From: Capsulimonadales bacterium
GTDB lineage: Bacteria > Armatimonadota > Armatimonadia > Armatimonadales > Armatimonadaceae
Direction: 5' to 3'
Assembly: GCA_033762295.1 (NCBI GenBank)
Contig: JANRLW010000009.1
Coordinates: 33,614 to 97,613, forward strand
Length of the DNA stretch: 64,000 nucleotides
The translations under genes and the position numbers were made by a program. Each line of letters opens with the position of its first letter. Position 1 is the first letter of the stretch. Under the pieces are notes generated by a model. That model was given only the letters and a program-made list of their open reading frames with translations. It was not told where the DNA came from and made no database searches. Positions 1 to 64,000 of the stretch are shown here, one piece after another.

Positions 1-34
1 GCGAACCGTCCGCAATCCCCGCAGGAGGTCCGTC

Positions 35-3000
35 GTGAAAGACGTTTTTCTCTTCGAACTCCGTTTCCGCACACGACAGATCTCGACCTACCTTTTTTTC
101 GGGATCTTCTTCCTCCTCGCCCTCCTGTTCATATCGACCGATATCGTGCAGCTCGGCGGCGGGGACGGCCGGGTCAAAGGAAACGCTCCCTTCGTGATCT
201 CCGTGGCCGGAACCATCCTGATGGTCCTTGGCGGAACCATCTGCTCCGCTCTGCTCGGAACCGCCGTCTACCGCGATTTCGAAGCGAACGCGCACGAACT
301 GTTCTTCACCACCCGGCTTTCGAAGCGCGACTACCTGTTCGGGCGTTTCCTGGGCGCCTTCGTCGTGACCGTCCTGGTCTTTCTGTCGATTCCGCTCGGG
401 TTCATCCTGGGGACCGTCGCGCCCTGGGCCGACAAATCCGACTTCGGACCCTTTCGCGCCGACGCCTACCTGTTCTTCCTCGGCGTCTATCTGCTGCCCA
501 ACTTGTTGCTGGTCGGCTCCTTCTGTTTTGTTTTCGGCGCGTTGACGCGCAGTCTCCTCGCCATTTACGTTCAGGGCATCCTGCTCTTCGTCGGCTGGGC
601 CATGTCCCTGAGCCTCCTGAGCAACCTGGAAAGCCGGGAACTGGCCGCTTTCTTCGATCCTTTCGGCCTGAGCGCGACCTCCCTGCTGACCCGATACTGG
701 ACACTGGCGGAGAAAAACACCTCGCTTCTCACCCTCTCCGGTCCGCTGCTGGTCAATCGCGCCTTCTGGCTGGCCATTGCGGCGGTCGTTTTCGCGATCG
801 GTTACCGTCTGTTCGCTTTTTCACGACATCCCCTGACCCTGGCGCGCCGCCGCAAGACAGCCATCGATAACGCCACGTTAACGGAGTCGGTTTTACCGTC
901 CCAACTGCCGCCGGCGGCCACGGAACCCGTCTCGCCCCGGACCGTCTACCTCCGGTTGACCGGATTTTACTATCGTGAAATCCTGCGTGGCGTTCCCTTT
1001 CTCGCCATTACCTTCGCCGGTATGCTGCTGCTTTTCGTCAACGCTTCCCAGGCCGACCGCATTTTCGATACGCCGATCTATCCCGTGACCCGCGTCATGA
1101 TGGACAGCGTCGCCAACGGCTTTTCGCTGTTCTTCGTCATTCTGATCACCTTCTACACCGGGGAACTGGTCTGGCGGGAACGCGTGCTCCGTCTGGACCA
1201 GATTACCGACGCTCTGCCGACGTCGACCGCGGCCGGAATGCTCGCCAAAGTGTCGGCGATCGTCGCCATGCTGATGACGCTGAACGTCGGTCTGATCGCC
1301 GCCGGGATCGTGACCCAGGCCGCGAAGGGCTATTTCCACTTCGAACTGCCGCTGTACGCCACCTACCTGTTCGGCATCCTCCTTCCCGGCTGGATCGCCA
1401 TGGTCTTTCTCGCCTTTTTCCTGCATTCCGTTCTCAACAACAAATTCCTGGGCCATACCGCCCTGATTCTGATCTCCCTCTCCGCGTCCGTTCTGCCCCT
1501 GCTCAAACTGGAACGCTACCTCTACCGGTTCGGCTCCGGACCGACCCCGGTGTACTCCGATATGAACGGCTTCGGACCGTTCCTGGCACCGGTGTTCTGG
1601 TTTACCCTGTACTGGCTGGCGGTTTCCGTGTTGCTGCTCCTGGCCGCGCTTCGCCTCTGGGTCCGGGGCAAGGAGGAACGCCTGTTCTTCCGCTGGCAAA
1701 ACGGGCGCATCGGTCGGGCCGGAAACGTTGTCGGCGTAACCGCCGCAGCGACCGTCGTCGGAAGCGCCGCCTTTATCACCTACAACACCGACGTTCTCCA
1801 CGAATACGTCCCGAAACAGGAGGGGCTTCGCCGCCAGGAAACCTATGAACGCTCCTACAAGGCCGCCTGGGAAAAGAAACCGATGCCGCACATCACGGCT
1901 GTCCGACTCGACGTCGACCTTCAGCCGGAACGACTCCGGTACGCCGTTCGGGGAACGTACCGCCTGAGAAATAAATCCGGGCGTCCGATCCGCGAAGTCG
2001 CCCTGCAGACGGACCAGACCCTTACCGTGAAGGAACTGCGGTTCGCCGTTCCGGTCACCCCCGATATCGTCGATAACGCCACGGGCTTCCGAACCTTCCG
2101 CCTGGAACGTCCGCTGTCTCCCGGCGAGGAAACCACGCTCGATTTTTCGCTCGCCTATGACAAAACCGGCTTCCCGAACGACGGCATTCAGACCGCCATC
2201 GCCGAAAACGGAACGTTCGTGACCATGCCGGTCCCTGCGATCGGGTACCAGCCCGGCGGCGAAATCACCGACGAACGGGAACGGGAAAAGCGAAAGTTGC
2301 CGAAGCGTCCCCGTATGCCGGCCCTGACCGATACCGCCGCCCGCAACCGTACCTATCTGGGCAGCGACGCCGACTGGATCGACTTCGAGGCCACCGTCCG
2401 GACCTCCCCCGACCAGACCGCCATCGCCCCCGGCTACCTGCAAAAGGAATGGACGGAAAACGGACGACGCTGTTTCCGCTACAAAATGGATGCCCCCATC
2501 CGCAACTTCTACTCCTTCCTCTCGGCCAGGTACGCGGTCAAGCGCGACACCTGGACCGGACAAGACGGCAAAAAGGTTGCCCTCGAGATCTGGTACCACC
2601 CCGCCCATGCCTATAATCTCGACCGGATGATGGCGGGAATGAAAGATGCGCTCACCTATTGCTCCGAGAACTTCGGCCCGTATCAGTTCCGACAACTTCG
2701 CATCCTGGAGTTCCCGGCATACGCTTCCTTCGCCCAGTCCTTCCCGAATACCGTCCCTTACTCCGAGGCCATCGGGTTCATCGCCCGCGTTCGAGAGGAG
2801 GAGGAGGACATCGACTACCCGTACTACGTCACGGCGCATGAAACCGCCCACCAGTGGTGGGCGCACCAGGTGCTGGGAGCGGACATGGAAGGGGCGACCC
2901 TGCTCTCCGAATCGCTGGCCGAGTACTCCGCACTGAAGATCCTGGAGAAAAAGTACGGCCCCGAACGGATTCGCCGGTTCCTGAGACACGATCTCGACCG

Positions 3001-3637
3001 TTACCTGCGCGGGCGCGGCGGCGAGCGGGAGGAGGAGAATCCCCTGGTCAAAGTGCAGAACCAGCAGTACATTCACTACCCGAAGGGCGCCCTCGCCTTC
3101 TACGCGCTGGCGGATCGGATCGCCGAAAAACGTCTGAACGCCGTCCTGGCGCGGTTCGTTCGGGACAAAGGGTTTCAGGAGCCTCCGTACACGACCTCCC
3201 TCGAACTGCTGGAATATCTCAAAACGGCGACGCCCGCCGGGGATCGTACCTTCCTCGGTGACCTGTTCGAGCGGATTACCATGTATGACTGCCGGGCGAC
3301 GGAGGCGTCCGCGAAACGGTTGCCTGACGGAAAATGGCGGGTGACGGTGACCGTCTCGGCAAGCAAGCGGTACGCCGACGGTTCGGGACGAGAGACCGTC
3401 GCCCCCCTCGACGACCTCTTCGACATCGGTGTTTTCGCGGCCGCGCAGGGAAGGCAACGAGACAAGGACGCGGTCGGCAAGCCGTTGATTCTGGAACGTC
3501 ACCGGCTGACAACGGAACGGCGGACATTCACCTTCGAAACGGAGACCGAACCCGCGAAGGCCGGTATCGATCCTTACAACAAAATGATCGACCGCATCCC
3601 TTCGGACAATGTCATCAAGGTGACGACCGCGCCCTGA
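35..3637 (+). CDS. ABC-2-type permease / M1 family aminopeptidase fusion protein
   Basis: GTG after GGAGG; ~580 aa multi-TM N-terminal half; soluble C-terminal half with AQSFP and zinc motif HETAHQWW...ESLAEY (HEXXH-X18-E). Confidence 0.88.
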   Translation: MKDVFLFELRFRTRQISTYLFFGIFFLLALLFISTDIVQLGGGDGRVKGNAPFVISVAGTILMVLGGTICSALLGTAVYRDFEANAHELFFTTRLSKRDYLFGRFLGAFVVTVLVFLSIPLGFILGTVAPWADKSDFGPFRADAYLFFLGVYLLPNLLLVGSFCFVFGALTRSLLAIYVQGILLFVGWAMSLSLLSNLESRELAAFFDPFGLSATSLLTRYWTLAEKNTSLLTLSGPLLVNRAFWLAIAAVVFAIGYRLFAFSRHPLTLARRRKTAIDNATLTESVLPSQLPPAATEPVSPRTVYLRLTGFYYREILRGVPFLAITFAGMLLLFVNASQADRIFDTPIYPVTRVMMDSVANGFSLFFVILITFYTGELVWRERVLRLDQITDALPTSTAAGMLAKVSAIVAMLMTLNVGLIAAGIVTQAAKGYFHFELPLYATYLFGILLPGWIAMVFLAFFLHSVLNNKFLGHTALILISLSASVLPLLKLERYLYRFGSGPTPVYSDMNGFGPFLAPVFWFTLYWLAVSVLLLLAALRLWVRGKEERLFFRWQNGRIGRAGNVVGVTAAATVVGSAAFITYNTDVLHEYVPKQEGLRRQETYERSYKAAWEKKPMPHITAVRLDVDLQPERLRYAVRGTYRLRNKSGRPIREVALQTDQTLTVKELRFAVPVTPDIVDNATGFRTFRLERPLSPGEETTLDFSLAYDKTGFPNDGIQTAIAENGTFVTMPVPAIGYQPGGEITDEREREKRKLPKRPRMPALTDTAARNRTYLGSDADWIDFEATVRTSPDQTAIAPGYLQKEWTENGRRCFRYKMDAPIRNFYSFLSARYAVKRDTWTGQDGKKVALEIWYHPAHAYNLDRMMAGMKDALTYCSENFGPYQFRQLRILEFPAYASFAQSFPNTVPYSEAIGFIARVREEEEDIDYPYYVTAHETAHQWWAHQVLGADMEGATLLSESLAEYSALKILEKKYGPERIRRFLRHDLDRYLRGRGGEREEENPLVKVQNQQYIHYPKGALAFYALADRIAEKRLNAVLARFVRDKGFQEPPYTTSLELLEYLKTATPAGDRTFLGDLFERITMYDCRATEASAKRLPDGKWRVTVTVSASKRYADGSGRETVAPLDDLFDIGVFAAAQGRQRDKDAVGKPLILERHRLTTERRTFTFETETEPAKAGIDPYNKMIDRIPSDNVIKVTTAP

Positions 3638-3643
3638 GTCGCG

Positions 3644-4543
3644 TCAGGATAACAGACCGGCGTTCCGGAGGGTTCGGAGAAGCATCTCCTCCACCGGAGC
3701 GTCGGTGGTCGTCTGCAGATAGTCCATACCATGTCGCTGGGACAGTTCGGAGAGCGATGCGCAAAACCGATGGAATGCCTCGCGATAGTTGGCCAGTACC
3801 GCCGGGGTGATACTGACCTCCCGCGTCTCACCCGTTACCGCATCCACGAGCCGAAGATCCCCCACGACATTCGGTTCCGCCTCCTCCGGCGCGAGAATCT
3901 GCAGAAGAACGACCTCAAATCGACGGGACAGCAGGGCGCGAACGCCCCGTTCCCAGTTCGGATCGAAAAAGTCGGAGAGGACGATACAGATGCCCGGTGA
4001 GGAATGACGGGCGGTATAGTTCCGTAGCGCGTGGACAAAATCCGTCCGTCCGCCCGGGGACAGGCTCTCCAGATACTCGAAAAGCCGTGGCGCAGATGCC
4101 TGCCCGCGCAGCGTCGGAACCCGGCTCCCGACCGTTTGCGCGAAACAGGCGACCGAAACACGATCGTAACGGATCAAACTGACATAGCCGATCGATGCCG
4201 CGATCTTACGGGCAAAGTCAAACTTGGTCATTCTCCCGGCGAACGTCTCCACCGGATACTCCATGCTCTGGGAGGCATCCAGCAACAGATGGATCGAAAC
4301 GTCCTCCTGGGAAAACAGCCTTTGGAACAGCCGTTCCGGACGCAGAAACGCCTGCCGATCGACGTGCCTGGGGTCGTCCTCTATCCCGTACGGCCGGAAA
4401 TCCGACACCTCGGGCGAAGCGCCGGGACGGAGGGGCCGCTTTTCCCCTTTTTTCGGGCCGGAGAAAGGGCGGCGCGCTGTCCCGGACAGTCGCTCCAACG
4501 CCCGGAGAAACTCCGGTTCCAGAAACCTGCTTTGCACCGACAT
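3644..4543 (-). CDS. DUF58 domain (vWA-like) protein
   Basis: FLEPEFLRALERL, LLLDASQSM, VLSDFFD, LRLVDAVTGE motifs; start moved to ATG 4543. Confidence 0.8.
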   Translation of the reverse strand: MSVQSRFLEPEFLRALERLSGTARRPFSGPKKGEKRPLRPGASPEVSDFRPYGIEDDPRHVDRQAFLRPERLFQRLFSQEDVSIHLLLDASQSMEYPVETFAGRMTKFDFARKIAASIGYVSLIRYDRVSVACFAQTVGSRVPTLRGQASAPRLFEYLESLSPGGRTDFVHALRNYTARHSSPGICIVLSDFFDPNWERGVRALLSRRFEVVLLQILAPEEAEPNVVGDLRLVDAVTGETREVSITPAVLANYREAFHRFCASLSELSQRHGMDYLQTTTDAPVEEMLLRTLRNAGLLS

Positions 4544-4741
4544 GGTAGGCACCGTCGCTTTCTTTACCGATCCGTTCTTCTTCGAACGATCGGGCGTCTC
4601 CTGGCCGAAATCGGGAAGACCGTTTAATTGGAATTCACCAACCCCGACTTTTGTTTCAAGCATACACTCCCGGACCGTCCGTATGCAAGCCCCCGGAGCG
4701 AATTCGAGCGGGCTGCCGACCGTATCCGGGTCGCGAACGGT

Positions 4742-7700
4742 CTATTCCGGGCAGATGAAATAGTACGGGCAGGTCGGACAATCGGCCGTATCGGCGGGCG
4801 TCGGCGGAAACACCTTCAGGCGGATGCCGCGTAAAGCGCGGTCATACTGCTCGAGGTGACGGAGGCGGGTTTTCGGGCGATCGGGGACCGCCAGTGTCTC
4901 ACCGGACTGCAAAAACCGCAGGCGAAGGTCCGGCTTACCGCCCGGTCGCGCTTTGAGCGCGGCCTCGTACAGCAGCGAGTAGCGAGGGTCCCGGAGAATA
5001 TCGCTGTTTTCGGGATCGGTCGGCGGTCGCCGGAACGTGTGGCATTCCATCGTCGCCCCGTCGGACGACACGAAATCCGGCCGGACCTCGATCGCTCCGT
5101 TTTCCAGTTCCAGCGTCAGCGATGCCGGTAAATCCTTCCGCCGGAACGGCGCGACGCCGCTCGCGGCTGCGATATTTCGCTTTACCCGCTGTACGATCTC
5201 TCCCGCCGCCTGCCGGTACAGTTCCGCGTGCGGGTGCGTTTCGTCCAGTCCGTGCTCCACCCAGGCCGCCTCCAGAGCCACCGCCGGGTCCGGGCTTTCC
5301 AGCGCTTCCTCGAGCGTTCGCTTGAACGCATCGTAGGCGGTTCTTTCGCCGGTCGGGACGTTCGCCACCTCCTGATAGAAGTAACGGCGCGGGCAGCGCA
5401 GATACAACTCCGCCTCGGATGCCCGGATCGGTCCGGTCGGCGCGTCATCGGCATGGAGCGTTGACTCGAAATCGACGGTTTCGCCGACCGGTTCCGCCGA
5501 AGCTTGCGCATAGTGCGCGGAGACCGACCAGACCTCGTTCCGAATTCCCGGTATCCCGTTCAGCGACTTCAGAAGCGGTGACGGCCACTCCGGACGGCTG
5601 CCGTATTTCAACGCTCGTGACAGAACGATATGATCCCGCGCACGTGTCAGAGCGACGAAAAACAGGCGCGATTCCTCCTCCAGCGAGCTTGCGCCCGCTT
5701 TTTCATCGCCCGGCACCGGCGGCAACAGCGACGGCCCCGGACGGGAGGGAAACTTGTTCTGCGAAAGGTTGGGCACATAGACGATCGGGAACTCCAGTCC
5801 CTTCGCGCCATGCACGGTCAGGAAACGAACGACATCGGCGCCTTCGTCGGTTTCCGGGTCGGCGAATGTCGTCCCCAGTCGCGCCATCCGCCGCAGATGC
5901 CGTAAAAAGGCGCGTCGTGGCTCATCGTCCTCCTCGAGCAACGCCACCGATCGATCCCGGAACGCTCGCGCTAGCGCAAGGAGGCGTGCCGCACCCGCCG
6001 TGTCCTCCAGCGTTCGAATCCAGCCCGGTCGCCCCCAGAAGAGTTCCAGATAAAAATCGAGCGCATCGCTGCGATACGGCAATCCCTCCGGAAGCTGCGG
6101 GTGGCGTCGCCGGGCCGGTCCCGCCGGTTCGGCCGCACGGGAGAGCAGCGCGACCAGATTTCGGACATCCCGACGCGCCAGAAACCCACCCTCCTCCATG
6201 CCGCCGGCCGTCGGTATTCCGCGCGCGGTCAGCGCCGCCCGCAACTGACGCGCCTGGTTGCGCGTACGACAGAGCACCACCTGATCGCGGAACGCATACC
6301 CTTCCTGTTCGACGAAGTATCGCATCGTGTTGGCGATCCCGTCCGCCTGCGCCCGGTCATCGTCCGCAATCGCCAGCGTGACCGAGGCCGCCGGTTCCTC
6401 CTTACGCGATGCCTTCCAGGTCGCCGCCCCTTCCCCGCTGACCACACCGAACAGTGTCACCAGTTCCGCGCGCGAACGGTAGTTCATCGCAAGATCGGTC
6501 CGCTCTCCGTTCGGGAAATCGTTCCGAAACTGAGCGACATTGGCGGGGGAGGCCCCACGGAACTGGTAGATGCTCTGCCGCACATCGCCGACGCACCAAA
6601 GACCGTCGCCGTCGCCGGCCAGCAGTTGAACCAGCCGCGCCCCGGCACGGTTGACATCCTGATACTCATCCACGAGAATATGATGCCACTGAGCGCGTTC
6701 CGCCGTCCGCACCTCCTCGTTCTCCTCGAGCAGGCGCAGGGTCCGGCAGATCAGATCGCTGTAGTCCATCGCCCCCTTGTCCCGAAGAATCCGCTCGTAG
6801 AACGCATACACCCGTGCGACGTCCCGCAACCGATCATCCCCCGCCGCCTCCGCCCGTTCGGCGAACTCCTGGGGAGACATCATCTCCTCCTTGACACGTG
6901 CGATCATCCGCAGAATATCGGGGAGCGGGAACGCCAGGTCATGAAGGTACTGCAGGGCCGTCAGCCCCAGGTGGGCGGCACGACGCTCCAGAAGGGCGCA
7001 GGCATCCGCCATTTCCAGCAGAACGGGGGTCGCCGGAAGCCCGATCACCGTGCCATGCCGACGCAGCATCTCCAATCCGTAGGCGTGGAACGTACTGATG
7101 GAGGCGCGACGCGCGACCTCCGGTGCGACCAGAGCGATCCGCTCCCGCATCTCCTCCGCCGCCTTACGGGAAAAGGTCAACGCCAGCAGGTTCTCCGGGG
7201 GAACGCCGCACTCCTCGGTCAGAAAAAGCACGCGGGCGGTCAGCGTTCGGGTCTTCCCCGTACCCGGCCCCGCTCCGACCAGCAGAGGTCCCTTCTCCGC
7301 ACGCGCGGCCTTCTCCTGACTGGGATCGAGGGTCGTCGAGAGAGGAGCCGGTGGTACGACAGCGGACTCGTCGGTGTCCGGCGCGACCGCCGGACTCTCC
7401 GTCAGACTTTCCGTCAACTGGGCAAAAACGAGCGCCGACGGCAGCCCCAGACGGGCAGCCATTCGGTGAGCATCCGTCCCCGCATCGAACAGCCGACGCG
7501 CCGACGATGCGGGTAAAAGGAACTCGCGGGCAAACACATTCGCCTCGGTTTCACGACGTTGTCGCGGACCGTACCCGATGTTAAGCGTCGATTCCGGTTC
7601 GGCGAAGTCCTCCTCACAGCAATGGCAGAGGATGCCTTTCTCATGGAGGTAGAAATGGGCGAGTTCATGGGCGAGATAGACCCGTCGCTCCGCCGGCAGG

Positions 7701-7933
7701 GCGTCGGCACGAACCCAGATCGCCCGGGCCTCCGGGTCCAGAACGGCATGCGCCCCGGAAAGCAGGGCATCGCTCGGGCGACGCGGGTAACAGCGCAGGC
7801 CCGCCACCTTCAGGGCGGTATTGAGAAGCTGCTCCGCCGGCGCATCAGCCTCCTCTCCCCTCGTTCCCAGGAGAAGGGCTCGTCGTTCCCGCGCCGCCGC
7901 ACGCGCCGCCTGCCATGTGGTCGCCGCTCCCAA
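4742..7933 (-). CDS. ImmA/IrrE metallopeptidase - UvrD/PcrA SF1A helicase - PD-(D/E)XK-like Fe-S domain fusion
   Basis: HELAH...ETEANVFAREFLLP; GAGPGTGKT, LTFSRKAA, VDEYQD, VGDVRQSIYQFRGA, NYRS, TVHGAKGLEF, EESRLFFVALTRAR; CPRRY...CPTCPYYFIC. TTG start at 7933 inferred from TATAAT 6 nt upstream. Confidence 0.85.
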   Translation of the reverse strand: MGAATTWQAARAAARERRALLLGTRGEEADAPAEQLLNTALKVAGLRCYPRRPSDALLSGAHAVLDPEARAIWVRADALPAERRVYLAHELAHFYLHEKGILCHCCEEDFAEPESTLNIGYGPRQRRETEANVFAREFLLPASSARRLFDAGTDAHRMAARLGLPSALVFAQLTESLTESPAVAPDTDESAVVPPAPLSTTLDPSQEKAARAEKGPLLVGAGPGTGKTRTLTARVLFLTEECGVPPENLLALTFSRKAAEEMRERIALVAPEVARRASISTFHAYGLEMLRRHGTVIGLPATPVLLEMADACALLERRAAHLGLTALQYLHDLAFPLPDILRMIARVKEEMMSPQEFAERAEAAGDDRLRDVARVYAFYERILRDKGAMDYSDLICRTLRLLEENEEVRTAERAQWHHILVDEYQDVNRAGARLVQLLAGDGDGLWCVGDVRQSIYQFRGASPANVAQFRNDFPNGERTDLAMNYRSRAELVTLFGVVSGEGAATWKASRKEEPAASVTLAIADDDRAQADGIANTMRYFVEQEGYAFRDQVVLCRTRNQARQLRAALTARGIPTAGGMEEGGFLARRDVRNLVALLSRAAEPAGPARRRHPQLPEGLPYRSDALDFYLELFWGRPGWIRTLEDTAGAARLLALARAFRDRSVALLEEDDEPRRAFLRHLRRMARLGTTFADPETDEGADVVRFLTVHGAKGLEFPIVYVPNLSQNKFPSRPGPSLLPPVPGDEKAGASSLEEESRLFFVALTRARDHIVLSRALKYGSRPEWPSPLLKSLNGIPGIRNEVWSVSAHYAQASAEPVGETVDFESTLHADDAPTGPIRASEAELYLRCPRRYFYQEVANVPTGERTAYDAFKRTLEEALESPDPAVALEAAWVEHGLDETHPHAELYRQAAGEIVQRVKRNIAAASGVAPFRRKDLPASLTLELENGAIEVRPDFVSSDGATMECHTFRRPPTDPENSDILRDPRYSLLYEAALKARPGGKPDLRLRFLQSGETLAVPDRPKTRLRHLEQYDRALRGIRLKVFPPTPADTADCPTCPYYFICPE

Positions 7934-8032
7934 TAGCCCATTATATCGCTCCGCCGCGCGGAAAACCGCTGTTTGACTCCGTCCCGTTGGCGGCGATCGA
8001 GGACCGCCTGTACAATAGCCGGGTTTTCCGCC

Positions 8033-9022
8033 ATGCCGACGCCGATTATCCGTGTGGAATCGCTCCGCAAGACCTACCGTATCGCCGAACGGGCCGCCGG
8101 TTCCTGGAACGCGATCAAATCGCTGCTTCGACCGTCCTACCGTGAAAAGGTCGCCCTGGACGACGTCTCTTTTGAAATGCAGCCGGGCGAACTGGTCGGC
8201 TACATCGGACCCAACGGCGCGGGCAAATCGACCACCGTCAAAATTCTCGCCGGGATTCTGGTCCCCGATCGCGGCGTCTGCACCGTGCTCGAACGTGTCC
8301 CCTACGAGCGGCGAATAGAGCACGTCCGTCGGATCGGCGTCGTCTTCGGACAGAGGTCGCAACTCTGGTGGGACCTTCCGGTGATCGAATCGTTCGATCT
8401 CCTGCGGGAAATCTATCGCGTCGACAAAACCGCCTATGCTCGCCTGCGCGATGACCTGATTGCCCGCCTCGACCTTGGCTCCTTTCTCTCCGTTCCGGTC
8501 CGTCAACTCAGTCTGGGCCAGCGGATGCGCTGTGAACTGGCCGCCTCCCTCCTCCATGCCCCCGATCTGCTTTTCCTGGACGAGCCGACGATCGGTCTGG
8601 ACGCCGTCTCCAAACTGGCGGTCCGGGAGTTTATTCGCGACCTGAACCGGGAACGCGGGACGACGGTCATCCTGACCACACACGATATGGATGATATCGA
8701 GGCTCTCTGTTCCCGTGTTCTGGTGATCGCCGACGGACACATCCTCTCCGACGGATCGCTGACCGCTCTCCGGACACAGGTGACCCGCGAACGATGGCTC
8801 ACCCTCGATCTGGAGAACCCCGATACCTCCGTCACCGACCCGGCGGCGACCGTTATCAAACGGGAAGGCGACCGGGTGACGCTCGCCTTCGATCCGGAGA
8901 CGATACCGGCGGCCACCCTGATCGCCCGGCTGACCGCCCGGGTCGGAATCCGCGATCTCTTCGTCGGCAATCCGCCGATCGAGGAGATCATCGCTCGCCT
9001 GTACGGAGAACGCTCCCGATGA
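8033..9022 (+). CDS. ABC transporter ATP-binding protein
   Basis: GPNGAGKST, LSLGQRMR, LFLDEPT, TTH. Confidence 0.93.
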   Translation: MPTPIIRVESLRKTYRIAERAAGSWNAIKSLLRPSYREKVALDDVSFEMQPGELVGYIGPNGAGKSTTVKILAGILVPDRGVCTVLERVPYERRIEHVRRIGVVFGQRSQLWWDLPVIESFDLLREIYRVDKTAYARLRDDLIARLDLGSFLSVPVRQLSLGQRMRCELAASLLHAPDLLFLDEPTIGLDAVSKLAVREFIRDLNRERGTTVILTTHDMDDIEALCSRVLVIADGHILSDGSLTALRTQVTRERWLTLDLENPDTSVTDPAATVIKREGDRVTLAFDPETIPAATLIARLTARVGIRDLFVGNPPIEEIIARLYGERSR

Positions 9023-9825
9023 CCGGTCTATGGCCCTATTTTGCCCTTTTCTCGGCCCGCTTTCGGACCCTGATCCAGTACCGCGAAGCGGCGATCGCCG
9101 GCATGGCAACCCAGTTGTTCTGGGGTTTGATCAAAATCATGATCCTGGAGGGGTTCTACCACGGCACGACGCGGACCCCACCGATGTCGCTCGCGCAGGC
9201 CGTCACCTATACCTGGCTCGGTCAGGCGTTCCTCGCCATGTTGCCGTTCACCGCCAACCCCGATCCCGACGTCCGAAACATGATCCGCACCGGAGCCGTC
9301 GCCTACGAACTGGCGCGCCCGATCGACCTGTACTCCCTGTGGCTGTCACGGCAGTTCGCCGCCCGGACCGCGCCAACCCTGCTTCGCTGTGTTCCGATCT
9401 TTCTGATCGCCGTTCCTTTCCTTGGCATGGGGTTACCCCCCACCCTCGCCTCCGGAGCAGCGTTTGTCGTCAGCCTTGCCGGAGCGTTATGGCTCGTCTG
9501 CAGTTTCATGACGATCATCACGATCTCTCTGTTATGGACCATCTCCGGGGACGGAATCGCCCGACTCGTCCCGTCCGTCACTCTCCTTCTCTCCGGCCTC
9601 ATCATCCCGTTGCCGCTGTTCCCGCCTGCCCTTCAAACGTTCCTGAAATGGCAGCCCTTCTCCGGCGTCGCCGATTCGCCTTTCCGCCTGTACTTCGGGC
9701 ATCTTCCACCGGAAGCCCTGGGAGGCGTCCTGTTGCACCAACTGGCCTGGAGCCTTGTCTTTGTCCTGATCGGTCGCCTGTTGCTGCGGCGTGGCCTGCG
9801 GCTTTTGACGGTTCAGGGAGGCTGA
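9019..9825 (+). CDS. ABC-2 family permease (DUF990-like)
   Basis: ATGA overlap with the ATPase gene; QYR, IRTGAVAYELARP, C-terminal VQGG; about 6 TM. Confidence 0.87.
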   Translation: MTGLWPYFALFSARFRTLIQYREAAIAGMATQLFWGLIKIMILEGFYHGTTRTPPMSLAQAVTYTWLGQAFLAMLPFTANPDPDVRNMIRTGAVAYELARPIDLYSLWLSRQFAARTAPTLLRCVPIFLIAVPFLGMGLPPTLASGAAFVVSLAGALWLVCSFMTIITISLLWTISGDGIARLVPSVTLLLSGLIIPLPLFPPALQTFLKWQPFSGVADSPFRLYFGHLPPEALGGVLLHQLAWSLVFVLIGRLLLRRGLRLLTVQGG

Positions 9826-9835
9826 AGGAGAACCC

Positions 9836-10642
9836 ATGCGGAACGTCTATCTTCGGCTCTACGTTCGCTACGTCGCCGCCTCGGTGCGGGCGCAGTTACA
9901 GTACCGCGCCTCCTTTTTCATGATGACCCTCGGTCAGTTCCTCGCGATCGCGATCGAGTTTGCCGGAATACAGGCGCTGTTCGACCGGTTCGGCACGATG
10001 CGCGGCTGGTCGCTGCCGGAGGTGGCGTTGCTCTACGGCATGGCCAATACGGCCTTCGCCCTGGCCGATATGTTCGGACGGGGTTTCGACCAGTTCGGAA
10101 CGATGGTGCGGAGCGGAGATTTCGACCGTCTTCTGCTGCGTCCGCTTCCGACGGCGTTCCAGTTACTGGCGCAGGATCTGGTGCTGATGCGGCTCGGACG
10201 AATTCTTTGCGGACTGCTCGCCCTGAGTTGGGCGATGGGGCAACTGGCCATTACGACGGATGCCGCCAAAATCGTTCTGCTCCTGTTTTCGCTGCTCGGC
10301 GGCGCCTGCGTCTTTTTCGGGCTGTTCGTTCTTCAGGCGGCCTCGTGCTTTCGGACGATCGAAACACTGGAGATCTGGAGTACGGTCACCTACGGGGGAG
10401 TGGAGGCGGCGCAGTTCCCGATGCCGCTCTACCGATCCTGGATGCGGGACCTGTTTACGTTCATTGTCCCGCTCGCCTGCCTGAACTATCTGCCGGCAAG
10501 CGTCCTTCTCAACCGGAGCGCCGACCTCGGGGTTCCTCCGATCCTGGCATGGACCTGCCCGATCATCGGCTTTGTGTTTCTGGCAATCAGTCTGCGGGTC
10601 TGGTCGTTCGGCGAACGGCACTACCTTTCGACCGGCAGCTGA
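9836..10642 (+). CDS. ABC-2 family permease (DUF990-like)
   Basis: AAGGAG RBS; QYRASF, GDFDRLLLRP, C-terminal YLSTGS. Confidence 0.88.
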   Translation: MRNVYLRLYVRYVAASVRAQLQYRASFFMMTLGQFLAIAIEFAGIQALFDRFGTMRGWSLPEVALLYGMANTAFALADMFGRGFDQFGTMVRSGDFDRLLLRPLPTAFQLLAQDLVLMRLGRILCGLLALSWAMGQLAITTDAAKIVLLLFSLLGGACVFFGLFVLQAASCFRTIETLEIWSTVTYGGVEAAQFPMPLYRSWMRDLFTFIVPLACLNYLPASVLLNRSADLGVPPILAWTCPIIGFVFLAISLRVWSFGERHYLSTGS

Positions 10643-10648
10643 CCGCCC

Positions 10649-11599
10649 TCACCCGGCATGGTCGTTCAGTTCCAGAACCGCTTCCTCGACCGCGCGCGTG
10701 CGATGGAGGACCTGACGAACGGTCGTACGCAATCCTTCGACGTCCGGCGCTGTCAACGTCACCGGCGTGGCGTCCACACGGGCAAGCGCGGCCTGTGCCA
10801 GAGATAACGCCTGACAGATCAGTTCCTCCTGAGCCTCCAGACGGGCCAGCAGAGGGTCCAGCCCGCGAAGCGCCTCCAGCCGCTCCTGACAGATCTCCAG
10901 CGACTGATGATAGGAGCGGCGGGCGACCGGGTCCGTCGCCCGATCGAGTCGCGCCTGCAGACGTAACAGTTCCGCCTCGGTTCGGGCCAGCGCACCGTCC
11001 TCCATCAGACGCGCCACCTGCTGACGGTGAACGGCGATCCGGTAGTGATCCGCGAGCAATGCGTTACACTCACGAAGCATCTCCTGCCGCAAAGCCGGGT
11101 TTCCTCCGGCTCCGGCGACGGGAGCGGACGCCAGCTGCACGATCACATCGCCGTAAAGACGCTCGGCCCGCGTTTCACCCGACCGGAGAAACGCCTGTCG
11201 CACCTCATTTTCGAGCGGAACCAGGTTGCCGCGCAGACGGGGGGTGGGCAGACCGCGCCCCTGCTCGACCATCCCGGCCATCGTGCCGATGCCGGCCAGT
11301 CCGATCGGCAGTGCCGAAAGCATCGTCGTCGCCACCGGCCCGACCAGGTTGAAACACGCATTCAGGTACAGGAAGACGATGAAAAGCGCACCGATGAAGG
11401 AGACCACCGTCCAGGCAGGATCGAGCCGATCACCCGACGAGGTCGTGATCGATCGGGACGTTTCCGAAACGGGTTTCTCTGTGGATCGGATGACGGCAGA
11501 AGCGTCGGCGCTTCGGGTCCGGGCGACATAGGACCCCACTCTGGCGGTGATGCGCGGGTCTACCTGTTCCCAGCGTATCTGCTCCCGGCGAAACAACAT
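10649..11599 (-). CDS. hypothetical membrane protein with C-terminal coiled coil
   Basis: two hydrophobic segments followed by a long Leu/Arg/Glu helical region; ATG after GAGGG. Confidence 0.6.
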   Translation of the reverse strand: MLFRREQIRWEQVDPRITARVGSYVARTRSADASAVIRSTEKPVSETSRSITTSSGDRLDPAWTVVSFIGALFIVFLYLNACFNLVGPVATTMLSALPIGLAGIGTMAGMVEQGRGLPTPRLRGNLVPLENEVRQAFLRSGETRAERLYGDVIVQLASAPVAGAGGNPALRQEMLRECNALLADHYRIAVHRQQVARLMEDGALARTEAELLRLQARLDRATDPVARRSYHQSLEICQERLEALRGLDPLLARLEAQEELICQALSLAQAALARVDATPVTLTAPDVEGLRTTVRQVLHRTRAVEEAVLELNDHAG

Positions 11600-11861
11600 C
11601 GCGCTTCGGCCCTCGCTTCCTGCGGTGATTTTTGTCAGCTTTCTCCGGCAGCGCCCTGCCTGTTCCCCGGATCGGACTCCATTAAAGGACTCTCGATCGG
11701 GGTTGGCGGTTCCTGTCCGGGGCCTGTACCCTTGCAGTTCCGTATACCTATATCGGTCGATACGAAAACAATGCTCAAGGGATTCTCCAACAATTAAACG
11801 CAAACCACCCGGCGGTAGTTCTCCATTATACAGCGGTCGGACGGAAGAGAAAGCGGAAAAA

Positions 11862-12536
11862 TCAGGATCGTTCGCGATCCAGTACCAGCAGGGTTCCACC
11901 GGCGACCAGACCCGGGAGCAGGAAGACCCCGACGAACGGAATCAGGGTGAGGAGACCGGCCACCAGCGCAAAGGACAGCGTTCGCGCGTCCGGCGGACGG
12001 AACAGGAACGGCAGCTGCCGTCCCAGCGTCATTCCGCGCCGCAAACAGGTCGGCGCGGTAAAATCCAGCAGACCGATCACCCCCGCCGCAACCACACCCG
12101 GAATCGGACCGAGCCAGAGCCCGAGAACGAAAGCCGTCAAACCGAGCGTCAGATTCAACGCCAGACGTCCCAGGACGTCGGCGAAAAGAGCACCCCCTTC
12201 CGGCGGAAGGGCGGTCGGCCGTTCCGGGCGCACCTCCCGTTCCGTCGCCTCGGCGATCGATTCGTACACCATACCGAAAAAGACGCCCCCGAACAGCGTG
12301 AAAAGGAAGGGGAAGAGCAGGAGCCAGAGGACGATGGCCGCCCCGGAGACCAGGGGGGTCAGCCAGCCGCTGCCCGGTAGACCGGAGAGCAGCGCGGCCA
12401 GATGAGGCAACAGAAAGATGCCGCCGAGTATTCCCAGCGTCATATACACGAACAGCGTCAACAGCACCGGACCAAAGCAGTATTTCCACAGCCGGGGCGT
12501 TCGCATTACCAGAAATATTCCGCGAAAAGCATCCAT
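11862..12536 (-). CDS. EI24/CysZ-like membrane protein
   Basis: PRLWKYCFGP, YESIAEATE, LIPFVGVFLLP pattern; multi-TM. Confidence 0.7.
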   Translation of the reverse strand: MDAFRGIFLVMRTPRLWKYCFGPVLLTLFVYMTLGILGGIFLLPHLAALLSGLPGSGWLTPLVSGAAIVLWLLLFPFLFTLFGGVFFGMVYESIAEATEREVRPERPTALPPEGGALFADVLGRLALNLTLGLTAFVLGLWLGPIPGVVAAGVIGLLDFTAPTCLRRGMTLGRQLPFLFRPPDARTLSFALVAGLLTLIPFVGVFLLPGLVAGGTLLVLDRERS

Positions 12537-12612
12537 AGTTCTTCGCAGTTCAGACACACGAACCCCCGGCTCTGTTGCCCGCATTTCTGCGGTTCCGACG
12601 AAATCCTTCGGA

Positions 12613-13137
12613 TTATTCGCAGCAGGAAGGCCCCGGCGACGCCGTTTTTTCCCGTCCGATGTTCAAGGACAGCGTGACCGGCGCAGCGACCGTCCCCCCG
12701 CAGCAACCGGTTTCCGCTTCCCGTCCGTGGGTGTCGAAATGGTCGTCCTCCGTCTCATTCATTTCATCCAGAAGCGCGTACACCTCCCAGGAATTGCCGT
12801 CCGGATCGGTGACCCAGACCTTGTCCTGGCGCGCAAAACAGCAGACGGTATCGCCCTCGCGGAAAACGACGACCCCCGTGCTCTCCAGGCGATCCTTCGT
12901 CGCTGCCACTTCCTCGGTCGAATGAACCACGATGCCGAGATGGGACAGCGTACCGGCTCCGGCCGTCACCTGACCCTGCTGCATCGCCAGTTTCAACGGC
13001 GGGTTCTCGATATCGAAGTTGGCATAACCCGGACGACGTTTGTGAGCGGAAACCCCGAAAAACGCCTCGTAGAAAGCGACCGCACGGTCGATATCGTGTA
13101 CGTTCAGGGAAATATGGGTTTTGGCAATCGTATTCAT
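12613..13137 (-). CDS. ArsI/CadI family VOC metalloenzyme (C-As lyase-like)
   Basis: HISLNV, FYEAFFG, KRRPGYANF, HLGIVV, CCFARQDKVWVTDPDGNSWEVY. Confidence 0.88.
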   Translation of the reverse strand: MNTIAKTHISLNVHDIDRAVAFYEAFFGVSAHKRRPGYANFDIENPPLKLAMQQGQVTAGAGTLSHLGIVVHSTEEVAATKDRLESTGVVVFREGDTVCCFARQDKVWVTDPDGNSWEVYALLDEMNETEDDHFDTHGREAETGCCGGTVAAPVTLSLNIGREKTASPGPSCCE

Positions 13138-13203
13138 CGGACTCACTCCGGCACGGCCCCGGCGGTATTTCGCCATTGCGGCGAATGGGCTTGCCCTGTA
13201 CCG

Positions 13204-13233
13204 ATCATAACACCCGGACTTCCGGGGCGTCAA
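13204..13233 (-). promoter_or_regulatory. sigma70-type promoter of the arsI-like gene with a dyad in the spacer
   Basis: minus strand TTGACG-18 nt-TATGAT with extended TG; spacer holds CCCGGA-AG-TCCGGG. Confidence 0.6.
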
Positions 13234-13321
13234 GATATATTTCGTCATTTGGCGAAATGTTTTTTTTTCGGAACACGACAGCGACCGGTTCCGAATTCTT
13301 GCGGGAAGGCATCACGAACGA

Positions 13322-13708
13322 ATGGCCGAATACTACCACGATACGGATCTGCAACGGTTGCCGGAAATGGGCAAGGAAAGCCCGGACCTGATGCACCGCT
13401 TTCTGGAATATTACGATGAGTGCCTGAAGGAAAATTCGCTGAGCAAGCGGGAAAAGGCGCTGATCGGTCTGGGCGTTTCTCACGTCGTCCAGTGTCCTTA
13501 TTGCATCGACAGCTTTACGAAACTCTGCCGGGAAGCGGGATTGAGCCGACCGGAGATGACCGAGGCCGTCCATGTTGGCGCGGCCGTTTCGGCGGGCGCC
13601 ACCATCAGCCACGGCCTGCAGATGATTCAAATTCTGGACCGCGAAGAGGACGACTCGGGAGACCGGGAGAGTTCCGCTCCGGAACCGTCCGGAGGAGCGC
13701 CCGAATAG
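13322..13708 (+). CDS. AhpD/CMD-family protein, arsenosugar-biosynthesis-associated peroxidase-like type
   Basis: YYHDTDL, REKALIGLGVSHVVQCPYCID, EAVHVGAA, HGLQM. Confidence 0.8.
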   Translation: MAEYYHDTDLQRLPEMGKESPDLMHRFLEYYDECLKENSLSKREKALIGLGVSHVVQCPYCIDSFTKLCREAGLSRPEMTEAVHVGAAVSAGATISHGLQMIQILDREEDDSGDRESSAPEPSGGAPE

Positions 13709-13740
13709 GGGTATTTCGCCGCGGACGAAGAACAAGAGCG

Positions 13741-13789
13741 AAAAGAGCGAAACCGCGCCGAAGAGTTCTTCGGCGCGGTTTCGCTTTTC
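13741..13789. terminator. bidirectional intrinsic terminator
   Basis: long stem AGCGAAACCGCGCCGAAGA/TCTTCGGCGCGGTTTCGCT with A/T flanks, between convergent genes. Confidence 0.8.
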
Positions 13790-13811
13790 CGGAGGGACCG
13801 AAACGGACCCG

Positions 13812-14438
13812 TCAGTCGCCCAGATAGCGAAGTCGGTATCGTTCGCCGACCGGCAGTTCCGTGTGCCGATACGAGGAACCGAGGATCAGTCCGTAGACCA
13901 GGTGCGGCACGGACGCCAGAAAGACCGCTTCCCAGCCCAGGTTTCCATGACCTGCCTGATTCATCATGACATCCGGATTCGGCAGGAACGAGGACGTGAC
14001 CTGCGGCAGTCCCCAGCGGGACGCCAGTCCGACCATCCAGGGATACAGAAAAGCGTACATCGCCACGAACAGCAGAAAGCCGTAGAGCGTCCCCTTGCCG
14101 TGGTTGCTCTGGAAGTGGAACAGGTGCAGGACGAAGGCGTACGCCAGCGCCGCGCCGGTATACAGACCCACCACGCCGGCGATTCCCAGAAGCTGCGCTC
14201 CGACCGGGTCGTCCGTGATGAACGCCCCAAGAATGAGGGGCAGGTTCAGACCGTTGGTCGCATTCATCCCGTAGCCGAAGTAGATCAGGAAATGCGTCAG
14301 CAACAGCCCGAGCGACGCGCCGATCCCGTAGATCAGCGTTCTTCCCCAGTGGATCCGGTAGGGCGAATCGATGAGAATCACATCCCCGCCGCGCGCGGGA
14401 GCCGGAGTCGAATAAACTTCCGCCATCTGCTTTGTCAC
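13812..14438 (-). CDS. hypothetical multi-pass membrane protein
   Basis: GAAGGAG RBS before GTG; about 4 TM; PHLVYGLILG. Confidence 0.65.
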   Translation of the reverse strand: MTKQMAEVYSTPAPARGGDVILIDSPYRIHWGRTLIYGIGASLGLLLTHFLIYFGYGMNATNGLNLPLILGAFITDDPVGAQLLGIAGVVGLYTGAALAYAFVLHLFHFQSNHGKGTLYGFLLFVAMYAFLYPWMVGLASRWGLPQVTSSFLPNPDVMMNQAGHGNLGWEAVFLASVPHLVYGLILGSSYRHTELPVGERYRLRYLGD

Positions 14439-14579
14439 GTCTCCTTCAGAGGGCCTCCGCACGCCGAAACGGAGTGAGGGCATGAGAGGAACACCCGGCG
14501 CGACCTGATGCCGTGCCGATTATCGTTCGCATTGTACCCCAGGTTCGCCGGAATTACCGATCCGATACCCAAATTGCCC

Positions 14580-14608
14580 TTGCGATAATTAAATTTACAT
14601 TATACAAT
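14580..14608 (+). promoter_or_regulatory. sigma70-type promoter of the MerR-vWA pair
   Basis: TTGCGA-17 nt AT-rich-TACAAT. Confidence 0.65.
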
Positions 14609-14618
14609 GTCAGCAACA

Positions 14619-15329
14619 ATGGATGTCAACGACATGGAAACCCGGTTTCGAAACTGGCGAGGAACGGCCGGCGAACTGGCGGACGTGCTGACACGCCTGC
14701 TCTCCGAGTCGTCCTCTACGCCGGAACCGCCGCCGACCGAACGGCTGATCCGGTTCTATGTCACTCAGGGCGTTCTCACCCGACCCGATCGGGAGGGACG
14801 GGAGGCCCGTTTCGGTTACCGTCAACTGGTCGAGACGCTGGCGACGCGGCTCCTACTCGCCGACGGCTGGTCTCTGGCGCGTATCGCCGATTACCTGCGC
14901 GATACCGAAACGGCGACTCTGCAAACCCTGCTGCCGCGTACGGTTCCGCCGGGCGATACCGATCCGGGCCGAACGAAAGCCGAAGCGCTGGTCCGGCAGT
15001 TTTCGGAACGCTATCAAACCGCCGCTCCGGCGGTTCCGCCGGCCGTAATCGCCCCGGCGGAATCCGTTCGCGATCGGGCGGAAACACGTCAGGAGATACG
15101 TACCGCTCTGCACCGTCTCGGCCTGTCGGGCGACATGCCCGAAAGGACGACCGACACGCTCTATACCGTCGCGCCCTGGTGCCAGATACGTCTCTTTGCC
15201 GACAGCCTGGACGAGGCGCTCCGACAGGCCAGCGGCGCGGCGGAACGGGAGCGGATGGTCGAGGACGCCGTCCGTGTTTTCCGCGCCGCCCTCGCCGAGG
15301 AGATCGCGCGGCGCGGCAAGCGTCGCTAA
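14619..15329 (+). CDS. MerR-like HTH transcriptional regulator
   Basis: ERLIRFYVTQGVLTRPDREGREARFGYRQL...GWSLARI; ATG 14607 lies inside the -10 box, so 14619 is preferred. Confidence 0.78.
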   Translation: MDVNDMETRFRNWRGTAGELADVLTRLLSESSSTPEPPPTERLIRFYVTQGVLTRPDREGREARFGYRQLVETLATRLLLADGWSLARIADYLRDTETATLQTLLPRTVPPGDTDPGRTKAEALVRQFSERYQTAAPAVPPAVIAPAESVRDRAETRQEIRTALHRLGLSGDMPERTTDTLYTVAPWCQIRLFADSLDEALRQASGAAERERMVEDAVRVFRAALAEEIARRGKRR

Positions 15330-15411
15330 CCGTCGTCACGTTAAACGCCCAAACTTCGCAGGGCGTTCATGCCGGTATCATGGGCATTTTTGCCGGAAAG
15401 GTCGCGAATTT

Positions 15412-16710
15412 ATGACACACACTCCTCTGACGATCGAACTGACTCCCTGCCGGACGGCCATCTCCCGGGAGGGCGGAACCCTGGATGTTCTGATCCGGGT
15501 TCAGGCCCCGGCGCTGCCGCCCGCCCGACGCGACCGTCCGCCTTTGCACCTGGCGCTCGTGGTGGACCGATCCGGTTCCATGGCCGGTCAGCCGTTGCGG
15601 GAGGCGCTCCGCTGCGCCGAGAATATCATCACGCACCTGTCGCCCGTCGATCGCGCCGCGCTGGTCGTCTACGATACCGACGTCCGCACTCTGGTCCCGC
15701 TGACCGCCGTCGTCGACCCCGCGCCGTTCGTCCGCGCCCTGCGCAGCGTCACCGACGGCGGCTCGACCGCCCTCCATGCCGGGTGGCTCGAAGGCGCGAA
15801 TCAGCTTGCCCCGCAGACCGGCACGGCCTCCCTGTCACGCGTTCTGCTCCTCTCCGACGGTCAGGCGAACGTCGGCGAAACCGATGTGACGAAGATTGCC
15901 GACCAGTGCCGTGCGCTCGCCGGCGCGGGAGTGACGACCACCACCATCGGACTGGGCCGGAACTTCAATGAGGATCTGATGGTTGCCATGGCCCGACACG
16001 GAGGCGGACAGCACTACTACGGACAGACCGCCGCCGACCTGGAGGACGCGTTCCGCGAGGAGTTCGACCTTGTCCGTGCCCTCTACGCCCGCAACCTGAC
16101 CGCCTCGCTTCACCCCGGACCGGGCGTCGTGGTCGAGATCACCTCCGTGCCCGGAGTCCTTGCCAACGCGCCGGTTCCGCTCTCCGATGTGGCCTATGGG
16201 GCAGAGGTCTGGCTGCTGGCGCGTCTGCATTACGCCGCCAAACCGGACGGAAACCATACCCTCCTCGCGGTCGGAGTGAAAGGCCAGCGGATCGACGGCG
16301 GCCCGTTCGAGACCCGCTCCTCTCTGCTGGAACTTCCGACCATGCCCGAACTCACCCTGAAGACGCTTCCGACCGACGACCTTGTAACCCGCCGAAAAGC
16401 CGAGGTCGAGACCGCCAACCTCTACGACGAGGTTCGGTCCGCTCTGCGCTCCGGCGACCGGACCGAGGCGAAACGTAAACTGGAACAGGCAAAATCGACC
16501 GCGCAGACCTTCGACTGGATGGAACGCAGTGTCGACGCCATGGAAACTCTGATCGATACCGACGCGGAAATGGCGGTCAAGGAGGCGCTCTTCCAGGCGG
16601 AGAAAGCGAGAAGACGACAGGCGCCGATCCACGAATCCGCCGTCGCCGCGCCCGGCGAGGATACGCCGACCTACCTCCGCCGCAAAACGGAGAGCGGCAA
16701 ACGCGAATAA
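15412..16710 (+). CDS. vWA domain protein (YfbK-like)
   Basis: MIDAS DRSGSM, GSTAL, LLLSDGQAN, TTIGLG. Confidence 0.88.
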   Translation: MTHTPLTIELTPCRTAISREGGTLDVLIRVQAPALPPARRDRPPLHLALVVDRSGSMAGQPLREALRCAENIITHLSPVDRAALVVYDTDVRTLVPLTAVVDPAPFVRALRSVTDGGSTALHAGWLEGANQLAPQTGTASLSRVLLLSDGQANVGETDVTKIADQCRALAGAGVTTTTIGLGRNFNEDLMVAMARHGGGQHYYGQTAADLEDAFREEFDLVRALYARNLTASLHPGPGVVVEITSVPGVLANAPVPLSDVAYGAEVWLLARLHYAAKPDGNHTLLAVGVKGQRIDGGPFETRSSLLELPTMPELTLKTLPTDDLVTRRKAEVETANLYDEVRSALRSGDRTEAKRKLEQAKSTAQTFDWMERSVDAMETLIDTDAEMAVKEALFQAEKARRRQAPIHESAVAAPGEDTPTYLRRKTESGKRE

Positions 16711-16744
16711 CCCGGCGGCCCGGACCGCCCGATCGACGCGTCCG

Positions 16745-17317
16745 TCAATTCTCCACCAGCGGAAGATTCAGGGCGCGGGCATAGGCTTCGGCGGTTCGAT
16801 GGGCCACTCGCTCGCCGGACCCGCAGAACCGGAGACGATAGGGCTGCCACTTGCCGACCTGCCAGCGCAGGTACAGCCAGTGGCGCACCCGTCCTCCGGT
16901 CGTCTCCCGCTGCAACAGCAGTCCCACCAGATCGTCGTAGGTCCCGTGCCGCCACTGGACGAACGGCAGGATGCCGCGCCGCATCCGCCAGGTTTTCTTC
17001 GCCGGGTGAATGACAATGTCACTGCGCCAGAGGAGGGAGCCAAAACCGACACTGCCGAAAAGCGCCCCCGCGATCAGGTAGGTGACGGTCTGCAGGGAAC
17101 TGACCCCGAACCGGTCCTTCTCCCAGAACGGAACATATCCCGAAACCTGCGCGGCGCCAAGGATCACCAAAAACGCCCCCCAGACGGCAAGACCGGCCAT
17201 CATCAGCGCAAGCACGATCCCGAACCGCCCCTCCTTCTTCAGGTTCTCCGGGGTGATTCCCTGCGAACGGCGAAAAACGCCCTCGTCATCGATGTCGGCC
17301 AGCGGAAGGTTGGACAT
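16745..17317 (-). CDS. hypothetical membrane protein
   Basis: two TM segments plus a beta-rich C-terminus; GAGG RBS. Confidence 0.6.
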   Translation of the reverse strand: MSNLPLADIDDEGVFRRSQGITPENLKKEGRFGIVLALMMAGLAVWGAFLVILGAAQVSGYVPFWEKDRFGVSSLQTVTYLIAGALFGSVGFGSLLWRSDIVIHPAKKTWRMRRGILPFVQWRHGTYDDLVGLLLQRETTGGRVRHWLYLRWQVGKWQPYRLRFCGSGERVAHRTAEAYARALNLPLVEN

Positions 17318-17460
17318 GCCTCAGTCTCCCTACCCATATACTACCAACACTTCCGTTCCCCGGCGACCGGGTGCGCAATATTACCGGACCCTTACGCTCC
17401 CTCCCCGTTTCCCCCGCGAAGGCCCCGAACACGCAAACCACCCGGCTTTGGAAAAATGGG

Positions 17461-17610
17461 TCAGGCGACGGCATAGGCGCTGAACGGACGGGCCTCCTCC
17501 GGCCAGAAGGCCAGGACAATGCAATTCCTGGGGACTCCGGCAGCAACCAGTTCGGCAGCAATACGCGTTTCCGTGTTGTCCTCCTGAACGAAAAACTCGG
17601 CAATCAATAC
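17461..17610 (-). pseudogene. xisI: XisI-family C-terminal fragment
   Basis: FFVQEDNTETRIAAELVAAGVPRNCIVLAFWPEEARPFSAYAVA matches the XisI C-terminus; N-terminal half absent. Confidence 0.7.
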
Positions 17611-17705
17611 CGTTAGCGTATTACTTTCATGAAATCTATTCATTGGACGCATAGTTGACGACACAGGTACAATAAGGTCGCTATCCCACTCGACGAGGAA
17701 ATATC

Positions 17706-20600
17706 ATGAGCGACACTGTGCACAACCCGTTCGATTCGCGGCAGACGTTCACCTATGCCGGAGGTAAGTCCGGACAGTTCCATTCCCTGCCCGCTCTGGA
17801 AAAAGCGGGCGTCGGCCCAATATCCAAATTGCCGATTTCCATCCGTATCGTTCTGGAATCCGTGCTCCGAAACTGCGACGGCGTTCGCGTCGCCGAGAAC
17901 GACGTTCGAACGCTCGCCAACTGGAGTCCGAACGCCGAGCGTACCGAGGAGATCCCCTTCGTCGTCGCCCGTGTCGTCCTTCAGGATTTCACCGGCGTTC
18001 CGCTTCTCGTCGACCTGGCCGCCATGCGCTCCGCCGTCGCCCGCATGGGCAAGGACCCCGGCATCATCGAACCCCTGGTGCCGGTCGACCTCGTCGTCGA
18101 TCACTCCGTTCAGGTCGATTACTCCGGCGTACCCGACGCGCTGCAGCGCAACATGGAGATCGAGTTCAAGCGCAATGAAGCGCGGTATCAGTTCCTGAAG
18201 TGGGGTACTCAGGCGTTCAACGGCTTCGGCGTCGTTCCGCCCGGCATCGGGATCGTCCATCAGGTCAACCTCGAGTACCTGGCCAAGGGCGTTCTGGAAA
18301 CCGACGGGGTTTTCTATCCCGATACGCTCGTCGGCACCGATAGCCACACGACCATGATCAACGGGCTCGGCGTCGTCGCCTGGGGCGTCGGCGGAATCGA
18401 GGCCGAAGCCGGTATGCTCGGGCAACCGGTCTACTTCCTGACCCCGGACGTCGTCGGCGTTCACCTGACCGGCGCGCTGAAGCCGGGCGTCACTGCCACC
18501 GACCTCGTCCTCACCATTACCGAGATGCTCCGAAAAGCCAAGGTCGTCGGCAAGTTCGTCGAATTCCACGGCGAAGGCGCGGCGTCCCTGTCTCTCACCG
18601 ACCGCGCGACGATCGGTAACATGGCTCCCGAATACGGCGCGACCATGGGCTACTTCCCGGTCGACGAGGAATCCTGTAAGTATCTGGCCTACACCGGGCG
18701 CACCGAGGAGCAGGTGGACGCCTTCCGCCAGTACTTCATCACGCAGGGCATGTTCGGAATGCCGGGAGCGGGCGAGATCGAGTACAGTCAACTGCTCGAA
18801 CTTGACCTCGCCACCGTCGAACCGAGCGTCGCCGGACCGAAGCGCCCGCAGGATCGGATCGCTCTACCGGCGGTAAAAGAGAAATTCAGCGAACTGCTGA
18901 CCCGCGCCACGACCGAAAGCGGCTACGGAAAGTCGTTCGCCGAGGCCAATAAACGCTTCCATATTCTCTACGGCGTCAACCAGGGCAAGACCGGCGACGC
19001 CCCGCTCACCGGCGGCGGCGAACAGGCTGAGGAGACCAAACCGGAAGGGGCGCACGCCCTGGAATCCGATAAGGAGACGGCGACCCTGACCGAGATCGAG
19101 ATGATGCAGAATCGCCCGACGCCCGATCGGGTCGAGGAGGTGGCGGAGGGACAGTACGACCAGGCCCGCATCTCCCTGAAACATGGCGATGTCGTGATCG
19201 CCGCCATTACCTCCTGCACCAACACCTCCAACCCGTCGGTCATGCTCGCCGCCGGACTGGTGGCGAAGAAGGCGATCGAAAAGGGCCTGAAGGTGCCGCC
19301 GTACGTCAAAACCTCCCTCGGCCCCGGTTCCCGCGTCGTCACCGAGTACCTGACGAAAACCGGCCTCCAGGACTGTCTGGATCAACTGGGATTTCAGACG
19401 GTCGGCTACGGCTGTACCACCTGTATCGGAAATTCCGGCCCGCTGGAGCCGCACCTGGAAAAGACGGTTGTGGACAACGATCTCGTCGTCGCCTCGGTTC
19501 TGTCCGGCAACCGCAACTTCGAGGCGCGCGTCCATCAGAGCATCAAGGCCAACTTCCTGATGTCGCCGCCGCTTGTCGTCGCCTTCGCGCTTGCCGGACG
19601 CGTCGACATCGACCTGACGACCGAACCGCTCGGAAGGGACGCGGACGGCAAGGAAGTCTTCCTGCAAGACCTCTGGCCGACCCCGGACGAAGTGAATTCT
19701 CTGCTCGGCGCGGCCAGTGACCCCGAAACCTACCGCCGCCTCTACACCGACTTCGAATCCCAGAACCCGCTCTGGCAGGCGGTCCCGTCGCCGACCGGCA
19801 AGGTCTACGACTGGAACCCGAACTCCACTTACATTCAGGAGCCGCCCTACTTCGACCGGTTCGGAATGGAGCCGGGGACGGCGAAAAACATCCGGAACGG
19901 TCGCCCGCTGGCGATGTTCGGCGACTCGGTCACGACGGACCACATCTCCCCCGCCGGTTCGATCAAGCCGTCGTCTCCGGCCGGGCTCTACCTCCAGGAG
20001 AAGGGCGTTCCGCCGGAGGACTTCAACTCCTACGGATCACGGCGCGGCAACGACCGGATCATGATGCGCGGGACATTCGCCAACGTCCGGATCAAGAATC
20101 TGATGGTTCCCGGTGTCGAGGGCGGCTTCACCGTCCACTATCCGAGCGGCGAGCAGATGCCCATTTACGACGCGTCGATCCGCTACCAGTCGTCCGGCAC
20201 CCCGCTCTTCGTCTTCGCAGGTCAGGAGTATGGCACCGGCTCGAGCCGTGACTGGGCGGCGAAGGGAACGGCGCTGCTCGGCGTCAAGGCGGTCATCGCC
20301 CAGTCGTTCGAGCGCATTCACCGCAGCAACCTGGTCGGCACCGGGGTCCTGCCCTGTCAGTTCAAGGACGGTGTCAGCCTGCAGAGCCTCAACCTCTGCG
20401 GCGACGAGACGTTCGACCTGACCGGACTGGAGAACGGCATCACGCCGCGCATGGATGTCACCCTGGTGATCCATCGAGCGAACGGCGAGACGACCGAGGT
20501 GCCGGTCACGCTCCGGATCGACACCCCGATCGAGGTGGAGTACTACCTCCACGGCGGCATTCTCCCATACGTCCTCCGCCAGCTCATCGCGAAGGCGTAA
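17706..20600 (+). CDS. acnA: aconitate hydratase A
   Basis: [57 protein letters not shown]. Confidence 0.97.
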
Positions 20601-20697
20601 GCCAGCCTCCGGTGGTTTCTGTTCCCCAACCACGAGCAGGAACCACCGGATCTCTCCATCGCTTTTTCCTCCCCCGGGTCGTACGATACAATCGACC

Positions 20698-21591
20698 GTG
20701 GAAAATGGCGTCATTACCGGATTGCGCGAGGGGGATCTCGATCTTGCGGCGACCCTGAACAGCGGGCAGATGTTCCGCTGGTGGCGCGACGCGGACGGCG
20801 CGTTCGTCGGAACCGTCGGTCGACGACGCCTGCGCCTGTCACAAAGCGACGACGGGGGCAGGGTGCACTACGCAGCGGACGGTCCCGAGGCCGACGCCTT
20901 TGTCCGCTCCTTCCTGCGCCTGGACGATATCGACCTGCCCGCGCATGCCGAGAGGTGGTGCCGCGCCGATAGCCTCTTCGCCGAAGCCTGGGCCGCGCAG
21001 CCCGGGGTCCGCATTGTCCGGCAGGACCCCGAGGAGTGCTTTTTCTCCTTCCTGTGCGCCTCCGTCGCGCCGATACGTCGTATCTCCGGGATGCTGACCG
21101 CCGTTGTCAACGAATGCGGTACCAAACTCCCCGACGGCTACCACGCTTTTCCCCATGCCGCCGAACTCGCCTGTGTCACCGAGGACCGCCTGCGCGAACT
21201 CGGCCTCGGCTTCCGCGCCCGCCGCATCGCCGAAGCCGCGAAGCAGCTCGCCGAACTCCCGCCGGACTGGCTCCCCTCCCTTCGCGCCCGGTCCCACCCG
21301 GACGCCCGCGAGGCCCTCTGCCAGTTTTTTTTCGGACTCGGCTGGAAGATCGCCGACTGTATCTGTCTGTTCAGCCTGGACAAAGACGACGCCATACCGG
21401 TCGATACCCACATCCTTCGTATCGCGCAGACGCGGTACACTCCCGAACTCGCCGGAAAATCCCTGACCCCCGCCCACTACGAACGCATTACCGCCGCCTT
21501 TCGCGAACGTTTCGGAGAAAGAGCCGGTTGGGCGCAGCAAATCCTCTTTTATCGGGCGGCCGTCGGGTCTCGGCGCGAAAACCGGGGTTGA
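20698..21591 (+). CDS. 8-oxoguanine DNA glycosylase (OGG1-like HhH-GPD)
   Basis: TLNSGQMFRW, LGLGFRA, GLGWKIADCICLFSL, PVDTH, AGWAQQILF. Confidence 0.87.
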   Translation: MENGVITGLREGDLDLAATLNSGQMFRWWRDADGAFVGTVGRRRLRLSQSDDGGRVHYAADGPEADAFVRSFLRLDDIDLPAHAERWCRADSLFAEAWAAQPGVRIVRQDPEECFFSFLCASVAPIRRISGMLTAVVNECGTKLPDGYHAFPHAAELACVTEDRLRELGLGFRARRIAEAAKQLAELPPDWLPSLRARSHPDAREALCQFFFGLGWKIADCICLFSLDKDDAIPVDTHILRIAQTRYTPELAGKSLTPAHYERITAAFRERFGERAGWAQQILFYRAAVGSRRENRG

Positions 21592-21616
21592 CGAATGGCG
21601 AACCGTGCCGTAACGT
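21588..21616 (+). promoter_or_regulatory. sigma70-type promoter of ychF
   Basis: TTGACG-17 nt-TAACGT, 20 nt upstream of ATG. Confidence 0.55.
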
Positions 21617-21636
21617 AGCGAAGGGATTTTTCAACT

Positions 21637-22752
21637 ATGGCACTTGGAGTCGGTATCGTCGGTCTGCCGAACGTCGGCAAATCCACGCTTTTCAACGCGA
21701 TCACGAAAGCGGGCGCACTCGCCGCCAACTACCCGTTCGCGACCATCGATAAGAACGTCGGCGTCGTCACCCTGCCCGACGAGCGCCTGACCGCGCTGCA
21801 AAAGCTTTACACGAAAGGTGACCGGGTTCCGCCCCTGGTCCCGACCGCCGTCGAGTTCGTCGACATCGCCGGGCTCGTTCGTGGCGCACACAAGGGTGAA
21901 GGGCTCGGAAACCAGTTCCTTGCCAACATACGCGAGGTCGCCGCCGTCGCCCATGTGGTTCGCTGCTTCGAGGACGAAAACATCGTCCATGTCGAAGGCA
22001 AGGTCGATCCTCTCGGTGACCTAGAGACGATCGATACCGAACTCGCCCTCGCCGATCTCCAGACGATCGAAAAACGACTGGAACGCCTGCGTAAGACCGC
22101 CCGGACGAACAAGGACGACGCCGAACTGCTGTCCGTCGTCGAACCCCTGCACGAACGCCTGTCCGAAGGTCACCCCGCCCGTACCTACACCGGAGCCGAC
22201 CCCGAACTCCGCGCCCGCGCCTATCGCAACCTCGGACTGCTCACCGGAAAGCCCGTCATCTACGTCGCCAACGTCTCCGAGGACGACCTTCCCGACGGTG
22301 AAGGCAACGCCCACGTCGCCGCCGTCCGCGAGTACGCCGCGAAAGAGGGAGCCGAAGCGGTCGTCGTTTCCGCGAAGATCGAAGCCGAACTTGCCGATCT
22401 GGGCGAGGAGGAAGCCCGCGAATACCTTGCCTCCCTGGGCCTTACCGAAACCGGCCTGAACCGGCTGGTCAAGGTCGCCTATCGCCTGCTCGGTCTTCGT
22501 ACCTTCCTGACCGCCGGAGAAAAGGAGGTTCGCGCCTGGACCATCCACTCCGGGGACCGCGCCCCGCAGGCGGCCGGAGCGATCCACACCGATCTCGAAA
22601 AGGGCTTTATCCGCGCCGAAGTCGTCGAGTGGGACAAACTGGTTTCGGCGGGAAGCTGGTCCGGCGCCAAGGACCGGGGATGGGTCCGGATGGAAGGCAA
22701 GGAGTACACCGTGCAGGACGGTGACGTTATGATCATCCACCATAACGGTTGA
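21637..22752 (+). CDS. ychF: redox-regulated ATPase YchF
   Basis: GIVGLPNVGKST, ANYPFATI, DIAGLV, GEGLGNQFL, TGS domain. Confidence 0.96.
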   Translation: MALGVGIVGLPNVGKSTLFNAITKAGALAANYPFATIDKNVGVVTLPDERLTALQKLYTKGDRVPPLVPTAVEFVDIAGLVRGAHKGEGLGNQFLANIREVAAVAHVVRCFEDENIVHVEGKVDPLGDLETIDTELALADLQTIEKRLERLRKTARTNKDDAELLSVVEPLHERLSEGHPARTYTGADPELRARAYRNLGLLTGKPVIYVANVSEDDLPDGEGNAHVAAVREYAAKEGAEAVVVSAKIEAELADLGEEEAREYLASLGLTETGLNRLVKVAYRLLGLRTFLTAGEKEVRAWTIHSGDRAPQAAGAIHTDLEKGFIRAEVVEWDKLVSAGSWSGAKDRGWVRMEGKEYTVQDGDVMIIHHNG

Positions 22753-22863
22753 CGTTCGCTCTTTCTCGTTGGCGTAATGGCCCTGCGGTATATCCGGTGA
22801 AGGAATAAGGTTCCTCCCTGACGAACTAACGACCAATACCATTCGCAAAGGAAACGCTATACG

Positions 22864-23211
22864 ATGGCAGAGCAGAGTGCCGAACAAACGGCGAATCCCG
22901 AAACCCCGGACGCCGTGCCGGCCCCGAAAAAGCAGCAGGTTCCTCCGGCCGTCACCGCGATCGTTGTCGTTTTTCTGCTGGGGTTCATCGCCTGGCAGTT
23001 CACCCTGTACTTCAAGATGCCCCGCTTCGGCCGGCAGAAACCCGTCGGGGAGATTGTGATGGAAAAGGTCATTGCCACCGACGGCGATATCAAGCGACTG
23101 AGCAAAGAGGAACTGGATCAACTGAACAACCTGACCATGGGCAACGGCGAGAAATACTTCAACACCTATGCCGAGCAGCGCGCCAAGCAGGCAAAGCCGG
23201 CTGCACCTTAA
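22864..23211 (+). CDS. small single-TM hypothetical protein
   Basis: AAAGGA RBS; PPAVTAIVVVFLLGFIAW segment. Confidence 0.6.
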   Translation: MAEQSAEQTANPETPDAVPAPKKQQVPPAVTAIVVVFLLGFIAWQFTLYFKMPRFGRQKPVGEIVMEKVIATDGDIKRLSKEELDQLNNLTMGNGEKYFNTYAEQRAKQAKPAAP

Positions 23212-24986
23212 CGCGCTTCTTCCTCCTCTTTCACGGTACGACGCCTTTCGTTGCGTGATCGCGGCGACGGAAGGCGTCCGGTAATGCCCTTCCCCTCCGT
23301 CACGAGGTGGATGGCGTCCGCCTCCACCGACGTCAGTCGATCCCGGACCCCGCTCGGCCAGATTATCTCCACCGATTCGATCCGCTTTTCCCGCCCGAGA
23401 CCGAAATAGACCCGCCGATCGCTGGCCGAAAGATAGCTCGAGCCCGCTCGCACCGTCGCCGTCTGCCTTGTTTGGCCCGCGGTCAGGACGAACCGGGCGT
23501 GCAGACCGTCACGATTGCTCCGGGTGCCGACGGTTTTGAACGCGACCCAGTGGTGCCCGTTTCGATTCCGGTTCCGGAACAGTTCCGCCGGGCCGTTCTG
23601 ACTGCTGACCAGCGCATCCTGCCGACCGTCGTTGTCATAGTCACCGATCGCCAGCCCCCGGCCGACGCTTTTTCGCGCCAGCGGACCGAGTTCCGTGGCC
23701 GCCTCCTCACGAAACCGTCCGTTCCCCTCGTTGTGAAACAGTTGTTTCGGTTCCGGCGCACTGATGCCGATCCGTCGAAGATTCTCGTCATCGACCTTGC
23801 CGTTCACGACCAGAAGATCCTCCCAGCCGTCGGCATCGTAGTCGAGAAACTCCGCGCCAAAGGCGAAAGCGTCGAGCGCCGCCAGTCCGACCTCCGCCGC
23901 AAGCGCACGAAATACCCCGTCGCCTTCGTTTTTGAACAGCGTTTTCGGAGAACTGATCCGGCTGGTGACATACACGCTCGGTCGACCGCTATGGTCGTAG
24001 TCACCGATCGCGACGCTCATTCCGGCCATTGGCTGATGGTCCGCCCCAAAAGCGCACCCCGCCGGAACCGCCACCTGCGAAAACCTGCCGTTCCGGTCGT
24101 TTCGCCAGAGCATGTTCGGCGTCTGGTCGTTGGCAACGAAAATATCCTGCCAGCCGTCCCCATCGAAGTCCAGGAATCCGACCGCGAGGCCTCGCCCCCG
24201 TTCCCGCGCGATTCCCGCCCGTTCGCTCACATCGACGAAACGGTCCCCATCGTTCCGAAACAGCCGGTGCGTGTCCGGATGGTGCAGCGAGTTGGCATAG
24301 TACTCGCCATCTTTTCCCCACGTCCAGTCCGAATAGTAGCAGACATAAAGGTCTAGCCGCCCGTCGTTATTGTAGTCTCCGAAAGCGGCGGCGGTCGCGA
24401 GGCCGGTACTGTGTAATCGATCGAGTCCCATCCGGCGGGTCACCTCCTCGAACCGGGGTTTCGAACCGCCCGTGTTCCGCAAAAGGTGGTTGGCCCGAAA
24501 GCCGGTAAGGAAAAGGTCCGCCCGGCCATCGTTGTCGAAGTCGCCGACCGCGACGCCGATCAGGTAACCCAGATCGCGATCCAACCCCGAACCGGCGGTA
24601 ACATCGGCGAAAGTCCCGTCGCCCCGGTTTCGGAATAGCCCGCAAAAAGGTCGTCGGAGGGGGTTTTTGCGACCGGTGGGCGGATCGGCGGAACCGGATT
24701 GGAGCAGAAGAATATCCGAAAATCCGTCGTTGTCGAAATCGAGGAACGCGCATCCGCCGGGGGCGAACTCCACGAAATGCGGACGATCCGTCGTGCCGGA
24801 GATATGCGTAAAGCGAACGCCGGTCCGCATCGCCACCTCCTCGAAAAACGCGGAGGACGACGACGGTGCGGCTACGGACGAAGAAGGGGGCGGCGTTCGC
24901 GAGGGGATGGAGGCGATTCCGGTCCACAAAAGCGCGACCGACAAGGTCATTACGAGGAGGGTTCGCCGAATCACAGGCCGTTTCAT
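23208..24986 (-). CDS. CRTAC1 family (FG-GAP repeats + ASPIC/UnbV) secreted protein
   Basis: signal peptide; repeated DFDNDG/GDYNNDG; SYLSASDRRVYFGLG, IIWPSG. Confidence 0.9.
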   Translation of the reverse strand: MKRPVIRRTLLVMTLSVALLWTGIASIPSRTPPPSSSVAAPSSSSAFFEEVAMRTGVRFTHISGTTDRPHFVEFAPGGCAFLDFDNDGFSDILLLQSGSADPPTGRKNPLRRPFCGLFRNRGDGTFADVTAGSGLDRDLGYLIGVAVGDFDNDGRADLFLTGFRANHLLRNTGGSKPRFEEVTRRMGLDRLHSTGLATAAAFGDYNNDGRLDLYVCYYSDWTWGKDGEYYANSLHHPDTHRLFRNDGDRFVDVSERAGIARERGRGLAVGFLDFDGDGWQDIFVANDQTPNMLWRNDRNGRFSQVAVPAGCAFGADHQPMAGMSVAIGDYDHSGRPSVYVTSRISSPKTLFKNEGDGVFRALAAEVGLAALDAFAFGAEFLDYDADGWEDLLVVNGKVDDENLRRIGISAPEPKQLFHNEGNGRFREEAATELGPLARKSVGRGLAIGDYDNDGRQDALVSSQNGPAELFRNRNRNGHHWVAFKTVGTRSNRDGLHARFVLTAGQTRQTATVRAGSSYLSASDRRVYFGLGREKRIESVEIIWPSGVRDRLTSVEADAIHLVTEGKGITGRLPSPRSRNERRRTVKEEEEAR

Positions 24987-25082
24987 CGTTGACATCCCTT
25001 TCACGGCGGAAGGGCAAAACAAGAAAGCCGGGGGCGATGGTGATCGCCCCCGGCCATGAACCTCCAACCGGGCTATCGGGCC

Positions 25083-25304
25083 TCAGTCCTTGGTGGTCTG
25101 AATTCCGGTCACCTCATCGGTGTGGAGATGCTTCCGTTGTTCGGTGTCACTCTTCGTCGCGCCGGCGTTCCCGGTCAGGAACTTCGGGCCGCTCATGTTC
25201 TTGAACACGAGAAAGCCTCCGATCGCCAGTACGATGACCCCGATCACGACCGCAATGATGGCGGGCGAGACTTCCGACCGTAGCGGACTCTCTTCCTGTT
25301 TCAT
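25083..25304 (-). CDS. small single-TM protein downstream of a DUF1559 gene
   Basis: AAGGA RBS; EVSPAIIAVVIGVIVLAIGGFLVF. Confidence 0.65.
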   Translation of the reverse strand: MKQEESPLRSEVSPAIIAVVIGVIVLAIGGFLVFKNMSGPKFLTGNAGATKSDTEQRKHLHTDEVTGIQTTKD

Positions 25305-25315
25305 CCGGTTCGTCC

Positions 25316-26329
25316 TTATTCGTCCGGCCAGAGGAAGGTCGCGAACCCGGGCGAAGGTCCTTCACAGCCGGTGCAGACCGCGCCGCTCGTATCCGGTCGC
25401 GGCGTCATGCGAAGGAACTGCTGGGGGGTCAGCGATTTGGCGTGTCCGTCCAGGAAGGTGACGGTCGTCGTTCCCTGTCCGTAGTTGTTCTTGCGGCCTT
25501 CCCAGCCACGGTCGCACTGGCCGTTGTTCGCCCCGCCCTTGTGGCGCGGCACCGGCCCGGTGTAGTTGAACATGGAGATCGCCGTGGACGCCTGGTAATC
25601 CTCCGGCGTACCGTAGGAAGGCGTCGTGCAGAACCCGATGGCGCGGTTATCCCCCCGGTTGGTGCTACTGGTCGCCAGAGCGTCGTAGTCACCCGCGCAG
25701 AAGAGCGTGCCGTACTCCGCCGGTCGGGCGACCGCGGCCAGCGTGCGGCTCGGGAAGACACCGGCCTTGAACGAACGGCCCGGGGTGTTCTGGTTGACTA
25801 CCCCCATGATGCCGTTGTAGCGCATTCCCCAGACGATGCCGAGGTCCGCGGTCCAGCCGATCGTGGCATTGGTGCCCTTACCGCCGCGCCAGGTTACCCA
25901 GTACTGGAAGTTGCCGCCGTCATGTACCCTCGCATCCGCGAACGCGCCGATGCCCTGGTATACCGCCCAGCTCACGCCGTTTCGGCTCGGAGCGACGTTC
26001 AGCGGAACGTTGCCGATATCGCCGATCTGTACCGCCTGGTTCGGGCAGATGAACAGACCGACATTCTTCGTGTACGGCTGGATCGAGTCGATCCAGGTCG
26101 CGCCGAGCAGCGCCGGGTCGTCCTGGCGGTACAGCAGCGGAACGGTCTCATCATAGTCCTGAGCATACATCAGGTAGGCAAGACCGGCCTGCTTGACGTT
26201 GTTCAGACAGGTCGTCGCGAAGGCTGCCTCGCGGGCCTGGGCGAAGACCGGGAACAGGATAGCTGCCAGAATCGCGATTATCGCGATGACAACGAGCAAC
26301 TCGATGAGCGTAAAGCCCTTGCGTATCAT
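25316..26329 (-). CDS. prepilin-type N-methylation / DUF1559 protein
   Basis: [38 protein letters not shown]-terminal FLDGHAK. Confidence 0.92.
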
Positions 26330-26433
26330 TCTTCGGCTCCTTATGGTCAGGCAAGAACCCCCCGGATCTCAACTATCCGACGAATGGGTTCCTCGCTGAC
26401 GTTACAATCTTCGTAGACTTGACGAGCGACGAC

Positions 26434-27213
26434 TTAGTTGAACGGCTGCGGGAAGTACTTCGCCGGGTTGTCCGCCGGATACAGACCGTTGCGCGGAACC
26501 GACTTGACATGGCCGTCCAGGAACGCCAGGTTCGCCTGCACGTTGTGGCGGGAGGAACCGGCCGCCCAGTCCGGGTTGTTGGCATCGCGAATCGCCGCGA
26601 ACCCGTTCCACCGGTCCGAACCGGTCAGATACGCGCCCGGCTTGATCGGCGACTGATCGTTGGTGAACGGCGCGGCCGTCGCCATCAGAACGCCGCCATC
26701 GACGAACATACAAACCTCGGCCGGCTGCGGAAACTTCACGGTCTGGCCCAGGTAGAAGTTGTAGAGATAGCTGGTGTGCACCGGTCGCTGATAGCTTCCC
26801 GGATTCGGCGCCAGGTTCGGCGAAATGCTGCCGGTGACGTTGCGGGAGACATCGTCCGGGCAGATCAGGATGTCGTTGTTCTTCGTATAGGCGAAGATCA
26901 TCTGCGGCCAGCCGACCTGGTTCGGCGCTTCCAATCCGGCCAGAGTGACGTTGCCCTGCGGCGCGCGGTCATCGTAGTCGACCTGATACTGCTTGACCGC
27001 CAGCGCGATCTGTTTCAGGTTGCTGATACACGTCGCGGCGCGAGCCTTGCCGCGCGCCTGTCCGAAGACCGGGAAAAGAATCGCGGCGAGAATCGCGATA
27101 ATGGCGATAACCACGAGCAATTCAATCAGGGTGAAACCCGCGCGGGACGTTCCTGCGGAGGTCTGCACCGGAGAGGACCCGGCCCGAATTCCGAGCTTGT
27201 CAGATTGCTTCAT
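26434..27213 (-). CDS. prepilin-type N-methylation / DUF1559 protein
   Basis: [10 protein letters not shown]...[24 protein letters not shown] (H-X9-DG). Confidence 0.92.
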
Positions 27214-27557
27214 ACGTACTGCTCCTGTAAACCGTGCGTTCACGATACGTCGTTGTGCGGCTCCTTTTGGTCGGCCCGTCCGCTCCCCCGGTGATATCCG
27301 CCCGGAACGGGAAGAAGGAGGAAAGGATTCGGCCCGCCGATGGATCGGATGAATGATTCGAACGGATGTCGACCCGGTGCTTCCGAAACGGTCGCCGAGT
27401 CGAAATGAGGAAATGATCGAGAATGCCGTTGCCCATCCGCCCGGCGTCGGAACGAGCAAGAGTGTCCGTACCGGCGACCGCGCCAGCGGAAGAGAAGAGC
27501 GGATTCTTTATCTCGACCTTCATGCCCGAGAGCTTCCTTACTGATCGGATAGCCCAA

Positions 27558-27586
27558 ATTATAACGAGTAAACTTTACTTTGTCAA
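27558..27586 (-). promoter_or_regulatory. consensus sigma70 promoter with palindromic operator
   Basis: minus strand TTGACA-17 nt-TATAAT; spacer contains AGTAAA-G-TTTACT. Confidence 0.8.
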
Positions 27587-27685
27587 CGCTTTATTGAGAT
27601 AAATAATCGGAGGAACGGGACGATCCTCCCCAGCGAACGAACCCCGACCCGGACAGGCCGGGGTTTGCCTCCCTTGACCGGCGTT

Positions 27686-28789
27686 TCAACCGAAAAGGTT
27701 CGGCGTACCCGAAGAGCCGTCCTCGATCTTTTCCGGACGGGGGCGATACGGGAGGCCGAGATGCTCGTACGCGCCGCGGGTCGCCAGCCGTCCGCGCGGC
27801 GTCCGATTCAGGAATCCGAGCATCATCAGGTACGGTTCGTAGACATCCTCGATCGTATCCCGCTCCTCCTGAAGCGTCGCGGCGATCGTCTCGATCCCGA
27901 CCGGGCCGCCGTCGAACTTCTCGATCAACGTTCGAAGGAACCGTCGGTCGAAATCATCCAGACCGAGTCCATCGACGCCCTGCATTTTCAATGCGGCGTC
28001 CGCAATCTCCGACGTGATCGAACCGTCGCCGCGTACCTGAGCGTAGTCCCGTGCCCGCTTCAACAAGCGGTTGGCGATACGTGGCGTTCCTCGCGACCGA
28101 CGCGCCAGTCCGAACGCGCCCTCCTCATCGATCGGGACATTCAAAAGGTCCGCCGAGCGGGTGATAATCCGCGCCAGATCCTCCGGGTTGTAAAACTCGA
28201 AATAGTGTGTGATCCCGAAACGGTCGCGCAACGGATTGGTCAGCAGGCCGGGTCGGGTGGTCGCGCCGATCAGCGTGAAACGGGGCAGCGGAATCTTGAT
28301 GGTTCTGGCCGAAGCCCCCTGTCCGATCGTCATATCCATCTCATAATCCTCCATCGCCGGGTAGAGGTACTCCTCCGAAAGCCGGTTCAGACGATGGATC
28401 TCGTCGATGAACAGAACGCTGTTTTGCTCCAGATTCGTCAGAATCGCGACCAGGTCGCCCGGCTTCTCAATCGCAGGAGCCGAGGTCGCCCGCAGATTCG
28501 CCCCCATTTCCGCAGCGATGACGTTGGCGAGCGAGGTTTTCCCCAGACCGGGCGGACCGTGCAGGAGAATATGGTCGAGCGGTTCCTGACGCATTCGCGC
28601 CGCCGCCAGAGCGATTCCCAGGTTTTCCTTGATCTTCGGCTGACCGATGTATTCGGACAGACGCTTGGGACGGAGCGAAAACTCTTCCTTATCGGCCGCG
28701 CTATTGAAACGCCCGCCGACGATCCGGTCGTCTCGACCGTCGTCTCCTCCGTCTCCGCCATGACTCAGTGTGGATGATTGGATCGGCAT
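27686..28789 (-). CDS. ruvB: Holliday junction helicase RuvB
   Basis: [45 protein letters not shown]. Confidence 0.97.
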
Positions 28790-28810
28790 TCTCCGGCCTT
28801 CCGCGCGAGG

Positions 28811-29443
28811 CTACTTGCTGAGTCGGTTCAGAGCCGTCCGGAGCAGCAAGGCGAATTCCGGTTTCTCCCCGTCCTTCTCCTTCTCCGCTACCGCACCCTC
28901 CGCCGCCCTCCGCGCATCATTTTTGTTATAACCCAGGTTTTCCAGCGCCGAGGCGACGTCCTCGAGAAGAGTCTCCCGATCGCTTCGCGTCCTGGCTTTG
29001 GAACTCGAGGCCAACATATCCACTCGCCGCTCAAAGCCCAGAGCGGAAAACTTATCTTTTAATTCCACTACCAAACGCTGGGCCGTCCGCGCCCCGATCC
29101 CCGGCACCTTGGTCAGTCGCCGGACGTCCTCCTGACTGACCGCCTGCGCCAGTTCCTCGGCCGGAAGAGCCGATAGCAGCGCCAACGCCGCCTTCGGCCC
29201 GATACCGCTCACCGTCAGCAGGAGTTGAAAGACCTTCAACTCCTGCTCGGTATTGAAACCGTACAGACTGAGGTCATCCTCGCGTACGATCAGGTGGGTC
29301 AGCAGGCGGATCGGTTGACCGGTCTCCGGCAACGTCTCCAGCACCGACACCGGCACGTTCACCCGATATCCGATCCCGTGTACGTCCACAATCACCGCGC
29401 CCGCGCCCGTCCGTCCGACCGTCCCGGACACCTCTGCGATCAC
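28811..29443 (-). CDS. ruvA: Holliday junction binding protein RuvA
   Basis: DVHGIGY, VREDDLSLYGF, VSGIGPK, VPGIGARTAQR, LENLGY. Confidence 0.95.
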   Translation of the reverse strand: MIAEVSGTVGRTGAGAVIVDVHGIGYRVNVPVSVLETLPETGQPIRLLTHLIVREDDLSLYGFNTEQELKVFQLLLTVSGIGPKAALALLSALPAEELAQAVSQEDVRRLTKVPGIGARTAQRLVVELKDKFSALGFERRVDMLASSSKARTRSDRETLLEDVASALENLGYNKNDARRAAEGAVAEKEKDGEKPEFALLLRTALNRLSK

Positions 29444-29480
29444 GTTCCCTCACCCCTTCCTTATCCCGCCGGTTCCCACG

Positions 29481-29897
29481 TCATTGCACCCAGTGCCGTA
29501 TCTGTCCGCCATCGCGCCGTACCAGCAAGAGACCGAGCGCGCGCGGATAGAGACGTTTCACGGCCTCGCACGCCTCGGCGAGCGGATGACGGTGTACCTG
29601 GACCGGTTCCCGGACCCACCGTCCACCGATCGATCGCACCTGCGCCATACCCGCCGCCCAGCGTTCCGCGGTTTCAGCCTCCGGAAACGCAAGTACCCAG
29701 AAAGACGGTGAATTATTCGAAGGCAGGTCCTCCGATCCTTCCCGGTAGAACGCATGGGACACCCGCTGCGGAAAATAAATCAGGAAAAGCTCGTCCGGGT
29801 AGCTGTCGCCGAGCAACCCGCGCACGACCTCGTCGGCCTCCGGACGGAGACCGGGCGGTTCGACGGGGGGAGGCAATACTTCCGGGACAACGGCCAT
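29481..29897 (-). CDS. hypothetical protein
   Basis: GAAGGAAG RBS; fills the gap co-directionally with its neighbours. Confidence 0.55.
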   Translation of the reverse strand: MAVVPEVLPPPVEPPGLRPEADEVVRGLLGDSYPDELFLIYFPQRVSHAFYREGSEDLPSNNSPSFWVLAFPEAETAERWAAGMAQVRSIGGRWVREPVQVHRHPLAEACEAVKRLYPRALGLLLVRRDGGQIRHWVQ

Positions 29898-29971
29898 TCC
29901 GGCAACTTCCTTCTCGGAGCGCTCGTCAGAAAAAGCCCTCGATTACGCCTGTTATACCTCGTAATGCCTCG

Positions 29972-30442
29972 TTATTGCCCGTCATCCTCCCGGAACCGAC
30001 CGGTCAGCGGCAATGTTCCGGCATGGCACTCGGTTTCGACCACGGGCCAGGCCAGCAGCGGCATTCCGTCGAACCGGGCGCTGTCGCCGGAACCGGACGC
30101 CTCCGAAAAACCGAACGTCGCCGCATAGGTCTTCCAGCCACCGGGAGGCACCTCCTCGACAACGAACTCCAGTTCCATTGTCCAGCGAACCCGCCCCGCT
30201 CCCTGCGCCGGTTCATCCGTCACCTCGCTCACGGTCAGACGGGAGGGCACGACCGGGCCTTCCGGACTCCGCACCGTCACCGGCTGCGGGCAGACCTCGC
30301 GGCGCATCGGGAACGACGCGGCGAACCGCACCCGACCGGACCCCGCCTGATCCGTCCGGTTAAAGACGACCAGAGCACGGGTCGGCGCGCCCCCGGTCAG
30401 CGACGAGGTATCGATCCGCTCCGCCCACTCTTGAAGGTTCAT
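29972..30442 (-). CDS. hypothetical protein
   Basis: ATGA overlap with the upstream peptidase gene; EVPPGGWKTY resembles beta-sandwich accessory domains. Confidence 0.6.
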   Translation of the reverse strand: MNLQEWAERIDTSSLTGGAPTRALVVFNRTDQAGSGRVRFAASFPMRREVCPQPVTVRSPEGPVVPSRLTVSEVTDEPAQGAGRVRWTMELEFVVEEVPPGGWKTYAATFGFSEASGSGDSARFDGMPLLAWPVVETECHAGTLPLTGRFREDDGQ

Positions 30443-32334
30443 CGGGTTCCCGTCATGCTCCGGTAGATTGCGGCAGCGACCGGAGTCGGATTTTTTGTCG
30501 GCGTCAGACGGTACACCACCGTCTCCGACCGTCCGAGCGTGATGCTCATTCGGATCGTTCGATTCTGCCGTCGCACGGTCACCGGAAGCGAATCCCCCGG
30601 TTCCCGCGTTCCGAGGACCGACCCCGTCACGTCGGCGATCGGTTTTCCGTCCACGTGCGTGATCACATCGTCCGGGCGCAGACCGGCCTTCGCCGCCGGT
30701 CCCCCGGCGGTCACGTCGCGGACCTTGATTCCTTCCTCGGTGAGCGTCAGTGTTCGCGTTTCGATCCCGATCTCGGGCAGTCCGATCGTCGTTTTTTCCG
30801 GCTGCAGCCCCGAACCGGCCAGAATCCCGTCGTAATCCAGTTCTTCGGTCGAGCGGATCGTCCGATCAAAAAACGATTTGAAATCCGTTCCGGTCAATGC
30901 GGTCGCCTGCCGTTCGATCTCTCCGTCGGCATACCCCTTCCCGCTCTTCTCCGTCCCCTCCAGAAGCGCCCGAACCAGGTCGTCCAGGCCGACCCGATTC
31001 TCCGTTCGCTTCCGCATTTCGGCGTCCAGCAGCAAACCGACCAGCAACCCCTTCTCGTAGTAGGAGAGGCCGCCGAAACCCTCGGATCGGCCCTCCCAGG
31101 CTTTCAGCGAGGCCGTCTCCAGGGTCACGGTCTTTCGCGCCGGGTTCGCCTGCACACCGGTCATGATTTCGGAAATATAGGCCCGCCAGTACTCGGCATT
31201 GACCAGACCGGCCTCGACCAGGAGGCGAGGAGCGTAGTAATCCGTGACGCCTTCCAGCCACCAGAGATCACGCACCCGCACCTCCTTGGAATAGTCGAAC
31301 GGCCCGAGGGCGGCGGGCCGAATGCGCTTGACGTTCCAGGCGTGAACGTACTCATGGGCGATAAGGGATAACGCCGAAAGATCCGGCGGGTCCAGTGTCG
31401 CCCTCGGCAGCGAAACGACGGTGCCGTTCAGATGCTCCAGTCCCTCCATCGTCGCCGAACGATCCTGGAATCGCACATGGAACAGATACCGCGGAAAGGG
31501 GGCTTTCCCGAAAACGCGCAGCCCCGCCTCCGCGATCTTCCAGCAGGCGTTGACGAAACGGCCCGTCTCCTTTCCCTCCGCGCCTACCAGGATCACGGAG
31601 ACGGGAACGCCGCCAATCGTCCGTTCCGTTCGCTCGAACTTGCCCAGTTCGCCGGGATGGTCCGCCAGCACATCGTAATTCGGCGCGGTGAACGTGGTCG
31701 GGTCGCCCTCGACCGGATCGTTGGCGGAGGCGATCGCCCATCCGGCAGGCACCCGATAGGTCACCCGACAGGGCGCGGCGGTCCCGCCCACGACATACAT
31801 CAGAGAAGCCGGACCGGGGACGAACCCGTTGGTTTCATCGAGGTACGGAGCGAAAAAGCCGAACTTGCGCGGGTCGAGGCTCCCCTGCCCGACCGCGTCC
31901 GGGTCACGATCCACCGCCAGCAGATCGTAGGTCAGCGACACCTGCTTCGCCCCGCCGGTCTCGACTTCCCATGTCCGTCGCTCCGGATGCGAAACGGCCA
32001 GAGGTTTGTTCGCCCCGTCCGTCGCCGTCACGCCGGATATGTTTTGGTCCGCATTGGTGATGACATACCATCCGGGAGACCAGGCAGGCAGTGCGAAGGC
32101 GACCTTCGCATCGGTGACACCCGCCGCCGTCACCGTCACCCGGAACCGTTTGCCCGGAATATCGGCCACGGCAACCGAGTAGCGAACCTGTTCGGGCGGC
32201 GCGGCGAGAATCGGCAGAGCGAGGAGCAGGACAAAAACGACACCGAACAGCCGCAGAGCGATCGTCTCCGTCGGAAGGCGGTCAGAAAACGTGTCTTTCG
32301 TTGAAGCGAGTGGCAACGCCGGGTTCCTTTTCAT
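30439..32334 (-). CDS. M61 family metallopeptidase with PDZ domain
   Basis: LPAWSPGWY, GLEHLNG, HEYVHAWNVKRIRP, WWLEGVTDYY, SYYEKG, GPAAKAGLRPDDVI; start uncertain. Confidence 0.9.
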   Translation of the reverse strand: MKRNPALPLASTKDTFSDRLPTETIALRLFGVVFVLLLALPILAAPPEQVRYSVAVADIPGKRFRVTVTAAGVTDAKVAFALPAWSPGWYVITNADQNISGVTATDGANKPLAVSHPERRTWEVETGGAKQVSLTYDLLAVDRDPDAVGQGSLDPRKFGFFAPYLDETNGFVPGPASLMYVVGGTAAPCRVTYRVPAGWAIASANDPVEGDPTTFTAPNYDVLADHPGELGKFERTERTIGGVPVSVILVGAEGKETGRFVNACWKIAEAGLRVFGKAPFPRYLFHVRFQDRSATMEGLEHLNGTVVSLPRATLDPPDLSALSLIAHEYVHAWNVKRIRPAALGPFDYSKEVRVRDLWWLEGVTDYYAPRLLVEAGLVNAEYWRAYISEIMTGVQANPARKTVTLETASLKAWEGRSEGFGGLSYYEKGLLVGLLLDAEMRKRTENRVGLDDLVRALLEGTEKSGKGYADGEIERQATALTGTDFKSFFDRTIRSTEELDYDGILAGSGLQPEKTTIGLPEIGIETRTLTLTEEGIKVRDVTAGGPAAKAGLRPDDVITHVDGKPIADVTGSVLGTREPGDSLPVTVRRQNRTIRMSITLGRSETVVYRLTPTKNPTPVAAAIYRSMTGTR

Positions 32335-32544
32335 TGGCTATTAGGCTATACGCCGCTCCGCCGTGCGAAGTGCCGGGAAAGAACGCGGAAAAAGGAAGGG
32401 CCTCCGTTACGGGGAACGGAGGCCGAATTACCCAAGGGAGAATCAGAGACTTCGAACACACTCACCATACACCGGTCCCCGACCCCTCGCCTCGGTAGTT
32501 CTAACGGCTTTCCATATAATCACGCACAAATACCGATAAAGATT

Positions 32545-33174
32545 CTATCCTTCCGCTTTATCGGCAAGCTGTTCCCCGGCCTCCGAGATCGTCAGGTTCT
32601 CCTGCCCGCCGAGCGCGGGAATCGGACGCAACGAAACCAGCGGTTGCTCCGGGTCGGTCAGCAGTTCGAATCCGCGGGGGAGCGGCAGGTCCCCCACACG
32701 CAGGACGTCGCCCATCGCCATCCCGGAGATATCCAGCGGCAGAGAGGCGACCATTCTTTCCGGCAACGCCCGGACATCGACCGAAGTCAGTCCGGACTCC
32801 GACAGGCCGACACGGGTACGGATCGCCTCCGGTTCACCGACCATCTCCACCGCCACCGTCGCCTTCTGCGCTTCTCCCGTTCGCACCTCGTTCAGCCCGA
32901 TGTGCAGGGGCGCACTGCCCGCCAACCCGTGCTGAATCTGATCGATCCGTACCACATGGCGCTCCCCTTCGATATCGAGGTCGATCAGCGTGTTCATTCC
33001 GGTCGACGAGGAGAGCACGCGACCGAGTTCCGCGGAGTTCAGGACGACGGAGATCGGCTCGATATCCTTCCCGTGCACCGAGGCAAGGACACGATCCGAC
33101 GCTCGCAGCTGCTTCCGCTGCCCCTTGGTCAGGTCGGTCGCCCGTCGTTCGGCCCGCATGGCGATATGTTTCAA
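32545..33174 (-). CDS. rplY: 50S ribosomal protein L25/Ctc
   Basis: RKQLRASDRVLASVHG, NTLIDL, VEMVGE, DVLRVGDL; AAGGAG RBS before TTG. Confidence 0.82.
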   Translation of the reverse strand: MKHIAMRAERRATDLTKGQRKQLRASDRVLASVHGKDIEPISVVLNSAELGRVLSSSTGMNTLIDLDIEGERHVVRIDQIQHGLAGSAPLHIGLNEVRTGEAQKATVAVEMVGEPEAIRTRVGLSESGLTSVDVRALPERMVASLPLDISGMAMGDVLRVGDLPLPRGFELLTDPEQPLVSLRPIPALGGQENLTISEAGEQLADKAEG

Positions 33175-33313
33175 GACGTGGTTCTCCTTAAATCGTGATG
33201 ACAGCAGGACGGAGCCCGGAGAATTTCCGTTCCCTTCGCCCCGACGAAGAGGGGAACGAACGCCCCTGACCGAATAAAAAAGGGGACTATCGCCGAAAAC
33301 GCATTGCCCCTTC

Positions 33314-33356
33314 GAAACCCTGGAACCCTGAGAACCCTGAAAATCCTGAAAACCCT
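33314..33356. repeat. degenerate 8-9 bp tandem repeat (AACCCTG core, ~5 copies)
   Basis: gaaaccctg gaaccctg agaaccctg aaaatcctg aaaaccct. Confidence 0.75.
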
Positions 33357-33378
33357 TTGAAGGTACCCCTGGCACGCC

Positions 33379-34221
33379 ATGAAGATCCGGAAAGCCGTCA
33401 TTACCGCCGCGTCTCCCGCGCAACGCGACCTCCCGCTCCAGACACTCGTCGACCGGGACGGCGAACGCAAGGCGGTTCTCTGTCTCCAGGTCGCCGAAAT
33501 GCTCAAAGCGGGCGTCGAACAGGTGGCGGTCGTCGTCGGTCCCGGTGACGATATCGCGTACCGCTCCGCCGTTCGTATGTACGCCGATCGCGTCCGCTTC
33601 CTGATCCAGGACGAACCCCGCGGTTACGGACACGCCCTTTTCCAGGCCGCCGCGTTTCTGGAAGGCGAACCGTTTCTGCACCAGGTGGGGGACCACCTCT
33701 TCGTCACGGCGAACGGGGAAGGCGCGGCGGAACAGATCGTCCGCGTCGCCGAGGAGAACGGCTGCGCCGTTTCCGGCGTTCAGGCCACCCGCGAAACGCT
33801 CCTGACGTCGTTCGGGACGGTCGGCGGTCAGCGGGTACCGGGCGTCGCCGACCGCTACACCGTGGAACGGGTCGCCGAGAAACCGACACCGACCGAGGCC
33901 GAACAATCACTCATCATTCCGGGCCTGCGCGTCGGCCATTACCTCTGTTTCATGGGGACGCATGTCCTGACGTCGAACGTGATGGACCTTCTGGGCGAAG
34001 CGGTCGGCAACCCGGTGAACGAACGGGTCGGACTGTCTCCGGTCCTCGACCGGGTCGCGCGTCATGAGAAATACCTGGCCGTGCAGGTCACCGGGCGGCG
34101 TTTCCACCTCGACAATCGGTGGGGCCTGCTGAACGCCCAGCTTGCCCTCGCCCTTTCCGGAGAGGACCGCGATACCGTTCTCACCGAACTGGTCAGCCTT
34201 CTCGCGACCGCCCGAACCTGA
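33379..34221 (+). CDS. GalU-like sugar-phosphate nucleotidyltransferase
   Basis: IRKAVITAA, QDEPRGYGHA, VGDH, VAEKPT. Confidence 0.8.
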   Translation: MKIRKAVITAASPAQRDLPLQTLVDRDGERKAVLCLQVAEMLKAGVEQVAVVVGPGDDIAYRSAVRMYADRVRFLIQDEPRGYGHALFQAAAFLEGEPFLHQVGDHLFVTANGEGAAEQIVRVAEENGCAVSGVQATRETLLTSFGTVGGQRVPGVADRYTVERVAEKPTPTEAEQSLIIPGLRVGHYLCFMGTHVLTSNVMDLLGEAVGNPVNERVGLSPVLDRVARHEKYLAVQVTGRRFHLDNRWGLLNAQLALALSGEDRDTVLTELVSLLATART

Positions 34222-34299
34222 ACCGGGGAACCCTTCCGCGCCCTCTTCCGACTTATTTCCGTCAATGCACGGAGAAAGGGAGAGGAGAGAAGAGGAAGG

Positions 34300-34494
34300 A
34301 TGGCACAGAAAAGCGGAAACAACGTCAAACCGCCGGTATCCGATCACGGAACCGATCCGGAAAAGGACGGCAAGCGATCGATTCGCGAGAGCCTGACGGA
34401 CCAGCATCACGGAGAGAACACGGAATCACTGCAGGACGATAGAAAAATCGGTCAGCATCAGGGGGCGGGTCGACCGCCTCTCATGAAAAAATAG
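34300..34494 (+). CDS. small hydrophilic hypothetical protein
   Basis: purine-rich RBS (GAGGAAGG); terminator directly after the stop. Confidence 0.5.
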   Translation: MAQKSGNNVKPPVSDHGTDPEKDGKRSIRESLTDQHHGENTESLQDDRKIGQHQGAGRPPLMKK

Positions 34495-34527
34495 AAAACA
34501 CCCCGCCGATCCCGGCGGGGTGTTTTT
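34495..34527. terminator. bidirectional intrinsic terminator
   Basis: AAAACACCCCGCCG-ATCC-CGGCGGGGTGTTTT. Confidence 0.85.
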
Positions 34528-36425
34528 CATTCCGGGGTCAGCGTCCGGCCCTCCGGCGTCACGACCAGCGTATACCGTTTCCCGGCGCGACGGATGCCCG
34601 TGACGGTCAGTTTTTTCCAGGAGGGCGGCAGCGCGACCGGCCCGTCGATCACTCCTGCAGGCGAATTCAGGTCCAGACCGCCGAATCCGTAGAGAACGCT
34701 CTGCAAAAGCCCGCCCGCGCCGGTGGTGAAGACGCACCGGTCGAGACTACGCTTCTCCGAGAAAAGGACGAACGGTCCGCGAACGAACGGTTTGTAGGCA
34801 TCCCGAAAGTCCTTCTCCGCCTCCTCCGCCCGACCGAGACGCGCGGCAATCAGGGCATGGATGCTGTCCGTCATCGCCGGCCCGCTGGCGATCGGACGCG
34901 CCTTGTGGAAATCGAAGGTCGCTTCCGCCGTCTTCCGATCCATTTTCAGCGAGGCCGGCCAGAGCAGCAGTTCGCCGTCCGCCTGCTTGGTCTTTTCGCC
35001 TTTATCGCCCTCCCGCGCAAGATACCGTCCGTTCGCCGTATCGAACGGCAGGGTCAGGTTGTCGGCGACGGTCTTCCACTGCGGATTGGCCGGCTTGCCG
35101 ATGATTTTGGCGGCTTCGGTCGCATACCGCAGGACATTTTGCGCCATCGCGTTGGTGTAGGTGTTGTTATCGCACTCGCCTTTGTTTTCGTCGGGTCCGT
35201 ATACCTTGAGAATTTCGAACTTGCCGCCCGCGTTCTTTCGGGCGCGGGTCGCGAAGTAATCGGCGATGTTGGACAGAAGCGGCCATCCCCGCTCGGCAAG
35301 CCACTTTTTATCGCCGGTCGCGGCATAGTACTGCCAGGCCGCCCAGCCGATCCCCGCCGAGACATGGCGTCCGAGGGAGAATCCGGACGGCGCGGTCTCC
35401 TTGCCGCTGGCCGCCGACTCCCAGGGAAAGTCCGCGCCCCGGCACCCCTGCTTCTTCGCCTGCGCCTGCGCCTGAGGCAGATGCTTGAAGCGGTATTCGA
35501 GCATGGATTTCGCCAGTTCCGGATGCTGCGGCAACAGCGCGGGCAGCATCCAGACCTCGGCATCCCAGAAGATATGGCCCTTGTAAAAGCTACCGGACAG
35601 CGACTCCGGCGGGATCGACGTATCGGTGTCCGGTCGCGCCGACTGCAGAAGATCGAACATCAGCCGGTGAACGAGTTGCTGCGCCTCCGGGTCACCTTCG
35701 ATGATAATGTCGGATTTCCACTTTTCCGCCCAGGCCCGTTCCTGTCGGCCAAGCCACTCCGCATACGTTCCGGGCGTCGGGTAACTTCGGATCGGTGGCC
35801 GGGGCGTGGCCGAAATGACGGTCGTCCAGCTTCCCGCGTCGCCCGCCGCAAACTGACGGCTCACGGTGATCCCCCCTGCCGCGCCCGCGACGGCGCTTCG
35901 ATTCTCCGGCAGCGGGATACCCTCGGCATGGACGATCGCCGTATACGGATTGACCGCCGAAACGAAACTTGTCACGGTCGCCTCACCCATCTTCGTCGTG
36001 AGGACGCCCCGTTTCATGTCCATGGTCTGCTCATATTTTTCGCCCGGTTTCGGTTCCGGCAAACCGATTTCGTGCCCGTTCGGCAGTTTCAGCAGGTTTT
36101 CGCCGGGGTCGTAGACGCCCGCGACAAACGTCACGGAATTTTTGTCCGCGCCGCCGTTCGCACCGACCGTCATTCCGAGGTGGCCGTTGCCGAGGAAGAT
36201 GCCGTGGTTGCCCCGCGCGGCGGCGGGATCGGTCGTCTTCAGAATCCAGGGGTCGGTGTCGGCGAACGCTCCGGCGCTCCGATCCTTTGTCTCGACCGGG
36301 AGTGCGCCGCCCGGTCCGGCGGACGGTGGCGGCGTCTCGGTCGGACCGGAACAGCCCGAACAGCCGACAACGAACAGAGACAGGCCGACGGGAAGGCTAC
36401 GAAAAAGGAATGGTTTCCTAATCAT
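34527..36425 (-). CDS. glycoside hydrolase family 65 lipoprotein
   Basis: lipobox VVGC; GNGHLG, YKGHIFWDAE, FPWES, GPDE, KQAD, FTTGAGGLLQ. Confidence 0.88.
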   Translation of the reverse strand: MIRKPFLFRSLPVGLSLFVVGCSGCSGPTETPPPSAGPGGALPVETKDRSAGAFADTDPWILKTTDPAAARGNHGIFLGNGHLGMTVGANGGADKNSVTFVAGVYDPGENLLKLPNGHEIGLPEPKPGEKYEQTMDMKRGVLTTKMGEATVTSFVSAVNPYTAIVHAEGIPLPENRSAVAGAAGGITVSRQFAAGDAGSWTTVISATPRPPIRSYPTPGTYAEWLGRQERAWAEKWKSDIIIEGDPEAQQLVHRLMFDLLQSARPDTDTSIPPESLSGSFYKGHIFWDAEVWMLPALLPQHPELAKSMLEYRFKHLPQAQAQAKKQGCRGADFPWESAASGKETAPSGFSLGRHVSAGIGWAAWQYYAATGDKKWLAERGWPLLSNIADYFATRARKNAGGKFEILKVYGPDENKGECDNNTYTNAMAQNVLRYATEAAKIIGKPANPQWKTVADNLTLPFDTANGRYLAREGDKGEKTKQADGELLLWPASLKMDRKTAEATFDFHKARPIASGPAMTDSIHALIAARLGRAEEAEKDFRDAYKPFVRGPFVLFSEKRSLDRCVFTTGAGGLLQSVLYGFGGLDLNSPAGVIDGPVALPPSWKKLTVTGIRRAGKRYTLVVTPEGRTLTPE

Positions 36426-37212
36426 CTTTTTGCGCGGTAAAGAGGAGTCGGTCGGATTTCGGACCGGGCGGATAGTCGCCATAGTTGCCGTAAACCGACA
36501 CCTTACTATACCCCGCGCCCGTCAGCATGTCGAAAATATCGCGCGGCGAATACGCCCGCTGCACATGCGTTTCGTGAAAATGCCGCCGATCCCCGGTCAC
36601 CTCATCCGTCACCCAGAAATCCATCTCAACCCGACAGAGTTGTGTCCTCTCATCCCAGAACGAAACCCAGTTATGCTGCACCGGCCCGAAATGCTGTGAC
36701 TGGGTGAACAGGTTCTGCCGGAGGGCATACGGCGCATTCAGATCGAACGCGATCATCCCGCCCCGGTTCGTATGGCGGTAAAAACGGTGAAACGCCTCCT
36801 GCAACGCGTCCGGTTCCAGAATGTAATTGAGCGAGTCGAAGAGGCTCACCAGCAGGTCGAATCGTTCGGGCAGGTCCAAGGTGACCGCATCGCTGACGGT
36901 ATACCGCAGGGCCGACGGGTTTCCGCGTGCGGCGGCTTTGGTCCGGGCGATGGCGATCATGGCGGGCGACAGGTCGAACCCGACCACCGGACGGTATCCG
37001 CGCTGAAAAAGACGTTCGGTGACGATGCCGGTGCCGCAGGCGATATCGAGCGCGGACTCCGCACGGCGTTCGCGCAGGCGAACCTCCTTCTCGATTCGGG
37101 AGAGCCAGTGCCCGTGCGGAACGTGTTCCATCAGGGCATCGTAGATCGCCGCCACGTCACCGTACTGGTTCGCTGTCGGTACGTCGGAGACCGGTAATTC
37201 GTTGGGGGTCAT
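36418..37212 (-). CDS. class I SAM-dependent methyltransferase
   Basis: LDIACGTG, GFDLSPAM, FDSLNY, HVQRAY. Confidence 0.9.
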   Translation of the reverse strand: MTPNELPVSDVPTANQYGDVAAIYDALMEHVPHGHWLSRIEKEVRLRERRAESALDIACGTGIVTERLFQRGYRPVVGFDLSPAMIAIARTKAAARGNPSALRYTVSDAVTLDLPERFDLLVSLFDSLNYILEPDALQEAFHRFYRHTNRGGMIAFDLNAPYALRQNLFTQSQHFGPVQHNWVSFWDERTQLCRVEMDFWVTDEVTGDRRHFHETHVQRAYSPRDIFDMLTGAGYSKVSVYGNYGDYPPGPKSDRLLFTAQKDD

Positions 37213-37327
37213 CCCCATATTATATCAGACGGACGCCCGGCGGATCGCCTTTCCAAATGCCTGCTCTGCGGCTATAATGACACGCGACTGAATCGCACCA
37301 GCGTATCGCGAAGGGAAAAAAATCAGC

Positions 37328-39142
37328 GTGGGACGACAGAGTTGGCAGAGGACGACGGATTGCGGAGCCTTACGGCTCACCGATGCGGGTACGGAAGTGA
37401 CGGTGAACGGATGGGCGAATAGCGTTCGCGACCACGGTGGCGTCACCTTTATCGACCTGCGCGACCGCACCGGCATCGTTCAGGTCGTCGTCGACCCGTC
37501 CCGGAACGCCACCTCCGAGGCCGCGCACCTCGAAGCCCAGAAGGTTCGCTCCGAATTCTGCCTCGCCATCCGTGGCAACGTCGTCCGGCGGATCGAAGGC
37601 GCGGAAAACCCGAACCTGCCGACCGGCGATATCGAGATCGAAGCGGCGGAACTGATCGTCCTGAACCCGGCCCGACCGCTGCCCTTCCCGCTCGACCAGG
37701 AAAACCTGACCGTCAACGAGGAGACACGCCTGAAGTACCGGTATCTCGACCTGCGCCGCCCGGCGATGTATCGCAAGATGCACCTGCGCCACGAAATCGT
37801 ACGCCGCGTCCGCCAGTATATGTACGACCAGGGGTTCCTCGAGATTGAGACGCCGATGATGACCAAGTCGTCGCCGGAAGGGGCCCGCGACTACCTCGTT
37901 CCCTACCGACTGGAACCGGGGCTTTTCTACGCCCTCCCGCAGGCGCCGCAGCAGTACAAGCAGCTCCTGATGGTCGGCGGGATGGAGCGGTACTTCCAGA
38001 TCGCCAAGTGCTTCCGTGACGAGGCGCAGCGAGCGGACCGACAGCCCGAATTCACCCAGATCGACCTCGAAATGTCCTTCGCCACTCAGGACGATGTCCT
38101 CGGTGTGGTCGAAGGATTGATGCTCGACGTGGTCAGCGCTTTTTCCGAGGTCACCGGAAAGCGGGTCGCGCAGGCTCCGTTCCCCCGCCTGACCTACGAT
38201 GAGGCGATGTCGCGTTTCGGTTCCGACAAGCCCGATATCCGCTTCGGTCTCGAACTGACGGAGTGCGACGGCTACCTCGGCGAAACCGGATTCGCCGTCT
38301 TTCAAAACGCCCTCCGGTCAGGGGGCACGGTCAAGGCGATCCGCTATCCCGGCGGTGCCTCCCTGCCCCGATCCGGCATGGACGAACTTGTAAACCTGTC
38401 CCGCGAGTTCGGCGCGAAGGGCCTGGCCTACTTCCTGATCGATCCGGACGGCGGCGTCACCAGAGGCCCGCTGGCGAAGTTTCTGTCCGATTCCGAGAAG
38501 ACGTCGCTGGTCGCCGCCACCGGGGCCGAGCCGGGCGATCTGGTCGGATTCATCGCCGATACGAAGGAGACGACCAACAAGGTACTGGACCGTTTGCGCC
38601 GCCTGATCGGTCAGCGACTGAACCTGATCGATCGTTCCCGGCTGGCCTACTGCTGGATCACGGACTTCCCGGTGTTCGCCTGGGAGGAGGAGACGAAATC
38701 CTGGACCTTCGAACATAACCCGTTCGCGATGCCGCAGGAAGGGCATATGGACTGGATCGACAGCGATCCGGCCCGCATGCGCGCCTACTGCTACGACCTG
38801 GTCTGTAACGGCTACGAGGCGGCGTCCGGCGCGGTCCGAATTCACGTGCCGGAGATTCAGATCGCAATCTTCAAAAAGATGGGGCTGTCCGACGAGCAGA
38901 TCCGGGCGCGGTTCGGTCATATGCTCGACGCCTTCTCCTTCGGCGCGCCGCCGCACGCCGGCATGGCGCCCGGACTCGACCGTCTGATCATGCTGCTCAC
39001 CGATGACGAAAACATCCGCGAGGTGATCGCCTTCCCGAAAATGGGCGGCGGTTACGACCCGATGATGGAATGTCCGTCACCGGTCGAAACAAAGCAGTTG
39101 ACCGAACTCGGCCTGCAGATCGCCCCGCCGAAGAAGGCGTAA
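37328..39142 (+). CDS. aspS: aspartate--tRNA ligase
   Basis: RDHGGVTFIDLRD, RLKYRYLDLRR, PEGARDY, CFRDE, RQPEFTQ, GAPPHAG, IREVIAFPK. Confidence 0.96.
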   Translation: MGRQSWQRTTDCGALRLTDAGTEVTVNGWANSVRDHGGVTFIDLRDRTGIVQVVVDPSRNATSEAAHLEAQKVRSEFCLAIRGNVVRRIEGAENPNLPTGDIEIEAAELIVLNPARPLPFPLDQENLTVNEETRLKYRYLDLRRPAMYRKMHLRHEIVRRVRQYMYDQGFLEIETPMMTKSSPEGARDYLVPYRLEPGLFYALPQAPQQYKQLLMVGGMERYFQIAKCFRDEAQRADRQPEFTQIDLEMSFATQDDVLGVVEGLMLDVVSAFSEVTGKRVAQAPFPRLTYDEAMSRFGSDKPDIRFGLELTECDGYLGETGFAVFQNALRSGGTVKAIRYPGGASLPRSGMDELVNLSREFGAKGLAYFLIDPDGGVTRGPLAKFLSDSEKTSLVAATGAEPGDLVGFIADTKETTNKVLDRLRRLIGQRLNLIDRSRLAYCWITDFPVFAWEEETKSWTFEHNPFAMPQEGHMDWIDSDPARMRAYCYDLVCNGYEAASGAVRIHVPEIQIAIFKKMGLSDEQIRARFGHMLDAFSFGAPPHAGMAPGLDRLIMLLTDDENIREVIAFPKMGGGYDPMMECPSPVETKQLTELGLQIAPPKKA

Positions 39143-39211
39143 CCCGCCGCGCAGGCAAAATCCGGCGGTGGGAGGATTTACATTCCCACCGCCGAATGGT
39201 TCAATACACCT

Positions 39212-40954
39212 ATGGCCGCAGCCCTCGGACGCGTCAACGTTCCGCTCCTTCTCCACCGACTGTTCGCGATCGATTTTCGCGCGCTTGGCTGGTTTCGCAT
39301 CGTCCTTGGCCTGATGCTGATCCGCGACTACCTTACCCGGATCCCGGATATCGCGGCCCACTACACGGAGACCGGCGTCATGCCGATCCGCTCCGCGCAG
39401 GCGTACTACAATACCGACTTCCAGGTGTTCGTCTCTCATTACTCCTGGAACGGAAGCTACGAATGGTCGCTCACACTGATGATTCTCGGGATTGTGGCGG
39501 CGATCGTCTTCATTCTCGGGTGGAAAACGCGGCTGGCGACCTTCGTCAGCTGGCTTCTGGTGATCGGCCTGCACACACGGTATCCCCTGGTACAGGAGGG
39601 AAGCGACGTCTACCTGCGGCAGATGCTATTCTGGTCGCTCTTCCTGCCGCTCGGCGCGCGCTATTCGGTCGACGGACTGGCCGCGCAGCATGTCGCCCAT
39701 CATCGTTCGCTGCCCCGGACGGTCCTGTCCGTCGCCTCGGCCGGGCTGCTGCTTCAGGTGGCCATCGTCTACTGGTTCAACGCAATCACCAAAAGCGGCC
39801 CGCAGTGGCGAACCGACTTTACCGCCCTGCACTACGCCCTGAACCTCGAGGCGTTCACCCGCCCCCTGGGACTCTGGTGGCGGGATCATCTGCACTGGAC
39901 GCTGGCCCCGCTGACCATGGCGGTCTTCTATCTGGAAGCCCTGGGGCCGTTTCTCCCGTTCGTTCCCTGGCGCACGGAGTCCGTCCGGGTCTGGGTCGCG
40001 TCCCTGTTCATCACGTTTCACCTGTTCGGAATCGGCCTCCTGATGGATGTCGGAGCCTTCTATTACGTCGCCGCGCTTCCGTGGGTCCTCTATCTGCCGT
40101 CGACGTTCTGGGACCGCTTCGAGCGGATCGGAGGCCGCCTGCCGGCCTCCCACCTGACGAACGCCGCTCGCCACCTGCGGGACGCCTTGATCGACTGGCG
40201 CAGCCGCCGAATCGCCCGCTTGATCGAACAGGGAGCCCCGGTTCCTCGCCTGGGTCTCTCGCTGCCGGGACAGATCGTCGCCTTTTTCTTCCTGAACTAC
40301 ATCGTCCTCTGGAACCTGCACGACTCCGGCGTCACCTGGGCAAACCGTCATCTCCCGCCCGCCAACCGCGAGATCATGTTCCTGACACGGGTCGACCAGT
40401 ACTGGGGGATGTTCGCCCCCTATCCGATGACCGCCGACGCCTGGGTCGTTCTCCCGGCGCTGACCGCCGACGAGACACTGTTCGATCTGTATAAAATGAC
40501 CGCGCCGGTGAACTATGACAAACCCCGATCCGTCAAGGAGTTTTACAGGAACACGCGGTGGCGAAAGTACCTGACCAATCTCTACGAGCCGCGCTTCTCG
40601 AACCAGCGTATCTTCTACTGTCAGTGGCTGGCGCGGGAATGGAATCGCACCCATCACGGCCCTCAGGCCCTGATCTCGTTATGGTACTGCGTCGTTGAGG
40701 AGTTGACCGTTCCCGAGGGCCGGCAACCAAAAAGGACCCTGCGTGTCCTCCATACATACTCGAATCTGGCGGATAAAACCACCGGGCTCCTTCGCGCCGT
40801 GAGCACTCCGGCCAACGGGGAGTACCCACCGGGGACACCGCCGGAACTCATACCGGCCCCGACGTCCGAACCCGCGTCGAAACCCGTAGAAGGAGCCGCG
40901 CCTCATGGCGTTAATCGAAGTACGCAACCTGAGAAAAACCTACAAAAACGGTAA
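39212..40954 (+). CDS. HTTM domain membrane protein
   Basis: IDFRALGWFRI, FLPLGARYSVD, KSGPQW, DQYWGMFAP, RWRKY. Confidence 0.82.
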   Translation: MAAALGRVNVPLLLHRLFAIDFRALGWFRIVLGLMLIRDYLTRIPDIAAHYTETGVMPIRSAQAYYNTDFQVFVSHYSWNGSYEWSLTLMILGIVAAIVFILGWKTRLATFVSWLLVIGLHTRYPLVQEGSDVYLRQMLFWSLFLPLGARYSVDGLAAQHVAHHRSLPRTVLSVASAGLLLQVAIVYWFNAITKSGPQWRTDFTALHYALNLEAFTRPLGLWWRDHLHWTLAPLTMAVFYLEALGPFLPFVPWRTESVRVWVASLFITFHLFGIGLLMDVGAFYYVAALPWVLYLPSTFWDRFERIGGRLPASHLTNAARHLRDALIDWRSRRIARLIEQGAPVPRLGLSLPGQIVAFFFLNYIVLWNLHDSGVTWANRHLPPANREIMFLTRVDQYWGMFAPYPMTADAWVVLPALTADETLFDLYKMTAPVNYDKPRSVKEFYRNTRWRKYLTNLYEPRFSNQRIFYCQWLAREWNRTHHGPQALISLWYCVVEELTVPEGRQPKRTLRVLHTYSNLADKTTGLLRAVSTPANGEYPPGTPPELIPAPTSEPASKPVEGAAPHGVNRSTQPEKNLQKR

Positions 40955-41660
40955 CCTGGACGTCCCGGTTCTGCTCGGAATCGATCTGGAGATCCATCAT
41001 GGCGAGTTCGTCGCCATCATGGGACCGTCCGGTTCCGGCAAATCGACCTTTATGAATATTCTGGGATGTCTGGACCGACCGACCTCCGGACACTACCTGC
41101 TGGAAGGCGAGGATGTCGCCCGCCTGAACGATAACCGTCTGGCGGAGATTCGAAACCAGAAGTTCGGTTTCGTCTTTCAGTCCTTCAACCTCCTGGCCCG
41201 AACGACGGCGCTCAGGAACGTCGAACTTCCGATGCTGTATGCCGGGCGCACCAACCGGGAAGCGCGCGCCAAATGGGCGCTCGAACGGGTCGGTCTCGGC
41301 GACCGGATGCACCACAAGCCGAACGAACTATCGGGCGGACAACAGCAGCGCACCGCCATCGCTCGTGCGCTCGTGAACGACCCCGTCGTCCTGATGGCCG
41401 ACGAACCGACCGGTGCCCTCGATACCCGAACCTCCGTCGAGATCATGGACATCTTTCAGGAACTGAACCGCGAAGGCAAGACCGTCGTCATGGTCACCCA
41501 CGAAATGGATATCGCGCAGCACGCCACGCGAATCATCCGTTTCAAGGATGGACTGATTACCGAGGATTACGAGGTGAAAGACCGCCGGGACGCCCGAATC
41601 GAACTTCAGGAGATCATTCGCGAGCAGGCGGAACGCGACCGGAAACTCGCAGCCCGGTAA
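40905..41660 (+). CDS. ABC ATP-binding protein (MacB/LolD-like)
   Basis: [45 protein letters not shown]. Confidence 0.93.
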
Positions 41661-41690
41661 GTCGGCGTAAGTCGGCGTAAGTCGGCGCAA
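41657..41690. repeat. 10-bp tandem repeat GTAAGTCGGC x3
   Basis: read directly; begins at the ABC gene stop codon. Confidence 0.85.
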
Positions 41691-41703
41691 AACCGGAGAA
41701 AAC

Positions 41704-41737
41704 GATCGGCCCGACGGATAGGATCCGTCGGGCCGAT
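41704..41737. terminator. hairpin between convergent genes
   Basis: ATCGGCCCGACGGAT-AGG-ATCCGTCGGGCCGAT. Confidence 0.65.
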
Positions 41738-41755
41738 GCGCTTACAGGGGCTTTC

Positions 41756-44700
41756 TTACTCTCGATCGTCGAAGATATCGTACGCCGCGAGGGGAGAAAG
41801 CGATTCCGTCCCGGCGTTCGGCGTCTCCGTCCCCGGAGCGTCCGGGGCAGCCGGTTCGGCAGGTTCGGCCCGCGTCTCCCCGGTCTCCACGTCCGGCATC
41901 GCTTCCGGCGTTTGCATTGCCGAGTGCGTTGCCGCCTCCGGTTCCTCGCGGACGGAATCCTCCGCGACCGGCGTTTCGGACCGAGCCTCAACGGTCTCGG
42001 TTTCCGGACCCGGTGACTCCGGTATCACGGTCGATCCGCCTTCCTCGCCGTTCGCCAGTTCGTCCTCGACGAAGATTTCACCGGTGTCCGGATCGGGCAG
42101 GGTCACGGGATTCGATTCCACCGTGATATCCGCCGAACCAAACCGCCGACCGCGTCGCGCGCCGCTTCGACGGGACCGCTGCCGTCCGCGCGCCGATTCC
42201 TCCGGCATCTCGACCTCGGTGAGGGCGTTATCCGCCAGTGGCAGGAACTCCTCCGGAATGGGCAGGGCATCGGTATCGGCCGGCAGATCGGAGAGCGGCA
42301 GGAGTTCCTCAAGCGACGGACGCACTCGCTGCCCGGCATCCGGAACCTCCTCCTCCTCGTCCTCCTCCTCGGCCTCACCGGGACCGGACCCGACCGGGGC
42401 GTCGGTCAATTCGCCGTCGCGATCCCCTTTCCCCCGGCGACGGCGACGGCGGCGACGTTTCCGACCGGCGTCTCCCGCGTCCGCAGTCACCGGAGATGCT
42501 TCCACATCGTCCGTTTCGATATCGGCCTCGTCCTCCGGGTCAGCGAACGTCTCCCCGGCCAGCGCGGCGCGAAACAGGGCGTCGTCGTCGCCCACGTACG
42601 CCGGAACGCTCGGAGCCTCCTCGAACATGGGCTGCGGCAGACCCGGCAGTTCGGCACGGGTCAGGCCCGCCGGACCGTTTCTCGGGTCGATACCGAAACG
42701 GGCAACCTCCTCCGCCGACCCGAAATACAGGAGGCGGGTGCCCCGCGGCGGCATGGATAACCGGGCGCCGAACCCATCGGCAGCCAGCGTTTCTCCGGTC
42801 AGCAGGTCCGCCAGCACGCTTTCCTGCGGCAGATAGACGGTGGTGCCCCCGCCCGGAGCCGAATGCAGACAGATCATGGAATCGCCGACCCAGGCGACAT
42901 CGTCATCGGCGGTAAAGGCGGCGACCCCGGCAAGTCGGTATAATCCCCGCAACAACGGCAGGGGAAGCGTCCTTTCTCCGATAAAAACGGACTGCCACCG
43001 AGGATGCTTCCGAACCGTCAGCGAGGGCATGCCGTTGGCGGCATACTCGCCCAGCGCCTGCGCTTTGGTATCGGCGACGTAATAGGACGGGTTGATTCGC
43101 GCCTCGTCGCCCAGCCGCTGACCGCGCAGGGCATCGATCAAGGGAGACCGGGCGCTGCTCGAAATCTGGGTTCCCATCTTGGAACCCCAGGGCTGGAGCC
43201 GGATGGCGATCCCGAGAACGTCCGTCAACTCGGACAGGTTTTCCTCCAGCGCGCCCGGCCCGTAGACCCAGGCCAGTGTCCGCCCGTTCTTCTGGAACCG
43301 TTCCCGAATCACGCTCCGGATCGCTTCCGGAATCCGGAAGGCATTGAGGAAGAGCAGCAGACGTACCGACTCGGGAAACTCCGGCTTCACCAGGTCCGAG
43401 AGGAGATAGAACCCGAGCCTTGCGCCGGAACGCAAGAGGGCATCCCGCTGACCGGTCACCAGATCGCCGAGGAGCGATTCATCGGCCCGCACATCGAAGA
43501 ACGACCGCTCATCCACAATCACCGCCACATCCGGCTCCGGGAACGGTTTTCGTGCAGGGTCACGGCGCAGGGCGGCGACGGACTCGGCGACCGATCGCAA
43601 CCGACCGATCCGCTGCCATAGTTCCCGGTCCTCGAGCCACCCCTGACCCCACAGGTCCATATAGGAGATGCCCGCTCCCCGGGTGAGAGCCGCCCCGAAG
43701 TTCCGGCTGTGTACCGCCCAGGTGCTTTCCGGGCTTTCGATTCTCGGATTGTAGGTATCCGGAGTGTCATCCGCCGACAGGTGCGTTTTGGTATCGTCCT
43801 CGGAGACCCAGAGTTTGCCCGCCAGATGGATCGAATCGAGCAGAACCGGCACCGGCGCGGAGCCACCCGGCAGACGATCGCCGTAGGACAGCGGACCGGT
43901 CAGGATATCGACAAACGGTGAACGAAGGAGCGTTCCGAGGGCAAGATGCCCGGAGGCGGATCGCGGCAACTCCAGTGTGTAACCGTAGGAAACCGCCACG
44001 GCGGACCGGTTGCCACTCGCCTCCTTGATCGCCTTGCCCAGGTTCAGGATCACACCGGCGACGACGTCGCTGGCGTATTCATGGTAATCGCGGTACCGCT
44101 GTTCACGCCGGGAAAAGAAGAGCGTCGGCCCGGAAGGCGGGGGGAAATCGGGGATCTCCGCCTGATCGAAGGTGACCGCCGTATCGAACCAGGAGGCGCG
44201 CAGGGCGACGAGGTTGTTTCGATATCGCTGACGAAGCCAGGCGCGGAACCCCTGACGGTTCGCGTCGCAAATATCGTAACCGCGCCCCTTTTCATAGAAC
44301 CATTCGCCATGTTCGAGATAGAACCCGAAAACGTTCCCGGCATAAGGCCCCTGGGCGATATGCTCCACCGCCGCCCGTAACGCCTCCTCCGCGTCACCGC
44401 TCCAGAAGGCTTCGGAGGCGATCGAAACGTCCCCGACCTCACCGTCCGCGTACCGGATCATTTCGGCGTCGTGCTGCTTGATCCACGCGGAAGTGGGCGA
44501 GAAGATCAGTCGCGGGAGGATGAACGCGCCCGGAGCGTTGTCCGCAATCAACTGAAGCGCGCTGTCCAGCGGATCGAAACGACGCTCACCGGTCCGCCCT
44601 TTCCAGGGCAGATGGGTCAGAATCGTGAACAACCGGACTCCCGCATCATAGGCGAGGCGGATCTGGCGCACGGCGACATCCGGGGACTCCGCATCCTCCG

Positions 44701-46183
44701 TGTTGACGAAAAACAGCACGGGTACCTGCGGTTCTCCGCCGATCTCCAGTTCGGGCACGTTGTTCCGGCGCACGATTTTGGTTTCCGGCAGTCGCGCCAG
44801 GGTCTCGGCGGGCAGCGGCTGATACCGGGGCGGCAACGGCTCCGGAGCGGCGACTGCGGGAACGCTCGGTACGGGAGTGACCGCCGGTCGGTTGACGGTG
44901 CGACGAAGTCCCCGGACCCGCTGTCGTGTCGGCGTCTCCCCTTCCGCTTCCGGCGCAGGGGTAGCGGCCGGAGCGACCGGCGCGGAGGTGGTCGTCGGAG
45001 GCGCGGGCGGGTCCGAACGTACGGGAAGACGACGGCGTTGTCCGCGCACTCGCTGCGGCACCGGCGTTTCGGACGCCGTTCCGGACAAAGGCGCGGCTTC
45101 CCCGGACGGCGGTACGGCCTCCGTCGGTCGGGCGGCGGTTGCCCCGCTGTCCTCGCCCTTCCGTGTTCGCGTCCGGTTGCGGCGGCGTGACCGGCTCGTT
45201 TCGCCCGTCGCCGTCGGTTCCATGGCCGGCGTCACCTCCGTTTCGGCTGTGACCTCCGGAGCGGACTCCGCGGGCGTCTCGATGGCCGGGGTTTCGTTTG
45301 CGGTCTCCGGCGTTTCGAGCACCGCTTCCGGGAGCGTCGTTTCCGCCGCACCCTCTGCGGATTCTTCAATGGCGGCTACTGGCAGGACTTCGTCGGCGGG
45401 AGCGAGATCCGTGCCTTCCTCCGGCGACGTTGCCCTCTCCGAAGACTCGACCGAAGGTAACTCGACCGAAGGTAGCTCGACCGAAGGTAACTCGACCGAC
45501 GGCTCCGGGACGGCGGAAGTCTCGGACTCCGCGACCGGGGTTCCGGCGTCCGGAATTGCCGCTTCGGCGGCGGATTCGAGCGTCACTTCAGCGGGCATCA
45601 CTTCCGCCGACGTCGCTTCCGCCGACGTCGCTACCGCGGGCAACGTTTCAGCGGGCATCGCTTCCGCGGGCATCGCTTCCGCGGGCAACGTGTCCGGAGT
45701 GGTTTTCGCCGTTCGCTTGGAGGTCCGCCGGCTTTTGGCCGGCTTTTCCGGAGTCGGCTCGGGCACAGGGTCGCCCGTCGGCGGGGCGGCCTCCGGTGTC
45801 GCCTCCGCCGGACTTTCGGCCGTCTCGGCCGTCTCGGCGGACCGGGCCGAGCGAACCGCTGTCCGGTGCCGCCGGGGCGGTGGCGTTTCGGCCGGGGCGG
45901 CGGTTTCGCCGTTCTCCGGTTCCGGGGTCGGGGCGGTCCCCGGCAACAGATTGATTCCGGGACGTCGTCCTTCCGTTCGTCGGCGACCGCCCGACGGTTT
46001 CTTTCCGGCCGGAGGCGTCGTGGTATCGGTCGCCGACGCCTCCGCCAGGTTCGTTACGGACGGGGCGTCGGTCTGCGAGTCCGGCTCAGACCCGGCAGGA
46101 GAGTTATCAAGGGAATCTTCGGGTGTGTTGGCGGAGCCATTGGCTCCATCATCAGGTGCGTCGGCATTTCGCCTGCGGCGCAT
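41756..46183 (-). CDS. GH42/beta-galactosidase-like domain protein with long disordered N- and C-terminal arms
   Basis: GAGGAG RBS; central folded region (HGEWFY, FRAWLRQRY..L...W, YGYTLE, SEDDTKT, PDVAVIVDE); P/E/A/T-rich arms with Arg clusters. Confidence 0.7.
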   Translation of the reverse strand: MRRRRNADAPDDGANGSANTPEDSLDNSPAGSEPDSQTDAPSVTNLAEASATDTTTPPAGKKPSGGRRRTEGRRPGINLLPGTAPTPEPENGETAAPAETPPPRRHRTAVRSARSAETAETAESPAEATPEAAPPTGDPVPEPTPEKPAKSRRTSKRTAKTTPDTLPAEAMPAEAMPAETLPAVATSAEATSAEVMPAEVTLESAAEAAIPDAGTPVAESETSAVPEPSVELPSVELPSVELPSVESSERATSPEEGTDLAPADEVLPVAAIEESAEGAAETTLPEAVLETPETANETPAIETPAESAPEVTAETEVTPAMEPTATGETSRSRRRNRTRTRKGEDSGATAARPTEAVPPSGEAAPLSGTASETPVPQRVRGQRRRLPVRSDPPAPPTTTSAPVAPAATPAPEAEGETPTRQRVRGLRRTVNRPAVTPVPSVPAVAAPEPLPPRYQPLPAETLARLPETKIVRRNNVPELEIGGEPQVPVLFFVNTEDAESPDVAVRQIRLAYDAGVRLFTILTHLPWKGRTGERRFDPLDSALQLIADNAPGAFILPRLIFSPTSAWIKQHDAEMIRYADGEVGDVSIASEAFWSGDAEEALRAAVEHIAQGPYAGNVFGFYLEHGEWFYEKGRGYDICDANRQGFRAWLRQRYRNNLVALRASWFDTAVTFDQAEIPDFPPPSGPTLFFSRREQRYRDYHEYASDVVAGVILNLGKAIKEASGNRSAVAVSYGYTLELPRSASGHLALGTLLRSPFVDILTGPLSYGDRLPGGSAPVPVLLDSIHLAGKLWVSEDDTKTHLSADDTPDTYNPRIESPESTWAVHSRNFGAALTRGAGISYMDLWGQGWLEDRELWQRIGRLRSVAESVAALRRDPARKPFPEPDVAVIVDERSFFDVRADESLLGDLVTGQRDALLRSGARLGFYLLSDLVKPEFPESVRLLLFLNAFRIPEAIRSVIRERFQKNGRTLAWVYGPGALEENLSELTDVLGIAIRLQPWGSKMGTQISSSARSPLIDALRGQRLGDEARINPSYYVADTKAQALGEYAANGMPSLTVRKHPRWQSVFIGERTLPLPLLRGLYRLAGVAAFTADDDVAWVGDSMICLHSAPGGGTTVYLPQESVLADLLTGETLAADGFGARLSMPPRGTRLLYFGSAEEVARFGIDPRNGPAGLTRAELPGLPQPMFEEAPSVPAYVGDDDALFRAALAGETFADPEDEADIETDDVEASPVTADAGDAGRKRRRRRRRRGKGDRDGELTDAPVGSGPGEAEEEDEEEEVPDAGQRVRPSLEELLPLSDLPADTDALPIPEEFLPLADNALTEVEMPEESARGRQRSRRSGARRGRRFGSADITVESNPVTLPDPDTGEIFVEDELANGEEGGSTVIPESPGPETETVEARSETPVAEDSVREEPEAATHSAMQTPEAMPDVETGETRAEPAEPAAPDAPGTETPNAGTESLSPLAAYDIFDDRE
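45446..45499. repeat. 15-bp coding tandem repeat (PSVEL)n
   Basis: CTCGACCGAAGGTAR x3.6. Confidence 0.85.
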
Positions 46184-46595
46184 CGGGTTACAGCTCCTCG
46201 TTCTTCGCGGTCCGCATTGCCCGAAAACACGCCGACGGGGCACCGGAAACGCACATCCTGAATAATTCCGGAGGGCAGGGTCTCAACAGTGTCGTCCGCT
46301 ATGGCAACGCTTTTCCGCAGCGTAAAATGACAAAAAGTACGTTCGGAACCTCCCGTCGACACCGGTCCGAGTTATCGGCACGGATGGTTGCGGGGGACGA
46401 GAGGATGCAGGTGCTTCTCTTTCGAAAGACGATCTGCAAGCGGAAACGTCGATCGGCCCGCCAGGCGGCCCTCGTATCCTGTTCCGCAAGCAGTATACCA
46501 CAGTCGAACTCCGGACCGGTGCCCCTTGTCACGGATTTCATTCCGCCGCGATACGTTTGCCGGTGAGAAGGTTTTGTGATATTTTTGAGAGGCGG

Positions 46596-46919
46596 GCCCA
46601 GGTGGTGAAACGGTAGACACTGGGGACTTAGAAATTGAGCCATATCGCGGGAAACCCGATATGGGATGGAGCCAAAGTCGGTGAACCCTTCCCGTCGCGC
46701 AGGCGACGAATGGCAACGCCGAGCTAAGGCCGAGAGTGTCCGATCAGAACCGGATAACTCTCGGCAAAGTGTAGAGACGAGATGGTTCCCTCCTAAACCC
46801 AAAAGACGGGCAGGGAGAAGGCATCGTCCGGACCACGAACGACAACGGCGGCGAAAGCCGAAGTGGTGCGAAAATCCCTTGCCGGCAACGGCGTGCAGGT
46901 TCGAGTCCTGTCCTGGGCA
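46596..46919 (+). tRNA. trnL: tRNA-Leu(UAA), split by a group I intron (exons 46596-46629 and 46871-46919)
   Basis: acceptor GCCCAGG/CCTGGGC-A; D arm GTGAAACGGTAGACAC; anticodon stem GGGGA/TCCCT; spliced loop CT-TAA-AA; long variable arm; GGTTCGAGTCC; CCA not encoded. Confidence 0.93.
46630..46870 (+). ncRNA. group I self-splicing intron, 241 nt, ORF-less
   Basis: 5' exon ends in U and intron ends in G; IGS-like TTGAGCC; P AAAGTCGGTGAA, Q GGCAACGCCGAGCTAA, R GTGTAGAGACGAGATGG, S GAAGGCATCGTCC resemble the trnL(UAA) intron core. Confidence 0.9.
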
Positions 46920-46945
46920 TCCGGTCTCCCCCCAATGCCGCACCG

Positions 46946-48037
46946 TTACGTCCGATCGATCATCTCCCTCTTTCGCGTCGTCTCCGCCCCCGTTTCCGCT
47001 GCCGTCTCCTCGAAACCGATCGTCTCACTGACAATATAGAGAGGACGCCCCTTCACCTCATCGTAAATGCGCCCGATGTACTCGCCGATAAATCCGAGCG
47101 TGATCAACTGAACTCCCGACAGGAAGGACAGGATGACGATGATGCTCGACCAACCCGGCTGCAGGGTCGCGTCCTTAAGGGCAAACCGGACAATCGTGAT
47201 CAGGCCGTACAGAATGGACAATCCCGCGATCGTCCAGCCTAGCTGCGAAGCCACCTTCAAGGGGGCGGTGGAAAAGGCGCAGATGGCATCGGTCGCCAGA
47301 CGAAACATCTTCCGGAACGGGTACTTCGTCTTTCCGGCCGCACGCGCATCCCGCCGGTACGGCAACGCCTTTTGCCGGAAGCCGACCCAGGCCGCCATAC
47401 CGCGCAGAAAACGGTGGTGCTCCCCCATCGAGTTCAAAGCATCCACCACCTTGCGATCCATCAGTCGGAAATCGCCCGTGTCCGCCGGGATATGGACGCT
47501 GGTCAGCCGCTGCAGCAGGCGATAGAACGCCGCCGCCGTCACCCGCTTGAACCAGGTCTCCCCCTGACGTTCGGTCCGCAGACCGTAAACGACCTCCCAT
47601 CCCTCGCGCCAGAGCGCCACCATCTGCGGGAGAAGTTCCGGCGGGTCCTGCAGGTCCGCATCGAGGAGGATCACCGCCTGCCCGCGCGCGTAACGCATTC
47701 CCGCCGTCACCGCCACCTGATGACCGAAGTTCCGGGAAAAGGCAATGACTTTCATGTAAGGGCGTGTCGCCGTGTACTCCCGAAGAAGATCGACCGACCG
47801 ATCCCGCGAACCGTCGTTCACGAACACCGTTTCCGTCGGCCCGACGTTTCTTTCCAGGTCGCGAACCACCGTATCCAGACGCTCGATCAGTTGCGGGAGG
47901 ACCTCCTCCTCGTTGAAAATCGGGAACACCAGCGACAGAACCGGGACCGTCCGTACGCCGTTCGGTCGGTCCTCCCCGGCCGCAGGTCGATTTCCGGCGG
48001 TTATGTCGGTTTCGGGAAGCGGAAACACCCTGTTCAT
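46946..48037 (-). CDS. GT2 polyprenol-phosphate glycosyltransferase (GtrB-like)
   Basis: PIFNEE, VNDGSRD, RNFGHQ, DADLQDPP, TGDFRLMDR, two C-terminal TM, GEYIGRIY. Confidence 0.92.
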   Translation of the reverse strand: MNRVFPLPETDITAGNRPAAGEDRPNGVRTVPVLSLVFPIFNEEEVLPQLIERLDTVVRDLERNVGPTETVFVNDGSRDRSVDLLREYTATRPYMKVIAFSRNFGHQVAVTAGMRYARGQAVILLDADLQDPPELLPQMVALWREGWEVVYGLRTERQGETWFKRVTAAAFYRLLQRLTSVHIPADTGDFRLMDRKVVDALNSMGEHHRFLRGMAAWVGFRQKALPYRRDARAAGKTKYPFRKMFRLATDAICAFSTAPLKVASQLGWTIAGLSILYGLITIVRFALKDATLQPGWSSIIVILSFLSGVQLITLGFIGEYIGRIYDEVKGRPLYIVSETIGFEETAAETGAETTRKREMIDRT

Positions 48038-48156
48038 AGTGAAAAGTCTATCATGTAAGCCTGAAGGAATCGTGAAGGCGACCGACCGAGAAATGCCCGT
48101 ACGCTATCGCGCGGCGAATATTTAATTTTCATAAAATTTCCGACGATCGACGGTCG

Positions 48157-48172
48157 TGGCACGTATTCTGCG
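48157..48172 (+). promoter_or_regulatory. sigma54 (-24/-12) promoter of PYP block 1
   Basis: TGGCACGTATTCTGCG: GG-N10-GC, with an AT-rich tract at 48117-48140. Confidence 0.75.
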
Positions 48173-48232
48173 CGGCAACATTGGCGTTAACGTTCAGTTT
48201 TGCTGATTAGAAAGGCGGACCCTGACAATCCG

Positions 48233-48892
48233 ATGTCAGAGAACGCGTGCCGAAACACGGCAGAGACCGAAACCGGGGAACTGTCTCTGCCCGCTCTCGT
48301 TGAAAACTCCCCGGATCTCCGTGACCAATGGAACCGCTGTCTGAACGGCTATGCCGGTTCGACGCCCATCCAGCGTCAGGACCTTCTAAACTTTGTTGCT
48401 TCGTTGCGATCGGAATTCCTTCAGACCCTGGAACTGGTTACCGATCCGACCGAGCGTGAATGGCTGACATCGCTGTTTTACGCGCAGTTGAAGTGTCAGT
48501 GGACCATCGCCAACCTTCGCTCCGGATACCTCGCGGCCCGTGGGCGGATCGACTCCCGCGGCATCTGCCGGTCCGGGCTTCTGGCCGCGCTACTCGGCTG
48601 GGTGGAACCGGCCCTGTCCGAACCCATGGTCGAGGCGATCACGGACTTTCTATCACAACCGGTCCACCTGAACCGACAGGACCCCGACGAGGTCCGATTC
48701 CTTCGTGAACGCCTGGCGGTCCTCGAAAAAACCTCGGAGGAGCGTGAATCCGGCCTCCGGACGGCGTTCGGCACGACCGATATCGAACTCATCCGGGCAT
48801 CGGTCGAGGTGTCGGCGCAGACCGCGGACCTGTTGGCGGCGCTCGACCGGGGACTTGCCGACATGGAACGGTTTATCGGAAGTCCTGCCTGA
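48233..48892 (+). CDS. PYP-associated hypothetical protein, family A copy 1
   Basis: paralog of 50510..51223 (PDL..W..CL.GY, LK.QWTI.NLRSGYL.ARG.ID, CR.GLL.ALL..VE, FGT.D). Confidence 0.8.
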   Translation: MSENACRNTAETETGELSLPALVENSPDLRDQWNRCLNGYAGSTPIQRQDLLNFVASLRSEFLQTLELVTDPTEREWLTSLFYAQLKCQWTIANLRSGYLAARGRIDSRGICRSGLLAALLGWVEPALSEPMVEAITDFLSQPVHLNRQDPDEVRFLRERLAVLEKTSEERESGLRTAFGTTDIELIRASVEVSAQTADLLAALDRGLADMERFIGSPA

Positions 48893-48965
48893 TTACAGGG
48901 ACTTACCTCACTTCGGACATTCGCACACGCTTTGCTGAACCGATTAATGTTGAAAGGATGTGCTG

Positions 48966-49508
48966 ATGAATCTTTGGACCGGACTGAGAGCTTTCGCCCG
49001 GTTTCTGGGCATCGAGTTTCGACAGGTCGGAGAGGAGAACCTGGCAGCCTCCGCGCCGACCGCCCCCGAACCGACGACGGAGGGGAAAACTCTGCCTCCA
49101 CCGAACGAGCCGATCGAATGGAAACCTTTCGTCCCCTCCACCGTTCTGTCCCGACTGCCGACGATGAAACCGTCGGAACTGGATAACCTGGACTTCGGCT
49201 GCGTTCAGGTGAGCGATTCGGGAGTCGTCCGTGCCTACAACCGATGGGAGGCGGACTTCGCCGGGGTGGATCAGAAAGCGGCGATCGGACGAAACTTCTT
49301 CCGCGAACTCGCTCCCTGCACCAACAACCGACTCATCTTCGGAAGATTTAAGGAAGGAGTCGCTTCCGACCATTTGAATACGATCGTTTCCTACGCGTTC
49401 ACCTATAAAATGCGTCCGACGCTCGTCCGCGTCCATCTGTACCGTGACCCGGACACCCGGACGAACTGGGTCCTGGTGCAAAAGCACGAGGGAGTGCAGG
49501 GAAAGTAG
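48966..49508 (+). CDS. pyp: photoactive yellow protein with N-terminal extension (copy 1)
   Basis: LDNLDFG, YNRWE (Y42/E46), IGRNFFRELAPCT (C69), FKEGVAS, FTYKMRPT, VH, W; colinear with H. halophila PYP; AAAGGA RBS. Confidence 0.93.
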   Translation: MNLWTGLRAFARFLGIEFRQVGEENLAASAPTAPEPTTEGKTLPPPNEPIEWKPFVPSTVLSRLPTMKPSELDNLDFGCVQVSDSGVVRAYNRWEADFAGVDQKAAIGRNFFRELAPCTNNRLIFGRFKEGVASDHLNTIVSYAFTYKMRPTLVRVHLYRDPDTRTNWVLVQKHEGVQGK

Positions 49509-49544
49509 CAGCGAAATCGATGACAACGGAAAGGTCTTTGAATT

Positions 49545-50069
49545 ATGCATAATACGGAAACCGGTATCGAAGCGGCGGAAAACCCGCGTTCGCGTGAGTT
49601 GCGACTCCTCCTCGACGAACTCCGGGCAGCCGATGTCGAAGCGGCTCTGGCAGCCATTCGCCGACTGAAAGCGGAGGCCGAACAGGTTTCCGGCGGGCCC
49701 GATCCGGAGGCTTCGGGCAACGGTCCGACCGACGCCCGGAAGATGCTGGAAAAGTTCCGTGCGTTCTCCTCCCGGATCGACAGCCTCAACGGCACGATCG
49801 CCAGCATGGAGGAGCAGTTGCGAAACCTCTATGCCGACCGCGAACGACTCGAACAAGAGATCGGAGCGTCGGAGGTGAGCGACGTGATCGCCGCCTTCGC
49901 GCACAGCATGACCACCATCGAACTGCTCGAAGCGCAACTGGCCACCCTGTACGCCGACCGGGAGTACCTGGAAACCGAACTGGGGAAATCCGAGGCGACC
50001 GATATCGTGTCGATGTTCCGAAACGTGACGACTATGGTTCAAACGGCGCACAAGGAGCTCGTTGCCTGA
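49545..50069 (+). CDS. PYP-associated coiled-coil repeat protein, family B copy 1
   Basis: 40-aa internal repeat E.QL..LYADRE.LE.E.G.S; paralog of 51285..51938. Confidence 0.8.
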   Translation: MHNTETGIEAAENPRSRELRLLLDELRAADVEAALAAIRRLKAEAEQVSGGPDPEASGNGPTDARKMLEKFRAFSSRIDSLNGTIASMEEQLRNLYADRERLEQEIGASEVSDVIAAFAHSMTTIELLEAQLATLYADREYLETELGKSEATDIVSMFRNVTTMVQTAHKELVA

Positions 50070-50098
50070 TCGGGTCGGTAACGAAATGTCGTGGATTG

Positions 50099-50131
50099 AA
50101 CGGCGGGAGGAGGGCGAATCCTCCCGCCGTT
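50099..50131 (+). terminator. hairpin closing PYP block 1
   Basis: AACGGCGGGAGGA-loop-TCCTCCCGCCGTT; weak U tail. Confidence 0.6.
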
Positions 50132-50179
50132 CCCCTCCCCCGGCAAAATTCCGTTAAATTAAATCGATTGATAGTTGTC

Positions 50180-50195
50180 TGGCATGAATTCTGCA
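50180..50195 (+). promoter_or_regulatory. sigma54 (-24/-12) promoter of PYP block 2
   Basis: TGGCATGAATTCTGCA: GG-N10-GC; IHF-like TATCAAtcgaTTT on the minus strand at 50161-50173. Confidence 0.75.
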
Positions 50196-50509
50196 GTTAG
50201 CAAACATGCGGCGGTCACAGCGCCGCTTAGGAAGGTTCGGACGATTTCACTCGTCTTCGGATACGCAGGACTCTTTTCGAATCACCCCGGGCGAACGACG
50301 CTCGAAACCCATTCGGTATTCTACGGTTCGGGTCACAAGGACGGCCCGTCGAACCGGTTCCGTGCGGTCGCTGGCGCCCCCCTTGCGGAGGCTCGATCGC
50401 TGTTCCGTTCGCCGGAGTTTTCAATCGATAGAATTACCGTGATTCTAACAGTGTGGGTGCGATCATCGAGTCCGCCTCCCACGTTTTCCCTGAACTGAGG
50501 ATTTTTGCC

Positions 50510-51223
50510 ATGGCGACACCAGGCCTTGCCGATAACAATTCGTTCCGCTTTCTCGCCGATAACGATCCCGACCTGTCCCGCGCATGGAGCGTCTGCCTGG
50601 ACGGCTATACGGAGGGAACCTATCAGCAGCGTCAGGAGCTGCTGGACTCCGTTGCGACGTTACGGAACGAGTTCCTTCGCACCTTCTCCCTGATCACCGA
50701 TTCGATCGAGAGAAACTATGTCACTGCGCTGTTTTATGTCTACCTCAAAAGCCAGTGGACGATCCTTAACCTTCGTTCCGGTTACCTTCTGGCGCGGGGA
50801 CAGATCGATATGCGAAACATGTGCCGCTGCGGGCTCCTGTCGGCCCTCCTTGATCGTGTCGAAAGAACGCTGACGCCGACACAGGTCTTTCTCGCCACAA
50901 ACTTTCTGACCAACACCCTGACCATGAACGCCGAAGCGGACCACACCGGGAATAACCCCGCCGCCGAGGTCACCCCGTTTCGGGATTCGACGGATGGCGT
51001 CCCGGAACCCTCGCCGGAACTGCGCGCGCGTGTCCAGCAACTGGAAGCCGAACTTGCCATCGCCCGGGCGCGAGAGCAGGTCCTGGTTTCGGAATTTGGC
51101 ACGAGCGATCCCGATACCATCGTCGCCGAGTTCCGAAGCGCACGAAATGATCTGGGTCTCCTGGATGAACTGGAGACCACCCTCGGTTCGATCGAGCGTT
51201 CCATGCGGTATGTCAACGCCTGA
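50510..51223 (+). CDS. PYP-associated hypothetical protein, family A copy 2
   Basis: GAGGA RBS; paralog of 48233..48892. Confidence 0.8.
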   Translation: MATPGLADNNSFRFLADNDPDLSRAWSVCLDGYTEGTYQQRQELLDSVATLRNEFLRTFSLITDSIERNYVTALFYVYLKSQWTILNLRSGYLLARGQIDMRNMCRCGLLSALLDRVERTLTPTQVFLATNFLTNTLTMNAEADHTGNNPAAEVTPFRDSTDGVPEPSPELRARVQQLEAELAIARAREQVLVSEFGTSDPDTIVAEFRSARNDLGLLDELETTLGSIERSMRYVNA

Positions 51224-51284
51224 ACGACCGATCCCCGCATGCATGAAACCGGATGAAAACGAATAGAGAAGGAAGGCGATTACC

Positions 51285-51938
51285 ATGAGCGATACCATCG
51301 ACCAGGAATCCACCGGGCCGTCTCCGACGACGGACCCGATCAACCGTGACGATAACGACGAATACGAGCAAGTGGAAAGTGTCCACGACGAGCAAGCGAA
51401 GGAAATCGTCGAAGAGGATGAGGAAGCGGCGCTCGACCGCCTCTTTACCGAACTGAACGTGAAGGACTTTCCGTCCGCGCTGGCGGCCATTCGCCGATTG
51501 AAGGAGAAGGCCCGGCGTCCGAGCGACCCGCCCGTCGACGCCGACACCGAAGCCGCCGCCCCGGCGGAGGGTGGCGACCTCCGAAACGGCGAGGCCCGGA
51601 AGATGCTGGAAAAGTTCCGTGCGTTCTCCTCCCGGATCGACAGCCTCAACGGCACGATCGCCAGCATGGAGGAGCAGTTGCGAAACCTCTATGCCGACCG
51701 CGAACGACTCGAACGAGAGATCGGAGCGTCCGAAGTCGACGATGTCATTTCCACCTTCAGCGCACTTTACCTGACCATCATCAACCTGGAAACCCAGCTG
51801 GCTGCCCTGTACGCCGACCGGGAGTACCTCGACACCGAGCTGGGGAAATCCGATCCGATCGAAATTGTCGCTATGTTCAAGAACGTTTCCCAGATGGTCA
51901 ACGGCGCACACCGGGAGCTCCTGGCCAGCGGCGCCTAG
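51285..51938 (+). CDS. PYP-associated coiled-coil repeat protein, family B copy 2 (acidic N-terminus)
   Basis: AAGGAAGG RBS; same 40-aa repeat as copy 1. Confidence 0.82.
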   Translation: MSDTIDQESTGPSPTTDPINRDDNDEYEQVESVHDEQAKEIVEEDEEAALDRLFTELNVKDFPSALAAIRRLKEKARRPSDPPVDADTEAAAPAEGGDLRNGEARKMLEKFRAFSSRIDSLNGTIASMEEQLRNLYADRERLEREIGASEVDDVISTFSALYLTIINLETQLAALYADREYLDTELGKSDPIEIVAMFKNVSQMVNGAHRELLASGA

Positions 51939-52022
51939 ACCGACACTCGCTTCGTGGCTTGTCCTTCACGGGACCCGTCCGCGCCGCGCCGCATCGGCGG
52001 GTGGCGCTAGAAAGATCGAACC

Positions 52023-52556
52023 ATGAACCTGTTTGACCGTATCCGCGCCTTTGCGCAGTTCATTCGTACCGAGTTTACGATGGTCGACGAACAGAAAGTG
52101 TCGTCCGGACAGGCGGCGCCGGCCCGTCCGGCCCTCCCCGAATCGCTGGCGCTTAATCCGCCGAAGACCAATACCTTCGTTCCGCCCGGCTTTCTGAACC
52201 AGTTGCCGAAAATGACGCGGACGAAGATCGATTCGCTCGATTTCGGCTGCGTTCGCGTCAGCGATAACGGCATCGTCGAGATCTACAACAAATGGGAGGC
52301 GGACTTCGCCGGGGTGGATCAGAAAGCGGCGATCGGACGAAACTTCTTCCGCGAACTCGCTCCCTGCACCAACAACCGACTCATCTTCGGAAGATTCAAG
52401 GAAGGGGTCAAGCAGGACGAGCTAAATACCATAATTACTTATGCGTTCACCTACAAAATGCGTCCGACCCTCGTTCGCGTTCATCTGTACCGTGACCCGG
52501 ACACCCGGACGAACTGGGTCCTGGTGCAGAAGCATGAGTCGGCTCAGGGGAAATAG
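52023..52556 (+). CDS. pyp: photoactive yellow protein with N-terminal extension (copy 2)
   Basis: IDSLDFG, YNKWE, NFFRELAPCT, FTYKMRPT. Confidence 0.93.
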   Translation: MNLFDRIRAFAQFIRTEFTMVDEQKVSSGQAAPARPALPESLALNPPKTNTFVPPGFLNQLPKMTRTKIDSLDFGCVRVSDNGIVEIYNKWEADFAGVDQKAAIGRNFFRELAPCTNNRLIFGRFKEGVKQDELNTIITYAFTYKMRPTLVRVHLYRDPDTRTNWVLVQKHESAQGK

Positions 52557-52559
52557 ATC

Positions 52560-54092
52560 GTGAGTAACCAATCCGGAATCGTTCGGGAGCTGTCGGCCCA
52601 CCCTCGGCGCGCGGCGCTCCCGACCCAAATCGAAGACGGCGGCCCGGAAGCCGGGCCGTGGCAGGCGATGCTGTACGCACGCCTCCGCGGACGCCCGTAT
52701 CCGCTGTTCGTGTTCGAGGAGGTCATCGTTCCGGCGGCCTCCATCTGGTCCGGCGCGCGCCTCTGGCTCCATGCCTTCCGGGAGGCGGGCCTCGTTGCCG
52801 GAGATCGTATCGTGGTTGCGGTCAAACCGTCGCCCGCCTTCGTTCAGGTGCTGGTCGCCTGTCTCTGGGAAGGATATACGGTCGCCTTTGCTCCGGAAAC
52901 CGACCAGGCGCATACCATCGATGCGCTGATGACCGCTCTGGACGCCCGGTGCGCGGTCGCTCCGGTGCCGTTTGCCGCGCATGTCCTCACTCCGCAGATC
53001 TGCGAAGGACCGACCGAAGGTCCGCTGACGCTCCGTCCGTCCCGTTACCCCGCCACTCCGGAGGTGCGCTTCCTTCTGCGAACTTCCGGCAGCCGCAGTC
53101 TGAACGGTGGCCACTGGGTCGGGTTGTCGGACCGTAACCTGCTCAGCGTGCTCGACAGCCATCTTCCTCGCCTTGGCCTGGTCGAGCAGCATAGCCATGT
53201 GCTTTCGATTCTTCCCTGGCATCACGCCTTCGGTCTGATCCTGGACCTGCTTCCCGCGCTGTTCTCCGGTGCGGAAATCCTTCGGGATGCCGCCGACGGC
53301 CGCGACCCCGATACCCTGATTCGCCTGGGATCGGAGTTCCGGGTGACCCATCTCTCCGCCGTCCCGATGACATTGATGCGTCTGCGGGAACGTCCCGAAG
53401 GAGACGCGTTCCTTCGCTCCCTGGAGGGCGGGATCGTCGGCGGTGCGCCGGTGTCTCGTTCCCTCGCCGAGTTTCTGAGCGAAACCCGACTGCGTGCCGG
53501 CTATGGTCAGACGGAAGCCTCGCCGGGAATCACTCTGGGCGAACCGGGATACTGGCCCGGTCCGAACTATCTGGGTCGTCCGATCGGCTGCGCGGTCAAG
53601 ACCGACCGGGACGGTGTCCTTGCTTTCTGTGGCGAGAACGCCTGCCACGGCCTCTGGGACCCCGAACGCGGTCTCCAGGCGGTCTTCGGAACTCCGGGGG
53701 AAATCGGCACCTGGCGAACGACCGGGGATATCGTCCGACAGATGGCCGTCACCGGCGACCTTTTCTTCGTCGGTCGTTCCGATGATACGTTCAAACTGGC
53801 CAACGGACGCCGGGTGGCGGCGGGGCAGATGGAAATGCGCCTGACGCTGATTTGCGAGGGGGTCTCGGACGCGGTCCTCTTCTCTCCGGAGGGCGAAACC
53901 CTGGTCCTGCTCCGCACCGGCGCGGCCTCCGAGCCGGGGCCGTCCGAGGATTGCCTGGACAGTGTTCTGGAAGGGCTCCGCCCGCGCCTCACGGAAAACC
54001 GTTACGTCGCTCCGGAGAACTGGCCGCGTACCCGCAAAGGCACGACCGATCGACAGGAGCTGATCCGACGATTCTCCCAACACACCGAGTAG
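52560..54092 (+). CDS. pcl: AMP-dependent acyl-CoA ligase, putative p-coumarate-CoA ligase
   Basis: LRTSGS, LPWHHAFG, GGAP, GYGQTE, TGD, GRSDDTFK; lies between pyp and the ammonia lyase. Confidence 0.8.
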   Translation: MSNQSGIVRELSAHPRRAALPTQIEDGGPEAGPWQAMLYARLRGRPYPLFVFEEVIVPAASIWSGARLWLHAFREAGLVAGDRIVVAVKPSPAFVQVLVACLWEGYTVAFAPETDQAHTIDALMTALDARCAVAPVPFAAHVLTPQICEGPTEGPLTLRPSRYPATPEVRFLLRTSGSRSLNGGHWVGLSDRNLLSVLDSHLPRLGLVEQHSHVLSILPWHHAFGLILDLLPALFSGAEILRDAADGRDPDTLIRLGSEFRVTHLSAVPMTLMRLRERPEGDAFLRSLEGGIVGGAPVSRSLAEFLSETRLRAGYGQTEASPGITLGEPGYWPGPNYLGRPIGCAVKTDRDGVLAFCGENACHGLWDPERGLQAVFGTPGEIGTWRTTGDIVRQMAVTGDLFFVGRSDDTFKLANGRRVAAGQMEMRLTLICEGVSDAVLFSPEGETLVLLRTGAASEPGPSEDCLDSVLEGLRPRLTENRYVAPENWPRTRKGTTDRQELIRRFSQHTE

Positions 54093-54111
54093 ACACGGAA
54101 AGGAAAACCGC

Positions 54112-55704
54112 ATGACTCCGGAGGATACGACCCTCTCCGCGCCGTCCCCACCACCTGCGGAGACCGGCCAGGTTCTTTCCCTGGGTCCCGATGCCTTTCT
54201 TGCCTGTGAAACGGTGGAACGCGCCGCCGCCGGTCGGAACCTTCGCCTTCCGTTGACCGAAACCGCGCGCCGGAGGATGCATCTCTCCTGGGATGCCCTG
54301 CGCTGCCTGCAGGCCGGCGGCACGCCGATCTACGGGACGACTACCGGCTTCGGCCCCTTCGTCGTCTATCCGGGAGCCGGGGATCGGGAGGGCGTCTGCC
54401 AGGCGGACAGCCTGCTGGCGCATCTCGGCGCAGGCTGGAATCCTCCGGATCGCCCGGACACCCCGATCGACATCGTAAGGGCGGCAATGATCATCCGCGG
54501 ACAGAACCTGGCACAGGGACACAGCGCGATCCATCCCCGAACGCTCGAAGCCTATCTGCGATGGGCCGAATGGGATCTTACCCCGTGCGTTCCGTGGACC
54601 GGCAGTGTCGGCGCAAGCGGCGATCTGATACCTCTGGCGCATATCGCCCGGGCGGTCGCCGGGGCGGAGGATGCTCTGGTGCGCTATCGCGGCCGGACCC
54701 TGTCGGCACGCGAGGCGCTTCGCGAAACCGAACTGGCGCCGGTCCGTCTCACCGGGCGGGAAGCCCTCGCCCTTACCAACGGAACGTCGTTCCTTACCGC
54801 GTTCGCCGCGATCGGCGTCGCCCGTTCGGAACGCCTGCTTCGACGCGCCGAGGAGATCACGGGATGGCTTTATCGCCTCCTCGAAGCACGAGCCGACGCC
54901 CTGGCCGCGCCTCTTCATATCGCGCGCGGCCAGGAGGGGCAGATACTGTCCGCTCGCCACATACGAACGGAAGCGGGTCGGTACGGCGCGTGGGAGAACG
55001 CCGAGCGTCCGTTGCAGGAGGTATACAGTCTGCGCTGCGCGCCGCAAATCCTGGGCGCCTGTCGGGAGAACCTGACCTTCGCCCGGCGTCTGGTCGAAAC
55101 CGAGATCAACGGCGTTTCGGACAACCCGATTTTCTTCGGGGACGCGGACGGCTCCGGCGCACCGCAGGTCTTTCACGGCGGTAACTTCCACGGACAGCAG
55201 GTCGCCTTCGCCGCCGATGCGCTCAATGCCGCCCTGACCCAGGCCGCCGTCCTTGCCGAACGCCAGATCGACCTGCTGGTCACCCCGTCCACGGTCAACG
55301 GCAACGCCCCCCTGTTGCTGGCCTGGGACCCCGGTTCCACCAGCGGCATGGCCGGGGCGCAGATTACTGCCACGGCTCTGGTCGCCGAGATGCGCGCCGC
55401 CGCCCAGGCACATGCCACCATGAGCCTGCCGACCAACGGCCGAAACCAGGATGTGGTCTCGATGGGCGCTCTGGCGGCCCAGCGTTGTTACGAGCAGACC
55501 GACCGCCTCTCCGCCGTCCTGAGCATCCTGAGTCTTTGCGCCGCCCAGCTGACGTTCCTGCGTTCGGAGGACAAGGCGGCCGGACCGCCCGCCCCCCTCC
55601 CCCGCTGGATGACGGATTTCGAAGGCATACGACACGATCGCCCCCTGCAGGCGGCGATCGCTCGCCTGGCCGCCTTCCTTCGCGATAACGTACCGGACGA
55701 TTAG
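54112..55704 (+). CDS. tal: MIO-dependent aromatic amino acid ammonia-lyase, putative tyrosine ammonia-lyase
   Basis: IYGTTTGFGP, LLAHLGAG (His-Leu switch), GASGDL, TNGT, YSLRCAPQ, GGNFHG, NQDVVSMG. Confidence 0.88.
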   Translation: MTPEDTTLSAPSPPPAETGQVLSLGPDAFLACETVERAAAGRNLRLPLTETARRRMHLSWDALRCLQAGGTPIYGTTTGFGPFVVYPGAGDREGVCQADSLLAHLGAGWNPPDRPDTPIDIVRAAMIIRGQNLAQGHSAIHPRTLEAYLRWAEWDLTPCVPWTGSVGASGDLIPLAHIARAVAGAEDALVRYRGRTLSAREALRETELAPVRLTGREALALTNGTSFLTAFAAIGVARSERLLRRAEEITGWLYRLLEARADALAAPLHIARGQEGQILSARHIRTEAGRYGAWENAERPLQEVYSLRCAPQILGACRENLTFARRLVETEINGVSDNPIFFGDADGSGAPQVFHGGNFHGQQVAFAADALNAALTQAAVLAERQIDLLVTPSTVNGNAPLLLAWDPGSTSGMAGAQITATALVAEMRAAAQAHATMSLPTNGRNQDVVSMGALAAQRCYEQTDRLSAVLSILSLCAAQLTFLRSEDKAAGPPAPLPRWMTDFEGIRHDRPLQAAIARLAAFLRDNVPDD

Positions 55705-55811
55705 ACGGTTCGCGTCGGGGAACAAAACCGCGTCCGCGACCATCCTGCGTTTGACCACCGGTCCGATACGTTTTCCAACCCCTTTCGGACCGGACAAGGG
55801 AGAAGGCAACC

Positions 55812-56594
55812 ATGGGAATGCTGGACGGAAAGGTCGCGCTGATCACCGGCGGGGCCAGCGGAATTGGCAAGGGAACGGCGATCCGGTTCGCTCAGGAAGG
55901 CGCGAACGTCGTGATCACGGACGTTCAGGCCGAGGAAGGCGAAGCGGCACGACGGGAGATCGAACGGGCGGGCGGCGAGGCGCAATTCGTTCTCTGCGAT
56001 GTCGCCGATGCCGAAGCGGTTCGTGCCGCCCTCGACCGAACCGTGGAGGTGTACGGGCGCCTCGATATCGTCTTCGCCAATGCGGGAATCAACGGCGTCT
56101 GGACACCGCTGGAGGAACTCCTGCCCACCGAGTGGGACAAAACTCTGGATACCAACCTGAAGGGTACGTATCTGACATTACACTACGCGATCCCGCACCT
56201 CCGGCGGGCGGGCGGCGGAAGCATCCTCATCACCAGCAGCGTGAACGGGAACCGCACCTTTTCCACGGCGGGCGCGTCGGCGTACAGCACGTCGAAAGCC
56301 GGGCAGGTCGCGCTGATGAAGATGGCGGCGCTGGAACTGGGACGTTACAACATCCGTGTCAACGCGATCTGTCCCGGAGCGATTCGAACCAACATCGGCG
56401 ATCGAACGTATGCCCGCCATACGGAAGAGGTCGAAATCAAGGTCGAGATGCCCGAAGGCGCCCCCTTTCTGAACGAAGGTCAGGGGGAACCGATCGACGT
56501 CGCCGACACCTGTCTCTTCCTCGCCAGTGACCTTTCGCGCCATGTTTCCGGGGTGGAAATCTATGTGGACGGAGGAGCGTCTCTGCTTCGCTGA
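55812..56594 (+). CDS. SDR family oxidoreductase
   Basis: TGGASGIG, ANAG, YSTSK, VNAICPG, VDGG. Confidence 0.93.
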   Translation: MGMLDGKVALITGGASGIGKGTAIRFAQEGANVVITDVQAEEGEAARREIERAGGEAQFVLCDVADAEAVRAALDRTVEVYGRLDIVFANAGINGVWTPLEELLPTEWDKTLDTNLKGTYLTLHYAIPHLRRAGGGSILITSSVNGNRTFSTAGASAYSTSKAGQVALMKMAALELGRYNIRVNAICPGAIRTNIGDRTYARHTEEVEIKVEMPEGAPFLNEGQGEPIDVADTCLFLASDLSRHVSGVEIYVDGGASLLR

Positions 56595-56720
56595 TCGCCA
56601 CGCGTCGGTCGCCGCGCAATGAAGGACCGTCAACCACGGTCCTTCCGATTTTTTGTAACGCTGAGGTAGTTTCCTTTCTCCGATATCTGTGAGATATTGT
56701 ATTGGAAAGGAAGCCACCCC

Positions 56721-57398
56721 ATGTTTCGCTTCGGCCTGATTTTTGTCTCGCTACTCCTGCTCCTATCGGTCTCCGGCTGCGGTGGGGGTAACAACAACGA
56801 TTTCCCGCTCCCCCCCTCGTTCTCGGAATCGCGTTTCCAGCCGAACTACGGCGGAGACCTCGATACGGTCAATTATTACACTCAACCGAACATTACCTAC
56901 CGCATCATGGAGTCCGATAAGGCGACGGATATCCGTTTGAACCGGATCACCGCCGTCAACGCGACCGACGCGCAGAAACAGGCGATCCGGGAAGCCATCA
57001 CCAAATGGCAGACCGCTCTCGCCGGTAACGACCCGCCCCATCAACGCACTTTTGTCGAGGTCGGCAATGACGTTCTGGCGGATATCGATTTCGTCATACA
57101 AACCCGCGATCAGTTCAGAAGCACCTTCTTTACCGAGGAGTTCGCGTATACCGAGTACTACATTCGTGATATCGACCGGCAGTTCATGGGACGCGCGGTC
57201 GTCCGACTGCGCAACGATCTGGGCGATTCGAATTTCCGGTACGTTACTCTGCATGAAACCGGTCACGCCCTGGGACTGGTCGGGCACTCGCGCCGGCTGG
57301 GAACGGTGATGTACCCCTATCAAACGCCGTTCTCGACGATTTCGGACCTGACGGACCGCGACATTAACACCATTCGCGCAACGTACACCCGCGAATAG
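56721..57398 (+). CDS. matrixin (M10)-like metallopeptidase lipoprotein
   Basis: lipobox VSGC; HETGHALGLVGH; Met-turn VMYP. Confidence 0.85.
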   Translation: MFRFGLIFVSLLLLLSVSGCGGGNNNDFPLPPSFSESRFQPNYGGDLDTVNYYTQPNITYRIMESDKATDIRLNRITAVNATDAQKQAIREAITKWQTALAGNDPPHQRTFVEVGNDVLADIDFVIQTRDQFRSTFFTEEFAYTEYYIRDIDRQFMGRAVVRLRNDLGDSNFRYVTLHETGHALGLVGHSRRLGTVMYPYQTPFSTISDLTDRDINTIRATYTRE

Positions 57399-57531
57399 AC
57401 CGATTGCGGGAGTATGGCGGAATCCACACGTGGCCGGTGCATTGTTCCACAGCCTGCCCCATGGTTCTGCGGATATCCTGAGGATGTCTCCGCCGGACGG
57501 AGACGGACTTTGCGGAAACCGAAAGGAACGG

Positions 57532-57681
57532 ATGATGACCCGAAAGAACCTCGTGCGCGTAACGATGGCCGTGACGGCCCTGCTGGTGATGTCTCAAGGC
57601 GTCCAAGCGACTCCACCGGAACTGAAACCGGAACCGAAATCGATTATCGCGATCCTGATCGGACTGTTCCAGGGCAGGTAA
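57532..57681 (+). CDS. small putatively secreted peptide (49 aa)
   Basis: GAAAGGA RBS; basic-hydrophobic-VQA signal peptide. Confidence 0.5.
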   Translation: MMTRKNLVRVTMAVTALLVMSQGVQATPPELKPEPKSIIAILIGLFQGR

Positions 57682-57883
57682 CCGCTCCGGTCAGGCATCT
57701 CCCGGACGGAGGCCCCACCTCCGTCCGTTTTCGTTCGTCGTACCGCAGGTCCGCAAGCGCATTACGGTTCCGTGTAACCTGCGGTCGTCGCCGGTGTCAA
57801 AGCAGTTGCGAAAATCGTAATGAGACCTGCCGCGCCCTGTCCTCACAGTCCTCGCAGGTCCTCGCGGAAAAGGCATGCACACC

Positions 57884-59092
57884 ATGGCGATCGACGTACT
57901 CGAAAAACTGAATCGGCGTTTCTCGGATCTGCACGAGCGACTGTTCGGCCATATCGGCCAGCGGGAACTCCGCCCGCACGACATTTTGCGGCGAATCACC
58001 GCCGAAATGGAGGCGAGTCGGCGGAAAGGGCTGGACGGCTACCCGTACGTGCCGAACGTTTACACGCTTCAGGTCGCGGTCGGCAGCGAGGATGAACGCC
58101 AGTACCTTCGAACGTTTCTGGGTGCGGAGGAACTGGTCAACGCCGTCGCCCAGGAGATCGAGACACGCGGATACCGGGTAAAAGGCACGTTGCTGTTCAC
58201 GGTCGAGGAGGTTCCTCCGGCGGTTCTGGAACAGCGCATCCGGGTACTGTGCCGTTTCGATCCGGACGCCGCTCCGACGCCCCGCCCGGAGCCCGCCGAA
58301 GCCCCTTTTTCCCCGCGCCCCGCTCCCCCGACTCCCGCCCCTTCCCCGATCCTTGCCGAAACGGGTGACCCGGAAGACGAGGAGGAACCCGGCACGATCG
58401 CCGCCATCACGCCCGCCGTCGCTCTTCTGGAAGTGACCGGCGCCGGCGGTTCCAGGACCGTCGCCCCCGTGACGCTGGCCGGCGTACGGATCGGCCGTAG
58501 CAAACGCGCCGGCAACGATGTCATTATCGAGAACGATCCGCAGGTTTCCAAGCGCCACGCCCGCATCGCTTACGAACAGGGACGTTTCGTTCTGTACGAT
58601 GAGGGTTCGACCAACGGAACCACCCTTCGGGACGTTCGCATCCCGGTCAACCAGCCGACGCCGCTCCCGTTCGGGGAAGCGTTTCGGATCGGCGACTGCG
58701 TCCTGGTTCTTCGCCAGAAGACCTCGGCTCCCACGCCTCCCACCGCCCCACCCGCTTACCCGGCGTCCCCGGCCGCTTCCACGACGGAACCGTCGGGAAA
58801 CGCGATCATCTATCGTCTGGTGGCCGGAGATGGCACCGTACATACCCTTGCCTCCGAGATGACGGTCGGACGCGGAGTGACCGAGGATATCGTTCTGCAC
58901 GGGAACGGCGTTTCCTCGCGGCACGCCCGACTCTCCCTGCGCGGCGTCGCCCTCTATGTCGAAGACCTCAATACTCCCGGGGGAACCTTTGTCAACGGCG
59001 AGAGAATTCCGGCGAATTTTCCGGTTGCGCTTTATAATGAGGATCAGGTCAGGTTCGGCGAGGTGCTGCTCCGGGTGGAACGCAGCCGGTAG
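57884..59092 (+). CDS. FhaA-like protein (DUF3662 + two FHA domains)
   Basis: YVPNVYTL; IGR...VSKRHA..GSTNGT; VGR...VSSRHA..GGTFVNG. Confidence 0.88.
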   Translation: MAIDVLEKLNRRFSDLHERLFGHIGQRELRPHDILRRITAEMEASRRKGLDGYPYVPNVYTLQVAVGSEDERQYLRTFLGAEELVNAVAQEIETRGYRVKGTLLFTVEEVPPAVLEQRIRVLCRFDPDAAPTPRPEPAEAPFSPRPAPPTPAPSPILAETGDPEDEEEPGTIAAITPAVALLEVTGAGGSRTVAPVTLAGVRIGRSKRAGNDVIIENDPQVSKRHARIAYEQGRFVLYDEGSTNGTTLRDVRIPVNQPTPLPFGEAFRIGDCVLVLRQKTSAPTPPTAPPAYPASPAASTTEPSGNAIIYRLVAGDGTVHTLASEMTVGRGVTEDIVLHGNGVSSRHARLSLRGVALYVEDLNTPGGTFVNGERIPANFPVALYNEDQVRFGEVLLRVERSR

Positions 59093-59167
59093 CCGGAGGA
59101 ACTGACGGGAACCTTCCGTTCCCTACGTCCCATCCAGTCCAATCTCGGAGAGAGTCCGGACTCCGTT

Positions 59168-60697
59168 ATGAGCCAGTCTTCCAGCAATTCGAACTTCTCA
59201 CTCGGGTTTCGCACCGATGTCGGCCGCCAGCGAACCAATAACGAAGACGCGGCCGCCATCTTCGAGGTGTCGGGAACGGATGCCGCCTTTGTCGTTTGCG
59301 ACGGCATGGGCGGTCTGCGAGCCGGTGATATCGCCGCGAAGGAAGCGGTGGACGCGGTTCGCGCCAGTCTTCAGGAATCGTTTCGCGCCGGGAATGCGGA
59401 CCCGATCAAGGCGCTCGCCGAAGCGTTCCGTCGCGCGAACGATGCCGTCAATGCACTGGAGCCGGTCGACGATACCCCGCCCGCCCTGCCGCCGGGAGCG
59501 GAATTCGGCAGTCCCATCGTCCGTCAGGAGGCCGCGACCGAAAAGAAACGATTGATGGGCACGACCTGTGTCGCCGGTCTCGTCATCGCCGACACCCTCT
59601 ACGTCGGGCATGCCGGTGATTCCCGCGCCTACCGATGGCGACGCGGTCACCTGACCCGTCTGACCGAGGACCACTCCTTCGTCGCCGAACGTGTCCGGGC
59701 CGGCGATATGACCGAAGCGGAAGCCAAGGTCTCTCGCTTTCGCAACATCGTCACCCGCGCCATCGGAATCGAAGCCACCGTCGAGCCGGAGTTTCGACGC
59801 GAACCGCTCGAACCCGGCGATGTGATTCTGGTCTGCTCCGACGGACTGACCACCATGCTGGACGACCCGGAGATCGCGAACACGCTCAATCGTCCGAATG
59901 TGCGCCGCCAGACGCCCGAAGCGGCGGCATCGTTCCTGGTCGATGCCGCCAATCGCGCCGGCGGCGCGGACAACGTCACCGTGCTACTGCTGAAAGTGCG
60001 AGGGGAAGCGCCCATGTCGGAAGTGATAGGCATTATCGACATCGACTCACCCCGTCCTTCCCGGAAGTCCGGAGGGGCGACGTTTCTCTGGGTTCTGCTC
60101 GGTGTGCTTCTCACCCTGACCCTCCTGATGGCGCTCTTCTCCTTCTATCCGCCCTTCCGTTTACGAATCAGCGAACTGGCCGCGCCGCCCGTGCCGCCCG
60201 GTCCGCCGCCCCCGCCGGATTATGCCGCTCTCACCTACGACCCTCCGGTTCTGTTCAACGAACTGCTCGCGCGCGGCGATCTGCTCTCCTATTCGCCCGG
60301 CAACGGGCTGTATTTCGTCGCCGGCGGAACCGGAAAAGTGGCCCGACTCGATCCGACCGGCGTCCCGGTCATTTCGGTGGAGGCGCTCGAGATCCCCGAT
60401 CCGCAGCCGGTGATCCCCTCGACGCGCGTCTTCATGACCAGCGATCCCCAGGGAAATGTCTACCTTTCTTATACCAAACGGAAGGTCGTCGAGAAGAAGA
60501 GTCCGAAGGGAAAACTGCTGGACGTCATTCGCGGGTTCAAGCAGCCGGAAGCCATCGCGGTCGACGAGAACGGCAACCTGTTCGTCGTCGATTTCAACCA
60601 GGTGAAGGTCTGCCGCGCCCGCCCGCCGAAACCGTCCGCGTCGCCGACGGCCACGGCGTCACCGACGGCCACGGCGTCGCCGAAAGGACAGGGTTGA
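59168..60697 (+). CDS. PP2C/Stp1 Ser/Thr phosphatase with TM and NHL-like C-terminal domain
   Basis: DVGRQRTNNED, CDGMGG, MGTT, GDSRAY, CSDGL, GGADN; TM; PEAIAVDENGNLFVVD. Confidence 0.92.
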   Translation: MSQSSSNSNFSLGFRTDVGRQRTNNEDAAAIFEVSGTDAAFVVCDGMGGLRAGDIAAKEAVDAVRASLQESFRAGNADPIKALAEAFRRANDAVNALEPVDDTPPALPPGAEFGSPIVRQEAATEKKRLMGTTCVAGLVIADTLYVGHAGDSRAYRWRRGHLTRLTEDHSFVAERVRAGDMTEAEAKVSRFRNIVTRAIGIEATVEPEFRREPLEPGDVILVCSDGLTTMLDDPEIANTLNRPNVRRQTPEAAASFLVDAANRAGGADNVTVLLLKVRGEAPMSEVIGIIDIDSPRPSRKSGGATFLWVLLGVLLTLTLLMALFSFYPPFRLRISELAAPPVPPGPPPPPDYAALTYDPPVLFNELLARGDLLSYSPGNGLYFVAGGTGKVARLDPTGVPVISVEALEIPDPQPVIPSTRVFMTSDPQGNVYLSYTKRKVVEKKSPKGKLLDVIRGFKQPEAIAVDENGNLFVVDFNQVKVCRARPPKPSASPTATASPTATASPKGQG

Positions 60698-60698
60698 T

Positions 60699-62555
60699 AT
60701 GCCGGTCGGGTCCATCGGGAAGTACGAACGGCTCGATGTCCTGGGTCATGGCACCTCGGGAATCGTCTACCTCGCCTGGGACACGCTCCTCCGTCGTAAC
60801 GTCGCCCTCAAAGAGATTCGCGCCGCCGGTCCGGAAATGGAACGGGTCATCGAGGAGGCGCGTCTGCTCGAGCGTCTGCGCGGCCATCCCAACATTGTCG
60901 AGGTCCATTCGGTCGACCGGGTCGACGGGGTCGTCCTGATCGACATGGAACTGGTGCGCGGTCAGACCCTGGCCGATTTCCTGGCAACGCGTTCCGCCCA
61001 GGGGAGCCTTTCCCTTCCGCCCGCCGACGCCATCCGCATCGCCGGACAGGTGCTGGACGCCCTGGAACATGCCCATACCCGTCGCATCGTCCACCGCGAT
61101 GTCAAACCCGCCAACATACTGATCGCGAACGACGGAGCGGTCAAACTGACGGACTTCGGACTGGCGGAAGCCCTCGGGACCGGTTCGGTCGCGGGCGGCG
61201 GCGGCACCTATCCGTACATGGCGCCCGAGGATTTCGCCGAGGAGGCCGACTCCGACTACCGGTCGGACCTCTGGGCGGTCGGCGTTCTGCTCTACGAAAT
61301 GCTCACCGGTCGCCGCCCGTTCAATGTCACGCGGAAAAAGGACCCGTTCGCCTGGAAGCGCGCCATTGAGACCGAGATACCGGAACGGCCGTCGCGCGTC
61401 GTCTCCGGTATCCCTCCCGCGCTCGACGACGTCGTCATGAAAGCGCTCGCAAAGAACAAGTCGTCCCGCTACCCGACGGCGCAGCTGTTCGCGCAATCGT
61501 TGCGCGCGGTGGCTCTGCCGCAGGTAATCGGAGCGAGCGCCCCGCCCTCCCTGCCCCGAGCCCCGGACGGATCGCCCTATCTGACCTTCGCACAGGGGGC
61601 GGTCGCGGTCTTTACGCTGGATCAGCTGCGCGATGCCTATGCGAAATACTGGGAAGAGGGCAAGCAATCCCTTCTCACCGGTCAGGCGGAAGCGTTCCTG
61701 CGGGCGATCGGCGAGGTCTATATCGCCGAACTCGCCGCCGAACTTGCCGCGCAGAAGGATCGGAACCCCGATACCCGGCTGTTCGAGTTCATCGAGCGGT
61801 CGGGACCGGACGAAGGGGACCGCTCGATGTCGACCGTACCCAATCCGCTCCCGCTGATTCAGGAGATTGCGGGCAAGGCACGGGGCAATCGCTTTCGAAT
61901 CGCCCGCCAGGAACGGAAGGAGAAGGCCGAGAAAGCGCGTTCCGAGCGAAATGTTCCCGGCGACGATCGCACTGCGGAACCGAAAGCGGCGGTCCCCGCC
62001 CCGCCTCCGTCTCCCCCCACCGCCGCGCCTCCGGAGGCTCTCTCGATCCCGTCCGACCGGATCACGACGCCCGATGTCCCCGCCAAATCGGAACGGCCCC
62101 GTTCCACCGGTTCCCCGGCCTGGTTTATCGCCCTGCTGGTCCTGTGTCTTGCCCCGCCGGTCGCTGCCGCTTTCGGGGGCGCAAGGTTGTGGGGCGGTCA
62201 CGGGCGATTCAATAACATTCAGGAAGCGCTGGCGATCACGGGGCTTCTGTCGGCCATGCTATTGATCGCCGGGACCGGCGCGAAGGTGCATCCGGTGGCA
62301 CGGGCGTTCTGCTTTATGCCGATGGCGGCGGGTATTCTCTGCCTGGGTTCGATGGGTGCGGTCGAGGTCAACGGGCAGGGGCTTAACCTGACCGATGCGC
62401 CCTTACGCGCCGCCGCGCTACTGGTCGCCCCGCTCCTGCTGCTCGTTTCCGAAGCGCTGACCGTGAAACAGGGATGGAAGTTCTGGTCGGGCGTGATCTG
62501 CCTTCTCGCCGGAATGGCGACCGCCTATTACCTCCGCCCCCTGTTTCCCGCCTGA
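60699..62555 (+). CDS. Hanks-type Ser/Thr protein kinase with C-terminal multi-TM region
   Basis: LGHGTSGIV, VALK, HRDVKPAN, DFG, YMAPE, SDLWAVG. Confidence 0.93.
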   Translation: MPVGSIGKYERLDVLGHGTSGIVYLAWDTLLRRNVALKEIRAAGPEMERVIEEARLLERLRGHPNIVEVHSVDRVDGVVLIDMELVRGQTLADFLATRSAQGSLSLPPADAIRIAGQVLDALEHAHTRRIVHRDVKPANILIANDGAVKLTDFGLAEALGTGSVAGGGGTYPYMAPEDFAEEADSDYRSDLWAVGVLLYEMLTGRRPFNVTRKKDPFAWKRAIETEIPERPSRVVSGIPPALDDVVMKALAKNKSSRYPTAQLFAQSLRAVALPQVIGASAPPSLPRAPDGSPYLTFAQGAVAVFTLDQLRDAYAKYWEEGKQSLLTGQAEAFLRAIGEVYIAELAAELAAQKDRNPDTRLFEFIERSGPDEGDRSMSTVPNPLPLIQEIAGKARGNRFRIARQERKEKAEKARSERNVPGDDRTAEPKAAVPAPPPSPPTAAPPEALSIPSDRITTPDVPAKSERPRSTGSPAWFIALLVLCLAPPVAAAFGGARLWGGHGRFNNIQEALAITGLLSAMLLIAGTGAKVHPVARAFCFMPMAAGILCLGSMGAVEVNGQGLNLTDAPLRAAALLVAPLLLLVSEALTVKQGWKFWSGVICLLAGMATAYYLRPLFPA

Positions 62556-62572
62556 ACGGCGCGGTCGTCTTC

Positions 62573-63343
62573 CTACGTATTGGCCGCGCTTCGTCGGGCG
62601 CGGTAGTTCCAGCCGCTCAAAACCAGGCGTTCGTTCGGGTGGCCGTTCGGCTCCTCTACGGCGTCATCCCCGGCATGGAGTTGCACCAGAACGGTCTTTC
62701 GTTCCTTCGCAGAGCGGTTGGGCATCGAGCCGTGGATCAAAAAGTAGTGGAAGAAGACGACATCGCCCGGTTCGGCCTCCAGCGGCGTCGAACCGGACAG
62801 CGGATGCTTTTCCAGCAGTTCCGACTCGCTCTGCCCGGAGGTCCCGCCGACGCGCCCGAATTTGTGGGAGCCGGGGTAGACGCGGAAGCAACCCATCTCG
62901 TCGGTCGCCTCGGAGATATGGATAATCCCGGCCATCATCGTGTCCTTCTCGGTCGGGAAGTAGTTCCAGTCCTGATGCATGGGGAACGGCGCACCGATCT
63001 CCGGCGGCTTCATGAAGAGTTTCGTATGGTGGAGGATCACGTCCGGACCGAGGATCGCCTGTGCGACGGACAGAAAGTTCGGCTGGAGAAGGGCACGCAG
63101 CCAGCGAGCGGAATATTGCTGGACATTATGCGTATGAAGGACGGTCAGGGAACCGACGTCCATCTTTTCCATTTCGGGGCCGGACCAGCGGGCATTGATA
63201 TTCTCGCCGGAGTCCTGCAACTGCCGGACGATATGATCGAAGTCCTCGTCCAGTTCCCGGACCTCCTCCGGCGAATAGACGCCCTTTGCGACGTAGTAAC
63301 CGTTCTCCACGAAAAACGCGCGGATGCTTTCCCGGTCAGGCAT
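62573..63343 (-). CDS. phytanoyl-CoA dioxygenase (PhyH) family 2OG-Fe(II) enzyme
   Basis: KPP...HQD, PGSH, GDVVFFH, HGS..N...R; GAGGA RBS. Confidence 0.9.
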   Translation of the reverse strand: MPDRESIRAFFVENGYYVAKGVYSPEEVRELDEDFDHIVRQLQDSGENINARWSGPEMEKMDVGSLTVLHTHNVQQYSARWLRALLQPNFLSVAQAILGPDVILHHTKLFMKPPEIGAPFPMHQDWNYFPTEKDTMMAGIIHISEATDEMGCFRVYPGSHKFGRVGGTSGQSESELLEKHPLSGSTPLEAEPGDVVFFHYFLIHGSMPNRSAKERKTVLVQLHAGDDAVEEPNGHPNERLVLSGWNYRARRSAANT

Positions 63344-63520
63344 ATTGTTCCTCGTTGCACTCTCGAAATATAGAGTTCCATTCGCCGACCGTCGGAAAAC
63401 TCCTTCTCTCCCGTCTTCCCTCTTGTCCGCTCTTGTCCGCTCGCACCGTTCGGAAACTTTTTCGACGGCCAACCCGTAACGAAACCGGGGCCTCCATCGT
63501 TCCTCGGAAAGTTGAACGGA

Positions 63521-64000
63521 TCAACGACGGTCGACCGTTTCGACAGAGAAATAGAAATCGGCCTTGTCCGGCAGTAGCCACCGAACGTGACCGTCCGCGA
63601 ACGCGTAATTCCCTCCCCCCGCATGGCGTTCCCCACCGTGGACCTGTCCCTTTTCCAGTTGATCGGGATCATCGAGCGCACCCCAAACCGCGCCTGGATT
63701 TTTCCCGCCATCCGGTGACGACAAACAAACATGAAGGACCCTGGCTTCCATGATTTCGATGACTTCCGAAGGACGGACCAGAGCGGATTCGTGTAGCCCG
63801 GTCAGAGTGAGGGTGCCGGGGACGCCTCCCAAATCCGTTCCGCTAATCCGATCCAATCCAAAGTTCCGAGCATACCCGGAAGTCATTCCCGACCGCCAGT
63901 TCCGTATGCGTTCAGGAGATACGGTCACATCCGGGCAGCGTAACTCCGGTGATTTCAGATAGGGACGTACCAGATCGTACCAGATCGTTCGATCGTTCAA
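63521..64000 (-). CDS. DUF1559/H-X9-DG protein, 3' part (start lies outside the window)
   Basis: PYLKSPELRCP; RHAGGGNYAFADGHVR. Confidence 0.8.
   Translation of the reverse strand: MNDRTIWYDLVRPYLKSPELRCPDVTVSPERIRNWRSGMTSGYARNFGLDRISGTDLGGVPGTLTLTGLHESALVRPSEVIEIMEARVLHVCLSSPDGGKNPGAVWGALDDPDQLEKGQVHGGERHAGGGNYAFADGHVRWLLPDKADFYFSVETVDRR

Follow-up and report, generated by a model that had tools for sequence, protein, structure and literature searches.

Introduction

Photoactive yellow protein (PYP) is among the most studied photoreceptors, and its residues Tyr42 and Glu46 form hydrogen bonds to the chromophore. How PYPs are wired to the rest of the cell is a different matter.

Dohmen et al. 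2025 (PMC12826048) describe the pyp-pcl-tal operon of Halorhodospira halophila, and they call the signaling chain downstream of PYP "an important gap in knowledge". In the account given in 10.1101/2021.06.01.446672, the only PYP partner with biochemical support is PBP of Rhodobacter capsulatus (RCAP_rcc01067, 142 aa), which is encoded beside pyp and is proposed to be a direct, light-switched partner of Rc-PYP. Closer to the DNA analyzed here, Xing, Gumerov and Zhulin 2022 (PMC9664959) assign the PYP of Armatimonas rosea to clade B in their Data Set S3, and report clade-B neighborhoods in Leptospira that contain sensor-less chemoreceptors. The published neighborhood surveys, as presented in PMC12826048 and PMC9664959, counted Pfam-named genes only, and the two families that we call A and B appear there as "None" or "hypothetical".

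We have analyzed a window of 64,000 nts from a Capsulimonadales bacterium (contig JANRLW010000009.1) that contains two PYP homologues, each accompanied by one member of A and one of B. Like the H. halophila operon, the window has PYP followed by a CoA ligase and then a TAL-type enzyme on one strand, with Y42, E46, and C69 kept. Unlike that operon, the window has A and B ahead of pyp or to either side of it, and its whole sensor part is duplicated. We consider it likely that the region consists of two copies of a conserved blue-light sensing cassette, in which PYP, A, and B form one signaling complex.

Gene layout

The original prediction placed eight genes on the + strand in the order A1-pyp1-B1, A2-B2-pyp2-AMP-ligase-aromatic lyase, and the ORF list of the window agrees with it in both order and strand. 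The coordinates also hold overall, except for the left edge: the first possible start codon comes 43 nt after position 48157. The features are:

48200..48892, +, A1: ORF of 230 aa with a TTG start and an in-frame ATG at 48233; A domain at about residues 29-164
48960..49508, +, pyp1: 182 aa, PYP homologue, extended at the N-terminus by about 55 residues; TIGR02373 E 5e-32
49545..50069, +, B1: 174 aa, coiled-coil protein with B-type repeats, 64% identical to B2
50099..50131, +, perfect 13-bp hairpin with a 7-nt loop and no T-run, just 3′ of B1; read directly from the sequence
50453..51223, +, A2: 256 aa; A domain at residues 30-165 of this long form, C-terminal B-type repeat
51285..51938, +, B2: 217 aa; acidic disordered N-terminus, one degenerate and two full B-type repeats
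52023..52556, +, pyp2: 177 aa, PYP homologue, 65% identical to pyp1; TIGR02373 E 5e-31
52560..54092, +, AMP-forming acyl-CoA ligase: 510 aa, 3 nt after pyp2; Pfam AMP-binding E 8e-26
54112..55704, +, aromatic amino-acid ammonia-lyase: 530 aa; Pfam Lyase_aromatic E 2e-124
55812..56594, +, short-chain dehydrogenase: 107 nt after the lyase on the same strand; Pfam adh_short_C2 E 6e-60
56621..56645, +, terminator-like hairpin of 10 pairs followed by a T-run, 3′ of the dehydrogenase; from the terminator scan

The probable start of A2 is the ATG at 50510, from which the database copy (P0001) runs for 237 aa.

The two PYP homologues and their probable chromophore genes

Residues 61-174 of pyp1 align without gaps to residues 10-123 of the H. 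halophila PYP chains in the PDB (E 3e-28). In this alignment Y93 corresponds to Y42, E97 to E46, and C120 to C69, the cysteine that binds p-coumaric acid as a thioester; F96, Y98, and M100 are also kept (as F147, Y149, and M151). The second homologue, pyp2 (65% identity to pyp1, BLASTP E 2e-88), has the same chromophore-site residues in alignments, and both proteins contain the stretch APCTNN. The claim that both PYPs keep Y42, E46, and C69 is thus borne out by the PDB and the pyp1/pyp2 alignments.

The window PYPs differ from that of H. halophila in several respects. They carry the extension of about 55 residues at the N-terminus, and they score 110.5 (pyp1) and 107.5 bits (pyp2) with TIGR02373 (photo_yellow), below its equivalog cut-off of 143.05. 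In addition, both carry T50A and R52V relative to the classical PYP (A101 and V103 in pyp1), so the spectral behavior may differ. The window PYPs are of the Leptospira/Salinibacter type, which Xing et al. 2022 call "clade B". Among the cassette-linked PYPs with scores seen, none reaches the TIGR02373 cut-off, the highest being 134 bits; an unlinked second PYP in one Phycisphaerae genome scores 172. We read this as a distinct subfamily that still falls inside the PYP family.

The ligase is probably a p-coumarate-CoA ligase (pCL), and the lyase probably a tyrosine ammonia-lyase (TAL), both assignments being made from sequence. The lyase has the MIO-forming ASG triad (in GSVGASGDL), and its nearest solved relatives are the tyrosine aminomutase structures 2ohy and 2o6y (E about 1e-67). 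The His of its LLAHLGAG aligns with the His of VRSH-SAG in 2ohy, which we take to be the tyrosine-selectivity position (His89 of R. sphaeroides TAL, His93 of SgTAM). In 33 loci from other phyla, described below, pCL orthologues follow PYP in 22 and the lyase is present in 18. The sequences of pyp, ligase, and lyase, with the ASG triad and the selectivity-position His, thus support the earlier suggestion of a self-sufficient PYP module.

Families A and B

Family A combines a domain of six helices, about 135 residues long, with a coiled coil after it; in A1 this C-terminal coiled coil holds one B-type repeat. A1 and A2 are 41% identical (BLASTP E 2e-47). Neither matches any Pfam or NCBIfam family, and the best E-value of an A profile against PDB sequences is 1. 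AlphaFold2 models the A2 domain as six helices with a pLDDT of 91. Comparisons of that fold give a best Foldseek E-value of 1.2 and a best VIA Z of 8.9 (the C-terminal bundle of HscB), the latter within the noise expected of helical proteins, and offer no clue to function. The columns W16, W73, N77, and E108 are conserved across phyla, and A appears to be a previously undescribed domain.

Family B is a coiled coil of repeats of about 45 residues, roughly LYxxRExLExEIGxSxxxxIxxF, with only sub-threshold coiled-coil matches in Pfam. B1 (P0006) belongs to a family of 34 B proteins and is 64% identical to B2 (BLASTP E 4e-66). The AlphaFold2 model of B2 has a pLDDT of 78.6, with helices at 24-57, 62-77, 100-146, 148-186, and 191-216.

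How do these families compare with PBP? Stand-alone A-domain proteins, with about 135-148 aa, are near PBP (142 aa) in size. On the other hand, the structure predicted for PBP in 10.1101/2021.06.01.446672 has N-terminal helices and beta-sheets, whereas the predictions for A and B contain helices only, a comparison that uses predicted secondary structure.

The two cassette copies are a lineage-specific duplication of all three genes together, and are now diverged tandem copies. In the trees, pyp1 and pyp2 are sisters at 97/86, A1 and A2 at 97, and B1 and B2 at 90, in line with the proposal that A and B were duplicated along with pyp. Searches for each of A, B, and PYP found no further copy elsewhere in the genome. 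The earlier suggestion of an Armatimonadota genome agrees with the relatives at phylum level and with the source names of the matches.

Co-occurrence of A, B, and PYP

Profiles of A and B had been proposed as a check of whether the families track pyp across genomes. In a sample of 401 Armatimonadota genomes, with PYP counted at E ≤ 1e-10, A is found in 10, B in 13, and PYP in 14. Each of the 10 A-carrying genomes has B and PYP as well, arranged A-B-PYP on one strand. Among 101 Leptospiraceae genomes, 36 have A and PYP, one has A only, 7 have PYP only, and 57 have neither; in 20 of the 36 with both, A and PYP are on different contigs. Among 121 Phycisphaerae genomes, A and PYP occur in the same two. 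A is found mostly with PYP (10/10 in Armatimonadota, 36/37 in Leptospiraceae, 2/2 in Phycisphaerae), although the co-occurring genomes are kin.

We also selected loci by an A-domain DNA motif alone, which gave 33 loci from at least 5 phyla. PYP lies within 8 kb of A in 24 of them, and all 24 have a B-like ORF too. The B profile matches 30 of the 4149 ORFs in these loci, all 30 at most 1.5 kb from A or PYP, and nothing outside the cassettes. Of five genomes in which A lies away from PYP, four carry PYP elsewhere and one has none.

A, the B repeat, and PYP adjoin or co-occur in Armatimonadota, Planctomycetota, Spirochaetota, Verrucomicrobiota, and Bacteroidota-related lineages. The gene order varies by lineage (A-B-PYP, B-PYP-A, PYP-ligase-A) and the trio is retained; A even sits between the chromophore genes, as PYP-lyase-A-ligase in L044 and PYP-ligase-A-lyase in L048. 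Genes flanking the cassette are not conserved. The Armatimonas rosea row of PMC9664959 gives "None" for the pair of genes that separates a secretin from PYP; in locus L013, which has a like gene order, these two positions are taken by A and B. A and B are, then, a conserved cassette with PYP in at least five phyla, and not a local oddity.

In the PYP tree, sequences from Armatimonadota, Verrucomicrobiota, Planctomycetota, and Spirochaetota are intermixed, so the cassette looks horizontally mobile, and part of the co-occurrence may reflect co-transfer.

Domain fusions and complex prediction

Natural fusions join the parts of the cassette to each other and to CheA. In L018, a protein of 509 aa consists of three B repeats and a C-terminal PYP. 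B-like repeats occur in 39 of 149 A-domain representatives, and since B is mostly coiled coil, such matches inside long A proteins may partly be generic. There are 13 A-domain representatives with more than 480 aa, and 12 of these are CheA-like. In nine, A is followed by P3/P4/P5-type domains (H-kinase_dim, HATPase_c, CheW); in the other three, A is C-terminal, after an Hpt-HATPase core. Six of the nine A-first fusions have no HATPase_c match at E ≤ 0.001, and may therefore be pseudokinase adaptors. Unlike CheA, A1 and A2 of the window have no kinase, Hpt, or CheW part (Hpt, dimerization, HATPase_c, and CheW-like domains are all absent by Pfam and NCBIfam), and a coiled coil follows their A domain.

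Modeling of a PYP:A:B complex, another check that had been proposed, reached the pass mark, if weakly. The A domain with B2(100-217) and pyp2 scores 0.46, and the best of three controls 0.01; an unrelated protein in place of the A domain also gives 0.01. The prediction runs share at least 43% of their contacts, with a partner pLDDT of at least 70. Among solved complexes 116 of 157 pass, and among mismatched pairs 2 of 215; passes at a score of 0.60 or less comprise only 18 of the 157 solved complexes plus both passing mismatches. The co-occurrence together with the natural fusions strongly supports A and B as the best candidates for PYP partners.

Do A and B carry a signal?

One could instead suppose that A and B act as factors for the assembly or maturation of PYP, for instance by holding apo-PYP while the ligase loads the chromophore, or by stabilizing or localizing holo-PYP, and carry no signal. 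The usual company of the cassette (ligase in 22 of 33 loci, lyase in 18) and the position of A between chromophore genes in several loci would fit, and while H. halophila-type operons do without such a factor, clade-B PYPs might need one. We find this unlikely. In 12 representatives the A domain is fused, N- or C-terminally, to a CheA-type kinase core, which points to signaling; A and PYP are on different contigs in more than half of the Leptospiraceae genomes that have both; and the B repeats joined to PYP in the L018 protein look like a module that oligomerizes or transmits.

More improbable is that A and B are passengers of a mobile cassette, generic coiled-coil or structural proteins whose link to PYP comes from shared inheritance. 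The mixing of four phyla in the PYP tree suggests whole-cassette transfer, and the lack of conservation in the flanking genes goes with it. However, the trio is kept despite changes of gene order, the genome-level co-occurrence persists where the genes are unlinked, three kinds of domain fusion join the parts, and the conserved A columns are kept between phyla. It is also conceivable that neither PYP homologue acts as a light sensor here, both being chromophore-free or binding another ligand, and that the cassette senses something else, given their 110 and 107 bits against a cut-off of 143, the loss of T50 and R52, and substrate specificities of ligase and lyase assigned by sequence only. We give this the least credence: Y42, E46, C69, F96, Y98, and M100 are all kept, and pyp2 is separated by 3 nt from the ligase, behind which comes a lyase that has ASG and the selectivity-position His.

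How the cassette might signal

In the reading that we favor, the ligase and lyase of copy 2 would make p-coumaric acid and attach it to PYP, and PYP, A, and B would assemble into one signaling complex. Activation of PYP by light would alter the contact that it makes with the A domain, while coiled coils of the B type would hold the complex together and pass the change onward. In lineages where A is built into CheA-type kinases, the output would be the chemotaxis pathway. This matches the chemotaxis link of Xing et al., and our Leptospira loci L036 and L038 likewise have an MCP beside the cassette; the neighborhood discussion in PMC9664959 concerns MCP only and not A/B, and the window genome has neither MCP nor CheW.

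This genome also lacks flagellin, and the same absences are seen in its family relatives (CheW is absent from 5/5), so the output here is not chemotaxis. The enlarged A/B coiled coils would have to address a non-chemotaxis target, the type IV pilus machinery being one guess. The "non-canonical output" of the original prediction therefore fits this genome, and does not fit the lineages with the A domain in CheA-type kinases.

More tentatively, and with less than even confidence, we propose that A/B/PYP is a widespread, overlooked relay of clade-B-type PYPs, with the A domain as a light-switched PYP dock and B coiled coils as transmitters, plugged either into CheA for phototaxis where chemotaxis genes are present or, in Armatimonadaceae-like genomes that lack CheW, MCP, and flagellin, into a chemotaxis-independent target, perhaps the type IV pilus machinery. 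Were this so, the relay would be the missing first step of PYP signaling. In any case, two small soluble cross-phylum families are now defined, which track PYP even when unlinked and have natural fusions with PYP, with one another, and with CheA. They are concrete candidates for PYP signaling partners, they open the partner question to simple binding and knockout experiments, and with PYP they are a possible new light-switchable protein pair for optogenetics.

Ends of the transcription units

Regarding the claim that no kinase or MCP output is encoded, the genome indeed has no MCP, while a Ser/Thr kinase is found at 60699-62555, 5 kb downstream, inside a separate FHA/PP2C/kinase cluster beyond the terminator-like site; nothing ties this kinase to the PYP cassette. 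The second transcription unit possibly ends with the short-chain dehydrogenase, which has no conserved partner in the neighborhoods of relatives. The hairpin at 50099..50131 was not called by the terminator scan, which requires a T-run. The first transcription unit probably ends at this hairpin, and the next 375 nt are gene-free.

Organization of the cassette

We observe the gene content described below, its duplication, an A–B–PYP trio that is conserved across phyla, and three kinds of natural fusion. Here A stands for proteins with a six-helix domain and a coiled coil, B for coiled-coil proteins built of repeats, and PYP for photoactive yellow protein (gene pyp). Together, and often with an AMP-forming ligase and an aromatic lyase, they make up a cassette, present in the window as copy 1 (A1-pyp1-B1) and copy 2 (A2-B2-pyp2). 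The order of eight plus-strand genes given in the original prediction is confirmed by an ORF listing, 48200-55704.

Cassette region: window coordinates, strand and feature
48200-48892, +, A1, ORF
48960-49508, +, pyp1, ORF
49545-50069, +, B1, ORF
50099-50131, +, perfect 13-bp hairpin without a T-run, directly after B1, read from the sequence
50453-51223, +, A2, ORF
51285-51938, +, B2, ORF
52023-52556, +, pyp2, ORF
52560-54092, +, AMP-forming ligase, ORF
54112-55704, +, aromatic amino-acid lyase, ORF
55812-56594, +, short-chain dehydrogenase, same strand, after the lyase
56621-56645, +, terminator-like hairpin with a T-run, after the short-chain dehydrogenase

Because the hairpin at 50099-50131 follows B1 and the next 375 nt hold no gene, copies 1 and 2 probably form separate transcription units. 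Promoter and terminator scans of the window did not rise above shuffled sequences, and a search for RNA elements in the window gave no Rfam family and no tRNA.

Duplication

That A, B and pyp were duplicated together, as originally proposed, is borne out by trees with relatives, where the members of all three pairs are sisters: pyp1/pyp2 with support 97/86 (IQ-TREE, 37 PYPs), A1/A2 with 97 and B1/B2 with 90 (both FastTree). Because all three pairs are sisters, the whole cassette was duplicated together within this lineage, after the split from its nearest sampled relative (locus L007). Since the duplication the copies have diverged to 41-65% identity (BLASTP pairs: A1/A2 41%, B1/B2 64%, pyp1/pyp2 65%). 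The A-pyp-B order of copy 1 is unusual, as every other Armatimonadota cassette seen has the order A-B-pyp. This genome assembly (94.5% complete, 132 contigs) holds no further copy of A, B or PYP.

The A and B families

Judged by sequence, both A and B appear to be families not described before. Neither A1 nor A2 has a match in Pfam or NCBIfam, and for B, Pfam gives sub-threshold coiled-coil models only. The conserved part of A is an N-terminal domain of ~135 residues, in which W16, W73, N77 and E108 are nearly invariant (alignment A3, 19 sequences). Its AlphaFold2 model has six helices (pLDDT 91). Comparing an A profile with PDB sequences gave no convincing relative (best E = 1), and a Foldseek search of the domain against the PDB gave nothing at E<=0.001 (best E 1.2). 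A wide search with VIA-align, which is independent of Foldseek, has as its best match the C-terminal bundle of HscB at Z 8.9, within the noise of helical proteins, and we dropped this match as a guide to the fold or function of A because it does not exceed the helical background. It is also unlikely that A is a diverged Hpt domain: the alignments have no invariant His, and Hpt and A coexist in two A-domain representative proteins, P0166 and P0169. No Hpt structure is among the 50 VIA-align matches listed for the A domain.

For B, a word search finds 34 relatives, most labelled Armatimonadota. The repeat reads approximately S-M-E-x-Q-L-x-x-L-Y-x-x-R-E-x-L-E-x-E-I-G-x-S-x-x-x-x-I-x-x-x-F, and one B-type repeat is found in the C-terminus of A. 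The B2 model shows long helices kinked at the G-x-S motifs (pLDDT 78.6, pTM 0.30). Searching the Atlas for look-alikes of B gave no usable feature match, and the structural matches stayed under the bar.

Conservation of the trio

We ran profile searches on an evenly sampled set of 401 Armatimonadota genomes. The A profile matches 10 of these genomes, the B profile 13, and TIGR02373 matches 19 at E<=1e-5 and 14 at E<=1e-10. The five weakest TIGR02373 matches fall within long open frames (887-1131 aa) and probably represent ordinary PAS domains. The expected co-occurrence of A and B with pyp holds: all 10 genomes with A have B and PYP too, with the three genes consecutive on one strand in 10/10 and the ligase and lyase usually next. 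The trio of L017 is a minimal one, of 148, 81 and 126 aa. Three PYP genomes that belong to a different family (L019-L021) showed neither A nor B at first thresholds; in these loci pyp is preceded by a weak B-like gene and followed by A-domain genes, two each in L019 and L020, while in L021 one was found. Two weak B matches occur without PYP, one of them in L026, where the contig ends right after B. In one genus (L022-L025) A paralogues with B-like repeats lie away from PYP.

In a search wider than the phylum, covering 1.84 billion representative clusters, the A-domain profile matches 362 at E<=1e-3, of which 260 reach E<=1e-10. A degenerate DNA pattern built on the A motif, applied irrespective of PYP, gave 33 loci from named genomes. 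They come from Phycisphaerae, Planctomycetaceae, Isosphaeraceae, Tepidisphaerales, Leptospira, Leptonemataceae, Kapaibacteria/Ignavibacteria, Rhodothermaceae, Spartobacteria and Chthonomonadales, and two of the 33 repeat contigs already in the locus set. A PYP lies within 8 kb in 24/33, a B-like ORF is present in 24/24 of those, and the ligase and lyase occur in 22/33 and 18/33, in what is a biased sample of the family, since the pattern finds the stand-alone A type only (YIELK..W...NT...Y). Matches to the B profile, which may include generic coiled coil, number 30 among 4149 ORFs searched, and 30/30 are within 1.5 kb of A or PYP.

The nine loci lacking a local PYP are varied. Two stop at a contig edge (L030, L055), one is A, B and an MCP gene in Leptospira (L036), one an A–CheA fusion (L041), one A-ligase-lyase (L058), and in four from Kapaibacteria/Ignavibacteria (L034, L037, L047, L051) A precedes an S41 peptidase. 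Searching the whole genomes behind five of the nine located a PYP elsewhere in 4/5 (E 1e-35 to 1e-39). As a side observation, the gene order of the four Kapaibacteria/Ignavibacteria loci is constant, a stand-alone A gene always preceding a CtpB-like S41 peptidase with PDZ and a beta-CASP RNase; PYP is elsewhere in three of the four genomes.

Counting whole genomes, where the numbers are raw, related genomes are not independent and cassette transfer may inflate the association, we find among 101 Leptospiraceae 36 with A and PYP, 1 with A only, 7 with PYP only and 57 with neither, and among 121 Phycisphaerae two genomes with A and two with PYP, the identical pair. In 20 of the 36 Leptospiraceae genomes that have both, the contig with A is not the one on which the PYP was found.

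Natural fusions

One Armatimonadota genome encodes a 509-aa protein with three B repeats and then a C-terminal PYP domain (L018:7700-9229). In the set of the 149 best representatives of the A domain, stand-alone proteins (160 aa or less) number 70; B-like repeats share a chain with the A domain in 39, and the A domain is present in tandem in two. Of the representatives longer than 480 aa, 12/13 are CheA-like. Nine of these begin with the A domain, followed by dimerisation, HATPase or CheW-like domains, and three are Hpt-HATPase(-CheW) proteins with a C-terminal A domain. Six of the nine A-first proteins may be pseudokinases, because they have no HATPase match at E<=0.001. By organism, A–CheA fusions could be placed at L019/L020 (Armatimonadota) and at L041. 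In L019/L020 the second of the two A genes that follow pyp is CheA-like: across the A domain and ~180 further residues it is colinear with an A–CheA fusion, but it has diverged too far for a Pfam match.

Predicted complex

We predicted a complex of the A domain, B2 residues 100-217 and pyp2, supplying an alignment for each and scoring PYP as the partner. The original prediction had put A and B forward as candidate partners of PYP, and the result lends this weak support: the score is 0.46 (runs 0.47, 0.42, 0.46) vs 0.01 for the best of three controls, under a pass mark met by 116/157 solved complexes vs 2/215 mismatched pairs, of which only 18 solved complexes and both passing mismatches score 0.60 or under. 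Runs share at least 43% of contacts, and the partner pLDDT is at least 70. Because the score drops to 0.01 when the A domain is swapped for an unrelated protein, the model hints that the predicted PYP contact is with A.

The PYPs and their chromophore

TIGR02373 matches both window PYPs at E ~1e-31, with 110 bits for pyp1 and 107 for pyp2, which is under its equivalog cut-off (143 bits). pyp1 aligns to H. halophila PYP structures free of gaps (E 3e-28). Alignments to these structures and to each other uphold the earlier claim that both proteins retain Y42, E46 and C69; F96, Y98 and M100 are likewise retained (H. halophila PYP numbering), whereas T50 is replaced by Ala and R52 by Val in both. 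Both carry an N-terminal extension of ~55 residues, with a conserved amphipathic start (MNLW.../MNLF...) and then a Pro/Ala-rich linker, and the extension is common to three related PYPs (L007, L012, L013). In one group of Planctomycetota cassettes (L028, L031, L033, L049, L056, L059:5508-5945), the PYPs have Val for Tyr42 and Gln for Glu46 (…MVNRYQSDLG…) and retain Cys69, possibly a spectral variant.

The ligase at 52560-54092 is an AMP-binding enzyme by Pfam. The lyase translation contains an MIO-type ASG triad, and its closest solved relatives (E ~1e-67) are a tyrosine aminomutase and 2o6y, deposited as a putative histidine ammonia-lyase, which we take to be R. sphaeroides TAL. A His in the lyase aligns with a His of the tyrosine aminomutase relative, presumably the residue that selects tyrosine. 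Because of the AMP-binding ligase, the ASG triad, these relatives and the aligned His, a complete chromophore pathway adjoining pyp2 is plausible.

In several Armatimonadota ligase and ammonia-lyase are fused in one ~1000-aa protein (L019:10693-13782), and L013, L020 and L021 likewise have single open frames with both parts. Pfam assigns AMP-binding to 112-374 and Lyase_aromatic to 535-970 of a 1029-aa fusion. Such a protein would be a bifunctional enzyme for both synthesis and activation of the chromophore.

A proposed mechanism and its rivals

We infer that A, B and PYP form one complex, in which the A domain would be the PYP-facing transducer, and B-type coiled coils would serve either to assemble the complex or to pass the signal on. 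Where A is fused to CheA, chemotaxis would receive the signal; in this genome the signal would have another destination. A and B could instead be maturation or scaffold factors that transfer no signal, which we consider unlikely. The A–PYP link holds in three phyla, also where the genes are unlinked, and we find it quite improbable that A and B are carried as passengers in a mobile cassette. Slimmer still is the chance that the PYPs of the window are not light sensors.

Candidate outputs

Searching this genome for CheW, the MCP signalling domain and flagellin gave no match, with control genomes positive; nine T2SSE-type ATPases are present. CheW was not found in 5/5 genomes of the same family that carry the cassette, and is present in 5/5 carriers of three other families. 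Because CheW is absent here and in those five family carriers, the cassette would appear to work in bacteria without any chemotaxis system. In chemotaxis-free carriers A and B are long forms, with extended coiled coils.

The flanks of eight Armatimonadota cassettes have no gene in common, and conserved flanking genes were set aside as a clue to the output, the cases being isolated and too few to build on. Individual cassettes are flanked by a PAS-GGDEF-EAL protein (L017:13357-15990), by ankyrin and PilB-/PilC-type genes (L015:4071-8546) and by a secretin (L013:4316-7030); these are possible local outputs, none of them conserved. That type IV pili are the target in this genome is a guess, made solely because pilus genes adjoin the cassette in two loci. 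Downstream of the cassette in the window, genes for an FhaA-like FHA protein, a PP2C phosphatase and a Ser/Thr protein kinase are clustered at 57875-62555 (+). We rejected this cluster as the output because it lies beyond the terminator-like site and has no counterpart beside other cassettes; we found no link between it and the cassette or PYP.

Relation to published pyp operons

In the accessible parts of Xing et al. 2022 (PMC9664959), the Armatimonas rosea PYP is assigned to clade B, a PYP group of that study, and sensor-less MCPs adjoining Leptospira PYPs are discussed. The Armatimonas rosea row of its Data Set S3 gives two genes between secretin and PYP as 'None'; the gene order of L013 is that of this row, and in L013 A and B fill the two positions between secretin and PYP. 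Dohmen et al. 2025 (PMC12826048) analysed 113 pyp operons and, in the parts available, tabulated Pfam-named partners alone; the words 'hypothetical', 'unknown function' and 'coiled' are absent from its main text, and among the pyp-operon members in its supplement are hypothetical proteins left unclassified, such as one of 134 aa beside the L. biflexa PYP. The available text of the Rc-PYP/PBP preprint (10.1101/2021.06.01.446672) describes PBP, the PYP-binding protein of Rhodobacter capsulatus (142 aa, helices and beta-sheets predicted), which is the only PYP partner with biochemical support. Within the accessible parts of these three sources we found neither the A domain nor the B repeat described, with subscription papers (e.g. 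Meyer et al. 2012) outside the search.

In nine Leptospiraceae genomes (G418, G420, G423, G431, G437, G443, G448, G452, G456) a second, more diverged small A-domain gene adjoins pyp; its open frames span 136-160 aa, with E from 1e-12 to 1e-14. This gene may correspond to the 134-aa protein beside the L. biflexa PYP in the supplement of Dohmen et al.

Other genes in the window

At 41756-46243 (-) there is a 1495-aa ORF with long Pro/Glu/Ala/Thr-rich low-complexity ends, the central region of which has no Pfam match at E<=1e-4. Between it and a GT2 glycosyltransferase gene, ~700 nt (46244-46945) hold no convincing gene, and searches of this stretch turned up neither an Rfam family nor a tRNA. 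Directly after the terminator-like site, at 56697-57398 (+), is a metallopeptidase of the matrixin type (M10), whose N-terminus is lipoprotein-like.
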